Shown here: piece after piece, positions 1 through 64,000 of the stretch | Numbering within the stretch: position 1 is the stretch's first letter | Layout of the letters: each line of letters begins with the position of its first letter | NCBI GenBank assembly: GCA_965218085.1 | Contig: CBDCKF010000002.1 | Span: 3,912,288-3,976,287 of the forward strand | DNA from: Terriglobia bacterium | Lineage (GTDB): Bacteria; Acidobacteriota; Terriglobia; 20CM-2-55-15 | Direction: 5' to 3' | DNA: 64,000 nt | Notes under the pieces: model-generated | Told to the model about the DNA's origin: nothing | The model's input: the letters and a program-made list of their open reading frames with translations, nothing else | Databases searched by the model: none | Made by a program: the position numbers and the translations under genes

Positions 1-573
1 AATGCACCACCTGTTCGCGATATCTCATCACGCAGTTCCTGTATTTCTTCCTGAAGTTTCTCAAAAACGGCATCGATCTCAGGCCAATCAAAACCCACAC
101 GGGCCACGCGGGAAGAAATCTTGTGTGCTTCGTGCAGTGCGGGAAGTTTCTGCGGAATCCCGTCAAGCAGTGCCGGCGGATCCCCAGAGGCGTCGGTGGC
201 CTTCTCCTGATTCTTGATGGCTTCCCATTTGTCCACTACCTCACGTGCACTGGTGGCTTCCTCATCCCCAAAGACGTGAGGGTGCCGCCGAATCAGCTTT
301 TCCGAAATGCCGTCGATGACATCACCAATGTGAAATCGACCCAGTTCTTCACCCATGCGCGCGTGGAAGACGACTTGCAAAAGAAGATCTCCGAGTTCTT
401 CGGCCAGACCGTGATAGTCCTCCGCATCGATCGCTTCGAGAACCTCATAGACCTCTTCAACAAGCATCGGTTTCAGAGACTTGAAATCCTGTTCGCGGTC
501 CCAGGGACAGCCTTCAGGCCCTCTCAACTTGGCCATAATCTGAACCAGTCCTTCAAACTTGCCGCCCGTCATC
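1..573 (-). CDS. mazG: Nucleoside triphosphate pyrophosphohydrolase MazG (start at 571-573, 3' end beyond window)
   Basis: Minus-strand translation MTGGKFEGLVQIMAKLRGPEGCPWDREQDF... contains MazG hallmarks RRHPHVFGD and EELGDLLLQV. Absent from the ORF track because it runs off the window edge. Confidence 0.85.
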
Positions 574-678
574 CTGCCTCCTCAGTAAAATTGGTTATTA
601 TAACGGGTTGGTATTGCAGCCTGCAGAGTGCAGCTCCTGGCCGGCTGGGGATCTAACCATCCCCGGAGCGTATTGTTG

Positions 679-1650
679 ATGAAAATTATTCATTCTTTAT
701 CCGAAGCGGATTCGTCCGTTCCGAGCGTCGTGACCGTGGGGAATTTCGACGGTGTCCATCGGGGCCACCAGGCGATATTGTCAGTGGTTTGTGAGCAAGC
801 CTCGGAACTGGGCGTTCAGTCCGCGGCCATCACTTTTGAACCGCACCCGCTCACCTGTCTCGCGCCGAACCGGGCTCCGACGCCGATTTCAACCCTTGAA
901 CAGAAGACGTGTCTTATCGAGGCGGCCGGCATCGATGTTTTCCTGATTCAGAAATTCACTGAAGAGTTCTCCCACTTGCTTGCCGAAGCCTTCATCGACC
1001 GTTACTTCGTTAGAGGATTGAACGCCCAGGCATTGTGCGTTGGCGACAATTTTCGCTTTGGACACCAGCACCGGGGCGATATCCACACACTGCGTGCTTC
1101 GAAACGCGACTTCGAAGTCGTCGAGGTACCCGCCGTCATCGTCGGAGACAGGCCCGTCAGCAGTTCACGCCTCAGAGGCCAGATCGAGGAAGGGCGTGTA
1201 CGGGAAGCGCGCCGCTTGCTCGGCCGCTGCTACGAGGTTCAGGGCGGGATCGTCAGCGGACTGGGCCGCGGTCGGAAGGTTACGGTACCCACACTCAACC
1301 TCGATCCCGACAACAAGCTCCTTCCGGCGGATGGTGTTTATCTGACCCGGATCGCGGTGGAGGACGAGGCCTGGGCCGACGCCCTGACCAATGTGGGAGT
1401 TCGCCCCACATTTTCAGAAACCGAGCGCATTGTCGAAACTCACCTGCTCAACCGGATTCCGCCGGAGGGTGCCGGGCGCGCGCGGCTCCGTTTTATTGCA
1501 CGGCTGCGCGACGAACAGAGATTTGAGAGCGCGGACGCCTTGCGCGAACAAATCGAATGTGACCGCTCCCATGCGGAAAAATTCTTTAGGCGCTTTGTGC
1601 GTGTCCGGCAGGGAGAAGCCCTGGAGTGCGCTCCACAGAATCCGGGATGA
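679..1650 (+). CDS. ribF: Bifunctional riboflavin kinase / FMN adenylyltransferase
   Basis: ORF 628..1650. The likely start is MKIIHSL at 679. VTVGNFDGVHRGHQ FAD-synthetase motif and a C-terminal riboflavin-kinase domain. Stops with TGA. Confidence 0.9.
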   Translation: MKIIHSLSEADSSVPSVVTVGNFDGVHRGHQAILSVVCEQASELGVQSAAITFEPHPLTCLAPNRAPTPISTLEQKTCLIEAAGIDVFLIQKFTEEFSHLLAEAFIDRYFVRGLNAQALCVGDNFRFGHQHRGDIHTLRASKRDFEVVEVPAVIVGDRPVSSSRLRGQIEEGRVREARRLLGRCYEVQGGIVSGLGRGRKVTVPTLNLDPDNKLLPADGVYLTRIAVEDEAWADALTNVGVRPTFSETERIVETHLLNRIPPEGAGRARLRFIARLRDEQRFESADALREQIECDRSHAEKFFRRFVRVRQGEALECAPQNPG

Positions 1651-1904
1651 GGGATGACATCGAGATCGAGGTGTTCTCCCGACCCGATTGCCACCTATGT
1701 GATATCGCGTTAGAAATCATCGCAAACCTTCAACAGCGCTATCCTCTGATGTTGAAGGTGACCAACGTTGAAACAGACCCGCAGCTTGAAGAAAAATACG
1801 GGAGCCAGGTGCCAGTGGTCTGCATTGGCAGGCACACAATGTTCAAATACCCGTTTAAGCCGGCGGAGTTGGAAAGCGAGATGAACCGATTGTGGAACCC
1901 GTAG
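1647..1904 (+). CDS. Glutaredoxin-like thioredoxin-fold protein (CxxC, DUF836-like)
   Basis: ATG overlaps the ribF TGA (ATGA). Short thioredoxin-fold protein with a CHLC redox motif. Confidence 0.55.
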   Translation: MRDDIEIEVFSRPDCHLCDIALEIIANLQQRYPLMLKVTNVETDPQLEEKYGSQVPVVCIGRHTMFKYPFKPAELESEMNRLWNP

Positions 1905-2608
1905 ACATCCTCACGATTGCCGCCCACTCCGATGATGTGGAGCTGACCAGCGGGGGTACGCTGCTCAAGATGGTGGATCAGGGTTACTCGATTGGAATCC
2001 TGGATTTGACCGAGGGCGAGATGGGAACGCGGGGTACGCCAGAAATCAGAGCTGAGGAAGCGGAAGCCGCCCGCTCGGTACTCGGCGCCCGCTTTCGGAC
2101 CCGAATGAACCTTGGGGATTCCCGGCTGACCGCCTCGATCGAAAACAGGATGGCTGTGGCACAGGAGATCCGGAACTGCCGCCCGAGGACTGTAATCCTG
2201 CCCTACTGGGAGGCCCGTCACCCCGATCACTACACCACGGCGACTTTGGGGTATGAGGCCTGTTACGCGGCTGGACTCAAGCAGGCGGATCTGGAGGGAG
2301 ATCCACACCGTCCCCACAAAATCCTGTATGCGACGATCTACTTTGATGTGAACCCGTCGTTTGCCGTCGATATCAGCCCGTACTTTGAGCGAAAGCTGGA
2401 AGCGATCAATTGTTTCGCCTCTCAATTCCATGGAGATATGACGGAGATCGAAAAGCTGTTCCCCGCCTGGGCCCGACTGATCGACCGCATTCGGACACAG
2501 TGCCGATTTTATGGGCACCAACTGGGTGTGGACTACGCTGAACCCTATGTAGTCAAAGAACTTGTGGCGATCGACGACGTCGTCGAGATGCCCGTGGCGT
2601 CGGTTTGA
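1892..2608 (+). CDS. bshB1: PIG-L/LmbE family N-acetylglucosaminyl deacetylase (bacillithiol BshB1-like)
   Basis: AHSDDVELTSGGTLLK ... EARHPDH motifs typical of the LmbE/BshB1 family. Confidence 0.7.
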   Translation: MEPVDILTIAAHSDDVELTSGGTLLKMVDQGYSIGILDLTEGEMGTRGTPEIRAEEAEAARSVLGARFRTRMNLGDSRLTASIENRMAVAQEIRNCRPRTVILPYWEARHPDHYTTATLGYEACYAAGLKQADLEGDPHRPHKILYATIYFDVNPSFAVDISPYFERKLEAINCFASQFHGDMTEIEKLFPAWARLIDRIRTQCRFYGHQLGVDYAEPYVVKELVAIDDVVEMPVASV

Positions 2609-2802
2609 ACGCGGTCTTGACGGAAATACTTCGGGAGGCTTTAAACCCGGAACCGGTAATCTGGTCTGCATTAATTATGAAATTCGAGTAGAAGAACATG
2701 ATTAAGCTTCTTCCAAACTTGAGTTTCCAACGTCCAAATACCTTGACACCGCCAAAGGCCGGTCATTACGATGAGTAAACCTGTTTCCTGGAGAACCGCA
2801 CC

Positions 2803-3894
2803 ATGATCGAAAAGCTGATCCGGTTGACGATGGCCGCAGTCTTCTTGGTCGTGACAACTGCCAATCCGGCGCTTGCTCAGGACAGACCCAAGAACGGGGA
2901 CATCGAGAACATTGGAAACCGCGACATCAATGACGGGTTCTTTAGTTGGAACTTCACCTCCCTTGAAAAGGAAATTGCTCTGGGGCGCGGTATGGCGGCC
3001 GAGCTGGAACGCCAGGTTCGCCTGGTTGACGATCCGGTAATCAACGAGTACGTCAATCGCGTCGGACAGAATCTGGTTCGCAACTCCGACGCCCAGGTGC
3101 CCTTCACATTCAAAGTCATCGAAGACGACACGATCAACGCGCTGGCTCTGCCCGGCGGATTCGTCTTCGTCAACACGGGCGTTATTTTGAGTGCCGATGA
3201 GGAGGCCGAATTGGCGGGTGTGCTGTCCCACGAGATTGCCCATGTTACGGCACGCCACGGCACCGAAAACCAGACCAAGGGCCAGATCATCAACTGGGCC
3301 ACGATCCCGTTGATCTTCCTCGGTGGTGTCGCTGGATTCGGCATTCGTCAGGCCGCGGGCTTCGCCATTCCGGCACAGTTCATGAAGTTCAACCGTAGCG
3401 CGGAAGAAGAAGCCGATTTTCTGGGGAGCCAGTACGCCTACAAGACTGGATATGATCCGAACGCCGCCGTGACATTCTTCGAAAAGATGCAGGCACGGGA
3501 GACGGCAAAACCCGGAACGATATCGTCGCTGTTTTCGTCGCATCCTCCCACGGAAGCCCGGATCGAAAAGACCCAGCGGAACATTGCACGGGTGTTGCCC
3601 GAGCGCGACCGGTATGTCCTGACGACGTCAGAATTTCTCGACGTCCAGCAGAAGCTGATCGATTACGAGAACCGGCGACCGGTTGATGAAGAGGACAATA
3701 GCCGCCCCAGCCTGAGACGGCGGACCTCGGCTTCCCCCGATAGTGGCGACGATAGGACTGAAGACGAAGAGATCATCACGAGTGGGGCGGAGGAGGACGA
3801 GCGGCCCCGACTGGAGCGCCGTGACAACGACGATCCCGATCGTGAACCGATCGAGGACGACCGCCCGGTCCTGAGACGACGTTCACGCGAATAA
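2803..3894 (+). CDS. Secreted M48-family zinc metallopeptidase (BepA/YfgC-like) with charged low-complexity C-terminal tail
   Basis: Signal peptide, HEIAH zinc motif, and a D/E/R-rich tail. Confidence 0.8.
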   Translation: MIEKLIRLTMAAVFLVVTTANPALAQDRPKNGDIENIGNRDINDGFFSWNFTSLEKEIALGRGMAAELERQVRLVDDPVINEYVNRVGQNLVRNSDAQVPFTFKVIEDDTINALALPGGFVFVNTGVILSADEEAELAGVLSHEIAHVTARHGTENQTKGQIINWATIPLIFLGGVAGFGIRQAAGFAIPAQFMKFNRSAEEEADFLGSQYAYKTGYDPNAAVTFFEKMQARETAKPGTISSLFSSHPPTEARIEKTQRNIARVLPERDRYVLTTSEFLDVQQKLIDYENRRPVDEEDNSRPSLRRRTSASPDSGDDRTEDEEIITSGAEEDERPRLERRDNDDPDREPIEDDRPVLRRRSRE

Positions 3895-3922
3895 ACGTAA
3901 GCCCAACGGAATAGAATTCGAA

Positions 3923-3950
3923 AAGGGTGGCCCACGCGGCCACCCTTTTC
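3923..3950 (+). terminator. Rho-independent terminator-like hairpin after M48 peptidase
   Basis: gggtggcc-cacgc-ggccaccc followed by ttttc. Confidence 0.45.
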
Positions 3951-4023
3951 TGGTGGGAGTTCCTCCTCGGGAATGGGTATTGATACCAAGACCATCCAGC
4001 GGGTATCATCTCCACTTGTCTAT

Positions 4024-4097
4024 GGGGTCGTAGTTCAGCTGGTTAGAACGCCGGCCTGTCACGCCGGAGGTCGCGAGTTCGAGTCTCGTCGGCCCCG
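4024..4097 (+). tRNA. tRNA-Asp (GTC)
   Basis: ggggtcgtagttcagctggttagaacgccggcctgtcacgccggaggtcgcgagttcgagtctcgtcggccccg. Cloverleaf with anticodon loop ctGTCac and T-loop ttcgagt. Confidence 0.9.
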
Positions 4098-4115
4098 TTT
4101 ATTTGCTGTAACTTA

Positions 4116-4142
4116 GCCGGGGGTGACGCCCCGGCTTTTTGT
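4116..4142 (+). terminator. Rho-independent terminator after tRNA-Asp
   Basis: gccgggggtgacgccccggc followed by ttttttg. Confidence 0.55.
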
Positions 4143-4181
4143 TCTTCGGGTGCAGGGTGCCATAGGGATGCCACCAATCTA

Positions 4182-4532
4182 ACGCTTGGCACGCGCGGCG
4201 ATACGCAGCCCTTCATCGCTTTGGCCAAGGCGCTCAAGGCGCGGGGTCACGATGTTGTGCTGGGCCCACCGGAGAACTTCGAGTCTTCGATCGAAGACCA
4301 TGGACTCGCGTATCTCTCCATCGGTGTCGATATGCGGACCTTCGTTCAGTCTCTCGAGGCGCGCAAAGTCATGCGCGGTGACGTTTTTGCCATGGCACGG
4401 ATGTGGTCGAGGGTCATTGTCGGGTTAACGCGAAGATCGCTGGAAGCCATTTGGGAGATATCGTGCGAGGGCTTGTTTGGAAGAAGAAATCGCGTCTGTG
4501 CGCGTCCATCGTCGATAAAGAGCGTGCAATGA
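4182..4532 (+). pseudogene. N-terminal fragment of a GT1/MGT-family glycosyltransferase (no start codon, truncated after ~115 codons)
   Basis: Translation TLGTRGDTQPFIALAKALKARGHDVVLGPPENFE... is a typical UDP-glycosyltransferase N-terminus. It begins directly after an in-frame TAA (4179-4181) and ends far short of the ~400 aa expected. Confidence 0.45.
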
Positions 4533-4615
4533 ACGTGGCTGAAGATATAGCATTGAAAGGAACAGGAGAAAATTAAGATCCCACACCACTAACGAACGTC
4601 GCCACGGAGTTTAAA

Positions 4616-6001
4616 ATGATCCCTTGCAAGCCCCGGTCATCGATTTTCGCTCGGAAAACGGCAGTGCTCACTATCTTTGCATTCTTGGCGACGATAGGAA
4701 TTTTCACCGCTGGCGGGAGCCCGCAGCGATTAGAGCGAACACAAACTTTTGGAACAGACCGCCTCCTATCCCTGGAGCAGCTGCCGCAACCGAATGGGGC
4801 GTTCTACCCTTCGGTTCCGGCCGGCGCATCCATAAACCTGTCGGCGGCGTTCGAGCAATCGGCGGTGCCAGCAGGCGAGGGGACGGCTTCCCGGGATCCG
4901 CTCCGGGTGATCCGCGATCCTTACCCCAGCTTCAGCTCGGTGGCTGTCGACATGGAGCGCGGTGAAGTGGTGGCGGGCGACGAGAACCTGTTCCAAGTCC
5001 TGGTGTACGACCGGCTTGCGAACACTCCGCCCCAGGCGACGCTGACCGAACCCGTGCGAGTGATTGCGGGTGATCAGACGGGACTCGAATTTGTTTGCGG
5101 CATGCACCTGGATCAGACCACAGGAGATGTTTACATAATTAACGCTGATACCGCGGCGCAGATGCAAGTGTTTACCCGCTCACAGGAGGGCAATGTGCCG
5201 CCCTCGCGAGTGCTGAACACCGGCCACCGGATCAGAGGACGCGGCATCGCCGTCGATTCGGACAACAATGAACTCTTCCTTGCCAGCCAGCACAACGCCG
5301 CGCTGGCGGTTTTCCGCCTCGATGCCGAGGAGAACGAGCTGCCGATCCGCCTGCTCCAGGGCGATCGAACACGACTGGCCAACCCTCATGGGATTGCTTT
5401 CGACAGCCAGAGTGGCCTGCTCTACGTCAGCAACCATGGGCAGGTATCGAGTCGGCCGGTGCGGGCGGAGGTGGAAGACCGGGACGAGGTGCAGCCGAAC
5501 GTCCCCCTGCCAAGAAGTATGGCGTTGCCGGGATCAGGCCGGTTCCAGCCGCCGTCGATCAACGTGTATCGCCGTACCGCCAGCGGCAACACACCGCCGC
5601 TACGCGTGATCGAAGGACCCAGGACGCAGTTGAATTGGCCTGCGGGCGTCGCGATCGACGAGCGCCGAGGCGAGCTGTATGTCGCCAACGACACCGGTAA
5701 TTCGGTGCTGGTGTTCCGCGCGGATGCATCGGGCGACGTGGCGCCTATTCGCGTAATCGAGGGACCCAACACTAAATTGGATGCCCCCGGGGGCGTGTTC
5801 CTGGATACCCGGAACAACGAACTTTGGGTCTCCAACTACGGGAATCACTCGCTGACCGTTTTCGCTCTCACAGCGGACGGCGACACCGCACCGCTCCGGC
5901 TGATCAGAAGCGGACCGGCCGACAGCCGGGCGCTGATGATCGGCAATCCGGGCGCTGTGGCCTATGACACAAGACGGGAAGAGATTCTGGTGCCCAACTG
6001 A
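4616..6001 (+). CDS. Secreted beta-propeller repeat protein (NHL/lactonase-like), part 1. Ends at in-frame TGA.
   Basis: Signal/TM N-terminus. Repeated ...VYVANDTGNSVLVFR... blades. Paralog of 8252..9466. Confidence 0.6.
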   Translation: MIPCKPRSSIFARKTAVLTIFAFLATIGIFTAGGSPQRLERTQTFGTDRLLSLEQLPQPNGAFYPSVPAGASINLSAAFEQSAVPAGEGTASRDPLRVIRDPYPSFSSVAVDMERGEVVAGDENLFQVLVYDRLANTPPQATLTEPVRVIAGDQTGLEFVCGMHLDQTTGDVYIINADTAAQMQVFTRSQEGNVPPSRVLNTGHRIRGRGIAVDSDNNELFLASQHNAALAVFRLDAEENELPIRLLQGDRTRLANPHGIAFDSQSGLLYVSNHGQVSSRPVRAEVEDRDEVQPNVPLPRSMALPGSGRFQPPSINVYRRTASGNTPPLRVIEGPRTQLNWPAGVAIDERRGELYVANDTGNSVLVFRADASGDVAPIRVIEGPNTKLDAPGGVFLDTRNNELWVSNYGNHSLTVFALTADGDTAPLRLIRSGPADSRALMIGNPGAVAYDTRREEILVPN

Positions 6002-6811
6002 GTCGCCCATCCGCAGATTGCGGTATTCGCCAGGCTGGCGGATGGCACAAATGGAATGACTCGGAGGATTGAAGGACAGCAGACTCTTTTGACCCGGACC
6101 ATGCACGCGATCCACTACAACGAAGTTCGTGACGAGATCGTGGCGCCAAATCAGTTCGCGCAGGCTATCCTGACCTTCCGCGCCTCGGCCGTTGGGGAGG
6201 AACCGCCGATCCGTGTCATACAGGGCGATCGCACCCAGCTGGAGGGATCGTCGGGCGTCGTGATCGACACCAAACACAACGAGATCATTACGGAGGGCAA
6301 AGTTTTCCCGATTGACGCGGACGGCAACGTCCCGCCGAGCCGAACGCTCGCGTACTCGGTGGATGCCGTCGACATGGACAACGATCTTTACATCGACGCG
6401 CGCGGAGGTAACGCAGGAACCCGGCTCATGATATACGACCGCAACTCCGACAGTGCCGAACCGCTGCGGGTCATCAGCGGACCGAGGACGATGTTGATCA
6501 ATCCGAGGAGGATTCGAGTCCACAATGGCTGGATCCTGGTCGCGCACGACGGAGTCCAGACTGACAATCCAAACAACCTGTCTTTTGTCGGGATCTGGAG
6601 CGTCAACGACGAAGGCAACGTGCCGCCTCGGTGGACTTATGGCGGACCCAACGAGATGCTCGATAAGCCCCGCGGTGTCGACGTGGACCCGCTGCATCAA
6701 ACAATCATCGTGACTGATAAGACGTTGAACGCTGTGTTGACGTACTATGCGCCGGAGATTTTCGGAGAACCCGGGACGGAGAGCCGGCGGCTTGAAGAGC
6801 CGGCGGATTGA
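6002..6811 (+). CDS. Beta-propeller repeat protein, part 2 (same frame, directly after the TGA). First ATG at 6056.
   Basis: VAHPQIAVFARLADG... conserved with the paralog 7403..8251 from the codon immediately after the TGA. Confidence 0.5.
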   Translation, partial: VAHPQIAVFARLADGTNGMTRRIEGQQTLLTRTMHAIHYNEVRDEIVAPNQFAQAILTFRASAVGEEPPIRVIQGDRTQLEGSSGVVIDTKHNEIITEGKVFPIDADGNVPPSRTLAYSVDAVDMDNDLYIDARGGNAGTRLMIYDRNSDSAEPLRVISGPRTMLINPRRIRVHNGWILVAHDGVQTDNPNNLSFVGIWSVNDEGNVPPRWTYGGPNEMLDKPRGVDVDPLHQTIIVTDKTLNAVLTYYAPEIFGEPGTESRRLEEPAD

Positions 6812-7402
6812 TCAGAGCAGGCCGGGGGCGAGTTGGCATTGGCTCCCGTGGAGGCTCTCTGGCAGGGCTTGAGCGATTGGTTGCGGCCATTCGGTGCCTT
6901 CAGCACATGCCCGCAAAATGAAGTGTCCGGTCCTCGAGGAGCCCCCCGACTGGATCAGGAGGCCGTCGAAACGGTTCGCTCGTACATCTCCACGTACCGC
7001 GTGACGATCGTCTCGTGACAGAATTCACGATGCGCGTGCCTGCGGCCCGCCCCATGCCCAAGCGCAGTTCCCTGTCGCCCAACAGAGCATTCACAGCACC
7101 CGTCATCGATGGGGTGTCGCCGACCTCGAAGGGAAATCCATCGGCGACTTAGTACACCACTTCGGGGACGCTTCCCAACCGCTTTGCGACCACGGGGACC
7201 TCTGAGGCCATGGCTTATTGCAACCCGTCCGAAGGCATCGAACGGCAGTTCTGCATCGTCGTGGTGGCAATGTTCCAGCAGCCTGTGGAAACAACCGTTC
7301 AACTCTGGTCGTGGCAACGGACCCCGCCGGTGGGCGCCCTCTGGTATGACTGCTGTTCCTCCAGTATCCGGATCCGCCCACCGGCTTAAGGAGAATCGGT
7401 TC

Positions 7403-8251
7403 TCAGAAGATCTCAGGTACTGAAAACACCAGAATGCCCTGATTGCGCATATCTGAGACGATCACTTCCTGATCGTCCGGGTTCAAGACCACTCCGAAAG
7501 GCTTCTTGAGCTGGGTTGTAGGGCCCACAGGGATTTTCCAAATCGGAGGAACATCCCCGTTATCATCGTAACTCCAGACGCCTATAAACGCTTCCTCCGG
7601 TTCCATTGCATCTTGAATCCCTGGCATCGCGGCAATGATCAGCCTCCGCTGGGGATAGGTCTGCATCTGGTTGATCCGGATAATTTCCGACTTCGGACCG
7701 CGGATAACAGCCCGTGGCGCTACGTTTCCTTCGTCCGTCCGGTTAAACACCAGGATTGCGCCTGTCTCTGAGTCACTTCGTCCTATGCTGGCCTCATAGG
7801 TTCCGAAGCTGCTCTGTGTTCCGACGACCAGAATATCGTTGATCGGATCCACGGCAAGCCCATGGAGTCTCCTCAACCCGGTGTCCGGACCCGTGAGCAC
7901 TCGAATCGGTGCAACGTCACCGTTGGCTTCGCGCGGATAGACCTTAATACTGTCGTTGGTGTAGGTGAAAATCTCATCGTGAATGTTGTCCACGTCTATC
8001 CGGCTGCCGATCTCACCGGTATTGGAGCCCTGGATAGTGCGAATAGGCGACTCCTGTCCATCGGCTCCTCCGGCGAACGTCAGTATGGCCTCTGAATATG
8101 GGACCGGTACAACGATTTCATCGTTGATCGCGTCGTAGCGTACGTCATGCATGGTGCGGGACAGCCTGCTGGCCTGTCCATAGAGTGTTCGGACCGGTGT
8201 TTCTCCTCCGTCCGCCAACCTGGCGAACATCGCAATCTGCGGATGCGCCAC
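7403..8251 (-). CDS. Beta-propeller repeat protein, part 2 (paralog of 6002..6811). GTG immediately after the TGA.
   Basis: (V)AHPQIAMFARLADGGETPVRTLYGQ... contiguous and in frame with 8252..9466. Confidence 0.5.
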   Translation of the reverse strand: MAHPQIAMFARLADGGETPVRTLYGQASRLSRTMHDVRYDAINDEIVVPVPYSEAILTFAGGADGQESPIRTIQGSNTGEIGSRIDVDNIHDEIFTYTNDSIKVYPREANGDVAPIRVLTGPDTGLRRLHGLAVDPINDILVVGTQSSFGTYEASIGRSDSETGAILVFNRTDEGNVAPRAVIRGPKSEIIRINQMQTYPQRRLIIAAMPGIQDAMEPEEAFIGVWSYDDNGDVPPIWKIPVGPTTQLKKPFGVVLNPDDQEVIVSDMRNQGILVFSVPEIF

Positions 8252-9466
8252 TCAGTTGGGCACCAGGATCTCTCCCCGTCTGCTGTCGTAGCCAACGGCT
8301 CCGGGATTGCCGATCATGAGGCTCTCCGTCCCTACTGGCGCTCCTCGAATCGTTCTAATGGGTTCGACATCCCCATTGGCCGTCACCGGGAAAACCGTCA
8401 CCGAGGGGGTGCCCATGCTCGCCACAAACAACTCGTCCAGTCGTTCATCCAGCGCAATACCAGGAGGATGTTGGATTCCGGTATTGGGTCCCGCGATGAC
8501 GCGGATCGGAGCCACATCGCCTTCGGCCGAGGCGTTGAATATCAGTATGGAGCTGTCGGCATCATTGGCCACAAACAGTTCCTGCCTTTCAACGTGCAGT
8601 GCCATGTGTGAAGGCCAATTCATCAACGTTCGAGGTCCTTCGATAGTCCGAAGAGGTGCCGTATTTCCTGAAGCGTTCAGGGGATACACGGTGATCGATG
8701 GCAGCTCAAAGCTGCCATAGGTTTCACCGGTCTCCGGATTCCGGTTTTGAGCATTGCCGAAATTGCTCACGTACATGAGATTGTTTGTCGTGTCCAGGGC
8801 AATCCCGTGCGGATCTTCCAGTTGCGTATCCGGCCCTTCGAGAGTCCGAAGTGGTTGTTCTTCACCTTCGGCCTGCTTGCGGAACACATGCACGTAACCG
8901 CTCTGATTCACGACGAACAACTCCTGCCGTTCTTCGTCCGCGGCAACGGAGAATCCCCGAATGCTTGCCAGGAACCGATCCGGCGCGACGTTGCCCCGGG
9001 CGTCTGTCGAAAAAACCGGCAGCCAGTCCTGGGTATCATTGTTGAGCACATAGATGTCCAGCGTCACCGGATCAATGTAGACCGCACACATCATTTCGGC
9101 TTTTGTGTTGGTTCCCGAAATGACGCGTCGGGGTTCTGTGAATCGGGCTTGAGGCGGCGTATTTTCGCGACTGTCATACTCCAGGATCTGAAACAAATTC
9201 TCGTCCGTGACCACCAGCATGTTGCTTTCGGAATTGACCGCCACGGCGCTGAACGCCGGATTCGGATCTCGGATGAAACGCAGCGGAGGTCGCTCAATCA
9301 CCACCGGCGTCCTGTCCTCCTGGCCCTGCACCGCCGTCACGGCCGCAGAGGCAACCCCGGAAATGTCGCCGCTATCGATTAGAACGACTTGAGCCACCCA
9401 GACGATCAATCCCGCTAAGACGAGCTGAAGTCGCCAACCTATCCTGTCGCGAAAAGTTTTGGCCAT
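8252..9466 (-). CDS. Secreted beta-propeller repeat protein, part 1 (paralog of 4616..6001). Ends at in-frame TGA.
   Basis: ~50% identical to the plus-strand copy, with the same EILVPN-TGA ending. Confidence 0.6.
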   Translation of the reverse strand: MAKTFRDRIGWRLQLVLAGLIVWVAQVVLIDSGDISGVASAAVTAVQGQEDRTPVVIERPPLRFIRDPNPAFSAVAVNSESNMLVVTDENLFQILEYDSRENTPPQARFTEPRRVISGTNTKAEMMCAVYIDPVTLDIYVLNNDTQDWLPVFSTDARGNVAPDRFLASIRGFSVAADEERQELFVVNQSGYVHVFRKQAEGEEQPLRTLEGPDTQLEDPHGIALDTTNNLMYVSNFGNAQNRNPETGETYGSFELPSITVYPLNASGNTAPLRTIEGPRTLMNWPSHMALHVERQELFVANDADSSILIFNASAEGDVAPIRVIAGPNTGIQHPPGIALDERLDELFVASMGTPSVTVFPVTANGDVEPIRTIRGAPVGTESLMIGNPGAVGYDSRRGEILVPN

Positions 9467-9740
9467 TGCTCAACCTCCAAATGGGAGAACCCCTATGTAC
9501 TTGAGTATTGGCGCGATTATCAGAGGGCCGACACCCGAAGTCAAGCGCACAGGCGAAATACGAAGCCTCTTGGCAGGGAAGAAGGTGCGGATATGTGATG
9601 ATTCCGGCACATCGCGCTAGGAGCATGGGATCGACGACATGAACCGAAGAGGCGTTCCGCCCTTGGCGGATAAGCGAAATAAGCAGGGGCGGACGATTAT
9701 GGCAGCGCTGTCAGTGTACGTCGTCAAAGTCATTCGCACA

Positions 9741-9781
9741 GATACGTCACTTGTCTAAAAAGATACGTCACTTGTCTAAAA
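9741..9781. repeat. Tandem direct repeat 2 x ~21 bp (gatacgtcacttgtctaaaaa) in an intergenic region
   Basis: Seen directly at 9741-9781. Confidence 0.6.
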
Positions 9782-9946
9782 GATGATTGTCAAGTTATAC
9801 CACTCCAGTCTTGAGGTTCTTGGTCCTGCGTCGACCGGTTGATCTGGCATCGTTTGTGAGGACCTGAGAGTTTTCTTGCGTATAAATTCCATCCGTAGTT
9901 ACATTTACCCAATTTTTAGCGGTTCGGTCCGCGACACATTAAAACA

Positions 9947-9997
9947 ATGGCATCCGGCACCAAACTGGGGCACTTCGAGATCCCTACTGCCATCTGA
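9947..9997 (+). pseudogene. Ser/Thr protein kinase 5' stub (MASGTKLGHFEI...)
   Basis: Shares the conserved start and leader (tttagc...atggNatccggcaccaaact) with the stub at 25517. Stops after 16 codons. Confidence 0.4.
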
Positions 9998-10154
9998 ATG
10001 TCGGCATGCCCCGGAGCGAGCCGTGTACGAAATGAAATTGAGCCAATACATTTTCCGAGTCAACATGCAGCTTAAGGTATTTTTTTGTCGCACAAAGGAG
10101 GTTGCTGAATGGTATCGCGAATAGAAAACGGCAAGCCGTTCATCGGGGGGGATC

Positions 10155-10469
10155 GTGATCCTCACCAATATTGAAACCGTACCGGGCAAACGCATCGTTG
10201 AGCACTACGGCTTGGTCCAAGGCAGCACGATTCGTGCGAAACATCTGGGTACAGATCTGGGTGCCAGCCTAAAGAACATCGTCGGCGGGGAACTCAAGGG
10301 CTATACCGAACTGCTCCAGGAATCCCGGCGTGAGGCACTGGAACGCGCGAAGGCTCAGGCAACCGAACTCGGCGCCAACGCGGTGGTAAACGTCCGCTTC
10401 GCCACGTCTTCGGTCGCGCAGGGAGCGGCGGAGATCCTCTGCTACGGAACGGCGGTCAAGGTGGAGTAG
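10155..10469 (+). CDS. ybjQ: YbjQ/DUF74 (UPF0145) family protein
   Basis: MILTNIETVPGKRIVEHYGLVQGSTIRAKHLG... is the canonical YbjQ fold sequence. Confidence 0.7.
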   Translation: MILTNIETVPGKRIVEHYGLVQGSTIRAKHLGTDLGASLKNIVGGELKGYTELLQESRREALERAKAQATELGANAVVNVRFATSSVAQGAAEILCYGTAVKVE

Positions 10470-10925
10470 ATGGCGGAACTGATCGGCCAGCTCTCTGTGC
10501 CCCTGGTACTGCTTCTGCTTGGTTTTTTCGCAGGCCGGGTTGCAGAACGGAATCATTACAAGAGCATCCACGAACGCGAAGAGAAATTCCTGTCCAAACC
10601 GACAATTACAACGAAAACGATTGAGGACGGACGGCAGGTTCAAAATGCAGCACTTGCGACCGGTTCGATCGTGGTCAGCGTGGATTACTTCAAACGATTT
10701 CTTTCCGCGTTCCGAATGCTGTTCGGCGGGGAACTCGGAGCTTACGCCTCGGTACTGGACCGCGGGAAACGGGAAGCCGTCCTCCGTATGAAAGAATCCT
10801 GCCCATCAGCCGACGTGTACCTTAATTTCCGGATCGAAACCGCTTCGATATCCAAGGGCAGGGGGAAAACCATCGGTTCGGTCGAGGTTGTCGCCTACAG
10901 CACGGCCGTCAAGTTTAAGGCATGA
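10470..10925 (+). CDS. Membrane-anchored YbjQ/DUF74-like protein
   Basis: N-terminal TM helix followed by a YbjQ-like domain. ATGA overlap with the next gene. Confidence 0.55.
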   Translation: MAELIGQLSVPLVLLLLGFFAGRVAERNHYKSIHEREEKFLSKPTITTKTIEDGRQVQNAALATGSIVVSVDYFKRFLSAFRMLFGGELGAYASVLDRGKREAVLRMKESCPSADVYLNFRIETASISKGRGKTIGSVEVVAYSTAVKFKA

Positions 10926-11476
10926 AGTTCGTCCCCAAAAGACTTCACAAGACCGCGGACATCTCCAGAGGCAAGACGAGCTTCAAAGGCTGGGTCAAGC
11001 ATGTCGTTTTCGGAGTGGTGACCATCGTTGTCCTATACTTTGGAATTGGCCTGGTCACCGACCTGGTCGTCACCAACATTTCTGAGGAAACAGAAGTATT
11101 GTTGTTTTCCTGGACGTTCAGGGCGATGGCCGTGGCATCCGACGACGAAGACGAAGAACTGGATCGCGCTGAGGCGATTTTCTCGAAGCTCATTGAAAAG
11201 TCCGATGTCCGTCCCCTGCCCTACGAGCTTTTCGTGATGGACCTGCCGGACCCAAACGCACTGGCTCTTCCGGGTGGTGGTGTCGGGGTGACTCGCGGTC
11301 TGCTGGAAAGAGTCGAAAGCGAAACCGGCCTTGCCATGGTCCTGGCTCACGAACTGGGCCATCACGAGGGTCGGCACAGCTTGAAACGGCTGGGCCGAAC
11401 TCTGGCTTGGAACACCCTGCTTGGCGTGGCATTGGGCGGTAGCGTTGACCTGTCTCCCCTAGCAGCCCGTGGTTAA
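10922..11476 (+). pseudogene. M48/HtpX-like zinc metallopeptidase, 5' part, interrupted by IS5-like insertion
   Basis: HELGHHEGRH zinc motif. The reading frame runs into the IS end (IS-encoded LAARG*). The C-terminal part resumes at 12972. Confidence 0.75.
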
Positions 11477-12969
11477 AGTCCACTTCACAGATTCAAACGG
11501 ACCCGATTTCAAACGGACCCGATGCGACCGTATCGCGAAGAATGATGAGTGAAGGAGGACGGGATATGGGCATGGGACGAAAGAGACGACGCCAGGAATC
11601 GCTGTGGATCGCGACACAGGAGTTGCCGCGGACCAAAGGACACGTGTTCTACGAACGGGTGAACCGGATTCTGGAAGAAGACGGATTCGACCCGTTTGTT
11701 GAAGAAGCCTGCCAGAAGTTCTACGCCCCGGTGATGGGTCGGCCCGGTGTCGTGCCGGGTGTGTACTTTCGGATGCTGCTGGTCGGCTACTTCGAAGGGA
11801 TTGACTCGGAACGCGGCATCGCCTGGCGGTGTGCCGACTCGCTGAGCCTGCGGGAGTTTCTGGGCATTGGGCTGACCGATGGTACCCCGGATCATTCCAG
11901 CGTGTCGCGGACACGCCGGCTGATCGATCTGGAAACCCATGCCCAGGTGTTCCACTGGATGCTGGAGCGGCTGGCCGGGCACGGGTTGATCGACGGGAAG
12001 ACGGTTGGCGTGGACGCGACGACGCTGGAAGCGAACGCGGCAATGCGGTCGATCGTGCGGCGAGACACCAGGAACAGTTATGAGGACTTTCTGAAGGAGT
12101 TGGCCCACGCTTCGGGCATTGAAACGCCGACACGAGCCGAACTGGCGCGACTGGACCGGAAACGGCCGAAGAAGGGATCGAACGACGACTGGGTGCATCC
12201 CGACGACGCGGATGCGCAGATCACCAAGATGAAAGACGGCCGCACGCATTTGGCTCACAAGCTGGAACACGCTGTGGATATGAAGACCGGCGTCGTGCTG
12301 GGGGTGACGGTTCAGGGTGCTGCCACCGGGGATACGACGACAATCAAAGAGACGTTGATCCGCACGGCCGAGAACATGGAGAAGCTGGCAAGCAACCCGA
12401 AAACCGAAGCGCAGATTCGAGAAGATTGGTTTTCTGAAGTCGTCGCCGATAAGGGATATCACAGCAACGAAACGATGGTCGATCTTCGCGAATTGGGGAT
12501 ACGCACCTACATCTCGGAACCGGATCGGGGCCGTCGCCGCTGGAAGAACAAGCCGGACGAACAACAGGCTGTCTATGCCAATCGCCGTCGAATCCGTGGA
12601 GAACGCGGCAAGGAGTTGTTGCGGCATCGCGGCATGATGCTGGAACGACCCTTCGCTCACGGTCTGGAAACCGGCGGCATGCGACGGGTTCACCTTCGAG
12701 GACGGGAAAATATCCTGAAACGGATCCTGGTTCACTACGCGGCCTTGAACCTGGCGTTGATCCTGCGCCAGAAGTTCGGGCAGGGCACGCCACGGAGCCT
12801 GCAGGACCGGTCTGCGGCATACTTTGCCGCTCAAATCGTGCTCTTCTGCGTCCAGATGGCGCTTCAAACGCATCATGAACTCCGTCAGCTGGATATCGAG
12901 CCCAACGTGGCTATCGAATCCGACGTTACGACTGTATCAGAGAATCTCACTTCTGCCACGGGCTGCTAG
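11459..12969 (+). mobile_element. IS5/IS1182-superfamily insertion sequence, copy 1 (~1.5 kb)
   Basis: Terminal IR ctagcagcccgtgg / ccacgggctgctag and CTAG on both sides. Nearly identical to copy 2 at 52044..53537 apart from a 16-bp internal duplication (ttcaaacggacccga) in copy 1. Confidence 0.85.
11542..12969 (+). CDS. IS5-family DDE transposase (475 aa, intact)
   Basis: MMSEGGRDMGMGRKRRRQESLWIATQELPRTKGHVFYERVNRILEEDGFD... The stop lies inside the right IR. Confidence 0.85.
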   Translation: MMSEGGRDMGMGRKRRRQESLWIATQELPRTKGHVFYERVNRILEEDGFDPFVEEACQKFYAPVMGRPGVVPGVYFRMLLVGYFEGIDSERGIAWRCADSLSLREFLGIGLTDGTPDHSSVSRTRRLIDLETHAQVFHWMLERLAGHGLIDGKTVGVDATTLEANAAMRSIVRRDTRNSYEDFLKELAHASGIETPTRAELARLDRKRPKKGSNDDWVHPDDADAQITKMKDGRTHLAHKLEHAVDMKTGVVLGVTVQGAATGDTTTIKETLIRTAENMEKLASNPKTEAQIREDWFSEVVADKGYHSNETMVDLRELGIRTYISEPDRGRRRWKNKPDEQQAVYANRRRIRGERGKELLRHRGMMLERPFAHGLETGGMRRVHLRGRENILKRILVHYAALNLALILRQKFGQGTPRSLQDRSAAYFAAQIVLFCVQMALQTHHELRQLDIEPNVAIESDVTTVSENLTSATGC

Positions 12970-12971
12970 AG

Positions 12972-13220
12972 TTGGGAGTACGACTGACCGAATCCGGCTA
13001 CGGGCGCGATCAGGAACGCGACGCCGATCGATTCGCGATGCGACTCGTCCACGAAGTCTATGGCCATACAGAGGGCACGCTGGAGTTTTTCGAGCTTGTC
13101 CAGTCCGAGTCCGGCCAGGACGAATCTGAGTGGCTCGAGTTCGTATCCACTCACCCGCTCACGACCGATCGCATATCCGATCTGAAGGAACTACAAGAGG
13201 AATTAGACGCACGGGAATAG
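12972..13220 (+). pseudogene. M48 peptidase 3' part (resumes after the IS)
   Basis: GYGRDQERDADRFAMRLV...STHPLTTDRI is the C-terminal M48 glutamate/STHP region. Confidence 0.7.
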
Positions 13221-13248
13221 GGTCTTGTGAACCTAACCCTCAGAGGCC

Positions 13249-13301
13249 GAATCGTCCTGAACTGGTTTGAAGAACTGAAGGAACGGGTGCCGGTGCGGTA
13301 G
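13249..13301 (+). repeat. Kinase C-terminal box #1 (…IVLNWFEELKERVPVR*) with no palindrome
   Basis: Member of a six-copy family of ~55-bp coding-like boxes. Confidence 0.5.
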
Positions 13302-13382
13302 GGCAAGCGGCCACTATGCCGAGACTAGCGGAATTGGCAGAAACATTGCATCTAAGGATTGGTGCTTGGCTCGGAAAAAAGG

Positions 13383-14261
13383 TTATTTGACCAGTTCCAT
13401 TCCTTCAGCCACTATCTGGTCGACAAACTGTTGTTGCCATCCATCAATAGCCTTTCGATAACCTTCAGGATCGATGAATGCCCTGTAGCCTTCTCCCTGC
13501 TTCATACGTATTATCTTGTCACCCAGACCGTACCAGTAACCGTGTCCGCCCAGAAAAATATCCACCGGCATTTTCTTCAGCTTTTCAAATGTGCCTGCAA
13601 AGTCCTCTGCCATATTCGGATATTCGGGGTGACCCAAAACGGGCCTTGCTGCAATTCTGACACCACCTAGTAACAAGACATTATATTTTTGATTATCCTC
13701 CTCTGCGACCATGGAAAATGAAATGCACCCTCTGGTATGCCCCGGCGTAAGGTTGACAGTTAGTGCTATATCACCAAGCCGTATGACTTCCCCGTCCTCT
13801 ACGACCCGGTCAACCTTTGCAGGCCGCCAGTCGCCGCCTCTGAAGTCAGTTGCGCCCCCAGTCTCAATCACCTCTTTGTCTGCGGCAGATGCCAGGATTG
13901 ATGCCCCTGTCATTTCCTGCATACGATAATGACCTTCAACATGATCGCTATGTGCATGGGTACCAATAATTAACATGATGTCTTCTGGATCGAAACCCAG
14001 CTTTTTGATGTTATTTATAATGACCGGGACAGAGACATCATAAGCAGTATCAATGATGATATGTCCATCCGACCCCGTAACCAGGTAAGAAGCAGCCTGC
14101 ACATACTCTCCGACGAAATAAATATTGTCGACAATATTAAAGGGTTCAACGGGTACGGTTCGATCTGGATGGTCCTCGGGCGGTGAGACCGGTGCTTGCG
14201 CCAGGGCGCCCACGGAATACAGAAGAAATACCAAGATACTAATCACATCTGACTTTTTCAT
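13383..14261 (-). CDS. Subclass B3 metallo-beta-lactamase (secreted)
   Basis: Signal peptide MKKSDVISILVFLLYSVGALA. GTHAHSDH (HxHxDH) plus downstream His and GHTRGC motifs as in L1/GOB/FEZ enzymes. By eye the gene is ~47% GC against ~60% for its surroundings. Good SD (agggggaaaaaaATG). Confidence 0.8.
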   Translation of the reverse strand: MKKSDVISILVFLLYSVGALAQAPVSPPEDHPDRTVPVEPFNIVDNIYFVGEYVQAASYLVTGSDGHIIIDTAYDVSVPVIINNIKKLGFDPEDIMLIIGTHAHSDHVEGHYRMQEMTGASILASAADKEVIETGGATDFRGGDWRPAKVDRVVEDGEVIRLGDIALTVNLTPGHTRGCISFSMVAEEDNQKYNVLLLGGVRIAARPVLGHPEYPNMAEDFAGTFEKLKKMPVDIFLGGHGYWYGLGDKIIRMKQGEGYRAFIDPEGYRKAIDGWQQQFVDQIVAEGMELVK

Positions 14262-14417
14262 TTTTTTCCCCCTGACCTGTGATGGATTGTTGAGTCTATC
14301 AAAAAGCTGCGATTCCCAGCCATCGGAAGCAGAACAATCTGATGCATCCGTTCCCTTAATAGCAATTCGTTCTTGGAAGTGGCAGACGAACAGGTTAAGT
14401 GGCGGTCTGTCCCCCAA

Positions 14418-14502
14418 ATCAACGTCGTCCTGAACTGGTTTGAAGAACTGACCGAACGGGTGCCGGCGCCGTGATTTTCGAGGTCAAGTCTCGAGAAATC
14501 AT
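14418..14502 (+). repeat. Kinase C-terminal box #2 (INVVLNWFEELTERVPAP*) plus left half of the 37-bp palindrome
   Basis: gtcaagtctcgagaaatcat is the left palindrome half, ending exactly at the IS30 junction site. Confidence 0.5.
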
Positions 14503-14574
14503 GCCGGCTCAATCGGTCGATGCAACACATGCGTTAAATCGTTCGGCCGGAGTCCGAAACCCCAGCGTTTGACG
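14503..14574 (-). mobile_element. IS30-family right-end remnant (encodes transposase C-terminus …TPAERFNACVASTD*)
   Basis: gccggctcaatcggtcgatgcaacacatgcg... matches the right end of the IS30 copy at 33047. Confidence 0.5.
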
Positions 14575-14885
14575 AAGCCGTATCTGACAAATTTCGGATG
14601 CTATGGAGTTTCTGGTAGGCACACAGTCCAGTGGACCGTATCGTCGAAAAGTAAAGCGGGCCGTACCGTTGGAACGGCCCGGAAGTCGCGGCCTGAGGCT
14701 CGATGTGATCCCATCACCTTCTGTTGATGCAGTCCACTAGATACGCCCTCGAGTCGCGTTCGACGCTCGATCGCGGCCCGCCTGATCTGGCCGAGGGTCT
14801 TCGCCGCTGGTTATGGAACCTCGATGTAGTCGAACAAGGCATCCGGCGCATGGCCGAACGCCCCGTTCCAATCGCCGGATAGCTC

Positions 14886-15848
14886 TTACGGCTCGAGCGA
14901 GGCGAGGTAGGCCGAGAGATTGAGAACATCCTCGTCGGTCAAATCGGCGACCGCGCTCCGCATGAGGGCCGCATTCGCGCCACCGCGGGCACCGTGTCTA
15001 ATGTCAAACATCTGGCGCGCGAGATAGATGGGTGAGCGACCCGCGATGCTGGGAACCTGCCCGAGACCTTTTAGATCTGGGCCGTGACACAGCGAGCACT
15101 GAATAGAGCGCCCCCCGTCCGTGGTCGCAAGCTCCTTGCCCGCCGCAACGCTTCCAGGAGGGACATAGGCCATAAACGGGCTATGCGAATCCCGCAGCTC
15201 GGCCAATTCGGAATTTTCGGGAATCTCGATAATACGATTTCCGATAGGCTCCATCCCGCCACCCTGCTCGGCATGGCGCATATTGCCGCCGCCCACATAG
15301 GTTTCGGGAACCATGTCGGCCTCTATGACGGTTATCCATTTCACCGGCGGCAGCGAAGCAAAATATTCTGCGGCAATCCGCATTTCCTCTTCGGTCATTG
15401 CACCGGCGATTGCAATCATGCTCCTCGAACGTGCCGGAACAAGACTTTCACGGGTGCCTCTCTGATAGGCCATCGACTGCGCGACAATGTAGTCGGCCGG
15501 TAAACCGGCAAGGCTCGCCGATTCCGGATGTCCGGCACCGTGCGGCATGTGGCACTGGGCGCAGGCGCGCACCAGCGGTTGGCGGCCACGCGCCACCACT
15601 TCGGGCATTGGCGGATGCTCGTCCGGATACCAATCGGGCGGCGCAAACCGATCATTGATCTGCGTTTGGGTAAGCTGAAGATCGCTTCCCTCCACGCTGT
15701 GGAGCGTCCCGTCGTCCGGGCCCCGTCCGCGACCTTCCTCCATTACCGGATAGGCCCAGGGGGGAGGCTCGAAACCATCGACGGATTGGGCGACCACAGC
15801 ACCGACACAGAACGCAACGAGCACCGCAACACCGACTAGTTTCTTCAT
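14886..15848 (-). CDS. Secreted di-heme c-type cytochrome
   Basis: Signal peptide and two CxxCH motifs (CAQCH, CSLCH). Confidence 0.75.
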   Translation of the reverse strand: MKKLVGVAVLVAFCVGAVVAQSVDGFEPPPWAYPVMEEGRGRGPDDGTLHSVEGSDLQLTQTQINDRFAPPDWYPDEHPPMPEVVARGRQPLVRACAQCHMPHGAGHPESASLAGLPADYIVAQSMAYQRGTRESLVPARSRSMIAIAGAMTEEEMRIAAEYFASLPPVKWITVIEADMVPETYVGGGNMRHAEQGGGMEPIGNRIIEIPENSELAELRDSHSPFMAYVPPGSVAAGKELATTDGGRSIQCSLCHGPDLKGLGQVPSIAGRSPIYLARQMFDIRHGARGGANAALMRSAVADLTDEDVLNLSAYLASLEP

Positions 15849-16122
15849 TGGCTATTCCCTCCCCTGTTACGCTGGTTGGATTCGGGGCTAAACATTACTG
15901 GGATTTCAGCGGCTCTACAAGACCAAAAACGAAGACCTCACCCACTGCTCGCTTGAGTTGACGATACGAGCGGGTGGCGCACGGCGGGGCGTCAGATCAA
16001 CACGCGTAGTTGGTTAGCGGTTGTGCAGACAACTACAAAGAAGCGCGATTCCGGTTTGTGGCCTAACGAAGCGATGCACCGGACGGCAGCTGCGTTGCTG
16101 GCGGGATACCGCCCTAGGTCGA

Positions 16123-16206
16123 ATCAACATCGTCCTGATCTGGCTTGAAGAACTCATCGAACGGGTGCCGGTGCCGTAGAACCTTGAAATCCATTGTCAA
16201 GTCCTG
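16123..16206 (+). repeat. Kinase C-terminal box #3 (INIVLIWLEELIERVPVP*) plus left palindrome half
   Basis: Same family. Followed by tcaagtcctg. Confidence 0.5.
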
Positions 16207-16258
16207 TATCTGGACTCCTCTTTGATGCCGATTCATTCATAAAAGAGGAGTCCAGATA
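16207..16258. mobile_element. 52-bp miniature element built from two inverted IS110-type termini
   Basis: tatctggactcctcttt-[18 nt]-aaagaggagtccagata sits at the IS110 insertion position inside a palindrome copy (flanks tcaagtcctg | agggacttgaga). Confidence 0.45.
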
Positions 16259-16433
16259 AGGGACTTGAGATTTTCTTTGTTCCCAATTCCCTGCTGTGAT
16301 TAGATTTATCGAGTTTCTCGTAAAAACAAACAGCGTGATTTGTGGCGCTCAGTTCAGGTACAGAACTCAGCCCATATCGAATCACCGGCCAAAAAGCGGA
16401 GGATCCATGAAAAAATTCCTCGCTGGGTTTTTC

Positions 16434-18042
16434 CTAGCAGCCTGTCGGACTTTTGGGGCCGGAGTTGGATGTCGGGCATGCGAGAAACAGGGGCATGAGC
16501 GAACGATTTCTTGCTGTGGATCGAGACACGCCGTACTTGTTGCCGCCGTCGGTCCAGGATTGGCTTCCGGAAGAGCACCTGGCGCGGTTCGTTGTAGAGG
16601 TGGTGACGAAGCTGGACCTGCGTGACCTGGAGAAGGAGTACGCGGGGCGGGGTTCGAAGGCCTACCATCCGGAGATGCTGCTGGCGTTGCTGTTCTACGG
16701 ATACGCGACGGGAGTGTTTGCGAGCCGGAAACTGGAACAGGCGACGTGGGATTCGCTGGCGTTCCGATATATCGCGGCGAACACGCATCCAGATCACGAC
16801 ACGATCGCGGCGTTTCGGAAGCGGTTTCTGAAGCAGTTGAAGCCGTTGTTCGTGCAGATTCTTCTGCTGGCGCGGACGATGGGATTTTTGAAGCTGGGGA
16901 AGATCAGTCTGGATGGGAGCAAGGTCCAGGCGAATGCATCGAAACATAGCGCGTTGAGCTGGGGGCACGCGACGGAGTTGGAAGAACAGTTGAAGGCCGA
17001 AGTCGCGCGCCTGATGGAGTTGGCGGCGGCGGCCGACGCGGAAGTGCCGGAGGGAATGGACATCCCGGCCGAACTGAAGCGGCGCGAGGACCGGCTGAAA
17101 GCGATCGCCGAGGCGAAAGCGAAGATGGAGGCGCGCGCTGCGGAACGCCATGCGGCCGAGCAGGCCGAGTACGAGGCCAAGATGGCCCAACGCAAGGCCC
17201 GGGCCAAAGCGACCGGGAAACGGCCGGGAGGCAAGCCGCCGCAACCGCCCCAATCGGGCGTGCGCCCGAACGACCAGATCAATCTGACCGACGAGGAATC
17301 GCGCATCATGCCGGCGGGCGGGAAGAGTTTCCAGCAAGCCTATAACGTGCAGGCGGGGGTCGACACCGAGACCCTGCTCATCGTCACCGAATCCGTCACA
17401 ACGCACGCCAACGACAAACAGGAAATCGAACCGGCGCTCGGGACTCTCGATGCACTGCCTCAACCGCTGGGAAAGGTCGAGGCGATACTGGCCGACAATG
17501 GCTACTACAGCGAAGGGAACGTGAAGGCGTGCGAAACGGCCGGCGTGATGCCCTACATCGCCATGGGCCGTGAGCGCCATCATCCACCGGTGGAACAGCG
17601 TTGGACCGAACCGCCACCGCTGTCGCCCGACGCGAACCCGGTCGACGCCATGGCCCATCGGCTATCGACGATCGAGGGCCGGGCCGTTTACGCTCAGCGC
17701 AAGTCCACGGTCGAGCCGGTGTTTGGAATCGTCAAATCCGTGCTGGGATTCCGGCAGTTTCACCTCAGGGGACTCGACCCGGTATCCGGTGAATGGACAC
17801 TGGTCAGCATCGCCTGGAACCTGAAACGCCTGTTCAATCTCTCCGGGCAGGTCTCCTGCCCGACTGATCCCCGCTCCAGCCGCCCGTCCGGACGCCAAAA
17901 ACGCGACTCCGGGCTCCTGCGTGGATCTCTGGCGTCCGAATCCGGCTCTCTCTTGCGACGTCTCAGGTCGATCGTCTCGTCAATGTTCAATCACACGCTC
18001 GGAGACGCGCCGTTGCTACGGTCAAGTCCGACAGGCTGCTAG
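16434..18042 (+). mobile_element. IS1182-like insertion sequence (~1.6 kb)
   Basis: 17-bp perfect terminal IR ctagcagcctgtcggac and CTAG on both sides. Inserted in codon 10 of a cyclase-family gene. Confidence 0.8.
16495..18042 (+). CDS. IS1182/IS5-superfamily DDE transposase (~515 aa, central coiled-coil)
   Basis: MSERFLAVDRDTPYLLPPSVQDWLPEEHLARFV...DNGYYSEGN. Confidence 0.8.
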   Translation: MSERFLAVDRDTPYLLPPSVQDWLPEEHLARFVVEVVTKLDLRDLEKEYAGRGSKAYHPEMLLALLFYGYATGVFASRKLEQATWDSLAFRYIAANTHPDHDTIAAFRKRFLKQLKPLFVQILLLARTMGFLKLGKISLDGSKVQANASKHSALSWGHATELEEQLKAEVARLMELAAAADAEVPEGMDIPAELKRREDRLKAIAEAKAKMEARAAERHAAEQAEYEAKMAQRKARAKATGKRPGGKPPQPPQSGVRPNDQINLTDEESRIMPAGGKSFQQAYNVQAGVDTETLLIVTESVTTHANDKQEIEPALGTLDALPQPLGKVEAILADNGYYSEGNVKACETAGVMPYIAMGRERHHPPVEQRWTEPPPLSPDANPVDAMAHRLSTIEGRAVYAQRKSTVEPVFGIVKSVLGFRQFHLRGLDPVSGEWTLVSIAWNLKRLFNLSGQVSCPTDPRSSRPSGRQKRDSGLLRGSLASESGSLLRRLRSIVSSMFNHTLGDAPLLRSSPTGC

Positions 18043-18047
18043 TAGCG

Positions 18048-18998
18048 ATGATTACGACTATCGCGTTGTCTCGACCCGCCCTCGAACCACTTCAGGTGGG
18101 CGACAGGGAGGTGACCACAGCCCAGTACGAACAGTGGAAGACGGAGTTGTCGAACTGGGGGCGTTGGGGAGTGGACGATGAGATCGGAGCCCTAAACCTG
18201 ATCATGCCAGAGAAGCGGCTGGAGGCGGTGGCCCTGGTTGAAGAAGGGTTTTCCGTGTCCCTGGCTGGTGATGCGGATACCGTTCAGGCCATCGACAATC
18301 CCAATCCGTATGAACACGAGATGCTCCGGATCAGCGCAGACCGGTTTGGGGTCAGTTACCATGGCATCGCGCACACGCACCTCGACGCGCTGGCGCATGT
18401 GAACGAGAACGGGACTTTCTACAACGGGTACACTCCTGACGCGGACACCGTCCTCGAAACTGGCCACGAGCAGAACTCGATCCACAACCTCAAGAACGGG
18501 ATCCTGACCCGTGGCGTCCTGATCGACATTCCGAGGGTCAAGGGCGTGCCGTATCTGGAGCCGGGTACTCCAATCTACGTGGAAGATCTGGAAGCATGGG
18601 AAGAGCAGACCGGCGTGCGCGTCTCCTCCGGTGACGCGCTGTTCATCCGTACCGGTGTATGGGCTCGACGTGAGGCCGAAGGACCGTGGCTTCGCGGCCG
18701 AGCCGAGGGTGGCCGATCGGCGGGTCTCCACCCGTCCGTAATTCCGTGGTTGAAGGAGCGAGATGTCGCGTTATTGGGAAGCGATCATCCGACGTATGTT
18801 GCGCCGTCGAACCTGCCCGGAGCCGTTCATGACTTTGCGCTGCTGTATCTGGGCATCCACATGTTCGATAACTGTGATCTGGAGGCACTCGGCGACGCAG
18901 CAGCCGAGCGAAATCGATGGGAGTTTTTGCTGATGGCCGCACCGCTCCCGTTCCGCGGGGGAACCGGTTCACCATTGAACCCTATCGCCGTATTTTGA
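18048..18998 (+). pseudogene. Cyclase-family protein (kynurenine formamidase-like) separated from its first 9 codons (16407..16433) by the IS
   Basis: Joining 16407-16437 to 18043 onward restores MKKFLAGFFLVAMITTIALSRP... Confidence 0.65.
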
Positions 18999-19093
18999 CA
19001 CTGGAATGGAAAGACGTGGACAAACCGCTCTTGTCCGAATCAGGATTTCCAGGTAGACGGAAGGCCGGTACTGGCGAAGCCGCCCGCCCCCGA

Positions 19094-19198
19094 ATCAACA
19101 TCGTCCTGAACTGGCTTGGAGAACTCATCGAACGGGTGCCGGTGCCCTAGTTTTCCGAAGGTCAAGTCCTGAGAAATCATCTTCTCGGACGTTGAGAA
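19094..19198 (+). repeat. Kinase C-terminal box #4 (INIVLNWLGELIERVPVP*) plus intact 37-bp palindrome
   Basis: tcaagtcctgagaaatcatcttctcggacgttgagaa at 19163-19198. Confidence 0.55.
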
Positions 19199-19376
19199 TT
19201 TCAGCAAACGGAAGCTAGAACTCAGACCGAGACTACCCCTGTGTTACTCGAAAGCAAAGGACACGCCATCTGTCAGAAATGGAGATATGCGGACACTCTA
19301 AAACGAGTATGTTCCGTTGATGTGTGATGTCCAGGAACGATCGAATCCCACCCGGTCGTGTGAGAATAAAGTTCCG

Positions 19377-30221: not shown

Positions 30222-30330
30222 TTCTCAAGTCCTCATAAATCATGCCGGCTCAACCGGTCGATGCAACACATGCGTTTAAGGTCTCTGCCGGATTAGCGAA
30301 CTCCAGCGTCTCACGAGGTCTTCCAATCGC
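30222..30330 (-). mobile_element. Left palindrome half plus IS30-family right-end remnant (encodes …RPRETLEFANPAETLNACVASTG*)
   Basis: ttctcaagtcctcataaatcat | gccggctcaaccggtcgatgcaacacatgcg... Confidence 0.5.
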
Positions 30331-30479
30331 TTAACTTGACAGTACCCACATGCTTCCGGGCGAGGGGCATGGGCCTTGCCGCTACCTACCCGGTTCTTTC
30401 AGCCCAACCCGCACCTCCTATAATATTTCTCCAGCATTGTTTGGAGATGCTGTCCGACAATGTTCTTGGGTGGGTCTAG

Positions 30480-30722
30480 TCATGTTTTTTCCCAGTTATT
30501 CCAAACTTGGTCAAACCAATCTTCGGACACTTCTTCCTTTAGGGCCTTTGCCACGGCCCACCTGAGCTTCTTCTTCCTCCGTTTCAGTGCCTCATCGAAG
30601 TAATGCTGTGGCGGTGCCGTTCGTTCATGCAAGCAGCTTTCGCATTCGTCGACGAATCCGGGTTTCCGAGGTCTCAACGTAAACGTCCTTCCACAACAAC
30701 GGCATTTTTCTTCTGATTCCAT
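30480..30722 (-). CDS. Small zinc-ribbon-like hypothetical protein
   Basis: CRCCGRTF…CESC cysteine pairs. Confidence 0.35.
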   Translation of the reverse strand: MESEEKCRCCGRTFTLRPRKPGFVDECESCLHERTAPPQHYFDEALKRRKKKLRWAVAKALKEEVSEDWFDQVWNNWEKT

Positions 30723-31047
30723 GAGGTTCGCCTGTGGTTGGGTCTCTGAGGAATATTAATGGGCTTACCGTACCACGCGGAGAGAGCGCGGCCGAAAGGG
30801 AAAAGACCCTGCTACAGTTTCATTCTGTGGTCTTACCGACTGAACGCATCAGCTCAATCATCGGGTTTGTCTTCTGGCCCTCCACCTCTCCTTTTCAGTA
30901 GCCCGTTGTCGATTGGGACAAAACGCCGGACACTGTGACATAGACCAAGGAGATTGAAGACGACGTCGTGTTCGTGTACGTTCCTGAACACTGGGAGAGC
31001 GGCACAAGAGGTAACTGAGACTTATTCTGTCGGGAGAAACATAGGCT

Positions 31048-31620
31048 ATGAAGACCGTCGTGGAATCCATCGAGGCCGTATGTCGGCGCTACAAGTCGTT
31101 GGCTGATGCCGCGATGGCTCAATTGGACGAGACTGAACTGAGCACGCCGGGTCCTAGCAGCGGCAACTCTGTCGCAGTGATCGGGTGGCACATCGCGGGC
31201 AACCTCACTTCTCGCTTCACAGACTTTCTAACAACGGACGGTTACAAACCGTGGCGGGACCGGGAAGATGAGTTTGCAGCGAGAACACCAACGCGACAAG
31301 AGCTAACCAACCGTTGGGAGCGCGGGTGGGACACACTCTTTGATTCGCTTTCGCATCTGACCGATGACCATTTGCAGCAAACGGTGCTGCTCAGAGGAAA
31401 AGAGCTGCAAGTCAACGAGGCATTGCATCGATCACTCGGGCACATGAGCTACCACGTCGGTCAGATCGTGTACCTTGCGAAGGCGTTAAAGGGCGAGAAA
31501 TGGCGATACCTGAGCATCCCGCCGGGCGAGTCCGAGTCCTACGATCGAAAACCAACCAGTGAACGTGCAGAATCACATATTTCGAGACTGAAGGACTCCG
31601 TGGATAAGGAGTCAATTTGA
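31048..31620 (+). CDS. DinB/DUF1572-like four-helix-bundle protein
   Basis: …HIAGNLTSRFTDF…ALHRSLGHMSYHVGQIVYL… fits the DinB_2/DUF1572 pattern. Confidence 0.55.
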   Translation: MKTVVESIEAVCRRYKSLADAAMAQLDETELSTPGPSSGNSVAVIGWHIAGNLTSRFTDFLTTDGYKPWRDREDEFAARTPTRQELTNRWERGWDTLFDSLSHLTDDHLQQTVLLRGKELQVNEALHRSLGHMSYHVGQIVYLAKALKGEKWRYLSIPPGESESYDRKPTSERAESHISRLKDSVDKESI

Positions 31621-31701
31621 GCCGGGCACGCTGACGCCACTGACACTGCGAATAAGCGGTATAAGCAGGGTCTGACGAGTATGGCAACACCACGCGCTTG
31701 C

Positions 31702-31809
31702 ATCAACATCGTCCTAAACTGGTTTGAAGACCTGAAACCCCGGCAGAACGATTTAATGCATGTGTTGCATCGACCGGTTGAGCTGGCACATCTTGTCGGA
31801 CGTTGAGAA
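31702..31809 (+). repeat. Kinase C-terminal box #6 fused to an IS30 right-end remnant, followed by right palindrome half
   Basis: CINIVLNWFEDLK then IS30 end (…PAERFNACVASTG*) then atcttgtcggacgttgagaa. Confidence 0.5.
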
Positions 31810-31849
31810 TCCCGCCAGTGGGTTGGTGCCTCCTTGTGAGTCAGGCACG

Positions 31850-32137
31850 CTACATCCCCCTGACCTCGTAGACTCGGATGCTCGCGATATAGGGATTGTC
31901 TTGAGCGATCTTCTCTGCCTCGTCAAGGCTCTCGGCTTCGATAATCGTGTAGCCAGTGATGGACTCCATTCCCCATGGGAGGTCCTTTGTTCCAGAGGCG
32001 GAGATCTCTCGCCCGCCGCTGAAACCACCGTTATCAACCGTCCAGTCGACGATTGACTCGAACCAGGTTTCCCATGCCTTCATGATCTCTGGGGTGGGCT
32101 TCTCGAATCCGTAATGGAGCAGCAAAAATTTCTTCAC
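31850..32137 (-). CDS. YciI-like small protein
   Basis: MKKFLLLHYGF…TIIEAESLDEAEKIAQDNPY matches the YciI-family pattern. Confidence 0.55.
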   Translation of the reverse strand: MKKFLLLHYGFEKPTPEIMKAWETWFESIVDWTVDNGGFSGGREISASGTKDLPWGMESITGYTIIEAESLDEAEKIAQDNPYIASIRVYEVRGM

Positions 32138-32423
32138 TTCTCTCTCCTTGTGATTGGACTATTCTCGGTCCAATTCTTGTGGGTTAGGTCACTCGACGAA
32201 GTGCCACAGCGCGGCGCCTCCCAGCCCTGAGGAGACCACCATCGACATCACTTTTCGTTACCTCAACCGATGCTTGGTTCTTCAGTTCGTGCTGCGGACC
32301 GTATTTCCCTTGCATTTCCCTTGCTGGAGCGAAAGAATTGCCACACACTCACCCCATCTCTAGTGGGAAAGGGCCTCTTATTCTTTCTATCCGGAGCGTT
32401 TCAATCACAGGCTGGAGGGCCTC

Positions 32424-32860
32424 AAATGATTAAATCAGTCAAACACACAATGATAATGATGGTTGTAGTGATGGTCGCCCTTGCGCCCATGGCGGCAGCA
32501 GAACAAGACCAGGCCAAGGCGGCGAGCCAGATCGCGACGGCCATTCAGCACGCAGGCTTGTCGGCCAGCCAGGAGGCAGCTGAGGGTGCGATGAGGCATC
32601 TCCACCACGCGGTGAACTGCATCGAGGGTCCGAACGGGTCGAATTTCGACGTCAGTGCGGGCTACCCATGTGCCGCGCAGGAGGGAAACGGAATTCTCAA
32701 CGACATGGGCGATGCTGACCGAGGGATCGCGATCCTTGTCCAGGCAGCCAACGACATCGCTGTCAACGGTGTTGAAGCGGGGGACCTCGAGTCGCTTCAA
32801 CTCGCTGCTCGCGGCGCTATCGCCATCCTGGAACTCGTAGCTGCCCAGCGCCAGCCATAG
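32424..32860 (+). CDS. Small secreted hypothetical protein
   Basis: Signal peptide MIKSVKHTMIMMVVVMVALAPMAAA. Confidence 0.4.
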
Positions 32861-33046
32861 GATGTCAGGAAGGCACTGTCAACTTAACATCGCCGGTCCG
32901 ATCTGAGGGCGTGTGGATTCAGATAGATCAAGCTGGCAAGACTGCTTCCCTCCACGCTAAAGAACGTGTCCGCAACATCTGGCAATGAACCGCTCTAAGT
33001 CTGTGTCTGGCCAGCCGAAAATGAGTCTCAAGCCCTGACAAATCAT

Positions 33047-34273
33047 TTCAGATCAACCGGTCGATGCAACACCTGCGTTTAATGTCTCTGCCGGATTAGC
33101 GAAGTCCAGCGTCTCACGGGGTCGCCCGTTGAGCTTCCTTGCGATCATATCCAAATGCTCCTGTGAGTGAACCGACAAGTCCGTCCCTTTAGGGAAATAC
33201 TGTCGGAGCAAACCGTTCGTGTTTTCGTTCGAACCCCGTTGCCAAGGACTCCGCGGATCGCAAAAGTAAACGGCAATGTCGGTGGCCAGAGTGAACCGTT
33301 TGTGATTGGCCATTTCCAATCCGCGATCCCAGGTCAGTGTTTTATAGAGTTCGGTCGGGAGTTTGTCTGCGTGTTCGATCAGCGCGTTGATGACGGTTTC
33401 AGTTTCCTTATTCGGAACCTTCACCAGCATCACGTAACGGGAGTAACGTTCGACCAATGTCGCAATGTAGGTGTTCTTCGAACCCGCTATGAGATCCCCT
33501 TCCCAGTGACCGGGAATCGCACGATCTTCGACCGAAGCCGGGCGCTCACGGATCGAGACCATGTCTTCGATCTGTCCGCCTCCATGGCCTTTCCGGCTCG
33601 CTTTTGCGGATCGGCGATTCGTGCGTTTGGTCCGCAGATACTGAGTCAGTTCTTTCTTCAGAACCCCGCGGGCCTGGATAAAAAGGCTGCGATAGATCGT
33701 TTCGTGTGACACGTGAAGCGACTCGTCATCCGGGTATGTGCGTTTCAGCCAGCCGGCGATTTGCTCGGGCGACCAGACCTGACGCAGCTTCTCTTCCACA
33801 AGCTGCCGTAAGCGGGGCCAGCCGACACGACTTTCCACGGCGCGCCCTCTCCTAGGCCGCCTCATCCGCTGCCGCTGCCCGATAGCTATCATAGCCTCCG
33901 TTACGGGAAATCTCCCGGCTCACCGTCGATGGCGCACGACCCAATCGCACGGCAATCGAACGGATCGAATCTTTGGCCGCAATACCTCTGGAGATCTCAT
34001 CACGTTCGGCCAGAGTCAGTGCCCGTGATGACCGGCAACGGGGCTGCGGACGGATGCCCCCGTACACGGCCAGTTGACGATGAATCGCCGATCCACCTCT
34101 GTCTAGAATGCGTCCGATCTCTTTGGTCGATTCTCCTCGGTGCCAGTGATTCCTCACCTCGACCAGTTCGGACGCCGTGAACCACCGTCGCTTCCTCATC
34201 TGTTTCTTCTTTCGTTTCTTCCGCATACACTTCACCGCTCCTTTTACGTAACGTGTTGCATCGACCCATTGAA
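33047..34273 (-). mobile_element. IS30-family insertion sequence (~1.2 kb) inserted at the centre of a palindrome copy
   Basis: Ends …ggtcgatgcaacac… in both orientations. Flanks tctcaagccctgacaaatcat | … | …cctcttctcggacattgagaa. Confidence 0.75.
33053..34235 (-). pseudogene. IS30-family transposase disrupted by a TGG-to-TAG nonsense and a 1-nt frameshift
   Basis: N-terminal HTH ORF ends …AADEAA* where relatives read AAW… Downstream frame shifts in a C-run (ctggccccgc) before …LVEEKLRQVWSPEQIAGWLK. Confidence 0.75.
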
Positions 34274-34642
34274 ATCACCCCTCTTCTCGGACATTGAGAA
34301 TTCGTTGATTCCAACCATTGCTTCCAACCCACTCACTCCAAAGCTAGAACTGGTTGCCACAAACCGACTTCTGGAGCGTTGAATTAGAATCGGTAAACGA
34401 AACGGTGTTTTTCGCGGGTAATCGTTGCCGGGAACAATCCAGGTCCGTCAAGAGATGACTGGGAGACCTTAGAGTACGAGCCACTTGTCCGGATAAGCGG
34501 AAATACAGGGGTTGGGAATTTCATAGCGCCTAACTCCCTGCCCTAGTAAAATTTATCCTGATTCTCGCCCTTCTCGCAGTGACGAATGATCACGACGGAA
34601 TCCGGCCCAAAAACTCAGCTTCTGTGAGATCCACGGGCGGCC

Positions 34643-37198
34643 ATGCGGAAGCATCCTTTGCGACTGATTCAGTTTACAGAAATGACTATGACAGTTTCAG
34701 ATGAAATAATGCCCCCCACCGTGTCTGTTTTCTCTTCCAGCGCGCTTCCCCGCCGCCATGCCATCTCTACCGCACTACATCGCGTCGAAAGGCTGCTATG
34801 GGTGATACTCGTCCTCTTCGTCCTTCCGGCGGCCTCTTTCGCACAGGAGGGAACGGCAATACTTGCCGGCCGCATTCTGGACGACGCCGACGGGTCGGCC
34901 GTCGGCTTCGCGACCGTGCTGATCGAGGACACCACGGGAGAACCTCTGTCGGGTGTGCTTGCTGGAGAAGACGGCCGCTTCCTTATCGAGGGTTTGGCGC
35001 CGGGCAACTACACGATCGCGATGTCGTTTCCCGGGTTTTTCCCCGCGGAGGCCAACGTGCTGGTCTCCGCCCTCAACCAGTCTTACGACCTAGGTGACAT
35101 CGGCCTCGTTCGTCAGGTGGTCGAGCAGGAGATTACGGTCACGGCAGAGGCGATTCGGGTGGCCGGTATAAACACCGAGTTGTTCCGGCTCGACGAAGGG
35201 CCCACCCAGTCGACCGGATCGCTGCTCGATGCGATGAGGAACCTTCCGGGTGTGACGATCGATCAAGAAGGCAGAGTCGCGCTTCGCGGTAGCGACCAGG
35301 TCTCCATACTTATTGACGGCAGGCAGTCGAGCCTGACGGGATTTGGAAGTCAACGCGGCCTCGACAGCGTATCGGCGGCCAACGTGGAAGCGATCGAGAT
35401 CATCCACAATCCTTCTGCGAGCTTTGACGCCGCCGGAATGGCCGGAATCATCAACATCATCTATAGAACGGAAACGGAACTGGGCCTCTCTGGAGATCTT
35501 GGCCTGTCCGTCGGCGTCGGCCAGTTCTCCAAGCAGCGGCCCGATCTACCGACTGATCTCGGCAGCTTTTCGAACAACGGGAAGATCACGCCCAGCGTAA
35601 GCCTGAACTACAACACCGAACGCGTCCGGAGCTTCGTCCAGACCGAAATCCTCGTGCAGGACGATCTGCCGAACAACGAATTCACAACCCGCTCCTACGA
35701 CGACGGACGCGTCATCGAGTCCCAGGTGCCGGAGAACCGCGAGCAGACGCACTACATCGTCCGGGCGGGCTCCGACTTCAACGTCGATAATTCCAACACA
35801 TTTTCGGTTTCGGGGATCTACGACTTCGAAACACATACCGACCGTGCGCAAGTCCCCTTCATCCTGGGATCCACGGGCGAACGCGAGCGATTCTGGTTCT
35901 GGCAGGAAGAGGAAGATACCGGCTTCGCCAACATCAACTTCGATTTCAAGCACGCATTCCCGACACCCGGGCATGAGCTGAACATCAATCTCCAATACAC
36001 GCGTGGATGGGAGGACGAGGCGTACTTTCTCAACGAGGAATCAAGGGTTCGGGTGGGTACGGACATGACCCATCTCGTCGCCGAAGAGAACACTATTCCG
36101 CTAAGCATTGACTACATACGCCCGCTGTCGAGCGGTCGGCTGGAGTTGGGCACGAAGCTTCAGGCGCGCTGGCTGCCCATCACCTACACGGTCGGCCGGG
36201 GCGTGCAGAGTGTGATCTATGAAGGTCTCGGCGACTTTTCCGACTGGGACGAGGACATCTACGCCACCTACGCCAACCTGGTCCAGGTGAAGAACTCGTA
36301 CTCACTGGAGGCCGGAGTCCGCATCGAGCAGACCAACGTCGCCTACACGATCCCGGACGAGAACATCTACTACGAAGGCAGCGACGCGTACGACTACTTC
36401 GAGGTCTTTCCCAACGTCAAGTTCACCTACCGGCTGGGCGACGCGAATCAGCTGATCGCCGCGTACAACCGGCGCATCGATCGACCGGGAGAACCGGAAC
36501 TGCGCATCTTTCCAAAGTACGACGATCCGGAACTGCTCAAAGTGGGCAACCCGTTTCTCCGGCCCCAGTTGACCAATGTGTTTGAGGTCGGCTTCGGACG
36601 ATCGTGGGACGGCGGTTCCGTCAACACTGCCATCTACCACAGGGATATCGCAGACGCGTTCCAGCGCGTTTTCGCCATCGACGACACCAACCCGGACTAC
36701 GACATCGTAAACAGGATCTTCGAGAACGCCGGAAACTCCACCCAGACCGGGATCGAGGTGATCGTGGAACAGCAGATCGCCGCCCCATGGCGTCTGTCCG
36801 GAAGCGTCAACTGGTTCACGAACGACATCGAAGCCCTGGAGACCACCTTGCTGTTCCCGACACCGCGGCCGTTCACTCTGGCCGCTTCGAGAGACGATAC
36901 CTGGGATTTCACCATCAACAACCAGTTCCGGCTGCCCCGCACGGGGGAACTCCAGGTGAGCTACATCCACTACGCTCGGAGGAACGTTCCCCAAGGCCGG
37001 GAGCGTGCACGCTCGTCGCTCGATCTGGCCGCCACCTGGCCCATCATGAACGAACGCGCCGAACTGGTTTTCACGTTCAGCGACATCTTCAACGATTTTG
37101 CCGTGGAACGTGAGATCGACGGCCAAGGCTTCACTGCGGTCTACCAGAATTTATTGGAGTCGCAAGTTGTAAGCGTTGGCGTGAGGACGCGGTTCTAA
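34643..37198 (+). CDS. TonB-dependent outer-membrane receptor with N-terminal carboxypeptidase-regulatory-like domain
   Basis: CarbopepD_reg-like region, plug, 22-strand barrel region, and a C-terminal aromatic (…VRTRF). The start codon is uncertain. Confidence 0.8.
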   Translation: MRKHPLRLIQFTEMTMTVSDEIMPPTVSVFSSSALPRRHAISTALHRVERLLWVILVLFVLPAASFAQEGTAILAGRILDDADGSAVGFATVLIEDTTGEPLSGVLAGEDGRFLIEGLAPGNYTIAMSFPGFFPAEANVLVSALNQSYDLGDIGLVRQVVEQEITVTAEAIRVAGINTELFRLDEGPTQSTGSLLDAMRNLPGVTIDQEGRVALRGSDQVSILIDGRQSSLTGFGSQRGLDSVSAANVEAIEIIHNPSASFDAAGMAGIINIIYRTETELGLSGDLGLSVGVGQFSKQRPDLPTDLGSFSNNGKITPSVSLNYNTERVRSFVQTEILVQDDLPNNEFTTRSYDDGRVIESQVPENREQTHYIVRAGSDFNVDNSNTFSVSGIYDFETHTDRAQVPFILGSTGERERFWFWQEEEDTGFANINFDFKHAFPTPGHELNINLQYTRGWEDEAYFLNEESRVRVGTDMTHLVAEENTIPLSIDYIRPLSSGRLELGTKLQARWLPITYTVGRGVQSVIYEGLGDFSDWDEDIYATYANLVQVKNSYSLEAGVRIEQTNVAYTIPDENIYYEGSDAYDYFEVFPNVKFTYRLGDANQLIAAYNRRIDRPGEPELRIFPKYDDPELLKVGNPFLRPQLTNVFEVGFGRSWDGGSVNTAIYHRDIADAFQRVFAIDDTNPDYDIVNRIFENAGNSTQTGIEVIVEQQIAAPWRLSGSVNWFTNDIEALETTLLFPTPRPFTLAASRDDTWDFTINNQFRLPRTGELQVSYIHYARRNVPQGRERARSSLDLAATWPIMNERAELVFTFSDIFNDFAVEREIDGQGFTAVYQNLLESQVVSVGVRTRF

Positions 37199-37235
37199 AG
37201 TTCCAAGAGCTACCCGGCCTATCGCAACCAGCAAG

Positions 37236-37440
37236 TCGTAGCGGAGAATCAAATCGCCTATCTGGCCTCCGTTGTCAAGTATTCGCAGCTCTCCTGTTCT
37301 CCTTCCTGATAGATAATGTTTTCAGCAAGCTGAGCAGCGTTTGGAGTTGGGTGGCAGGTCGACTGCACCCGTATCTCCGGCCTCGTGAGTGGAACTGTTG
37401 GGTTCCGGGCCATGATGGAATTCGCTGCGCGGGTTGGTAT
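37236..37440 (-). mobile_element. Solo IS110-family (IS1111-type) 3' end remnant
   Basis: …gggtgcagtcgac…gacaggagag.tgcg..tacttgacaa…ccagata is conserved with the 3' ends of both IS110 copies. The transposase and left end are absent. Confidence 0.5.
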
Positions 37441-37493
37441 GCCGCCCGGAGCATGGTGGGCGCGATTACGGTTGCCGTGATTTTACGGGTATT

Positions 37494-37940
37494 CTATCGT
37501 CCGCGCTGCCGGCGATACTCAGCCAGACGCGCCTCCATTATTCTCAATCGCTCGCCGAGCTGCCCGTTTCCACCGCCAACTTCACTCCCGTCAGGCCGCG
37601 TGATGAAGGTCCATTCCACCATGTTCGATCCGTCTCGTGACGGGCGGCCCAATATGTGGATTCGATCCCCGGGCTTGAACTGATCCAACGTCCAGCCTGC
37701 TCGCCGGAGATTGATGACGCTGTCTCCCTCCGCCATCCAGGATTCTGTTTCACCTTGCTCATTCGTCACGTCAAAGTAAATCCGCGAATGCGGGTTGATC
37801 GCTCGAAATTCGGTCACCACGCCTTCGATTTCCATGCGCTCATCGACGATGTAGTGTGCCGCGGGGTTATGGTGGGCGAAGGCGGGCAATGAAACCAGCA
37901 GTGCGCCAAAGACAAAGGTCAAGCTTTTGCCTGTCATCAT
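37494..37940 (-). CDS. Small secreted AHH-motif protein (DUF6152-like). Paralog of 21592..21984.
   Basis: FAHHNPAAHY…NPHSRIY…PGDRI. Confidence 0.5.
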   Translation of the reverse strand: MMTGKSLTFVFGALLVSLPAFAHHNPAAHYIVDERMEIEGVVTEFRAINPHSRIYFDVTNEQGETESWMAEGDSVINLRRAGWTLDQFKPGDRIHILGRPSRDGSNMVEWTFITRPDGSEVGGGNGQLGERLRIMEARLAEYRRQRGR

Positions 37941-37956
37941 CTCACTGTCCTCCACA

Positions 37957-38808
37957 TCAGCGTTGCCCGGAGATCGACTCGCAAGGGGCATCCAGCAAAT
38001 CCACCTCGGGCGTAAGGAGTCTAGTATGTTCTAGCACCAGCGGTTCTCGAAACATGACCGGATCGATCAGCGTGAACTGCATGTGCAGTCGGCGGCCATC
38101 CTCGCTGAGGGTGTAGCGCTCAATACTGCTCGCGTTATCGGCGTTGTGAATAGCCAGGTTGTCTTCGGCGACGTTAGCCGCGACATTCACGGTGTCCACC
38201 ACCAGCGTAGATCCCTCGTACCAACCAATCGAATGACCCAGCGGGCTGGGTTGTGCGTCTTGTGGATGACCGCGTCCATCCGTGTAGATGACCCGGTCCG
38301 ACGCCATGTCTTCTGCCCTGATGACGATGCGGTCGTCGTTCTGCTCGATCAGGATAGGGTCGTTGTGCAGTGTGGTGCGAAAGGCCCCGAAGTACTCACA
38401 CTGAATAGAGGGATCGTCGGCGTGGTCGTACGTTGCCGCGTAGTCTGTACCTCCTTCGGTTAACAGAGCTGCAATGGCTTGTTGGTTGTGATCGCGGACG
38501 GCTTGCCGGATTTCTGCGGCTGACAGATGGTCGTTCTCCGGGAGCAGGAGCTCACGAAGGTACTCGTAGCTTTCCCGGGTACAGTTGCAGGCAAAGAGAT
38601 CCTCGAGGGTCCAATCTGGGTGCTCGACAGAGGTTGTGGTCGTGCTCCACATGCCCGACAGGGCCGGAGGCGGCTGCTCCTGGGCCCCGGCGAGCGGTAT
38701 GCCGAGAACGAGAGTGCCCGCGACGGCCGCGCCAAGGAGTTTATGTTTGGCGACCCTCGCGAAGTTACGCGGCAGCGGGACTCCGCGCGGGGCGATAACG
38801 AGCCTCAT
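37957..38808 (-). CDS. Secreted hypothetical protein
   Basis: Signal peptide. No recognisable domain. Confidence 0.45.
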   Translation of the reverse strand: MRLVIAPRGVPLPRNFARVAKHKLLGAAVAGTLVLGIPLAGAQEQPPPALSGMWSTTTTSVEHPDWTLEDLFACNCTRESYEYLRELLLPENDHLSAAEIRQAVRDHNQQAIAALLTEGGTDYAATYDHADDPSIQCEYFGAFRTTLHNDPILIEQNDDRIVIRAEDMASDRVIYTDGRGHPQDAQPSPLGHSIGWYEGSTLVVDTVNVAANVAEDNLAIHNADNASSIERYTLSEDGRRLHMQFTLIDPVMFREPLVLEHTRLLTPEVDLLDAPCESISGQR

Positions 38809-39372
38809 GATTCCTCAATGACGGGCAGTTCCGTTTCTGAGTCGATTTTACCTGACTCGGCTACGGATTGGACCGCAAATTCAATGCTGAGGTTGATTTT
38901 TTGCTTGCCGATACAGGCCACCTGGGTATTCCGCTGATCGTGAACACCAGTTCCGGAATCATGAACACCGATTCCGGCCATCGTGAACACTCGCCGGAGC
39001 GAAGCGACGGGTTAGCGTCTCAGTTTATTCCTTCAGAGTCCAGGTTTTCCCTGTTTTAGTCCTTTCCAAAATTATTGTGATAAATCGCCGCCGGCCTGTG
39101 TGTAACTGTGCGAAAGCCGGGAGCGTTTTTTGCGGAGGCTTTTGCAAGCAGCGGTGGAAATGATCAAGAGAAAGTCGGCCGAAGGCCACCATTCCCATTT
39201 GCACGGCTGCGGCAGTTTCCACAGGCCCCGTGCCCTGCGTGAGGCGCGCGTTCCGCGCCCGGACCCGGATTCCTGCACTTCCTTCGCGCGAGGATTGCGC
39301 AGGAGCGACGATTGGGTCCGGGGCCGGCCTTGGAGTACCCCCTGGCGGCGGCGTGTGGGTGCGGTTCGCCGA

Positions 39373-40131
39373 TCATCGGGACTCCTTCAACGTCTTGGGT
39401 TGGGTCTTGGTTTGCCGCATCGATGCCCCTTTCAGTTCGATACGGTGCGCATTGTGGAGGAGGCGATCGCAGATGGCGTCGGCCTGGTTCGGGTCGCCAA
39501 TGACGCCGTGCCAGTCGGGGACCGGGAGCTGGCTGGCGATCAAGATGGCGGAACGTTCGCTCCGTTCCTCGACGACTTCGATCAGGTCCCGGCGTTCAGC
39601 GTCGCGCAGCGGGGCCAGGAGCCAGTCGTCGATGGCCAGCAGATCGGTTTTGGCCAGACGGGCCAGGACTCGGGTGTAGGAGCCGTCGCCACGGCCGACC
39701 GCCAGTTGGTGCAAGAGCCGAGGCATGCGGACGTAGGTGGCGTTAAAACCCCGCCGGCAGGCGCGTTCGACGAAAGCCGAAGCCAGAAAACTCTTTCCGA
39801 TGCCGGTCGGACCGGTGATGAGAAGATTGTGCCGGTCTTGGATCCACCCGCAGGAGCCCAGGGCGAGGACTTGGGAACGGTCCAGACGGCGACGATGTTT
39901 GAAGTCGACGTTTTCCAGCGATGCCGTCGCGTAGCGCAGCTTCGCCGCGCGCAGGCGTCGGGTGAGCTTGCGGTGCTCCCGGGCCGTCCACTCCTCATCC
40001 ACCAGTAGGCCCAGACGTTCCTCGAAGCCGAGATCCGTGTACTGATTCGAGCGGCGTTGCTGCTCCAGGGCCTCGACCATGGCCGATAGCTTCATCTGGT
40101 TCATCTTCTCCAGGGTTTGTTCCATTAGCAT
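39373..40131 (-). CDS. istB: IS21 helper ATPase IstB
   Basis: LITGPTGIGKSFLASA Walker A. The start overlaps the istA stop. Confidence 0.9.
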   Translation of the reverse strand: MLMEQTLEKMNQMKLSAMVEALEQQRRSNQYTDLGFEERLGLLVDEEWTAREHRKLTRRLRAAKLRYATASLENVDFKHRRRLDRSQVLALGSCGWIQDRHNLLITGPTGIGKSFLASAFVERACRRGFNATYVRMPRLLHQLAVGRGDGSYTRVLARLAKTDLLAIDDWLLAPLRDAERRDLIEVVEERSERSAILIASQLPVPDWHGVIGDPNQADAICDRLLHNAHRIELKGASMRQTKTQPKTLKESR

Positions 40132-40337
40132 GAGTGCGTCTCCTCGGGGTCCGCATAGTAGGCGGCGCCGCGAATGTTGTCGTGATGGGGCGTCGGTGGG
40201 GTTTCGGTGTCCCCGAAAGGCAACCGGTCCTGGGCCGACGACAGGATGTTCTTGACGGTGCGGTAGCTATAGGACTGCAAGTGCAGCGCCCGCGCACTGG
40301 CGGCTTCGAGCCGCTCGGCGCCGGAGCGGCGACCTAG
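40131..40337 (-). pseudogene. istA: IS21 IstA transposase 3' fragment
   Basis: …GRRSGAERLEAASARALHLQSYSYRTVKNILSSAQDRLPFGDTETPPTPHHDNIRGAAYYADPEETHSC*. Confidence 0.7.
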
Positions 40338-42063
40338 CCCGGATGGGTCACCAATCCGGGAATCGGCTGGTTTTCGGGTACGAGAAACGAATTGCGGCGA
40401 GTTCTGAATCCTGGAGTCGGTGAATCGGGGGAATCAGTCGTTGTTGAGGACGTGAGGTCGACTCGTTTGGCACGACAGGGACATGATTCGGCGTGTGGAG
40501 GCAGACCTCGGCCCTGTGCAGATGAAGAAGTGAGTTTTTCGGTTGTGGGTGAATCGTGTCGTCAGCAACGAAGCGGAATCGACTGCAGGTTCCGCATGAT
40601 AAGGGCGAAGGTTTCGGGATAGGGATAGGCCTCCGACATCGAGATCCAGACGTTGCGGACCGTCAGGCGGATTCGGGCGCCGATTTTGAGAAGCTTCAGA
40701 CGGATGGTCCCGCACTGGGCATGGGCCATCGCGGTATCTTTGAGCCCGAGGCGTCGCAGGGCATGCATGAGCATGTACGCAGCTGAGGAGAGATAGAGCC
40801 GGAGCTGATTGGCGCGCATGGTCGCCGCGCTGGTCCGGTCCGCAAATAGGTCCAACTGCTGTTCCTTGATACGGTTCTCCATGTCGCCCCGCGCGCAGTA
40901 GAAGTCCTCATACAAAGCGCGGGCTTGGAAGCGTTCCGGCGGCAGGGAGGTCACGATGAATCGGGGATTGGCGCCCTTGTCCAGGAACTCCGCCTTGCCG
41001 ACGACGCGTCGCGCGCGGGTCCAGCTGTTTAGAGTCCGGTACTGGAAATCCTTAAACACCCGCGCCGGTTTCCCGGTGGCGTTAAACTCCGCTTCCGCCT
41101 GAACCATTTCTTCAGCGATTTCTTGCTTGAGACGACTGTTCTTGGCCAACCCGATCACATAATCGACCGGATGGGATTCACACCAGGCGAGCAGTTCATC
41201 CCTGCAAAAGCCCGAGTCGGCCCGGATGATGATCGATACTGTGGGCCACACCTGTCGGATCTGACCGACGATGCGCTCTAACTCATCCACCGCTCCGTCG
41301 GCCCCGTCAATGTTGGAACGCCGGAGCCGGGCGCACAGCAGATGTTCTCCCGAGAAGATGTACAACGGCAGGTAGCAGTAGTGGCCGTAGTAGCCGTGAA
41401 AGAACCGTCCTTCCTGGTTGCCATGGATCGTATCGTCGGTGGCATCCAGGTCCAGAACGATCTCAGAGGGCTCCGATTCGTGGGCCGCGATAAACGCGTC
41501 GACCATCCACCGGTCGATCTTGTCGCCATCCATGGCGATCTTCTTGTACCGCTCCTGGCCATCGACCTGCTCTGCGGTCAGTTCCAACCGGTTCAGCGTG
41601 CACTTGCCTGCCAACGCCTTTCCCCGGTCTCCGGCCTGCCGCCGGTTTTCCCCCAGCGGATCGGCCTTCTCCACCGCCACGGCCAGCATCGGATCGGTCC
41701 GTAGCTGGTCGTGGTCGTTCAGGTCCTCATAGCCCAAGCACAGCCCATAAATCCGCTGGCCCAACAACTCCTTCACGCTGTGTTCGATCAACCTCGGGTC
41801 CCGGTGATCGGTAAAACACTGCTCCAGTCCGGCGATCAAACCCGTCCGCTTCTCGACTTCCCTCAACAGCAGAACACCCGCGTCGGAGGTGATCTTTCCG
41901 CCGTCGAATCGCGCCTTCACTTTCCGTTGAAAAAGTCCGTGAAATTCGAACGTGGCTTGGTTACACTCTGTTCTCATAAGGGCCGTCTCCGTTTGGGTTT
42001 TTAAACGTTTCTCGTTAAACGCTTTATGCCAAACAGGGCGGCCTTTTCTGGTCCTATCCGTGA
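40338..42063 (-). mobile_element. IS1380-family insertion sequence (~1.73 kb) nested in istA
   Basis: CTAG at 40334-40337 and 42064-42067. Imperfect terminal IR cccctatatttcacgg / cccggatgggtcacc. Confidence 0.7.
40562..41977 (-). CDS. IS1380-family DDE transposase
   Basis: MRTECNQATFEFHGLFQRKVKARFDGGKITSDAGVLLLREVEKRTGL is the characteristic IS1380 N-terminus. Confidence 0.75.
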   Translation of the reverse strand: MRTECNQATFEFHGLFQRKVKARFDGGKITSDAGVLLLREVEKRTGLIAGLEQCFTDHRDPRLIEHSVKELLGQRIYGLCLGYEDLNDHDQLRTDPMLAVAVEKADPLGENRRQAGDRGKALAGKCTLNRLELTAEQVDGQERYKKIAMDGDKIDRWMVDAFIAAHESEPSEIVLDLDATDDTIHGNQEGRFFHGYYGHYCYLPLYIFSGEHLLCARLRRSNIDGADGAVDELERIVGQIRQVWPTVSIIIRADSGFCRDELLAWCESHPVDYVIGLAKNSRLKQEIAEEMVQAEAEFNATGKPARVFKDFQYRTLNSWTRARRVVGKAEFLDKGANPRFIVTSLPPERFQARALYEDFYCARGDMENRIKEQQLDLFADRTSAATMRANQLRLYLSSAAYMLMHALRRLGLKDTAMAHAQCGTIRLKLLKIGARIRLTVRNVWISMSEAYPYPETFALIMRNLQSIPLRC

Positions 42064-43424
42064 AATATAGGGGCTAGACTCATCAATCCCAGGCAGGCCC
42101 GGTACCCCTGTTCCGGATGCGGCCACCGTTTCATGATTTCCTCGACCAGGCGGCCGGTCTTGGGGCCAGTTTTCTCCGCCCAACTAATCAGCCGGGACGG
42201 TGTCCATTCCGCATGGGCCCGATGGGCACTGGGCATATGTTCGGACAGAGTCGACGGCTTGTGATCGTAGCGACGGCGATGGGACGTCACGCGCCGGCCT
42301 TTGTAGTAGACCTCGACAATGGACGCCGTGTAACGCGCTTCCACCCTCTCATGGATCAACTGGTAGGGCACGCTGTAAGGATGGCGGTCCACGGTAATGT
42401 GGTAATCGATGCTGACACGACAGTCCTTCCACTCGGCCTGTTCATACCGGTTGGTCGGGAGGGGCTGTAATGCCGGTCGATCCAGCCGCTGGTAGAGTTC
42501 CAGGCGGGATACTCGAAGCTTCTGCATCGGCCGCTGGTTCAGTTCCACCAGCAACGCTCGAATGGCTCCGTTCAAGTCGGCCAGACTGAAGAACGTGCGA
42601 TTCCGGATCCTGGCCAGGATCCACCGCTGTGCGACCAGGACGGTCGATTCAACTTTCGCTTTGTCCCGAGCTTTCCGCGGCCGGGCCGGTATGACAACGG
42701 CGCCGTAGTGTTCGGCCTCATCCTGGTAGGTACGGTTGACGCCTGCTTCATAGCGGCCGGGCTGGGTAATGGCACTCTTGAGTTGGTCGGGAACCCAGAT
42801 CCGGCTCGATCCGCCGAAGAACTCCACCATGCGGATATGCACGCCGACCCAATCGGGGAGTTTCTGGCTCGGTGTCGCTTCCGCGTAGGTGTAACCGCTG
42901 GCGCCCAGAACAGCGACGAACAACTCGACTGGAATAGCTTTGCCCGTCCGTGGATCCGTCAGCTGTGGCCGTTTGCCGGAAAAGTCGATGAAGGTCTTCT
43001 CTCCGGCGCGGTGCACCTGTCGCATCGAGGGCTTCAATTTCTGGGCCCAACGCCGGTAGATCTCACAGAACTGGCTGTAGGCATATCCCTTTGGATTCGC
43101 TTCTCGGTACTCTTCCCACAGCAGGTGCAGGGTGACTCCAACACGCTTCAACTCCTGGTGGATCCCTTCTACATCCGGAGCCACCCGTTCCCGGGAGCCC
43201 GGTCCCGCGCGGGGAAACAGCCGCGCTTCAAGCGCTGCCTCGCCCAGGTCTTCGGGCAGCGGCCATTCCAGTCCGGCCTGCTTGGCCCGTCCCAAGTAGT
43301 CCGCAACGGTGCCCAAGCCCACGCGACATGCGCTGGCGATCGCCCGGTGGCTGAGCTGTTGGTCGTGTTTGAGTCGTAGAATCTCGCGTATCTGTCTCAT
43401 CGGTAGTCGTTTCGTTGCCATCAA
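42054..43424 (-). pseudogene. istA: IS21 IstA transposase 5' part (truncated by the nested IS)
   Basis: HTH plus DDE core. Ends …ACLGLMSLA then IS-derived PIFHG*. Confidence 0.85.
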
Positions 43425-43626
43425 GGCCCTCCTGTGCTTCAGGAGAACCTAAAAGCTCCAAACTTCGCTACCGACGAGTGATCACGATGGCCGGAATCGG
43501 TGTTCAGGATCACCGGAATCACTGTTCAGGATCCCGGAATCCGCGTTCACGATCCCGGAATCGGTGTTCACGATGGATCGGAATCAGTGTTCAGGATGGT
43601 CCGGAATACGCACCACCCACACGTGA

Positions 43627-44405
<779 letters not shown>

Positions 44406-45090
44406 CTAGGGTGTAGTCACGGGGGCAGGTAAGTTCTGTTTCGTCTATTCAACAGCAGGGGCACCTCTCCATGGAGTGCCTTCTGATTGTGGGAAGTGAT
44501 TCTGTCCTTTCCCGCCTAAGGACCGCGCCAGACCACCTCCCACTCTACGGGGCCCTCAATGACTCCCTGTGCTGGTGTGGCTGTGTAGCCTCCACACATG
44601 GGCGGTGGCGATAGCAAGGCATCTGAAATTTTTAAAAATTGGACACGCAGCCACACCACCGATAGACCCACCCACGGCTGGGGAGGTTGCCATGGGGGGT
44701 TCTGAATGGGTCCCATCCACTTGTGGGGACTTTTGGGGGGACCACCTGCATGACGGAGTGTTACGGTCCGCTACGCACCTTGGGTTAACCGATTGAAGGC
44801 AAAGGTGGGTGACGATTGACAGCGGTCGGTGACATTCGGTGTATGTTGTTGATAGTTGCCCCAACGTCAACTCTGACTCTGCCTGTCGGGGTTCGAATCC
44901 CTGCCTCCCAGTTATTCATGCCAGACAACCCAACTCGCTAGAGGGCATCACCACAATTTACAACTTAGGGATTCTGTGCGAATGCCCACCGGCTACCAAA
45001 GTCGTCTACACAGACGATCAACGTTTACGCCAGCCGGGCACCTATCTACTTGAGAACCAGAGTGGGATTGGCCGGGCTCGGATCGATAAG

Positions 45091-46472
45091 CTATTTGTAG
45101 AAGGAGTGCTGTCGTTTGGTCTCATGCTGAGCTGGTTCCGACGGTAGGAGGTCTGGATCCAACCAGAGGAACTCGGCAAAACCGGGAGGTCCAGCGACCT
45201 CGCCGGATTCGACATCGTAGTGGAAGATTATAGAACGGTGTTCGTTTTTGATCCGCACCTCGCTCGAGCCGATGCGGACCCGAACCCCCGGATGTATCAA
45301 TCTCCGCACTTCGATGCAGCAGTCCGAATACTGGGCATCTTCGGTCATCAGGCCGGACAGTTCCCCGATGCCCTCTTCCTGTTCCGTCTTCTCGCGCGAT
45401 AGCTCTTCCTCGTCGAGCCCGCCTCGTGGGTCCGGCTCCAATGCTCCGCTCGTCCGCTTGATTTGAGATTCGTCGGCGTCGGCTCGAGTGGCGGCATCAA
45501 GCGGAATTTCGTCCAGGGACTGGGGCGGCTTCACCCCTGTGGCAAGGATCGTGCGCAAGCAATTGACGTGCCCCGCGATTCCCACCTCGATCCGTTTCTG
45601 TGCAAACAGGCCGCCACCGAGAACCCTCCCCGAAGCCGGCAGAGTGATACTTTCACCGGAAACGATCGTGCTGTGAATGGCCTCTTTCACGACGGTGACC
45701 TCACCCTCACTCTCCAGATAGGAACCACTGACGTATCCGACCTTGATCTCACCCTTCGCATAGACTCGACTGCCTGGCAAAACGCCCTGACGGATCACCA
45801 GCGTGCCTCCCGCCCTCACATCGGCACAGTCCACGACACCCCCAACCGACACGTCGCCACCGGCATGAATGTGGAATCCGGGAAGGACGTCACCTTCCAC
45901 GTGGACCGCGCCTTCGCATTCGATGCTTCCCATCTCGTAATCGAGATTTCCGGCAACCCTGATTAGGTCCATTACCTCAATTCGGTGCCACCCGCAACCA
46001 AGCCCGTCCCCGGACCGGCAGTCACAGTTGCACATTTGCCCGGTTTTGCCAGAATCTCCTCGCCAAGAACATTTGTGCCAGGTGTCCCTGGGGTGGGCAA
46101 GACGATTTGGGCGATCAACTGGTCCTTCTCGATGGAGGTAAATGACCCTCGATCGCGAAAATCAACGCTATCCGACTCGTCCCGAAGTCCCACTGTGTTC
46201 CGCATGTACTCGACCCTCATCTCCATGTTGCCGGCTTCTCCGTCGATCGGCTGAGAACCATGTGCCACCGGATGACGGGCACGATCGCCGGCCGGCACCT
46301 CGTCGACCCGGCTGATTAACTGATGGCATGCTTTTTCATCGACACCGTGACACACTCCCGCCTCGTCCAATGCATGTTTGATGGCGTCGACTGTGAGTGA
46401 CTCGCCGTCCTGCAACCTAACCTCGATGACGGCTTCCATCTTGTCCCGACTGGTATTGACCACAATCGGCAT
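45091..46472 (-). pseudogene. FapA/DUF342-like protein (N-domain plus beta-helix repeats) with a frameshift near 45975-45990
   Basis: ORF 45972..46472 is the FapA N-domain. ORF 45091..46035 carries the GxVxxGxxV beta-helix repeats in another frame. A 1-nt difference in a gaa(a)tt run would fuse them. Confidence 0.5.
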
Positions 46473-46477
46473 CTTGG

Positions 46478-46672
46478 CTACTTTTTCCCGAACCGCGTTT
46501 TTATCTTCTGGGCGAATGTAATTACGGAAGATTGCCCGTTTAACAATTCAGAGGCGGTATCACGATCCGTTTTGCTCCGCTTCGTCATTCGCAGCTCATC
46601 TTCAAGCCGTTTCAGGAGTTCTTCAAAACCATCAAGTTGGAACTCTTCAGTCGGCGCAATTGGATCGCTCAT
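46478..46672 (-). CDS. Small hypothetical protein upstream of the FapA-like gene
   Basis: ORF only. The start is uncertain. Confidence 0.3.
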   Translation of the reverse strand: MSDPIAPTEEFQLDGFEELLKRLEDELRMTKRSKTDRDTASELLNGQSSVITFAQKIKTRFGKK

Positions 46673-47230
46673 TTCCCGACCTCCCTGGCCTGTCTTTGTG
46701 CACATCGCCACCCAACACGATTAATAAGTAAAAATATAGCTATAATAATTAAAATTATTCTGGATATTGAGCAAGAAACCTCACGCTAACGGTCGGACAT
46801 TTGACAATCTATGAATCGAAGTGTCGGCAGACCGACACACGACCCGTTAAGGAACGCATCGGAGTCGCATCAAAATCTATCCATTTAACTTACTTATTTT
46901 AAATTATATATGCTTCGATCGCAGGCAGAGGGCGCGATGAAATCGATCAGAGAATCTGGCGCAACCCGTTCGACTCGATCGAAAAATGCCTCAATCCGCC
47001 GGGAATTCGGACGTTTTACTTAAGACTTCGCAAACAAATGAAATAACAGTAAATTCGAACGTTTTCGCCTCAAGATTACGTCTAATTAACTTGAGGCAGT
47101 GGCGAAACACTACGCATTTCTGTTTGTCATCCGAAATAGGGATTCGTCCAATTGGGCTCGACAAGACATCGGGGACGAATTTCCATCGACGCGGGCGAGT
47201 CCAGCTTGAGTCGAGTCCAAACGCGGAATA

Positions 47231-47926
47231 GTGGATCGAAGCCTTAATTGGAGGGCTTACATGGATTGGCGGCAAGAGCCTGGGGGAGCGGATTCGAACC
47301 GGATCGATTATCAAAACCTCTTTGAAAACTCTGTTGCCCCGATGTTTCGAACAGCGCCAAACGGGCAGTTTCTGCTGGTCAACAAGACGCTGGCGAAACT
47401 TCTCGGCTTTGAAACTTCTGAAGAACTTGTAGCGTCTCTTACCGACATCAAGAATGAGATTTTTGTGGTTCCGGAGGCGTCCGGCGAAAGGAGAGAAGGC
47501 GAAGAACGAGAATTGGTCGTAAAGAGGGAGGGTACACTCGCTCGACGAGATGGTGAGATCATCCGAGTCTCGATCCATGCCCGCGTCGTCTTTGACGAAG
47601 ATGGTAAACCCTCCTATAGCGAAGGCATATTGCTGGACATTACGGATTGGCGGAAATGGGAAGAAGGTATCGCTCCGACAGTCCGACAGCCAGATCAATT
47701 TACGCGGATGGAATCTATCTCGCCCACGGAGAAGCGGTTCAAGAATCTATCGAAAAGGGAAACTCAGATCGTGCGTGCCATCCTGGATGGTAGCCGAGTC
47801 AATACGATTGCGCGCTCCCTCGATCTAGCTCCGAACACGGTACGCCAGCATCTTCAGTCAGCTTTCAAGAAGCTCGGGATCCGATCTCAAGAAAAGCTGA
47901 TCGAACAATTCAAAGGAATAATCTGA
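47231..47926 (+). CDS. PAS-domain LuxR/GerE-family transcriptional regulator
   Basis: PAS fold N-terminus. C-terminal LSKRETQIVRAILDGSRVNTIARSLDLAPNTVRQHLQSAFKKLGI HTH. Confidence 0.7.
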   Translation: MDRSLNWRAYMDWRQEPGGADSNRIDYQNLFENSVAPMFRTAPNGQFLLVNKTLAKLLGFETSEELVASLTDIKNEIFVVPEASGERREGEERELVVKREGTLARRDGEIIRVSIHARVVFDEDGKPSYSEGILLDITDWRKWEEGIAPTVRQPDQFTRMESISPTEKRFKNLSKRETQIVRAILDGSRVNTIARSLDLAPNTVRQHLQSAFKKLGIRSQEKLIEQFKGII

Positions 47927-47978
47927 CAGGCCAAACCACGCTCACGCCAACGGCTCTCCTGGATAAACGTAATTTCTG

Positions 47979-48308
47979 ATGGCTGAAACCGAAAAAGAAA
48001 ACGATCTGCTGGCAGAAGAGGAAGACCGGACAACTCTGTCCGAATTGTATGCCAAATATGGACTCGACGAACGCGGTCAGCGGAGTTTTGGCCCTTATGT
48101 AACTGTATGGCGCAACGCAGCCGTGCTGGACACGAGAACATCCAAGCGAAATTCATGGCGTGACCGACAAGTATCGAGCGATGAGGGCTGGCTGATCTTC
48201 ATGTGCGGCATGGACTACGAAGCTGTGCCTCCAGTGTCGGTTCCAGAGAGCGAACAGTTACAATCCGAACTTACCGAAGCCATCGCGTTTTGTGAGGGGC
48301 ACCCATGA
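47979..48308 (+). CDS. Hypothetical protein
   Basis: ORF with reasonable codon usage. No recognisable domain. Confidence 0.35.
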   Translation: MAETEKENDLLAEEEDRTTLSELYAKYGLDERGQRSFGPYVTVWRNAAVLDTRTSKRNSWRDRQVSSDEGWLIFMCGMDYEAVPPVSVPESEQLQSELTEAIAFCEGHP

Positions 48309-48857
48309 GTCCTATGCCTGTGGCGTAAAAATCCGTAGCGGGACACAAAAATGCGAAAGGGTCGACCGGTAACACACTCACTTAGCCATGGCATCCGTGA
48401 ATGCCCAAGTCGATTACTGGCCAAACCCCAGATCTAAGAGTTCTTTTTCAATGCCTCAAGTGAAACCCGGATTGCTCCACGTTTCGCTCGCGGCTTCGTG
48501 CCAATAGTCGCCTTGGTTGCTACCAAAATCGACCCAATCGCAGAGACAGTGTCATTCTTTTTTGATCAAGCGTCAACGCGAAAGATTTGCGCGATCTGCA
48601 GTGCGTCAGATGCAATGCACGACCTCCTCAAGTCGGCGGAATAAAACGAATATCGCCTTGCTCCAAGACAATCAATTTTCCGTTCGGGATGGAAAATGCG
48701 CGGCAGGCGTAGGGTAGGATCATTGCTTTGCGGGTGGACTCGCCCCCTAGCCGCGCAGAGGAATCTACGTAACTCTCTAGATCCTCCAATACCGGACCGA
48801 CGGAATAGGTCCTCTTACAGTTGCTGTATTTTTCAAAGTCATGGAAGATAGTGCCTC

Positions 48858-50126
48858 ATGTCTTCTCCGGCAGACCTCAACGACGAACTCTCACGAGCCG
48901 TCGATCGCCTGACGCGCATCGTCGATGCCACCAAGCTGCTCAACTCCACGCTGGACCTTTCGGAATTGACGCGGATCATTTTGCAGATCGTTCGGGACGA
49001 AGTCGGTGTGGAACGTGGCACCGTTTTCGTGGTCTCCGAAGACGGCGAACGCTTGCGTTCTCTGGTGGCTCAGGACGTGGACGAAGAAATCGAAGTCCGG
49101 GTCGGATCTGGAATCTTCGGAGCCGTTGCAGAATCCGGCAAGGTCATCGACATTGACGATGCCTATGAGGATCCCCGTTTCGACAAGAGTTTCGACGCCC
49201 AACTCGGCTTCCAGACGCGCGACATCTACTGCATGCCTGTTCGCAATCGCGAAGGCACGACCGTAGGCGTTCTTCAACTGCTCAATCGCAGCCGGCCGCT
49301 GACCCAGCCGGATAAAGATTTTCTCGCAGGAATCTCCGTGCACATCGGACTCGCGCTGGAGAAGGCCTCGATGCACCAATACATCGTTGAGAAAAAACGC
49401 ATCGAGCAAGAACTCGACCTGGCGCGGGAAATACAACAGGAGTTTCATCCCAAGCTCCCCGAATCCTATGGGGGCGTTCAGTTGGCCGGCTCCTCGACGA
49501 TGTGTTACGAGGTAGGGGGAGATTACTTTTCATTTTTCCCGCTCGACGAGGACGAGCGGTTTATCGTGATGCTCGGAGACGTCTCGGGAAAAGGAATTGG
49601 GGCGGCGCTTGTGATGACATCCGTTCATGCGATGTGCCGCGCCTTAGTCAGGCACGTCCATTCGCTCGAACAAATCACGTACGTCCTCAACCAGATGATC
49701 CTTGAGTCAACCAAGCAACAGACCTATTTGACGCTGATGGTCGCTCTGGTGGACCCGGCCAAACGGCGTGTGCACCTGATCTGTGCAGGCCACAATCCCC
49801 CCATCATGGTCGACGGATCAGGCATCGTCCATCTGCTGACAGAGGGCGGAGGCCCGCCGGTCGGCATGCTGCCCGGAATTCGCTATCACCGTGAGCTGAT
49901 CGACGTCGATCCCGGGGCTGTTCTGCTCTTTTACACCGATGGGGTCAGTGAGGCCGAAAACGAAACTCAGGAACAGTTTGAGACCGATCGTCTCTCAATC
50001 GTTGTCGGGCAGCATAGGAACGAATCAGCCACCACGATTCATGATGCGATACGCGATGCGCTTTCCGGCTATGTAGGTAAAACCCCCGCCAACGACGACA
50101 GCACGATGATCGTCCTTAAGTTTTAA
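48858..50126 (+). CDS. GAF-domain PP2C-type (SpoIIE/RsbU-like) serine phosphatase
   Basis: GAF N-terminus. C-terminal …MLGDVSGKGIGAALVMT…DGVSEAEN PP2C motifs. Confidence 0.8.
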   Translation: MSSPADLNDELSRAVDRLTRIVDATKLLNSTLDLSELTRIILQIVRDEVGVERGTVFVVSEDGERLRSLVAQDVDEEIEVRVGSGIFGAVAESGKVIDIDDAYEDPRFDKSFDAQLGFQTRDIYCMPVRNREGTTVGVLQLLNRSRPLTQPDKDFLAGISVHIGLALEKASMHQYIVEKKRIEQELDLAREIQQEFHPKLPESYGGVQLAGSSTMCYEVGGDYFSFFPLDEDERFIVMLGDVSGKGIGAALVMTSVHAMCRALVRHVHSLEQITYVLNQMILESTKQQTYLTLMVALVDPAKRRVHLICAGHNPPIMVDGSGIVHLLTEGGGPPVGMLPGIRYHRELIDVDPGAVLLFYTDGVSEAENETQEQFETDRLSIVVGQHRNESATTIHDAIRDALSGYVGKTPANDDSTMIVLKF

Positions 50127-50133
50127 GCCCGCA

Positions 50134-50517
50134 GTGCCTCTCCCGCTCTGGCATTTCATCATCGGTGTTATCCGCCTGCGTTGTCTGGTCTGTCTGGAAG
50201 GACATGTTTTCGACGGCTTATTCGAATCCCGGCGGCGTTGCGGCGAGTGCGGCTATTTCTTCTCACGAGAAAGCGGGTATTTCCTGGGATCGGCCTATAT
50301 CGGATATGGCGCGACCGTTACGGTCGCGATCGGAACATGGGTCGTCCTGGGTTACATCGTGGGCCTGGGCTGGAGTTGGGTTGTCCTGGCGGTGATTGTC
50401 TGTGTAGTTGCCGTCTTCCCTCTCTGGTTCTTCAGATATTCAAGAATGCTGTGGATGGCGCTGGACGTGTATCTCAATCCCCCGGTACAGGAGGATTTCG
50501 AGCCGCGCGGTCGTTAG
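50134..50517 (+). CDS. DUF983-like membrane protein with N-terminal zinc ribbon
   Basis: CLVC…CGEC followed by two TM helices. Confidence 0.5.
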   Translation: MPLPLWHFIIGVIRLRCLVCLEGHVFDGLFESRRRCGECGYFFSRESGYFLGSAYIGYGATVTVAIGTWVVLGYIVGLGWSWVVLAVIVCVVAVFPLWFFRYSRMLWMALDVYLNPPVQEDFEPRGR

Positions 50518-50615
50518 TGACCCCGCTTGGGAGACTGACGACTCTGTCCACCTCCCTATTGCGGGTACTCGAGTACGCGGCTTAGAATGGTTCTCTCGCC
50601 GAGTAACCGAGGCCC

Positions 50616-50688
50616 GGCCCCATCGTCTAGTGGTTTAGGACGTAGCCCTCTCAAGGCTAAAACACGGGTTCGACTCCCGTTGGGGCTA
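50616..50688 (+). tRNA. tRNA-Glu (CTC)
   Basis: GGCCCCATCGTCTAGTGGTTTAGGACGTAGCCCTCTCAAGGCTAAAACACGGGTTCGACTCCCGTTGGGGCTA. Anticodon stem TAGCC/GGCTA, loop ctCTCaa. Confidence 0.85.
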
Positions 50689-51242
50689 TTCCCGTAGTAT
50701 CCGGTACGGTCATGTTCGGTTCGGTTTTCATCGAAAACCCCAACAAAAACCAACTTTTCACATCCAAGGCGGTCCGCTCTTGTCCGGTGGAATCCTCAGA
50801 ATACTGATGGAAAAACGAAACGATTGTGCGGTTGGTACAAGAGTAGGAATTTAGCCTAAGAATTCCCCGTGACATTTCCTTACTTTCGTGTAATATTCTC
50901 AATCGCTGGAATTCGGCAATGAATGTCGGCTTTGGCTAGGCTGGTTCTGGTTGGATTTAAGCCCGACCATTTTTCAAAGAAAGGAGTCTTTGACACAAAT
51001 CGGTCCTGTCTCCTATTGAACTCTCCGACAGGCCGGCCAAAGACAGTTTTACTGCAAGACGCGGTGAGATTGCTCCCCCTCGAAACTATAGGCACAAGAC
51101 AGCTCCGGACAAAAGTGTGAAGTGGGTCCGGGCGGCGGTCCTTTCGACAGAAGCGAATCCCGCGTACTCAACAACGATGTTTGATCGATTCAACGAGTAG
51201 CCGCGCGTTAGACAGCCGCGGACAGACACAGGGAGGTTAAGT

Positions 51243-52047
51243 ATGCGACGCAATCTTATCTTAGGAGGGCTGGCTAGCCTGGTGGTGGTAGTTCTAATGG
51301 CACACCCTGTCTTGGCACAGGTCGACCTAAATGGCGACGGCAAGGTCGATGCTGTTTTCACGAAAATAGGCGTACAGCAAGCGAATCCATACAGCCAAGT
51401 CTGCTTCGGCGACGGGGCGGGCGGTTTCTCCTCGTGCAGTGATGTAAAGGGTGGAATTACGGACGAAATAGCAACAAACGCCTTGACCACCGCGGCAGCT
51501 CTGGGCGATTTCGATGGCGACGGCGACGTCGATATCTTCTTTTCGATGCAATCTAGGGCGCCATTTCCAAGTGGAGTAGGTATGACGGCTTCGAATGCGT
51601 TGTGTGTGAACGACGGCACAGGTGCGTTTCCAGACTGCCTCACCATGGGCGCAGGAAAAATTAGCGAAGATGTAGCCCTGGGCGATCTGAACGGTGACGG
51701 CAAGCTTGACGCCGTTCTTGCGAATTCAGGAGGTCCAGCTTTAAGCGAGAAGAACTTCGTCGTTTTAGGCGCCGGTGGACTAGGCACCGTGGGCGTAGAA
51801 CCATTTTACAACACGCAAAACCTCAGCACCGGGGTGGCGCTGGGTGACGTCGACCAAGACGGCAAGCTCGATGTCGTTTTCGCAAATTCCGGCGCGCTGA
51901 ATACTGTTTGTATCAACGATGGCAACACTGCAGGTCAAGCGGGTCAACCTCCAGAACCTTCGTTCACGTGCAGTGACATCAGCCTTGCTCCCCGTCCCGG
52001 GCTGTTTACACCCACCCCTCAGAACACGACCAACGCAGTAGCTCTAG
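51243..52047 (+). pseudogene. Secreted FG-GAP/VCBS-repeat protein, 5' part (interrupted by IS5-like copy 2)
   Basis: Signal peptide. Repeated GDxDGDGKxD FG-GAP motifs. The frame runs into the IS end (…ALAARG…). Confidence 0.7.
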
Positions 52048-53467
52048 CAGCCCGTGGCAGAAGTGAGATTCTCTGACACAGTCGTAACGTCGGATTCGAT
52101 AGCCACGTTGGGCTCGATATCCAGCTGACGGAGTTCATGATGCGTTTGAAGCGCCATCTGGACGCAGAAGAGCACGATTTGAGCGGCAAAGTATGCCGCA
52201 GACCGGTCCTGCGGCTCCGTGGCGTGCCCTGCCCGAACTTCTGGCGCAGGATCAACGCCAGGTTCAAGGCCGCGTAGTGAACCAGGATCCGTTTCAGGAT
52301 ATTTTCCCGTCCTCGAAGGTGAACCCGTCGCATGCCGCCGGTTTCCAGACCGTGAGCGAAGGGTCGTTCCAGCATCATGCCGCGATGCCGCAACAACTCC
52401 TTGCCGCGTTCTCCACGGATTCGACGGCGATTGGCATAGACAGCCTGTTGTTCGTCCGGCTTGTTCTTCCAGCGGCGACGGCCCCGATCCGGTTCCGAGA
52501 TGTAGGTGCGTATCCCCAATTCGCGAAGATCGACCATCGTTTCGTTGCTGTGATATCCCTTATCGGCGACGACTTCAGAAAACCAATCTTCTCGAATCTG
52601 CGCTTCGGTTTTCGGGTTGCTTGCCAGCTTCTCCATGTTCTCGGCCGTGCGGATCAACGTCTCTTTGATTGTCGTCGTATCCCCGGTGGCAGCACCCTGA
52701 ACCGTCACCCCCAGCACGACGCCGGTCTTCATATCCACAGCGTGTTCCAGCTTGTGAGCCAAATGCGTGCGGCCGTCTTTCATCTTGGTGATCTGCGCAT
52801 CCGCGTCGTCGGGATGCACCCAGTCGTCGTTCGATCCCTTCTTCGGCCGTTTCCGGTCCAGTCGCGCCAGTTCGGCTCGTGTCGGCGTTTCAATGCCCGA
52901 AGCGTGGGCCAACTCCTTCAGAAAGTCCTCATAACTGTTCCTGGTGTCTCGCCGCACGATCGACCGCATTGCCGCGTTCGCTTCCAGCGTCGTCGCGTCC
53001 ACGCCAACCGTCTTCCCGTCGATCAACCCGTGCCCGGCCAGCCGCTCCAGCATCCAGTGGAACACCTGGGCATGGGTTTCCAGATCGATCAGCCGGCGTG
53101 TCCGCGACACGCTGGAATGATCCGGGGTACCATCGGTCAGCCCAATGCCCAGAAACTCCCGCAGGCTCAGCGAGTCGGCACACCGCCAGGCGATGCCGCG
53201 TTCCGAGTCAATCCCTTCGAAGTAGCCGACCAGCAGCATCCGAAAGTACACACCCGGCACGACACCGGGCCGACCCATCACCGGGGCGTAGAACTTCTGG
53301 CAGGCTTCTTCAACAAACGGGTCGAATCCGTCTTCTTCCAGAATCCGGTTCACCCGTTCGTAGAACACGTGTCCTTTGGTCCGCGGCAACTCCTGTGTCG
53401 CGATCCACAGCGATTCCTGGCGTCGTCTCTTTCGTCCCATGCCCATATCCCGTCCTCCTTCACTCAT
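52019..53467 (-). CDS. IS5-family transposase, copy 2, with a 1-nt deletion altering the last ~55 codons
   Basis: Identical to copy 1 up to …GQGTPRS, then gagccgcagg instead of gagcctgcagg shifts the frame and reading continues past the IS end. Confidence 0.75.
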   Translation of the reverse strand: MSEGGRDMGMGRKRRRQESLWIATQELPRTKGHVFYERVNRILEEDGFDPFVEEACQKFYAPVMGRPGVVPGVYFRMLLVGYFEGIDSERGIAWRCADSLSLREFLGIGLTDGTPDHSSVSRTRRLIDLETHAQVFHWMLERLAGHGLIDGKTVGVDATTLEANAAMRSIVRRDTRNSYEDFLKELAHASGIETPTRAELARLDRKRPKKGSNDDWVHPDDADAQITKMKDGRTHLAHKLEHAVDMKTGVVLGVTVQGAATGDTTTIKETLIRTAENMEKLASNPKTEAQIREDWFSEVVADKGYHSNETMVDLRELGIRTYISEPDRGRRRWKNKPDEQQAVYANRRRIRGERGKELLRHRGMMLERPFAHGLETGGMRRVHLRGRENILKRILVHYAALNLALILRQKFGQGTPRSRRTGLRHTLPLKSCSSASRWRFKRIMNSVSWISSPTWLSNPTLRLCQRISLLPRAARATALVVF

Positions 53468-53537
53468 CATTCTTCGCGATACGGTCGCATCGGGTCCGTT
53501 TGAATCTGTGAAGTGGACTTTAACCACGGGCTGCTAG
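52044..53537 (-). mobile_element. IS5/IS1182-superfamily insertion sequence, copy 2 (inverted relative to copy 1)
   Basis: Same IRs and CTAG flanks as copy 1. Lacks the 16-bp duplication. Confidence 0.85.
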
Positions 53538-55351
53538 GCGACGTGAACGCCGACGGTGTCCTTGACGCCATTTTTGCGAACACCGGACTCAATGAAAGAT
53601 GTATCGGCAACGGTACGGGCAGTTTCACTTGTACTGCACTCACGGCCACCTTAGAGAGGACAAGTGTCGGCGTGGCTGTGGGGGAACTTGGCTCTTTCGG
53701 TGACAGCTTTGCCGATATCGTTATTGCGAATGAGACAGAGGACGCCCAAATCTGCTTGGGGTTTACCTGCTTTTCTATCACCTCCGTACAATCCTCTACC
53801 GGAGTGGCTATCGGCGACGTGGACGGCGACGGCGACCTCGAATCCGTTTTTTCGAAATTTCTCTCAGCAAATCGTGTCTGCAACATTACTACGTGCACGG
53901 ATGCCAGCACACTCACGGGGAGATTTTCAGGCGTTGCGCTGAGCGACGGCCGAACATTCGAAGAAGATTTCAGTGGTACCGTGATCACGAATCTGGAAGA
54001 CGAGGATAACGCGTACACCGTATCGGGCGGCAAGATCAAGAACACGGCCTCTACGAGCGTTAACGATAGGCATTATATTCGGACCCATGTGACCGACTAC
54101 AACACCGTTGACTTTGTCGCTGAATTGACGTTTACGCTGACCAACGACACCGGTGACATGCTCCATTTTTTCGGACTGGGAGCAGGGATCCCAGATTTGA
54201 ATGCCACGGACGAACCAGCAACTGGGGCCTATTTCAGGATCCATAGCCCTAATACTGTGTCAGGAAGGGTGGACGCTTCTTTCAGAAACTTGACGTTTGC
54301 TGGCTCCGACGGCCTAGCGAACATCGGCCAAATGACCAATAGCGGCGGCACCCACCGGGCGCGGCTTGCCAAATCCGGGAACGAGTTGACTTTTAGCATG
54401 GACGTCAATTTCGATGGCATTGACGACGATGGGGATGGTTCGGTGTTCGATGCGGCTTTCACCTACACGGTCGCTGACCTGACCGCGGCAACGGCTGCGC
54501 CGTTTCTCGACAACACGAATAGTCGTATCTTTTTCGGCACAGCTTCTAGGATCGACACATTCGATGATTTCAAAGTCACGGCTGTTGTCGTCGCTGACAC
54601 GACAGCGCCGGTCGTCACTGTACCAAGTGACATCACGGAAGAAGCTACCAGTCCCGATGGAGCCGACGTCACCTTCTCGGCCTCAGCAACAGACGACGTG
54701 GACGGTTCGTTGACCCCGAGCTGTACGCCGTCGTCAGGCTCCACGTTCCCGCTCGACATGACCACCGAGGTTAGATGCGAGGCAACCGATAGCTCTAACA
54801 ACACCGGTGAGGCCTTCTTCGACGTGACGGTGGAAGATACGACCTCTCCCCAGTTCACCTCGGTTCCGGTCGATTTCGAAGTCGGCACGACTTTCGAGAA
54901 CCCACTTCAGGCGTTGGTTGAGTTCCAGGTTTCCGCGACTGACGCCGTGGGTGCGACTGTCACCTGTGTGCCGTCGTCGGGCTCCCTATTCCCTATCGGT
55001 CCGACCCAGGTCGATTGCGAGGCAAACGATGCCGCCGGCAATCCCCCTGCGACGACTTCGTTTAACGTCACAGTGCTCGGCTTTGGGGATCAAGTGGATG
55101 CCCTGGCCGAACTTGACGAAATTGACGCGTTACCCGCGAACATACAGCGCGGGCTCGACAACTTCCTGGCGTTCATTTCGAGGGTCGGCGACTCTAACCC
55201 GAACTCGGGCATCGCCGTCTCCGGAATGCTAGGCTCGTTTCAAAATCAGGTGCGCGCCCTGGTGCGGTCGCGCCGACTCTCTCCGGAAAATGGCGATGCG
55301 CTGATCAGCGCTACCGAGACAGTCCGAAACAACCTCGATCCTAGAAGGTAG
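53534..55351 (+). pseudogene. FG-GAP repeat protein 3' part with HYR domains (continuation of 51243)
   Basis: …GDVNADGVLDAIFANTG… FG-GAP, then DTTAPVVTVPSDITEEATSPDGADVTFSASATDDVDGSLTPSCTP HYR repeats. Confidence 0.7.
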
Positions 55352-55633
55352 GGAGGATCGGTTCAGCTAGCATTGTGCGCGGACGCCGGAATCGGCGTCC
55401 GCGCATATTGCCAAAGACGTGACTCAGGCAACTGAACGAATTCTGCCAAACTGTCCGGTTTATCGGCTTCTGGCTTTGGCATAAATGAGTGGTATTGTAA
55501 TCCCTTAAATCTTGGAATCTACTAGTTTCGCAATCGTTCCGATGGCTTTCATTGAACTCATCATCAAATTGATGGGAAGAACGATGGGAAAAGCGCAGCC
55601 CGCAGATTAGGCCTTATTTATCAATCGCTTGGG

Positions 55634-55661
55634 GACGGGTTCGACTCCCGTTGGGGCTATT
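55634..55661 (+). repeat. 28-bp direct repeat of the tRNA-Glu 3' end (att-like)
   Basis: acgggttcgactcccgttggggctattc is identical to 50662-50689. Confidence 0.6.
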
Positions 55662-55723
55662 CAGAGGAAGTTAAGAGTTAAGAGCAACGCGTTAAGGTTA
55701 CGTTCCTAAACTTTTCACTCATC

Positions 55724-56797
55724 TCACTCATCACGCGTCACGTCCTGAGGTCTCTCCACAAAATCACCACGCCGTATCGTCCCCAGCTGTTGGCCAACGG
55801 CTCGTCGCCCATAGGCACCCGAAATCCAGTTCTCAAACAGGGCCGGAATGCCCGGCCCCAGGCCGGGGTCGGGTCCGCTCATTGCGTGGAAGTGGAGGTG
55901 GGGTTCGACCGAGTCCCCCGAGTTGCCGACCTCGCCAATGGGATCACCGGCCAGGACCGGATCTCCGACACCAACCTTCATGCCGCTCGGACGCATGTGC
56001 GCGTAATAAGTGTAGAGATTCTCCTCATGGCGGATGACGACTGCGTTACCGCCTGGAGTAGCCGCCATAGCCTGACCCGGCACATTTTCCGGAACGTCAT
56101 TGCGCATGTAGACCACTTCTCCGTCGGCTGACGCCAGTACATCCAGTCCATAGGCGAAGTAATCACTGTTGCGACCGCCGGTCCCTTCATAACTCTTTCC
56201 ATCGGGGCCAATTTTCAGGAAATCGTAGGCGAACGCTTCGGCGACGAAACGTTTGTGTGCGTCCAGCGCGCTGTGTTCCGCCGCAACGTACCAACTGCCC
56301 TCAAAAGGCAAACGTCCTACAAAGCCTTCCATCACGGTCAATGGGATCGACACCTTGCTCGAACCCAGAGTTTCACCTTGCCTGAATTCGGTTTCCACGA
56401 TCAGCGTCTGCCCCATCAATCCCGACGGCAACTCGAAGGAAACATCCGAAAGTGCTTTCCGTTCGTCCGGACCTAAAACCAGAGTACCGGGCGGTGTCAC
56501 TTCGATGCGGCGACGCTCCACGGAGTTATCGAAAAGCTCAATCAGCGCGGGCCCTGAAAACTGGCCCGACACCACACCGCCTGTAGTACCGACCAGATCA
56601 AACCGCAGCCATTGAAACTCGATGGGCTCGGAAGACGTATTGTGGAGTATGAGATGAAAAAAAGTCCGTTCGACAGCAACGACGTCGCCACCCAAGGCCT
56701 CTACGTAGACCGCTGAGGGAAGAACCGAGATATCCACCTGAGCGGAAGCGGAAACCGCAAATACGAGGGCTAAACACAATACAATAGGTATGCGCAT
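55724..56797 (-). CDS. Secreted M23-family (LytM-like) metallopeptidase
   Basis: Signal peptide. …VEPHLHFHAMSG… HxH motif and upstream HxxxD. Confidence 0.7.
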   Translation of the reverse strand: MRIPIVLCLALVFAVSASAQVDISVLPSAVYVEALGGDVVAVERTFFHLILHNTSSEPIEFQWLRFDLVGTTGGVVSGQFSGPALIELFDNSVERRRIEVTPPGTLVLGPDERKALSDVSFELPSGLMGQTLIVETEFRQGETLGSSKVSIPLTVMEGFVGRLPFEGSWYVAAEHSALDAHKRFVAEAFAYDFLKIGPDGKSYEGTGGRNSDYFAYGLDVLASADGEVVYMRNDVPENVPGQAMAATPGGNAVVIRHEENLYTYYAHMRPSGMKVGVGDPVLAGDPIGEVGNSGDSVEPHLHFHAMSGPDPGLGPGIPALFENWISGAYGRRAVGQQLGTIRRGDFVERPQDVTRDE

Positions 56798-56854
56798 CGC
56801 GACTTGAAGGCTAAGTCAAAGAAGTGGTAAAAATCAACCCGGCCGGAAATTCAC

Positions 56855-57400
56855 ATGAGTAAACCACCCACGGAAAAAGCAACGCTTGGCGGTGGTTGCT
56901 TCTGGTGCCTCGAAGCCGTGTTCGAGCAACTCCAGGGCGTCCACTCTGTCCAGTCCGGTTATTCCGGCGGCGCTCGCCCCGATCCCAGCTACGAACAGGT
57001 CTGTTCCGGAGCAAGCGGTCATGCCGAGGTTGTCCAGATCGTTTTCGATCCCTCAGTGACACCCTATCGGGAAGTTCTACAAATCTTTTTCTCGATCCAT
57101 GACCCGACCACGCTCAATCGTCAAGGCAACGATGCCGGCACACAATACCGTTCGGTGATCTTCTCCCATTCTGAGGAACAGATGGACATCGCCCGAACGG
57201 TTATTGAAGAATTGGATCAATCCGGCGTTTTCTCTGCACCTGTCGTGACCGAGCTGAGCCCCCTGGAACATTTCTATCCTGCCGAGGACTACCACCAGGA
57301 ATACTTTCGCCAGAATTCGGAACAACCGTACTGCCAGTACGTCATCGACCCCAAAGTCGCCAAGTTCCGTGCGCAGTACTTCGACAAGCTAAAAAATTAA
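56855..57400 (+). CDS. msrA: Peptide methionine-S-sulfoxide reductase
   Basis: GGGCFWC active-site motif. Full-length MsrA. Confidence 0.9.
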   Translation: MSKPPTEKATLGGGCFWCLEAVFEQLQGVHSVQSGYSGGARPDPSYEQVCSGASGHAEVVQIVFDPSVTPYREVLQIFFSIHDPTTLNRQGNDAGTQYRSVIFSHSEEQMDIARTVIEELDQSGVFSAPVVTELSPLEHFYPAEDYHQEYFRQNSEQPYCQYVIDPKVAKFRAQYFDKLKN

Positions 57401-57426
57401 ATTTCAGGTACCCGGGAATGAAGGAA

Positions 57427-57768
57427 TCAGAGTTTGGACTCCTTTTTTGGGAGGGAGGAAGTGAACTTCACGGAACGATCGAGCCACTGCTTGAGATCCG
57501 CTTCTCGAGCATAACCATCCGGATCTAGATAAACCATGCTTCGGATCGGCTGCCCCGTGAAGTCCATGACTTCAATGTGAGGTTCTTTGAGAGCTGTGTT
57601 GGACCCGTCCTTGCCTAACCGTAAAACGATTCTGTCGTCAACGACGCCACAACACATGTTGCCGTTCAACATGAACGCGATTCCGCCAAACATTTTCCGC
57701 TCCGCCAGACCCTTGCGTCTGGCGAGCAACTTTCGAATCCGTTCGGCAACCGCTTCGTTGTAAGCCAT
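57427..57768 (-). CDS. TfoX N-terminal-domain protein
   Basis: MAYNEAVAERIRKLL…RKMFGGIAFMLNGNMCCGV. Confidence 0.6.
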   Translation of the reverse strand: MAYNEAVAERIRKLLARRKGLAERKMFGGIAFMLNGNMCCGVVDDRIVLRLGKDGSNTALKEPHIEVMDFTGQPIRSMVYLDPDGYAREADLKQWLDRSVKFTSSLPKKESKL

Positions 57769-57816
57769 TCGGACCGTGCCGGACTCCAATCCGACGTGTC
57801 ATCAAAGATCTTTCAG

Positions 57817-58245
57817 TTAATGAGCGCCCACCACATCGCGCGGCCCATGGATCATGGAAATCTTCCAGTCGCCTCCGATTCGCTGGAAGACTGCACTGCC
57901 CGTGCCTGTAGCCACCTCGGCTCCATCGATTTCCATCCCGTACCTGAAATACGCCCAGGCCACATCGCCGGCGGACTTCACCGTAATGTTCTCGACCGTC
58001 ATTTCGCTGGGGTGATTTAAGACGTAGCGATTGATGAATCCCATAAAACCGTCACCGGTAATCGCATGTCCGTCTTCATCGAGCCAGACCGCATCTTCGC
58101 TCGCATGCATTTCGAAGTAGGATGCATCGTTCGCGTTGATCGCATTGATCGCGTTCTCAACCAGAGAAGCGTCTTGCGCATATGCGCTACCAGCACTTAC
58201 CAAAAGGGCCACGAGAAACAGAAAAACAAACTTCTTCACAGTCAT
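57817..58245 (-). CDS. Secreted DUF4440/SnoaL-like protein (paralog of 29442..29966)
   Basis: Signal peptide plus NTF2-like domain. Confidence 0.55.
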   Translation of the reverse strand: MTVKKFVFLFLVALLVSAGSAYAQDASLVENAINAINANDASYFEMHASEDAVWLDEDGHAITGDGFMGFINRYVLNHPSEMTVENITVKSAGDVAWAYFRYGMEIDGAEVATGTGSAVFQRIGGDWKISMIHGPRDVVGAH

Positions 58246-58352
58246 ATCTCCTTTGAATGTTAGATACCTAAGCAGAATTAAAAATCGTAACACAAACTAT
58301 CTATTAACCTTCCGGACAACCACACCCTTCAACCATCCGTATTGGGATTGAC

Positions 58353-58372
58353 TACCAAACATATGTTTGGTA
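58353..58372. promoter_or_regulatory. Perfect 20-bp palindrome TACCAAACATATGTTTGGTA, a candidate LexA operator, 10 bp upstream of imuA
   Basis: Resembles the GAAC-N4-GTTC family of SOS boxes. Its position in front of a mutagenesis cassette fits an SOS box. Confidence 0.5.
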
Positions 58373-58382
58373 AAACTTCCGA

Positions 58383-59216
58383 ATGCGTTCCGCGCCGATT
58401 CGCACACCGTCAAAACTCACCCTTGAGCAGCGCTTGAAAGATGAGATCTTCAAAAATCGACGCCCCTTCCCTTTCGGTCTAGCCCACACCACCCACCCCG
58501 AAACGATTTTTACTGGAATACGGGAAGTCGACCAGCTATCCAAGGGCTTGCCCCGGGGCCGGATTACCGAGATCGTTGGACCCAATTCGTCAGGACGGAC
58601 CAGCCTCCTGCTCTCCACGCTGGCCCAAATCACTGATAAAGAGGAGGTTTGCGCTCTTATCGATCCGGCCGGTATTTTCGACCCTGTATCCGCAGACCAC
58701 ATCGGTGTCGATCTGGAACGACTCCTCTGGATCCGTACCCCGAAGCCCGACATCGACCAAACGCTCAAAGCGACGGATCTACTGATTCAAGGCGGTGGAT
58801 TCGGATTGATCGGAGTCGATTTCGGGGAGTTTTCTCATGGTGAAATCTGCCGCGTTCCACCCTCCTCATGGTTTCGGCTACAACGTGGGGTGCGAAACAC
58901 GCCCACCATACTGCTTTTTGTTGGACGGAAAGCATCCACCCGGACATGCGCTTCCCTGGTCCTGGGTCTGGAACTGAATCGCACTCATTGGACCCCGCGC
59001 CTCTTCGACGGAGTCTGTCCACAAGTTGAGATCCTGCGGTCCAGAATGAATCCCGGCATCAGTTGGAACCGGACACCGCAACGTTTCTTTATCCAACCCG
59101 CACACTTTCGGACTATTGCCCCTGAGCCTAATGACCCGGATGACCCCGCTGAAATTTTCCCCCTCAAAAAACAAGGAATTGAATATCTCGAATATCGAAG
59201 GAGTTCCCTGCCATGA
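58383..59216 (+). CDS. imuA: ImuA-like RecA-fold SOS mutagenesis protein
   Basis: GLPRGRITEIVGPNSSGRTSLLLSTLAQ P-loop. Stop/start overlap with imuB. Confidence 0.7.
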   Translation: MRSAPIRTPSKLTLEQRLKDEIFKNRRPFPFGLAHTTHPETIFTGIREVDQLSKGLPRGRITEIVGPNSSGRTSLLLSTLAQITDKEEVCALIDPAGIFDPVSADHIGVDLERLLWIRTPKPDIDQTLKATDLLIQGGGFGLIGVDFGEFSHGEICRVPPSSWFRLQRGVRNTPTILLFVGRKASTRTCASLVLGLELNRTHWTPRLFDGVCPQVEILRSRMNPGISWNRTPQRFFIQPAHFRTIAPEPNDPDDPAEIFPLKKQGIEYLEYRRSSLP

Positions 59217-60820
59217 GTTCTAGCGCAAAGATCATCGAGAACCGCCTCAACACAAACCCAAAGTCCGGGCCTGTCTTCGGCCCAATTTATGGCTGCATTT
59301 ATATTCCCGACTATCCGGTCCAGGCCTTTATACGTAATGAACCCGCTTTGCGGCGCCGGCCGATGGCCATCCTCGATGGCACATTCCCTTTATTTACAGT
59401 GGTGGCAACGAACACCGTTGCCCGGGGCTTGGGCGTCCAAATCGGAATGACAAAGCTTCAACTCGAACAGTTCCCCAATCTCATAGCGCGTCACCGCTCC
59501 GGAAAACAGGAAGATGCCGCACATCACGCCCTCATCGACTGCGCCCACTTTTTCACACCCCGCGTGGAAGATACGGCACCGGATACGATCGCGCTCGATC
59601 TGAATGGATTATCCCAACTGTGGGGCACACCCCGTGCAATGGCACAGAAGTTATTTCGAGCGGCCGATAAGCTTGGATTCGAATCCCACATCGCTATAGC
59701 TTCGAACCCGGATGCAGCGATGCATGCTGCAAAAGCAGAGGCCGGCATCACTGTCATTGCGATGGGTGACGAAGCCAGAAAATTAGAGTCCCTCGATCTT
59801 CACATCCTCACCGCATCGGAAGAGACCCGGACATCTTTCAGCCGGTGGGGACTTCAAACATTCCAGGATCTGGCCCAACTTCCCGAAGTCGGCGTGGTCG
59901 AACGTCTGGGTCAGGAAGGCGTTCGACTCCAACAGATGGCGCGTGGAGAAACAAGCCGTCCTTTGCGGGTTTTAAATAAAAAGTCCTTCTTTAAACAATC
60001 CATAGAACTTGATGATTCTATTGACTATTTAGAGCCGGTCACATTCATATTCAGTCGCTTGTTGAACCAACTCTGCCAACGACTGGAAGCCCGCAACCGG
60101 GCCACCCACGAATTGCGTCTCACATTGACGCTTGAGCCCTCATTCGGTAAAAAACCCCTCGATGAAGCAGACGAAGAAGACCCGGAAAAATCATCCCACC
60201 ACTTCGTCCGGACCATCCGCCTGCCGACTCCAACACGGGATTCCAGAATTTTATTAAAGCTTCTGCAATTGGATCTGGACGCGCACCGCCCTCCCCGGCC
60301 GGTCATCGGCGTCACTCTTACCGCGGAACCGGCCCAACCGCGCCGCATCCAGAACGGGTTATTCGTTCCCCTGGCGCCCGAACCTGAGAAACTGGAGCTG
60401 ACACTGGCCCGGATTGGCACCATTGTCGGAAACGACCGCATCGGTTCACCCCGCCTGCTCGACACACATCGCCCCGACCGGTTCCGCATCCAGCACTTCA
60501 CTCTTCCGACCCGATCGAAAGCCAAGCGATTGTCGACACACCCCTCAGCTTCAATGGCTCTGCGTATCTTCAGGCCGCCTCTGGAGGCAACCGTCGAAAA
60601 ACTTGGAGGACAACTTTCCCGGATCTTCTTCTCAGGCAAATCCGGAAAGGTCACGACCGCACGCGGACCCTGGAATACCTCAGGGGAATGGTGGCGTGAG
60701 GATCCCTGGAATCGGGAAGAGTGGGACGTCGAAGTCCAGAGTGGCCACGACCGCACCCTGTATCGCATTTTCCAGGACCAACAGACACATCAATGGTTCG
60801 TAGATGCGGCCTACGACTGA
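59213..60820 (+). CDS. imuB: ImuB, catalytically inactive Y-family polymerase homolog
   Basis: …IYIPDYPVQAFIR…RRRPMAILDG… is the typical ImuB N-terminus. Confidence 0.8.
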   Translation: MSSSAKIIENRLNTNPKSGPVFGPIYGCIYIPDYPVQAFIRNEPALRRRPMAILDGTFPLFTVVATNTVARGLGVQIGMTKLQLEQFPNLIARHRSGKQEDAAHHALIDCAHFFTPRVEDTAPDTIALDLNGLSQLWGTPRAMAQKLFRAADKLGFESHIAIASNPDAAMHAAKAEAGITVIAMGDEARKLESLDLHILTASEETRTSFSRWGLQTFQDLAQLPEVGVVERLGQEGVRLQQMARGETSRPLRVLNKKSFFKQSIELDDSIDYLEPVTFIFSRLLNQLCQRLEARNRATHELRLTLTLEPSFGKKPLDEADEEDPEKSSHHFVRTIRLPTPTRDSRILLKLLQLDLDAHRPPRPVIGVTLTAEPAQPRRIQNGLFVPLAPEPEKLELTLARIGTIVGNDRIGSPRLLDTHRPDRFRIQHFTLPTRSKAKRLSTHPSASMALRIFRPPLEATVEKLGGQLSRIFFSGKSGKVTTARGPWNTSGEWWREDPWNREEWDVEVQSGHDRTLYRIFQDQQTHQWFVDAAYD

Positions 60821-61023
60821 AGAGAAAATCCAACGCAGAGACGCAGAGGGAAAACAGGTGATCTGTGTGGATTTCGTCTGACGAGATTTCTATGGGTTCC
60901 AAACGACGTTCGTGTTAACCCGATCCGCGCGGGTCGAACGGTATGTAGACAGCCTATCCCGTCTTTCTCTTTCTTCCTTTGCGTCTCTGCGTTTTTCTTC
61001 TCCTAAATGGTGAAAGTTTGCTA

Positions 61024-64000
61024 TGTACGTCGAATTGCATGCGGCTTCTGCTTTCAGTTTCCTTGAAGCCGCTTCACTGCCCGAAGACCTTGCAGCGGCA
61101 GCGGCACGGATGGACATGGCTGCCATGGCCATTGTCGACAGGGGGGGTGTTTACGGCGCGCCCCGGTTTCATGGCGAAGCTCGACGCGTAGGCATCCAGC
61201 CCCATATCGGCGCTGAAATTACAGTCACGGGCGGATACCGCTATCCCCTGCTGGTCGCGACCCGACAGGGATACCGCAATCTCTGCCGCCTGATCACACA
61301 CATCAAGATACGCGCGGTCAAAGGCGAAGGTACGGCGACGCTGGAAGAACTGGCCGAACACGCCGCAGGCCTCATCTGCCTGACCGGAGACGAACGCGGC
61401 CCACTGGCTGGGGCACTTGGGAACGGGGGTGTTCCCCTAGCCCGCCAGTGCCTGATCCAACTCACGAATATCTTTGGACGCTCCAATGTCTACGTGGAAT
61501 TGCAACGCCACTTCGACCGCCAGGAAGAAGCCCGGCTCGAAGCCAGCCGTGAACTTGCCGCTTACATACAGCTCCCGATTCTCGCGACCAATGGCGTCCG
61601 GCACACGCACCACCGCGACATCCTGGACGTATTCACCGCAATCCGCAATCACAGAACATTGGAATCCGTCGGACGCCTGCTTTCCAACAACGTCGAACGC
61701 CGTTTTAAGAGCCCGAAAGAGATGGCGCTCCTGTTCAAAGACCTTCCCGAAGCTATCGCCAACACGGGCGAGCTTTCTTCCAGGCTCGAGTTCACGATGA
61801 ACGACCTCGGCTACCGGTTCCCCCCATACCCCGTCCCGGATGGCGACACGATGGACTCGTTTCTTCGGAAAAGAACGTATGAAGGCGCCCACAACCACTA
61901 CCGGCCGCTTTACCCAAAGGCCCGACGGCAGATCGAACGCGAGCTGGCGTTAATCGAAAAGCTCAAACTGGCTGGCTATTTTCTGATCGTCTGGGACATC
62001 GTTCAGTTCTGCCGCAGAGAAAACATACTGGTTCAGGGTCGGGGTTCGGCGGCCAACAGTGCCGTTTGCTATTCACTGGGGATCACGGCGGTCGATCCAG
62101 TGGGGATGGATCTTCTCTTCGAACGATTTCTTTCTGAAGAACGTGGGAAGTGGCCCGACATCGATCTGGATTTGCCGAGTGGACATCAGCGCGAGCGAGC
62201 CATCCAGTACGTCTATGGGCGCTACGGACGGCGCGGGGCAGCCATGACCGCAAACGTGATCACCTACCGGGGCCGGTCTGCGGCACGTGAAGTCGGCAAG
62301 GTGCTTGGCTTCGATCCGGAAACGCTTGCCCGACTCTCTAAACTGCTCAGTCGCTGGGAATACCAGGACCCGAACGACAGCCTGGAGAGAAAATTTAGGA
62401 CCGCGGGACTGAACACAAGTCATCCCCGTATCCGAAAGTTCATGGAGCTGACAGTCCGTCTCCAAAAACTGCCCCGCCATCTCGGACAGCATTCCGGCGG
62501 TCTGGTGATCTGTCAGGGAAGCCTGGATTCGGTCGTGCCGCTGGAACCGGCATCGATGCCGGACCGCACTGTCGTTCAATGGGACAAAGACGACTGTGCC
62601 CACATGGGCATCATCAAAGTCGATCTGCTGGGACTGGGGATGATGGCGGTACTCGAAGATACGATTCAATTGATTCGAGACAACAATGACGAAACAGTCG
62701 ATCTGGCCCATTTACCCGCAGATGACCCGACCGTCTATCAAACGCTCCAGAGGGCGGACACCGTCGGTATGTTCCAAATCGAAAGCCGCGCACAGATGTC
62801 CTGCCTGCCCCGTTTGAAGCCCATCCGCTTTTACGACCTGGTCGTCCAGGTGGCCATCATCCGCCCAGGCCCGATCGTCGGCAAGATGGTTCATCCATAT
62901 CTGAACCGGCGCCAGGGGCGTGAACCGGTGAGCTATCCCCACCCATCGCTCGAACCTGTTTTGAAACGGACGCTGGACGTTCCGCTCTTTCAGGAACAAC
63001 TCTTACGGCTGGCCATGATCGGGGCCGGGTTCAGCGGGGGGGAAGCCGAAGAACTCCGCCGTGCCTTTGGTTTCAAGCGGTCCGAAGAAAAGATGGGTAA
63101 CATCGAAATCAAATTACGCGGCGGAATGGAGAAACGAGGCATCACCGGAGATGCCCAGGATCGGATTGTCGGGTCGATCACATCCTTCGCTCTCTATGGG
63201 TTCCCGGAATCCCACGCGGCGAGCTTCGCGCTCATAGCCTACGCTAGCGCATATCTTAAATGTCATTATTTGCCAGCATTTACGACAGCAATATTAAACA
63301 ATCAGCCGATGGATTTCTACAGTCCGGCAACGCTGGTCAAAGACGCCCAGCGTCACGGTCTGCGTGTCTTGCCTATTGATGTCGCCCGATCGGACTGGCT
63401 CTGTAGCCTCGAGAAGACACCGATAAAAACCGGTCCGGGCGAGGAACTCAGCCTTCGTCTGGGCCTGAACTACGTCAAAGGGCTCCGCGAAGTACCCGGA
63501 CTCCGAATCGTCAAAGAACGCAGCCGCAAAGCCTTCACTTCGATAGAAGATCTGGCGCATCGCGTCTCCGAGCTTCAGAAAAAGGAATTGACGCTGCTGG
63601 CAGAGGTCGGAGCGCTGAATTTCATCCGGAAGGACCCACGAATACACCGTCGTGACGCGCTCTGGCAGGTGGAACGGGCCTCACGACCCTCCGGACCCTT
63701 ATTCGACCCGACAAAGACGCCGGACGCGCCTTCCCCGCTGCACCCGATGAACGCTGAAGAACGCCTTCTGGCTGATTTTCGGGTATCCGGCTTAACAATG
63801 GGCCCGCACCCGATGGCGTTCTGCCGGGACCGTCTCGATCGGATGGGGATTCGCCGGGCGGTGGACCTCCACCACACACCGAACGGAACATGGGTTAAAA
63901 CCGCAGGCTGCGTGATTGCACGTCAACGCCCGGGAACGGCCAAAGGCTTTGTTTTTTTAAGTCTGGAAGACGAAACCGGCATTGCCAATGCGATATTTAC
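61024..64000 (+). CDS. dnaE2: Error-prone DNA polymerase III alpha DnaE2 (5' 992 codons; continues past window end)
   Basis: MYVELHAASAFSFLEAASLPEDL… PHP N-terminus. Downstream of imuA-imuB. Absent from the ORF track because no stop falls in the window. Confidence 0.85.

Follow-up and report, generated by a model that had tools for sequence, protein, structure and literature searches.

Canonical bacterial selenoproteins of the FdhA/fdhF type carry an in-frame UGA that aligns with Cys in homologs, followed just 3' by a stem-loop inside the open reading frame, and decoding of this UGA depends on selA, selB, selC and selD. The stem-loop is captured by the general bSECIS model of Zhang & Gladyshev, which, in the form summarised in PMC13188914, comprises an apical loop of 3-9 nt, an upper stem of 4-16 bp, an MFE <= -7.5 kcal/mol, G in the first two loop positions (N1-G-[G/U]-N-N2) and 16-37 nt between the UGA and the loop. 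Selenoproteins of the envelope that do not have the thioredoxin fold have also been described, namely the FCYXU-type TonB-dependent receptor, the GSU2204/MtrB-like and the multihaem ExtKL families, which are reported from anaerobes such as Geobacter and not from soil Terriglobia (PMC13188914).

The locus studied here lies in a 64-kb stretch of Terriglobia DNA (the window) and consists of two inverted paralogous beta-propeller genes, each interrupted by one in-frame TGA. As judged from sequence, and with a probability of about 0.9, both are single selenoprotein genes whose UGA is decoded as selenocysteine (Sec) via a bSECIS element within the gene, the product probably being a periplasmic oxidoreductase. 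Each paralog would then encode an exported protein of ~690-730 residues made up of two six-bladed NHL-type beta-propellers, in which Sec would substitute for the one invariant Cys of the wider family. If the canonical mechanism applies, the hairpin in the coding sequence would function as the bacterial SECIS element: through it, a ribosome stalled at the UGA would receive SelB-GTP-Sec-tRNA(Sec) and insert Sec in place of terminating.

Two reading frames, each with one in-frame TGA

The + copy (4616-6811, + strand) is a single frame of 731 codons with a GGAG Shine-Dalgarno sequence at 4606-4609. It encodes a signal-anchor N-terminus followed by two NHL-type propeller halves, and it aligns over its full length both with Cys homologs and, at 90% nucleotide identity, with the locus L013. 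Its first part (4616-5998) ends in EILVPN, the TGA occupies 5999-6001, and the frame goes on as VAHPQIAVFARLADGTNG to a stop at 6809-6811, the earliest start codon past the TGA being ATG 6056. The - copy (7403-9466, - strand) is a single frame of 687 codons with a GGAGG Shine-Dalgarno sequence at the complement of 9474-9478, and is 96% identical in nucleotide sequence to loci in related Terriglobia MAGs. Its first part (9466-8255) also ends in EILVPN, the TGA is the complement of 8252-8254, and a GTG comes directly after it, followed by AHPQIAMFARLADGGETP and a stop at 7403-7405. The layout around the two TGAs is as the original prediction had it, and homolog alignment together with the family codon counts mark the two TGAs as predicted selenocysteine codons.

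The motif EILVPN-TGA-VAHPQIA is common to both genes, and the coding sequence is conserved both before and after it. The claim that the junction is conserved between paralogs that otherwise differ considerably proved correct: the fused + and - proteins have 24 of 25 residues in common around the TGA, against 44% identity overall, and the same conservation recurs across the TGA copies of the family, which is far beyond chance. It had also been suggested that the two parts form one functional unit; the continuous frame, and the existence of single-chain homologs that align with both halves, support this.

The codon at the junction

Among 181 distinct copies of the family, taken from genomes and metagenomes of Acidobacteriota, TGA occupies the junction in 166, TGC in 13 and TGT in 2. 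Neither TAA nor TAG occurs there, although both are common as terminal stops in the same genes (TGA 73, TAG 53 and TAA 28 of 154). Cys stands at exactly the TGA column in 10 of 11 full-length homologs, the only exception being P0042, which is known from its protein sequence and has Trp, and in all 15 full-length or junction-spanning representatives examined from a library clustered at 50% identity, very divergent ones included, in which the neighbouring residues vary. Just 3' of the TGA, the family alignment varies only at the third positions of codons.

These data bear directly on the possibility that there are two genes, in which case the TGA would be a genuine stop, the downstream propeller would arise by termination-reinitiation at the adjacent GTG, and the two products would assemble into one complex. 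The assembly of split beta-propellers is possible, databases annotate two proteins, and GTG follows the TGA in 142 of 150 TGA copies. However, GTG is the commonest Val codon at a position where Val is conserved, and it is found in Cys forms too; moreover, GTC or GTA takes its place in the other 8 copies, so that this codon is not always usable as a start. The + copy of the window is one of these 8, and its next start lies 18 codons on, inside conserved sequence. The starts assigned to the downstream half are inconsistent among gene callers. A genuine stop would account neither for the lack of TAA and TAG at the site nor for the Cys that single-chain homologs carry there, and it would leave no role for the covarying hairpin or the frozen rare AGG codon described below. 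We therefore consider a pair of separately translated genes very unlikely.

The downstream hairpin and the selenocysteine machinery

Folding of the sequence downstream of the TGA yielded a local, bSECIS-like hairpin in both genes. In the + copy it spans 6024-6044 (+ strand), in the codons for (V)FARLAD, with a 9-bp stem and the apical loop GGC at 6033-6035 (MFE -13.3 kcal/mol, z = -3.9); in the - copy it spans 8210-8228 (- strand), with an 8-bp stem, a possible U-G closing pair at 8229/8209 and the apical loop GGU at 8218-8220 (MFE -11.8 kcal/mol, z = -3.2). With nucleotides numbered from the U of the UGA, the stem is formed throughout the family by nt +26 to +34 and +38 to +46 and carries the apical loop A-GGN-U, the distance from the UGA being 22 nt to the stem and 31 nt to the loop. 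With a GGN loop closed by A-U and a stem of 8-9 bp, the hairpin has every feature of the bSECIS model given in PMC13188914.

The stem positions pair in 95.8% of cells of the family alignment, compared with 32-59% in slid controls, and none of 500 shuffles reached the observed covariation. Pair +27/+45, in which both nucleotides are codon third positions, occurs as CG (24), GC (16), AU (13), UA (5), GU (4) and UG (1), and synonymous or double compensatory changes are found in L017, L032, L041, L141 and L157. Part of the conservation reflects the protein, because the hairpin sits in conserved coding sequence. Its codons are frozen among the 150 copies (TTC in 144, GCC in 144, AGG in 143 and GCG in 143), AGG making up only 11 of the 104 Arg codons elsewhere in the two window genes. 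The hairpin is also specific to the UGA forms: distant Cys forms no longer have it, and in recent Cys forms it is eroding (AGG to AGA or CGA, GCC to GCT), a decay observed in a few, about 5, independent Cys lineages.

The original prediction had instead pointed to a longer-range 8-bp stem (ccatccgc/gcggatgg) after the + TGA, and had held that it could not be called a SECIS element. This stem exists, at about 6007-6014/6038-6045 and thus not quite where it had been placed, but the family does not support it: its positions pair in 76% of cells and do not covary, a result matched by 245 of 500 shuffles, so it was dropped in favour of the local hairpin. A small hairpin of 3-4 bp upstream of the main one (nt +13 to +25) has weak support, and an Rfam scan of 4400-9700 returned nothing relevant.

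A tRNA search, and tblastn with approximate E. coli SelA, SelB and SelD queries, detected no tRNA-Sec, selA, selB or selD in the 64-kb window, and the large Terriglobia contigs on which the closest relatives of the window lie were not among the matches of a homolog search with the SelD of L100 (503.7 bits). On a related contig, L159, tRNA-SeC(tca), selB, selA, selD and a UxxC selenoprotein all lie less than 6 kb from a family member; the whole array of sel genes, Prx-like W-U-P-Y-C selenoprotein, cytochrome c and TGA-containing family member fits within 8.3 kb. In L158, selA and selD are present beside a family member. Apparent SelB matches in L066 and L155 turned out to be LepA. The Prx-like thiol:disulfide oxidoreductase selenoprotein (UxxC; AhpC/TSA) adjoins the family in L099, L100, L158 and L159.

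A second alternative is that the UGA is read independently of selenium by a near-cognate tRNA (Trp, Cys or Arg) with stimulation by the hairpin. The hairpin is indeed stable and conserved, Trp occupies the site in one homolog, and the sel genes were found beside a family member of a relative and not within the window. Yet the alternative codon within the family is always one for Cys, the chemical analogue of Sec, the G-G apical loop and the spacing are those that the bSECIS model specifies, and a full sel set adjoins a family member together with a classical UxxC selenoprotein. Bacteria are not known to have an established mechanism by which such a hairpin would stimulate UGA readthrough efficiently, and we regard this alternative as highly improbable here. 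Artefact or decay (pseudogenes, assembly errors or a reassigned TGA), for which the abundance of IS elements and gene remnants in the window might speak, is effectively refuted by the codon counts at the junction and at the terminal stops, since 166 independent copies, which come from many assemblies and were sequenced by various technologies, have the same TGA, purifying selection acts on either side of it, and, in line with the earlier argument against genome-wide recoding, TGA is an ordinary stop in ribF (628-1650; FAD_syn + Flavokinase; TGA at 1648-1650), at the ends of both family genes and in 73 of 154 family terminal stops. Another in-frame TGA of the window, at 53501-53503, was ruled out as a recoding site, being the edge of an IS insertion. 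Decoding as selenocysteine, which had been proposed at the outset alongside other readthrough, is the reading supported by the Cys at the column, the restriction to TGA, TGC and TGT, the covarying hairpin and the sel genes beside a relative's family member.

A tandem beta-propeller family, probably exported, and its known counterparts

An AlphaFold2 model of the Cys homolog P0120, rather than of a window protein, is one compact protein across the junction (pLDDT 92.9, pTM 0.93) with two six-bladed NHL propellers, and it places the Sec/Cys site in a loop between two strands, about where the N-terminal half passes to the C-terminal half. NHL repeats (PF01436) are also recognised in the + copy above the Pfam gathering score (54.9 bits). 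Foldseek against the PDB returned only generic tandem WD40 or YWTD propellers, and the fold matches are non-catalytic NHL domains and lactonases that have no equivalent Cys. Because it would replace an invariant Cys and sits in an inter-strand loop, the Sec is most likely a catalytic or redox-active residue; the second Cys of the propeller protein (EFxCG) is not conserved in distant homologs. The N-terminal signal anchor, the di-haem cytochrome c gene that adjoins one subfamily and the Sec-containing thiol:disulfide oxidoreductase adjacent in one lineage lead us to infer that the protein is probably a periplasmic oxidoreductase. TonB-dependent receptors neighbour the family in 30 loci.

Databases give these proteins the names lactonase (PF10282, NF008258) and YncE (NF052280). 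The scores fall far short of both equivalogs, at 24.7 bits against a cut-off of 370 for the 6-phosphogluconolactonase/7-bladed lactonase model NF008258 and 22 bits against 400 for NF052280, and the PF10282 match covers only about 110 of 344 profile positions. Nor are these proteins thioredoxin-fold UxxC/CxxU proteins: no Cys lies near the PN-U-VAHPQ motif, and the fold is a beta-propeller. NCBIfam release 20.0 yielded only weak, sub-threshold propeller matches and no selenoprotein model, and Table 1 of PMC13188914, which covers 119 prokaryotic selenoprotein families (2026), includes no propeller, NHL or lactonase family. The family is apparently uncatalogued, and it may have been listed elsewhere as an unvalidated candidate. 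On balance, we lean towards an undescribed selenoprotein family of exported tandem NHL beta-propeller enzymes, in which the invariant Cys is replaced by Sec in ~90% of the recovered Acidobacteriota copies, and of which a genome carries at least 7-14 Sec paralogs. The copies come from the class Terriglobia, including bins labelled Bryobacteraceae and Solibacteraceae.

If this view is correct, the family would be a main reason for the retention of the Sec machinery by these abundant soil bacteria. Lineages that are generally regarded as aerobic would then have a large selenoproteome derived from a single non-thioredoxin family, which is rare. The Terriglobia are a dominant group in soils, and their use of selenium would be substantial, a point of relevance to soil selenium cycling and to the idea that selenoproteins are seldom kept by aerobes. 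Database matches number about 3,100 for the N-terminal and 2,300 for the C-terminal part, many of them ending or starting exactly at the TGA; thousands of entries that now stand as two unrelated hypothetical proteins would merge into one selenoprotein. In addition, the more than 150 natural SECIS variants and the Cys forms, in which a relic of the hairpin is decaying, would make a ready data set on how SelB recognises its SECIS and on which way Sec/Cys exchanges have run.

With the canonical selenoproteins, the propeller family shares the in-frame UGA aligned with Cys and the stem-loop just 3' of it (G in the first loop positions, 16-37 nt, MFE < -7.5 kcal/mol); the sel genes, on which decoding would depend, lie beside a family member in a relative. 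It differs from them in family and fold, has no Mo/W cofactor motif and presents the predicted Sec as PN-U-VAHPQ instead of the UHxP of the FdhA/fdhF type. Its UGA-to-stem distance of 22 nt is longer than that of E. coli fdhF but inside the general model, and, unlike theirs, its SECIS hardly varies over more than 150 paralogs, since the conserved peptide FARLA is encoded there. The known single propellers (TRIM2/TRIM71 NHL, the M. tuberculosis PknD sensor, NHLRC2, SOQ1 and the SMP30/gluconolactonase type) are mostly binding modules or metal-dependent lactonases; they have neither Sec nor a conserved Cys in the corresponding position and are only 13-21% identical. The Prx-like UxxC selenoproteins are exported, as the propeller protein probably is, lie side by side with it in one lineage and, like it, probably serve periplasmic redox functions, but they combine a thioredoxin fold with a UxxC pair, whereas the only Sec of the propeller protein lacks a partner Cys in the motif. 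The propeller family would add an unusual fold and an unusual location to a catalogue dominated by thioredoxin-like redox proteins. The FCYXU-type, GSU2204/MtrB-like and ExtKL families have no sequence or fold relationship to the propeller family; they resemble it as envelope selenoproteins outside the thioredoxin fold (PMC13188914), and they are linked to cytochromes or outer-membrane transport, TonB-dependent receptors being among the neighbours of the propeller family.

An in-frame TGA at a conserved junction

The two inverted paralogous genes of the window each consist of an open reading frame that meets a TGA and continues in the same frame beyond it. In the + copy, the upstream ORF (4616-5998, + strand, ending ...YDTRREEILVPN) is directly followed by the in-frame TGA (5999-6001), after which the frame runs on for 269 further codons, beginning VAHPQIAVFARLADGTNGMTRR..., up to a TGA stop at 6809-6811; the earliest start codon past the in-frame TGA is the ATG at 6056. 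The upstream ORF of the - copy (9466-8255, - strand) ends ...YDSRRGEILVPN before the TGA (complement of 8252-8254), and the frame then continues with GTG-AHPQIAMFARLADGGETP... for 282 codons, up to the stop at 7403-7405. Both genes have a good Shine-Dalgarno site preceding the first ATG (GGAG at 4606-4609 for the + copy; GGAGG, the complement of 9474-9478, for the - copy), and both encode a hydrophobic signal-anchor N-terminus. Translated across the TGA, the two proteins share 44% identity over their whole length, but 24 of the 25 residues that surround the TGA are the same. TGA is the ordinary stop of ribF and also the true terminal stop of both family genes. Together, the continuous frames, the junction identity and the ordinary use of TGA elsewhere confirm the observation behind the original prediction, namely that an in-frame TGA lies at a conserved junction in both paralogs.

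Used as a query for homologs, the fused - copy returned more than 3,000 relatives. The close ones are mostly of ~404 residues and terminate exactly at the TGA, and public annotations split the family into two hypothetical proteins. Eleven full-length homologs (641-772 aa) span the junction, with Cys in the TGA column in ten (ILVPN-C-VAHPQIA) and Trp in one. The latter, the protein P0042 from a 2623-bp JGI contig, is alone among the full-length homologs in carrying Trp at the selenocysteine (Sec) position; its codon may genuinely be TGG, or a TGA may have been translated with a different genetic code. When 1.84 billion cluster representatives were searched with a profile, 10,269 relatives came up, many of which stop at profile position 451, immediately ahead of the Cys, or start at 453/454. 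Cys occupies the site in all 15 examined full-length or junction-spanning representatives, and the residues on either side vary (VSDPS, IIQPQ, NTDPR and others); Cys/Sec is therefore the most conserved residue of the junction region.

The DNA loci that we fetched came from species-representative genomes (77), metagenomes (80) and protein look-ups (5), and the named genome loci are all from Acidobacteriota (Terriglobia, Bryobacteraceae, Solibacteraceae, Ca. Sulfopaludibacter and 'gp5'), except for one bin labelled Verrucomicrobiia. Counted over all distinct copies, TGA stands at the junction in 166, TGC in 13, TGT in 2, and TAA or TAG in none, whereas at their actual ends these genes use TGA (73), TAG (53) and TAA (28). 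The junction codon thus does not drift among the three stops, unlike what is expected of a real stop, which argues against a genuine stop. This bears on the alternative that the two halves are separate, coupled genes, a reading that fits the relatives ending at the TGA and might take the codon 3' of the TGA, which is mostly GTG, for a start. GTC or GTA stands there in eight TGA copies, including the window + copy, and the codon after Cys in the Cys forms is likewise mostly GTG, so that GTG merely encodes a conserved Val. The start sites of the downstream half are inconsistent between gene callers, giving coverage classes of 100% versus 88%. We consider separate genes highly improbable.

A SECIS-type hairpin and selenium genes

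Numbering from the U of UGA as +1, RNAalifold applied to 80 distinct TGA-form junctions gave a 9-bp stem (+26..+34 / +38..+46) with a GGN loop. Standard pairs are present in 95.8% of the cells of this stem, versus 32-59% after a shift of the 3' arm by 1-3 columns, and 0 of 500 shuffles matched the observed pairing or covariation. The pair +27/+45, in which both positions are codon third positions, covaries freely (CG 24, GC 16, AU 13, UA 5, GU 4, UG 1). C30-G42 is changed to U-A through two compensating synonymous changes in three loci (L017, L032 and L141), and two rare stem changes are also compensated (C32-G40 to A-U in L041; G31-C41 to C-G in L157). Synonymous sites in the stem-loop are frozen (TTC 144/150, GCC 144/150, AGG 143/150, GCG 143/150); Ala codons a few positions 5' of it vary freely, and AGG makes up 11 of the 104 Arg codons in the remainder of the two window genes. 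The hairpin lies at 6024-6044 (+) in the + copy (-13.3 kcal/mol, z -3.9) and at 8210-8228 (-) in the - copy (-11.8 kcal/mol, z -3.2). In every respect, the family hairpin agrees with the published bacterial SECIS model, which has an apical loop of 3-9 nt, an upper stem of 4-16 bp, a G in the first two loop positions in an N1-G-[G/U]-N-N2 pattern, a UGA-to-loop distance of 16-37 nt and an MFE of at most -7.5 kcal/mol (PMC13188914). The hairpin region has no match in Rfam. The 8-bp stem proposed earlier from the sequence of the + copy found no support across the family.

In four distant Cys forms, similar peptides are specified by different nucleotides and the canonical hairpin is missing (UUC CCC CGC CUU GCG in L063; UUC UCG CGG CUC GCG in L160; UAC GCC AAG GCG in L161; UUC GAA CGU AUG UCG in L162). 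The hairpin is retained in the 11 Cys forms (TGC or TGT; L078-L085, L087, L108, L142) of the clade of homolog P0087, which show 84-90% protein identity to the TGA forms L086 and L094; four of the 11 differ at sites where at least 95% of TGA forms agree (AGG to AGA in two cases, AGG to CGA in one and GCC to GCT in one). We infer that this clade would represent a recent Sec-to-Cys reversion with a decaying SECIS relic; a 2026 review calls such reversion in bacteria rare.

Besides tRNA-Asp and tRNA-Glu the window has no tRNA, and neither selA nor selB nor selD was found within its 64 kb. On the metagenome contig L100, a TGA family member is preceded, at 1.8 kb, by a SelD gene (NF002098, 503.7 bits). 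A longer retrieved version of this region, L159, contains, in this order, genes for tRNA-SeC(tca) (6609-6704, -), selB (6723-8555, -), selA (8552-9946, -) and selD (10001-11041, +), then an AhpC/TSA + DsbD_N gene (-) that itself has an in-frame TGA, in W-U-P-Y-C, a di-haem cytochrome c gene (-) and the family gene (12770-14920, +; ILVPN-TGA-VAHPQIAVFARLA). The AhpC/TSA gene, annotated as two ORFs, belongs to the known UxxC Prx-like selenoprotein family. This selenium island on a related acidobacterial contig (L159:6609-14920) is also seen in L158, L100 and L099. Since the sel gene set and the UxxC selenoprotein lie beside a TGA family gene, the L159 lineage, at least, decodes Sec, and its propeller gene is kept within a selenium island. 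The use of Sec by Acidobacteria is known (PMC1794560; PMC12013277).

The selenocysteine reading of the original prediction is strongly supported by the junction codon being TGA or Cys only, by the covarying SECIS-type hairpin and by the sel genes beside a relative, and we put the probability of Sec insertion at the in-frame TGA at 0.9. Against the same evidence, selenium-independent readthrough is as improbable as separate genes, and an artefact has next to no probability.

Genomic setting

A gene for a di-haem cytochrome c (~160 aa) adjoins the family gene in at least 22 loci, of both Sec and Cys forms, and the Cys form P0087 has such a neighbour; TonB-dependent receptors do so in 30 loci and an HMA-like CxxC protein in 8, and a signal-peptide SAM methyltransferase is found immediately 3' in 13. 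None of these four adjoins the window copies. Two adjacent YbjQ_1 genes ('putative heavy-metal-binding'; 10155-10925, +) are located upstream, on the promoter side of the - copy, and family members in L069, L060 and L159 have HMA-like CxxC proteins and an HMBD/HupE pair in their vicinity. Such neighbours may point to a connection with metals or metalloids.

Individual assemblies contain at least 14 (JADFGZ), 11 (CBDHGK, all on the 6.47-Mb contig CBDHGK010000041.1 of the closest relative), 9, 9, 8 and 7 TGA copies, the last on the complete 3.76-Mb chromosome OZ240237. The 10-kb locus L070 (CAMBFR010000022.1, Ca. Sulfopaludibacter) has three family copies at about 4400-9800, each interrupted in frame by a stop at the junction, two of them in the variant context YLVPN*VNTPVI; L076 has at least two copies. 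The - copy is 96% identical at the nucleotide level to loci of related MAGs and the + copy 90% identical to L013, and the flanks of the window copies show no synteny with related MAGs. In L013, the ortholog of the + copy and its adjoining paralog (73% nucleotide identity to the window - copy) are in tandem, versus convergent in the window. Between tRNA-Asp (4023-4098) and the + copy lies a 103-codon remnant (4221-4529, +) with an N-terminal Glyco_transf_28 match only (23 bits, sub-cut-off). This remnant and the missing synteny suggest that the window propeller genes are in a rearranged region.

Two 99.9% identical IS copies of 1464 bp (11508-12971, +; 52042-53504, -) encode a DDE transposase that contains a DUF772 domain. 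Next to the first is a truncated gene for an M48 peptidase (10922-11473); the second splits a putative FG-GAP/VCBS-like repeat gene (51243-52076 and 53513-55351, judged by repeat motifs alone), and the apparent in-frame TGA at 53501-53503 was rejected as a recoding site because it is the junction of this insertion. Two inverted ~1.5-kb elements (23925-25420 and 27860-29349; 77% identical) carry ORFs that start MK(N/D)(K/R)TIAVDLAKNVF and look like IS110-family transposases. The ORF at 56855-57400 has an MsrA-like GCFWC motif in the Cys, not the Sec, form, and the order, sizes and N-terminal sequences of the three ORFs that follow it (58383-64000) suggest an imuA-imuB-dnaE2-like mutagenesis cassette.

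The protein and known selenoproteins

Pfam gave matches to NHL repeats and to a portion of the lactonase propeller profile. Databases name these proteins 6-phosphogluconolactonase or YncE, identities that we rejected, the NCBIfam equivalog scores being far under the cut-offs. In the AlphaFold model of the Cys homolog P0120, the Sec site is Cys374, in a loop between strands EILVP and QIAIF, about where the N-terminal half passes into the C-terminal half. The single other Cys of P0120 is not conserved in distant homologs, so the protein has no pair of the UxxC type. The His of a conserved RTxH motif, 35 residues downstream of the Sec site, is kept in all divergent homologs checked for this motif and may act as a partner.

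Among the 119 prokaryotic selenoprotein families inventoried in 2026, there is no propeller, NHL or lactonase-like entry; the deep-Sep and BSepDB papers do not contain these words either, and NCBIfam (June 2026) has no model for the family. Full-text literature searches gave no report of it; their coverage left out two relevant papers, one on groundwater MAGs, the kind of source that carries the family. Compared with known systems, the decoding mechanism appears to be the canonical bacterial Sec mechanism and the family itself appears to be new, noteworthy for its fold, predicted export, copy number and host group.

Follow-up and report, generated by a model that had tools for sequence, protein, structure and literature searches.

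What are the short kinase-like sequences and the palindrome (pal) that recur together between unrelated genes in a 64,000-nt stretch of Terriglobia bacterium DNA (the window)? The initial annotation favoured a discrete composite unit, in which a box encoding a Ser/Thr-kinase C-terminus and pal would act as a cassette-like gene 3′ end plus recombination site. The repeats themselves proved genuine: six boxes and roughly ten pal sites, each in + orientation, were found where they had been reported and far above chance expectation, and the window indeed holds no intact kinase. A 23-nt box core has five copies in the window with two mismatches or fewer, versus 0 expected in shuffles, and a sixth, more diverged box (27776) was recovered by repeat extension; the left and right halves of pal gave five matches each, with ~0 expected by chance. 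The interpretation of these repeats, however, had to be corrected.

A blastx comparison with the intact kinases of related Terriglobia genomes identified the boxes as the last 15–35 codons of a Ser/Thr-kinase + TolB/PD40 paralog family, whose intact members (812–902 aa) terminate in ...NWFEELKERVPVP-stop, with C-terminal ends reading ...RINIALNWFEELKERVPVP or ...VVLNWFEELKERVPVP. The remnants comprise box1 (13242–13301; RGRIVLNWFEELKERVPVR-stop, 15–18 aa, 21 nt past the stop of an M48 peptidase gene), box2 (14412–14474; 20 aa, PQINVVLNWFEELTERVPAP-stop), box3 (16105–16179; 24 aa), box4 (19070–19150; 26 aa, TGEAARPRINIVLNWLGELIERVPVP-stop), the diverged box5 (27728–27826; ~31–35 aa) and box6 (31684–31736; 16–18 aa), whose 3′ side is cut by an IS30 right end. 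The box4 stub is also present in the relative locus L023 at 96% identity, and an uninterrupted counterpart of box6 in relative L007 consists of the DinB upstream sequence, a full box and pal. The boxes had been described as sharply delimited with a common start, but the window remnants begin at different codons; they appear sharply bounded because the last ~19 codons are the only C-terminal part conserved among the paralogs. Kinase C-terminal remnants left of pal in relatives measured 11–253 aa and then 822–889 aa by blastx, and the shortest beside pal went down to ~11 nt. Their lengths were skewed short, with 26 of 35 blastx-detectable remnants at or below 54 aa and others below blastx detection. 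The boxes thus appear, by sequence comparison, to be what remains of the 3′ ends of kinase genes from a large family, with lengths that form a continuum rather than a sharp start.

Intact kinases elsewhere ended with box and pal in all three cases examined in relatives (L080, L013 and L043), where the stop is followed by pal after 14–24 nt; at L080 a second pal lies 104 nt 5′ of the kinase ATG, and the order is kinase, pal, kinase in tandem. The initial annotation had reasoned that such endings, together with box starts at IS-mediated deletion endpoints, would make the boxes ordinary gene remnants; the endings were found, whereas an IS-linked endpoint was seen only for box6. Both 5′ kinase stubs were upheld, at 9947–9994 (+; 16 aa, E 6e-4) and 25517–25633 (+; 39 aa, E 9e-17), the latter ~100 nt past pal, like intact kinases, and N-terminal stubs of 16–241 aa occur right of pal in relatives. 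The reported TolB-like fragment is a kinase PD40 piece (22075–22167; 31 aa, E 2e-6), but it lies on the minus strand and is therefore inverted relative to pal. In two units (9947...13301 and 25517...27826), unrelated genes are enclosed by a kinase 5′ stub on one side and a 3′ stub on the other, an arrangement that is odd under simple decay and counts against the explanation we prefer below.

Pal is ~38 nt long and contains inverted TTCTCA/TGAGAA boxes around a 5-nt spacer. Intact copies were found at 19159–19198 (consensus) and 22256–22296 (variant), as previously noted, and a weak, degenerate pal-like copy lies at 20472–20510 (+), 45 nt past the M90 peptidase stop. The predicted fold has a 6-bp + 4-bp + 5-bp stem, two bulged bases and an ATCATC loop; on its own, pal gives a modest hairpin with bulges (−7.4 kcal/mol for DNA; ~−17 kcal/mol for RNA including flanks), and the joint fold of box and pal did not outperform shuffled sequences (z +0.2). 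Lacking a T-run, pal does not qualify as a canonical intrinsic terminator, and the copies compared displayed no compensatory variation in the inner stem, so that a structural role is only a candidate; both points count against our preferred explanation.

A scan of related genomes revealed at least 118 unique pal copies at 80 loci, on many contigs of five Terriglobia MAGs, with at least 89 in the genome of one soil bacterium. Among the copies listed, 47 of 116 assessable ones in relatives had no box, 101 of 120 were located outside any ORF of 100 aa or more, the ORF upstream of pal shared its orientation in 68 cases versus 21, and neighbouring copies were co-oriented at 27 loci versus one. Within clusters, copies were mostly 0.4–3 kb apart, the full range extending from 0.4 kb to the locus length of 8 kb. 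Right flanks consist of short recurrent non-coding modules (40–90 nt), some containing an inverted pal arm, followed by different genes, and pal often lies 25–275 nt from intact unrelated genes. Taken by its sequence and distribution, pal appears to be a dispersed, mostly extragenic, REP-like element. Like REP/BIME elements, it is short, imperfectly palindromic and present in many copies, most of them outside genes and often directly 3′ of one; it joins other short modules into mosaics and is a specific target of IS110-family and other insertion sequences (PMC11208160, PMC12288879). Unlike them, it is flanked by the coding ends of one kinase paralog family, with which it is closely associated, it lacks the terminal GTAG or CGTC tag of described REP families (PMC3733652), and a search for a RAYT-type transposase, itself a weak test, found none. 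Its neighbours are co-oriented, whereas classical REPs often occur in inverted pairs; this difference, like the RAYT result, also counts against our preferred explanation. Among the options listed initially, a terminator/UTR element of a kinase paralog family and a REP-like element are those backed by the evidence.

Pal lies 77–137 nt (240 nt once) upstream of 14 kinase starts, beside a TTGAC −35-like motif. This position, the two adjacent 17-nt inverted repeats (TTCTCA-N5-TGAGAA, twice) about two helical turns apart, and a sequence conserved without stem covariation could suggest an operator pair for a dimeric regulator of the kinase family and other genes. We consider such a role highly improbable, since most copies are 3′ of a co-oriented gene and not 5′ of one, many adjoin gene remnants or insertion sequences, and more than 100 copies together with IS targeting are typical of selfish or REP-like repeats.

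The short-skewed remnants bear on how the boxes arose: simple random deletion in a 2.7-kb gene would be insufficient, so that either an erosion bias or pal-centred patch copying is needed, which counts against our preferred explanation. Pal with its short inter-kinase spacer flanks could have been copied around the genome as a REP/BIME-like non-autonomous element or by gene-conversion patches starting at pal, with most boxes being hitch-hiked flank and not relics of kinases deleted in place. The decay of remnant lengths on both sides of pal, mostly below 180 nt, would fit such copying, as would the low and similar divergence of box and pal copies from consensus (~5–10%), the right-flank modules recurring before different genes and the proximity of pal to intact unrelated genes. 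Nevertheless, we regard it as unlikely, though the most credible alternative: the 0.64 Mb sampled yielded no enzyme that could mobilise pal, and neither target duplications nor constant outer ends were found. Box + pal spacers in relatives are of at least two types (14 nt and ~24–44 nt) and therefore point to several source genes, not one master copy, and stubs such as box4 and box6 are common to other genomes, unchanged, and therefore not recent.

The initial annotation had placed the boxes between unrelated cargo genes in a cassette-like layout. The interrupted pal copies enclose no cargo cassettes; Pfam and NCBIfam assignments identified their contents as IS110-family or IS30-family elements or their ends. 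One copy (23925–23936 and 25391–25417) is split at CCTG^AGAA by the IS110/IS1111-type element A1 (23937–25390, −; transposase 24243–25334; no target duplication), and another (27863–27889 and 29338–29349) at TTCT^CGGA by A2 (27890–29337, +; transposase 28004–28909), in the opposite orientation; joining the flanks of either element restores pal exactly. A2 is 74–76% identical to A1, and A1-like copies (91.5–92% identical) occur at related-genome loci L006, L037, L048, L058 and L075, with alignments at L006, L058 and L075 reaching into the pal halves. A segment of the A1 3′ non-coding end, CAAGTCCT, matches the left arm of pal, and CAACGTCCG in the A2 3′ end matches the right arm; the guide-like non-coding segments are GACAAGTCCTTTGG (A1) and GACAACGTCCGTGG (A2), for pal arms CAAGTCCTG and CAACGTCCG, respectively. 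Both elements resemble the IS1111 subgroup of IS110 in their DEDD + Transposase_20 transposase, a short left versus long right non-coding end (56 versus ~300 nt), subterminal inverted repeats of 12–15 bp, and site- and orientation-specific insertion without duplication, with a right-end segment that matches the target. They differ from known members in being new and in having a new target, and the two diverged copies are each matched to one of the two pal arms. Bridge-RNA-guided examples in the IS110 family include IS621 and ISPpu9 in REPs, IS4321/IS5075 in Tn21 inverted repeats, and IS1111-attC. The arm-matching 3′ segments of A1 and A2 fit RNA-guided (bridge-RNA) targeting, the putative bridge RNA having been recognised by eye. 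IS110-family elements insert in REPs, and IS1111-type members have a bridge RNA in the long right end and subterminal inverted repeats (PMC11208160; PMC12288879). At 16194–16270 (+), a pal left arm, a snap-back and an inverted pal left arm AGGGACTTGAGA form a near-perfect 72-nt hairpin (z −9.2), in which the 52-nt snap-back (16207–16258) is an IS110 end in both orientations.

Other pal copies are interrupted by IS30, a family known for insertion into palindromic hot spots. The frameshifted element at 33047–34281 (−; HTH_38 + rve, 33053–33892 and 33852–34235) is 81–82% identical to full copies in L003, L021 and L069, the L021 copy being named IS30 by family assignment; it separates pal halves 33025–33046 and 34282–34300, the latter followed by the leader of a TonB-dependent receptor gene. 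Between pal halves 30222–30243 and 31789–31809, an IS30 end pair (30244–31788; left end 30244–~30320, right end 31737–31788) brackets non-IS DNA, namely a small ORF, a DinB/DUF1572 gene and box6; 2 bp (CA) are duplicated at the pal loop, and joining the halves restores pal with this duplication. A pal left half at 14481–14501 is cut at AAATCAT by an IS30-family left terminal fragment (14502–14580, +) with no transposase behind it, and a weak match at 9822–9871 (+) combines an IS30 right-end fragment (9822–9851) with diverged pal right-arm-like sequence. The HTH_38 + rve transposase, long terminal inverted repeats and mid-palindrome insertion with a 2-bp duplication are as in the IS30 family; the window differs in retaining only one frameshifted copy and several isolated ends, one pair of which encloses non-IS DNA. 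Two IS5/IS1182-like elements lie at 11459–12969 (+; DUF772 + DDE_Tnp_1), splitting an M48 peptidase gene, and at 16436–18044 (+), inside the first codons of the cyclase gene and absent in L023. The interrupted palindromes therefore appear to be ordinary insertion sequences landed in pal.

Window segments are 92–98% identical to one related genome, yet spread over different loci there. At the 22259 pal, the left flank matches L022 and the right flank L021; L023 has an uninterrupted version of the pal that borders 33025, but with a different right neighbour. In close relatives the same segments are shuffled, with breakpoints at pal. Such breakpoints inside pal, the varied assortment of left and right modules around it and the spacing of its co-oriented clusters might suggest a site-specific recombination site, like integron attC or Acinetobacter plasmid pdif, at which gene modules are exchanged, and folded pal resembles a core site, with TTCTCA/TGAGAA boxes, a 5-nt spacer and two bulges. 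As in attC arrays, co-oriented short bulged hairpins separate segments of one to three genes, and attC sites, in a comparison that includes clusters without an integrase, are also targeted by IS1111-type elements. We nonetheless find this quite improbable. No tyrosine or serine recombinase, integron-type or otherwise dedicated, was found in the window, and in relatives, the sole tyrosine recombinases in the vicinity of pal occur in pairs with IS91 transposases and score 187 bits against a 265-bit integron-integrase cut-off. attC sites measure ~57–141 nt and end in RYYYAAC / GTTRRRY; pal is shorter, and its ends TCTCAAG / GTTGAGA miss this consensus at two and one positions. Genes lie in both orientations, the sites are scattered through the genome instead of forming a single array, many of the "modules" are remnants or insertion sequences, and repeat-mediated homologous recombination with IS activity would explain the mosaics without a dedicated system. 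The composite cassette unit thus gave way on several counts, with a blurred box edge, IS interruptions, box-free pal and no recombinase, and the kinase-UTR and REP-like parts of the initial interpretation stood.

Overall, these results position the window as what appears to be an IS-riddled, rearranged region and not a new cassette system. Its features are probably ordinary ones superimposed: a degraded kinase array and a plasticity zone around a REP-like IS landing pad. Pal would be a lineage-specific, interspersed REP-like palindrome, usually just 3′ of a co-oriented gene, occupying the ~160-nt spacer of tandem kinase + PD40 paralogs in the order stop, 14 nt, pal, ~100-nt leader, ATG. The boxes would be pseudogene remnants of kinase 3′ ends, and the two 5′ stubs their counterparts from kinase starts. 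Several insertion sequences would also prefer pal as a landing site: A1 and A2 occupy equivalent positions, oppositely oriented, in the left and right arm, and IS30-family elements the loop. Recombination between IS copies and between ~100-bp box + pal repeats, along with deletions, may have broken the kinase array and shuffled neighbouring genes into a mosaic of unrelated genes separated by pal, whose native role may be that of an RNA 3′ hairpin, an insulator between kinase genes, or a purely selfish element.

The DNA of the window is part of a long-read metagenome contig, and the repeats lie where the initial annotation had placed them, far above chance. A 23-nt core of the box, a short coding remnant of a kinase C-terminus, has five plus-strand matches in the window at up to two mismatches against 0 expected, and the palindrome (pal, two TTCTC.../...GAGAA arms) has five plus-strand matches for its left half and five for its right half, with ~0 expected for each. 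A sixth, diverged box at 27776 was recovered through repeat extension. Only two pal copies in the window are uninterrupted, at 19159–19198 and 22256–22296.

The boxes derive from kinases. A degenerate pal pattern was scanned across 185,579 species-representative genomes and gave at least 80 loci, all of which, among the matches listed, lie in five Terriglobia MAGs. Intact kinases at the pal loci of these relatives measure 812–902 aa, comprise Ser/Thr kinase and PD40/TolB parts and have the C-terminus ...NWFEELKERVPVP; at the related loci L080, L013 and L043, the distance from the kinase stop to pal is 14–24 nt. A second pal of the L080 kinase lies 104 nt upstream of its ATG, and the tandem order kinase, pal, kinase was found in relatives. 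Because intact kinases in the relatives end with the box, followed by pal, we consider box plus pal to be the normal 3′ end of this kinase family.

The extents of the kinase remnants are variable and strongly skewed to short lengths. Among the 116 assessable pal copies listed, 47 have no adjacent box, while 10 retain 11–29 nt, 35 retain 30–54 nt and 24 retain at least 55 nt of it; the remnants detected by blastx measure from 11 to 71 aa, then 125, 178 and 253 aa, and three more are whole genes. The common, sharp start claimed for the window boxes did not hold, as the six keep 15–18, 20, 24, 26, ~31–35 and 16–18 aa. Since remnant lengths vary, the apparent common start marks the onset of conservation among paralogs, preceded by a variable, Pro-rich linker. 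Right of pal, the 5′ stubs of kinases vary likewise (16–241 aa), and the window has two of them, of 16 and 39 aa, together with one inverted PD40 fragment. In annotating such genomes, caution is due with short, conserved “boxes” from C-terminal coding ends, which are pseudogene stubs and not small genes.

Three mobile-element origins of the boxes were considered and rejected. The box start (ATCAACATCGTCCTGAAC) is similar to a pal arm, as a terminal-inverted-repeat element running from the box start to the pal end would have it, but target duplications and constant outer flanks are absent in 17 full-length copies, and homology upstream of the box start often runs on into the Pro-rich linker, which counts against such an element. 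IS91-type rolling-circle capture was rejected as the source of the truncated boxes because IS91 elements occur on either side of pal and are missing at most copies. Tandem site-specific integration at a gene 3′ end was dismissed as well, given that there is no integrase, the array ends without an intact kinase, and the repeat extents are variable.

The palindrome itself is dispersed genome-wide, with at least 118 unique copies, at least 89 of them in one genome over many contigs. Relaxed matching at up to 10 mismatches of 37 gave ~180 matches in 0.64 Mb sampled, some of them duplicated by overlapping loci, and none in shuffles. Most of the listed copies (101 of 120) are not within any ORF of 100 aa or more; the upstream gene is co-oriented with pal in 68 cases versus 21. 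In 27 of 28 loci with several copies, neighbours share one orientation, at pal–pal distances between 0.4 kb and the full length of the locus. At 53 of 79 loci, pal agrees in orientation with positive local GC skew, a mild association (p = 0.003) that follows from the co-orientation of pal with genes. On its right side, pal is followed by short recurrent non-coding modules and then by differing genes; inverted pal arms occur in some of these modules, a pattern resembling BIME- or REPIN-like mosaics.

Structurally, pal is a ~38-nt imperfect palindrome with a 15-bp stem and two bulges, and its fold energy is −7.4 kcal/mol as DNA (z = −1.65 for pal alone) and ~−17 kcal/mol as RNA with flanks (z ~−2.4). 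It was not detected as a canonical terminator, lacking a T-run, and it matches no Rfam family. Covariation was not found in the inner stem, where the variable positions are independent (G–C observed 41 vs. ~40 expected) and most positions are fixed by the search pattern. A literature search found no earlier description of this repeat family from this uncultured Terriglobia lineage. The palindrome may have a native function.

Insertion sequences occupy pal at exactly defined positions, and the segments that separate its halves are such elements and not cargo. The proteins of element A1 (23937–25390, minus strand, in a left arm) and element A2 (27890–29337, plus strand, in a right arm) both carry the Pfam domains DEDD_Tnp_IS110 and Transposase_20, and score 314 and 266 bits, respectively, against a cut-off of 140 for the NCBIfam model “IS110 family RNA-guided transposase”. 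The two elements are 74–76% identical and mutually inverted. A1 is inserted at CCTG^AGAA and A2 at TTCT^CGGA, a position that the two arms have in common when read on opposite strands. The orientation of the element tracks the arm occupied; in-silico excision rejoins the flanks to an exact pal with no target duplication. Short left ends (56/114 nt for A1/A2), long right ends (~306/428 nt), subterminal inverted repeats of 12–15 bp, ends bearing GGACTCCTCT...AGAGGAGTCC, fixed orientation at a specific target and the lack of duplication place the pair in the IS1111 subgroup of the IS110 family, in which the bridge RNA sits in the long right end (PMC11208160).

The 3′ non-coding ends of A1 and A2 differ exactly at the positions at which the two arms differ. 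A right-end segment of 8–9 nt, GACAAGTCCTTTGG in A1 and GACAACGTCCGTGG in A2, matches the element's own occupied arm (CAAGTCCTG and CAACGTCCG, respectively), a correspondence seen in two variants. From this match, we infer that the right-end segments may serve as guides, and the pair looks like a natural retargeting of a bridge RNA; no structure model and no Rfam match was obtained for such an RNA. Another trace of this family is a near-perfect 72-nt hairpin at 16197–16268 (−28 kcal/mol, z = −9.2), composed of the pal left arm, ~25 nt of an IS110 end and their inverse. Within it, 16207–16258 is an IS110 end in snap-back form, and the hairpin has the look of a scar that a snap-back or inverted duplication of an IS110 copy left behind. 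Separately, a 175-nt fragment at 37259–37433, directly after a TonB-dependent receptor gene, is ~76% identical to an IS110 right end, and synteny with the related locus L031 begins at its inner edge (37426).

An IS30-family element uses pal as well: the loop of one copy holds a frameshifted element at 33047–34281 with the Pfam domains HTH_38 and rve, and the intact relative matches the NCBIfam IS30 equivalog at 286 bits against a cut-off of 80. Its inverted ends are ~50 nt long and also occur in isolation at 14502, 30244, 31737–31788 and 9822. The ends at 30244 and 31788 are flanked by a 2-bp duplication (CA at 30243/31789), so that the window copies share the two domains, the terminal inverted repeats and the 2-bp duplication with the IS30 family. 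These two ends bracket non-IS DNA, namely a small ORF, a DinB/DUF1572 gene and the truncated sixth box, with no transposase; this DNA was either captured or left in place by two nested deletions. At 9741–9786, upstream of the first kinase stub and of a fragmentary IS30 end, agatacgtcacttgtctaaaa occurs twice as a short tandem duplication.

Further elements lie around pal. Two IS5/IS1182-like elements split an M48 peptidase gene and a cyclase gene in the window, and the pal-flanking ORF families of the relatives are rich in transposases (IS256, IS1380-like, IS630, IS3, IS110, IS30, and IS91 with a tyrosine recombinase). The IS91–recombinase pairs were found near pal in five copies (L006, L007, L026, L060 and L067); the tyrosine recombinase gene precedes the IS91 transposase gene in all five and overlaps its start in four. 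At L026, the left arm of pal directly borders an IS91-type element end that carries the 14-nt palindrome CGGACAATTGTCCG, and the same end without genes adjoins pal in L036, L048 and L070 and, more diverged, in L012. Outside the flagged interval, at 40562–43424, two further transposase genes were noted (DDE_Tnp_1_4, and a Mu-like rve with Mu-transpos_C_2); the IS load is therefore high across the window.

As a short imperfect hairpin-capable palindrome, within the 20–40 nt typical of REP-like repeats, with many dispersed, mostly extragenic copies, pal resembles REP/BIME elements. It resembles them also as an IS target, with IS110- and IS30-type insertions inside it and an IS91-type end abutting it, and REP/BIME elements are known to serve as IS110 targets (PMC11208160; PMC12288879). 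In REP families, one end bears a GTAG or CGTC tetranucleotide that is conserved (PMC3733652); pal lacks this tag, beginning with TCTCAAG... and ending with ...TTGAGAA; CGTC occurs only in the interior of the right arm and only in its G variant (69 of 118 listed copies). REP elements also go with a RAYT/TIRYT (Y1 HUH) transposase that the repeats flank. No RAYT match was obtained with phmmer among six-frame ORFs of the window and the 80 loci, in a weak test with an approximate E. coli RAYT sequence as the query.

Integron attC sites have a length of 57–141 nt, the ends RYYYAAC...GTTRRRY and extrahelical bases. Pal has two bulges, with a fold of only z = −1.65 as DNA; it is ~38 nt long, and its ends mismatch the attC consensus at 2 and 1 positions. 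Folded as an attC-like single-strand structure, box plus pal does no better than shuffles (z = +0.2). No integron integrase or other recombinase was found in the window; the IS91-linked tyrosine recombinases of the relatives reach 187 bits against the 265-bit integron-integrase cut-off and are always paired with an IS91 transposase. An attC- or pdif-like recombination system acting at pal finds no positive support and is improbable.

Breakpoints fall at pal. Window segments are 92–98% identical to one related genome, yet lie in different loci there: at the pal copy at 22259, the left flank corresponds to L022 and the right flank to L021, with the homology switch inside pal. In L023, no interruption splits the pal that follows the 196-aa gene, and its right neighbour is a different one; the segment with the cyclase gene, the fourth box and pal is kept in L023 without the IS5 element, and L007 carries the sixth box intact. 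In a check of pal presence or absence at orthologous sites, cross-genome matches among pal loci were almost all insertion sequences. As to gene content, DUF6152-domain proteins (21592–21984 in the window; L018, L036, L062, L075 and others) make up the most numerous of the ORF families around pal in the relatives, with 34 members, ahead of kinases (22), and MBL-fold proteins number 12; these zones are thus common to more than one expanded paralog family. Elsewhere in the window, at 58383–60820, two successive ORFs overlap by 4 nt, the first RecA-like and the second of the impB/mucB/samB (Y-family polymerase-like) type, an arrangement that resembles an imuA–imuB mutagenesis cassette.

Overall, the best reading of the region is that of a kinase array, now broken up, and a zone of plasticity centred on a REP-like landing pad for insertion sequences, with IS- and repeat-mediated recombination plus deletion as the processes that would have made the mosaic. 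Kinase-array decay leaves unexplained both the skew of the remnants to short lengths and two units in which foreign genes lie between a kinase 5′ stub and a kinase 3′ stub, and for this reason pal-centred patches may also have been copied around the genome. In a further, unlikely reading, pal is no passive repeat but takes an active part in exchange: short patches or entire gene modules, the kinases among them, would be copied from one locus to another or traded between loci at it, via a recombinase or break-induced copying. If true, such exchange would account for the clustering of co-oriented copies, for the predominance of short kinase remnants to the left and right of pal, and for the units of foreign genes between stubs.

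On the reading as a broken-up array, the apparent new cassette system is removed, and what stands in its place is an array in which remnants of genes are found beside a REP-like repeat and insertion sequences. The pal family is abundant and marks zones of genome rearrangement. The modest interest of the region rests mainly on the arm-specific IS110 pair, whose guide-like segments track the two arms of one palindrome and provide a small comparative datum on the drift of bridge-RNA specificity.

Follow-up and report, generated by a model that had tools for sequence, protein, structure and literature searches.

How did a gene for a metallo-beta-lactamase (MBL), markedly poorer in GC than the DNA on either side, come to lie between repeated kinase gene fragments and among insertion sequences (ISs) in a member of the Terriglobia, and is it still mobile? 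In the window (the whole 64,000-nucleotide stretch of DNA analysed here), the original prediction described it as a recently acquired cargo gene in a mobilisable context. Our analysis points to a joint explanation that we consider probable: the product would be a di-zinc hydrolase of subclass B3 whose gene was gained horizontally, once, in the body of a redundant kinase gene, with the pair of IS5-like elements that brackets it uninvolved. The features on which this explanation draws are collected in Table 1.

Table 1. Features of the MBL locus and its surroundings, in window coordinates
Feature	Position	Strand	Evidence
IS5-like copy 1 (transposase 11542-12969)	11459-12969	+	repeats, gene calls, excision test
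Box #1, orphan 3' end of upstream kinase (ending RIVLNWFEELKERVPVR and stop), about 6 further codons	13231-13301	+	repeats, blastx
Degenerate 5' start of the replaced 'kinase B'	13302-13337	+	alignment of window, L077, L079 and L004
Foreign low-GC MBL segment, about 1.0 kb	13338-14350	.	homology limits to L004, L077, L079 and kinases
Subclass-B3 metallo-beta-lactamase gene (predicted)	13383-14261	-	translation, NF033105 score, BJP-1 match, ligands, AF2/Foldseek
Putative signal-peptide coding part, residues 1 to about 23, MKKSDVISILVFLLYSVGALAQA	14193-14261	-	by eye and modelled helix
Shine-Dalgarno-like AGGGGG, 6 nt before the MBL ATG	14268-14273	-	sequence
Kinase B 3' stub (about 26 codons) and box #2 (ending QINVVLNWFEELTERVPAP and stop)	14351-14474	+	blastx, repeat family
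Left half of post-box palindrome and truncated IS30-like end	14482-14579	+	repeat family, inverted pair, alignment
Cytochrome c gene (14886-15848, minus), kinase 3' stub and box #3 (16109-16179)	14853-16179	.	L003 comparison
IS5-like copy 2	52044-53537	-	repeats, gene calls, excision test

Identity and predicted function of the enzyme

The MBL open reading frame (ORF) encodes 292 amino acids and a stop codon, begins with MKKSDVISILVF and carries the motifs HAHSDH (residues 102-107), GHTRGC (174-179) and GGHG (238-241), the first two as named in the original prediction. By eye, its N-terminus resembles a Sec signal peptide, with an MKKSD n-region, a hydrophobic core and an A-x-A motif (ALA followed by QA), and homologues have the same N-terminal layout. 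The putative signal peptide (MKKSDVISILVFLLYSVGALA, followed by QA) is modelled by AF2 as a helix over residues 3-20, at lower confidence (pLDDT 62-73). The Shine-Dalgarno-like sequence, also part of the original prediction, is kept in three other contexts of the gene (L077, L079 and L004), with G/A homopolymers of varying length. Since the assemblies are low-coverage long-read contigs (3-16x by their names), small indels in this tract, and in the 5' kinase remnant described below, could be sequencing errors. A scan for sigma-70 promoters and terminators around the gene gave nothing above shuffled expectation and no upstream promoter on the coding strand.

Is the protein a member of subclass B3, as claimed, or a glyoxalase II or some other enzyme of the MBL fold? 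It passes the NCBIfam B3 equivalog model NF033105 marginally (240.8 bits against a cut-off of 240, a margin of 0.8 bits), scores 107 against a cut-off of 100 with the class-B core domain model, and matches Pfam Lactamase_B at 1.6e-17; the HARLDQ_not_B3 exception model does not apply (167.6 against a cut-off of 350). The best 35 solved relatives are all B3 or B3-like, with BJP-1 first (E 2e-47), and glyoxalase II and ETHE1 match at E 1e-6 or weaker. Among 35 homologues of 37-86% identity, the ligands H104, D106, H107, H175 and H240 are invariant and H102 is conserved in at least 90%. HAHSDH aligns with THAHLDH of BJP-1, and H175 (in PGHTRGC) and H240 (in GGHG) align to its PGHSPGC and LGPHPE. 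The AF2 model (pLDDT 94.5, pTM 0.88) has the MBL alpha-beta/beta-alpha sandwich fold, and Foldseek places FEZ-1 first (TM 0.82/0.91, rmsd 1.4 A), followed by BJP-1, GOB-18 and LRA-12; the top 50 PDB matches are all B3 or B3-like. A glyoxalase II or other MBL-fold identity, which incomplete motifs would have favoured, is ruled out by the ligands, of which all six align, together with the family models, the solved relatives and the fold. As judged from sequence and model, the protein is a canonical subclass-B3 enzyme of an unnamed environmental lineage. Its scores fall below the cut-offs of all the family-specific NCBIfam models (BJP, FEZ, GOB, L1, SPG-1, SPR, PEDO, CAU, AIM, LMB and others), the best being BJP with 182.6 against 600 and the rest at most 164 against cut-offs of 400-700, and it is about 33-36% identical to characterised or solved B3 enzymes.

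As with BJP-1 of Bradyrhizobium and FEZ-1 of Legionella gormanii, the protein is encoded on the chromosome of an environmental bacterium and is predicted to be secreted. It shares with them the fold, the six zinc ligands and a similar length, and they superpose on its model with TM scores of 0.81-0.82 (query) and 0.87-0.91 (target). It differs from them in sequence (33-36% identity, and 183 and 146 bits with their family models against cut-offs of 600) and in that its activity is predicted. LRA-12, MEM-A1 and Rm3, B3 enzymes from soil metagenomes, are likewise environmental and of similar fold; they are 29-32% identical to the protein, and their activity was shown by functional selection whereas that of the present enzyme is predicted. 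The plasmid-borne or mobile enzymes LMB-1 and AIM-1 are carried on mobile DNA, in contrast to the present gene, which lies without a defined mobile element and whose product is 29% identical to LMB-1.

By analogy with the family, the protein would be exported by its Sec signal peptide to the periplasm, Zn1 would be bound by H102, H104 and H175 (standard H116, H118 and H196) and Zn2 by D106, H107 and H240 (standard D120, H121 and H263), and a zinc-bridged hydroxide would open the beta-lactam ring of penicillins, cephalosporins and probably carbapenems. Both beta-lactam hydrolysis and its spectrum are predicted from family membership only. The natural substrate might instead be a non-beta-lactam, such as a lactone or another cyclic amide, with beta-lactamase activity incidental to the B3 fold. 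Outside the Terriglobia, in every lineage, the gene lies beside at least one large secreted Amidohydro_3-type gene, and in some cases two MBL genes stand there in tandem, an arrangement that hints at a common catabolic function; the score with the B3 equivalog model is a borderline one; and promiscuous B3 enzymes are known, MIM-1 and MIM-2 having lactonase activity and PNGM-1 tRNase Z activity. We nevertheless consider a different natural substrate unlikely: the ligands form the canonical HHH/DHH set, unlike HARLDQ and the other variant sets that are tied to loss of activity, the nearest structures are those of active beta-lactamases, and the Terriglobia kept the gene, intact in several strains, without an Amidohydro_3 partner. 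Such a substrate would be compatible with the main explanation rather than exclusive of it.

Foreign origin of the gene and its proposed insertion into a kinase gene

The window as a whole has a GC content of 0.567 and the flanks one of 0.57-0.62; at 0.477, the MBL gene is the lowest of the 45 in the window in GC (z = -3.1), as it is in GC3 (0.468, z = -2.8). The deviation that the original prediction had estimated by eye (about 47% against about 60%) is therefore real, and the copies in L077 and L079 likewise have a GC content of 0.48 amid surroundings of 0.57. Relatives at 73-77% identity lie in loci of 41-45% GC and those at 84-86% identity in loci of 54-58% GC. All of these occupy chromosomal loci in other lineages that are free of ISs, transposases and kinase boxes; their neighbours are Amidohydro_3-type or housekeeping genes, and two of the contexts are conserved across samples. 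Outside the Terriglobia clade, the nearest relative is 86% identical. Clustering at 90% gives the cytochrome c and the cyclase encoded nearby 14 members each but the MBL only 5, of which 2 are fragments. The plasmid collection holds no close relative, its best match of any kind being 35% identical, and a scan of JGI metagenomes found neither a near-identical copy nor a further Terriglobia context. Because its composition is foreign and its relatives lie in other lineages, in stable contexts, horizontal acquisition of the gene from another lineage is well supported.

The boxes between which the gene was originally placed are found at 13231-13301 (box #1) and 14404-14474 (box #2), with more at 16109, 19080 and 31693; their 23-nt core has five matches in the window, where none is expected by chance. 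They are the conserved last 17 or so codons of Ser/Thr kinases of about 900 residues, a large family that combines a Pkinase domain with a PD40 beta-propeller. Matches in the box scan come only from Terriglobia/Acidobacteria MAGs, and some 20 of about 105 copies stand at the end of ORFs 300-955 codons long, two of which were confirmed as Pkinase + PD40; orphan copies have ragged kinase stubs upstream. Kinase homology in blastx reaches 18 nt upstream of the core at box #1 and 78 nt at box #2, where positions 14352-14471 correspond to kinase residues 445-486 of 486. A literature search for the box motif NWFEEL returned nothing related.

The foreign segment continues for about 45 nt past the MBL stop codon and begins about 89 nt before the MBL start (GC 0.46-0.50), and in the 1-kb segment we found no terminal inverted repeats or target duplication above chance. 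In an alignment of the four contexts, an N-terminal kinase start lies beside the MBL stop and a C-terminal kinase stub beside the MBL start, and the junctions are the same in all four. The N-terminal start, that of kinase B, is kept in L079, where it reads MVGTTLAHYEITDKLGQGGMG, and carries 24-nt and 42-nt deletions in the window; its position can be compared with the stop/start junctions between tandem kinases.

The host genome contains many paralogous kinase genes encoding about 900 residues, frequently arranged in tandem and nearly identical at their 5' and 3' ends, and we propose that a lower-GC foreign segment of about 1 kb, bearing the MBL gene alone, was inserted into one kinase of such an array. 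The replaced kinase would have eroded to about 21 N-terminal and about 45 C-terminal codons, so that each flanking box would be a kinase 3' end, one belonging to the upstream kinase and the other to the replaced one, and later IS insertions (IS5-like, IS30-like, IS91-like, IS256 and IS4) and deletions would have altered the surroundings. An empty orthologous kinase locus was not recovered, an exact look-up of the neighbouring YbjQ protein giving the same strains only, and the replacement is therefore reconstructed from the stubs.

The same kinase/MBL junctions in at least four contexts, whose MBL ORFs are 97.4-99.3% identical, argue for a single arrival before the strains diverged; read from these junctions, the acquisition is a single event in the ancestor of several strains. 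Of the original description of the gene as recently acquired, the acquisition stands, on composition and relatives, and the recency does not. A comparison with related genomes had also been proposed, and it found the unit in L004, L077 and L079, which places it before strain divergence.

Insertion sequences and the question of mobility

Nothing shows present-day mobility of the MBL gene. The description of its context as mobilisable receives circumstantial support from the density of ISs and from one relative that lies by an IS91-type element, but in the window no terminal repeats, target duplications or recombinase accompany the MBL segment.

Might the whole box-MBL-box unit be a mobile cassette, with the kinase termini as portable recombination sites that act either as homology arms or as substrates of a recombinase? 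Cargo between a kinase 5' stub and a 3' box could then take the place of any kinase paralogue's body, in the same genome or in another. The unit recurs with identical inner junctions in four unrelated neighbourhoods. The cytochrome c module of the window, stub and box included, recurs at 97.7% identity in L003, where the neighbourhood differs and homology stops at the box stop codon. L003 also has a series of five directly oriented boxes, and the intervals of 0.7-2 kb that separate them contain small genes unrelated to one another. Kinase remnants standing alone are mostly extreme ends (27 N-terminal starts, which were unselected, vs 9 internal pieces), and boxes #1 and #2 have 25 identical bases in common. 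The outer differences among the neighbourhoods, however, are explained by ISs that entered the palindrome following the box (an IS30-like element in the window, an IS91-like one in L077) and by varied truncation of the upstream kinase, of which 6 codons are left in the window, 89 in L077 and a partial box in L079; such differences are the expected decay of one ancestral locus. Moreover, stub lengths are ragged rather than fixed, the boxes have no hairpin structure, no recombinase gene was called in the window, and outward erosion of a gene interrupted by an insertion would also leave terminal stubs. We regard a mobile cassette as distinctly unlikely. In its broadest form the proposal would make the Terriglobia kinase termini, together with the palindrome, genome-wide landing pads at which cargo that includes the MBL gene is swapped among loci and genomes, an integrase-free analogue of the integron, and this too strikes us as quite improbable.

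Two known systems bear on these arrangements. The minimal mobile elements of Neisseria are cassettes swapped by homologous recombination in conserved flanking genes, and with unrelated genes between conserved flanks and without a dedicated recombinase they provide a model for kinase termini acting as homology arms. The flanks in Neisseria are unique conserved genes, whereas those in the Terriglobia are the ends of multi-copy paralogues, and exchange here is putative. Members of the IS30 family prefer palindromic hot spots and their own inverted repeats as targets, and in the Terriglobia an IS30-like element (HTH_38 + rve) similarly lies in or next to a palindrome of about 45 nt that follows many boxes; complete copies occur at 33047-34280 in the window and at 11210-12480 in L003. 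The halves of the palindrome, however, match the outer 20 nt or so of the IS30-like element's own ends, and instead of being an independent target the palindrome may be a miniature IS30-like derivative or else an IR-IR junction. The IS30 remnant reported beside the MBL gene in the original prediction does exist, but the span given for it (14418-14574) merges it with box #2; its true limits are those in Table 1.

One-ended transposition of an IS91-family rolling-circle element with a companion tyrosine recombinase is another way in which the MBL segment could have been carried. The box-MBL unit of L077 and L078 directly adjoins a Phage_integrase gene, a Y2_Tnp/Zn_Tnp_IS91 transposase and the end of the element, and the window contains a 250-bp relative of this element end (20472-20726). 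The element end, however, abuts the palindrome outside box #2, which implies that it joined after the kinase/MBL junctions existed, and other elements occupy the equivalent position in the window, L079 and L004. In addition, the MBL gene lies downstream of the transposase gene, the side that is not co-mobilised in one-ended transposition of IS91. Carriage by such an element is thus very improbable.

The two IS5-like copies are inverted, 1.5 kb long and 99-100% identical, and they do bracket the 39 kb that contain the MBL gene, as the original prediction had observed; together with these 39 kb they could be taken for a 42-kb composite transposon with the gene as cargo. Each copy, however, splits a different gene and has both halves of that gene adjacent to it, whereas the halves of a single target would be expected outermost. 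Copy 1 splits an M48 peptidase gene (10922-11458 and 12970-13220), and its excision with one CTAG gives a 263-aa ORF; copy 2 splits an FG-GAP/HYR gene (51243-55351), and the same operation gives an 872-aa ORF. Copy 2 furthermore sits in a separate small islet at tRNA-Glu, and the arrangement is absent from the other MBL-bearing contigs. Since each copy splits its own gene, the 39 kb (12970-52043) did not arrive as a composite transposon, the probability of which we put close to nil, and the copies are read as two independent simple insertions.

An identity of the boxes as integron attC sites, with the MBL gene as an integron cassette, is hardly conceivable: direct repeats of about 70 nt do separate single genes, and behind several boxes lies an imperfect palindrome whose base is conserved and whose centre varies, but the boxes are in-frame 3' ends of real kinase genes of about 900 residues and do not fold (z +0.9 and +1.5), the cargo genes lie on either strand, the palindrome halves match the outer tips of the IS30-like terminal repeats, and no intI or Phage_integrase-family gene is found among the called genes covering 3383-60820 of the window.

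Two further candidates were rejected. A fixed-boundary att site, used in serial site-specific integration, does not agree with the ragged kinase homology upstream of orphan boxes (0-243 nt). A tRNA-linked island containing the MBL gene finds no support at either of the two tRNAs, the only Rfam matches in the whole window: tRNA-Asp (4023-4098) lacks a repeat, and the repeat of tRNA-Glu (copies at 50665-50688 and 55636-55659) encloses a different segment of 5 kb.

Significance for the B3 family and for soil Acidobacteria

The MBL is a further member of the known B3 family, lying in an IS-scrambled region, and its gene is a credible, if ordinary, environmental gene of the resistance type. No plasmid-borne or clinical relative above 35% identity was found, so that the direct risk looks low. 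The environmental B3 reservoir gains an uncharacterised, well-supported lineage, and its transfer into soil Acidobacteria is documented. For resistome surveys, the locus illustrates that proximity to ISs and low GC alone do not prove current mobility. The redundant kinase paralogues appear to be sinks for foreign DNA that leave arrays of terminal stubs resembling cassette arrays, and if these stubs promote exchange, a major soil phylum would have a new means of gene flow.

The encoded enzyme

Translation of the B3 metallo-beta-lactamase gene (MBL) bears out the original prediction of a 292-residue protein with GTHAHSDH- and GHTRGC-type motifs; HAHSDH occupies residues 102-107, GHTRGC 174-179 and GGHG 238-241, and a stop follows. 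A longer reading begins at a TTG, but the evidence points to the ATG at 14261 as the start, because AGGGGG lies 6 nt upstream, the N-terminus resembles a signal peptide and the length is the same as in all homologues. The G-run/A-run between this Shine-Dalgarno-like (SD) motif and the ATG varies among the copies in the window and in the related contigs L077, L079 and L004 (G5A6, about G5A4, about G8A2 and about G4A6). The variation could be long-read homopolymer error, since neither homopolymer lengths nor small indels can be trusted in these low-coverage long-read assemblies, or genuine variation able to affect translation. A promoter scan around MBL found none.

Incomplete motifs, or a glyoxalase II in disguise, had been named as grounds for refuting the prediction. 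Instead, all six B3 zinc ligands are present (Zn1, H116/H118/H196; Zn2, D120/H121/H263, in B3 numbering), and across 35 aligned homologues (37-86% identity) H104, D106, H107, H175 and H240 never vary, while H102 reaches at least 90% conservation. By sequence, the nearest solved relatives comprise only B3 enzymes and B3-like proteins, namely BJP-1 (E 2e-47) followed by FEZ-1, GOB-18 and LRA-12, while glyoxalase II, ETHE1 and lactonases match no better than E 1e-6. The AlphaFold model (pLDDT 94.5) superposes on FEZ-1 at 1.4 A (TM 0.82/0.91), and also on BJP-1. We infer that the protein is active as a beta-lactamase. It marginally passes the NCBI equivalog model for subclass B3 (240.8 bits, cut-off 240) and matches none of the named B3 family models, the best being BJP at 183 bits, where the cut-off is 600; no relative above 35% identity was found in a plasmid collection. 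B3 enzymes are widespread in environmental bacteria, Acidobacteria included, and MBL is a new, unnamed lineage within this known kind of enzyme.

Coordinates of features in the window and in related contigs (L numbers, loci from other assemblies)
Feature	Contig	Positions
MBL, minus strand	window	13383-14261
MBL, longer reading from TTG	window	extends to 14417
SD-ATG tract	window	14262-14273
Kinase boxes 1, 2 and 3	window	13231-13301; 14404-14474; 16109-16179
Kinase C-terminal stub with box 2 (blastx)	window	14352-14471
Five-box array	L003	3402-9835
Orphan kinase start, 15 codons	window	9947-9994
Tandem 21-nt unit	window	9741-9783
IS5-like copy 1	window	11459-12969
IS5-like copy 2	window	about 52044-53537
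tRNA-Glu(CTC) gene	window	50616-50688
Last 24 nt of tRNA-Glu; exact repeat	window	50665-50688; 55636-55659
Palindrome/IS30-like sites	window	19151-19201; 16197-16268; 14482-14502; 33026-34301; 30223-30320; 31737-31810; 9822-9871
Palindrome/IS30-like site	L003	11209-12503
IS30-like remnant after box 2	window	14482-14579
IS91-family element and tyrosine recombinase	L077	3390-5778
IS91-family element and tyrosine recombinase	L078	1-890; 3387-5778
Relative of IS91-like end	window	20472-20726
IS110-family copies	window	24243-25334; 28004-28909
IS110 arms	window	24261-25300; 27981-29020
AGTGGAACNGT..TTCCGGGCCATGATGG repeats	window	24022-24110; 29173-29252; 37344-37433
IS1182-like insertion	window	16442-18038
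Site of L002 insert	window	19325/19326
Source region of L002 insert	window	28860-29187

Composition and relatives

The predicted downward deviation in GC is also real: among 45 window genes MBL is lowest both in GC (0.477 against 0.567 for the window; z = -3.1) and in third-position GC (0.468, where the mean is 0.66; z = -2.8). Its closest relative outside the Terriglobia clade (86% identity, background GC 54%) adjoins endonuclease III and an Rnf/Nqr gene; relatives at 84% (56-58%) share a conserved context with a TPP enzyme; and those at 73-77% (41-45%) lie in a conserved context of citrate synthase, DUF4159 and several secreted Amidohydro_3 genes, in some cases as a tandem MBL pair. No transposases or boxes were seen near these 73-86% relatives. 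Among the Terriglobia contigs, homology is confined to the MBL reading frame with some 89 nt before its start and some 45 nt after its stop; with the outside relatives it is confined to the reading frame. Such limited flanks, the element-free contexts, the GC of 0.48 that the Terriglobia copies hold amid surroundings of 0.57, and the rarity of MBL in related assemblies (a cluster of five, including two fragments, where each neighbour gene has 14) support horizontal acquisition, probably from an unsampled, lower-GC lineage.

Outside the Terriglobia (L073, L074/L075, L085, L086 and L087; also L076 and L084) members of the MBL clade invariably adjoin at least one gene for a secreted Amidohydro_3-type protein of about 620 aa, and L074 and L085 hold tandem MBL paralogues; this neighbourhood hints at a common native function in donor lineages.

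Kinase boxes and junctions

The box repeats do flank MBL, as predicted, and each is the in-frame end of a gene: ...(I/V)(V/I)LNWFEELKERVPVP, then a stop. A scan of 185,579 species genomes restricts the box to one clade of Terriglobia (Acidobacteriota) MAGs, one of which, a 6.47-Mb contig, also carries a broken MBL copy; the window is accordingly assigned to this clade. Its sequence is matched without differences within an 879-kb contig from a long-read metagenome, and a 4.56-Mb NCBI contig encodes the identical MBL protein. About 20 of the roughly 105 copies in related genomes terminate reading frames of 300-955 codons; the two checked encode Ser/Thr kinases of 906 and 925 aa that have Pkinase at the N-terminus and a PD40 beta-propeller at the C-terminus, and some such kinases are tandem, the stop of the first overlapping the next start. 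The remaining copies, about 80%, are orphans whose upstream protein-level kinase homology is ragged (0-243 nt), which marks them as truncated kinase 3' stubs with no fixed repeat boundary. Among the related loci L003-L072, examples of orphan boxes and terminal remnants occur in L003, L020, L035, L044 and L072.

We aligned the window with three further contexts: L077/L078, where MBL adjoins an IS91-type transposase and a tyrosine recombinase; L079, where it lies near IS110 and a PQQ protein; and L004, where it is split by IS256 and enclosed by IS3 orfA and IS4. On the plus strand, box 1 closes an upstream kinase and directly abuts the beginning of the following kinase, which reads MVGTTLAHYEITDKLGQGGMG in L079 and has lost part of its sequence in the window; then come a low-GC segment of about 1 kb with MBL on the opposite strand and a 26-codon kinase C-terminal stub with box 2. 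With a kinase start at one side and a C-terminal stub at the other, the segment appears to have taken the place of a kinase paralogue's body, about 2.6 kb long. The inner kinase/MBL junctions are identical in all contexts and the MBL frames are 97.4-99.3% identical, arguing for a single insertion that predates the divergence of the MBL-bearing strains; the original view of a recent acquisition is not borne out. The outer flanks differ: the upstream kinase remnant comprises 6 codons in the window, 89 in L077 and part of the box in L079, and beyond box 2 a palindrome hosts different IS elements. Insertions of IS elements and deletions explain these differences. Carriage by IS91 is possible for later moves of MBL, but it leaves the original kinase/MBL junctions unexplained.

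Isolated kinase remnants are nearly all extreme ends (49 C-terminal ends, 27 N-terminal starts and 9 internal), N-terminal starts having been no selection criterion. A simple explanation is a gene split by insertion and then eroded outward, its ends persisting longest because selection acts against deletions that reach past them into useful neighbours. A role of the conserved termini as recombination arms moving cargo among kinase loci seems improbable to us and is not needed to account for the stubs. An integron is contradicted by boxes that are in-frame kinase gene ends and in which folding revealed no hairpin.

One locus, L003, resembles a cassette array, with five direct-orientation boxes 0.7-2 kb apart and unrelated small genes between them. 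Two recurrent junction classes, …ERPLMDV joined to WFEELKERVPVP and a stop, and …VSRTHEV joined to WFEELK…, have identical upstream sequence joined at an identical point (L020, L024, L032, L035, L036, L038, L044, L049, L055, L067, L068 and L069), which suggests other repeated elements ending or inserting at a fixed position within the box.

Mobile elements of the region

Many boxes and kinase stop codons, of intact genes and orphans alike, are followed by an imperfect palindrome of about 45 nt (GGTCAAGTCCTGAGAAATCATCTTCTCGGACGTTGAGAAT), whose halves match the outer ~20 nt of both terminal repeats of an IS30-like element (HTH_38 and rve) that is often present at this spot. The palindrome may have arisen from the element, as a miniature derivative or an IR-IR junction, or it may be the preferred target of that element; after box 3 a far longer hairpin (-28 kcal/mol, z = -8.3) stands on the same palindrome base. 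The IS30 remnant reported earlier is genuine, with its coordinates corrected so that it directly follows box 2. In a low-GC intergenic stretch, a tandemly duplicated 21-nt unit (agatacgtcacttgtctaaaa) has an IS30-like end remnant and an orphan kinase start close downstream.

The two inverted IS5-like copies proposed to bracket 39 kb around MBL are real, but the intervening DNA did not arrive as a unit. Copy 1 splits an M48 peptidase gene and copy 2 an FG-GAP/HYR gene, both halves adjoining the IS in each case, and in silico removal leaving one CTAG restores open frames of 263 and 872 aa, respectively. Each copy is a separate insertion of the same active IS, and a composite transposon is contradicted. 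Copy 2 sits in a separate 5-kb islet, bounded by the repeated 24-nt 3' end of tRNA-Glu, that holds only the split FG-GAP/HYR gene and no integrase.

Directly beside the box-MBL unit, L077 and L078 carry the IS91-family element (Y2_Tnp/Zn_Tnp_IS91) and a tyrosine recombinase of ~280 aa; the window has a 250-bp sequence related to the end of this element (79-80% identity) downstream of its M90 peptidase gene. Two inverted IS110-family copies (74% identical) flank a Na+/H+ exchanger gene, and the short conserved sequences beside them and at 37.3 kb may be IS110 target or end sequences. The IS1182-like insertion that separates box 3 from the cyclase gene is absent in L002, a near-identical strain, which instead carries a 328-bp insert copied from elsewhere in the region; from these differences, IS activity is ongoing within the population.

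We consider it likely that MBL encodes a periplasmic di-zinc B3 beta-lactamase gained in a single horizontal transfer; its segment would have inserted into a dispensable kinase paralogue, the interrupted kinase would have eroded to terminal stubs, and later IS activity would have scrambled the surrounding region.
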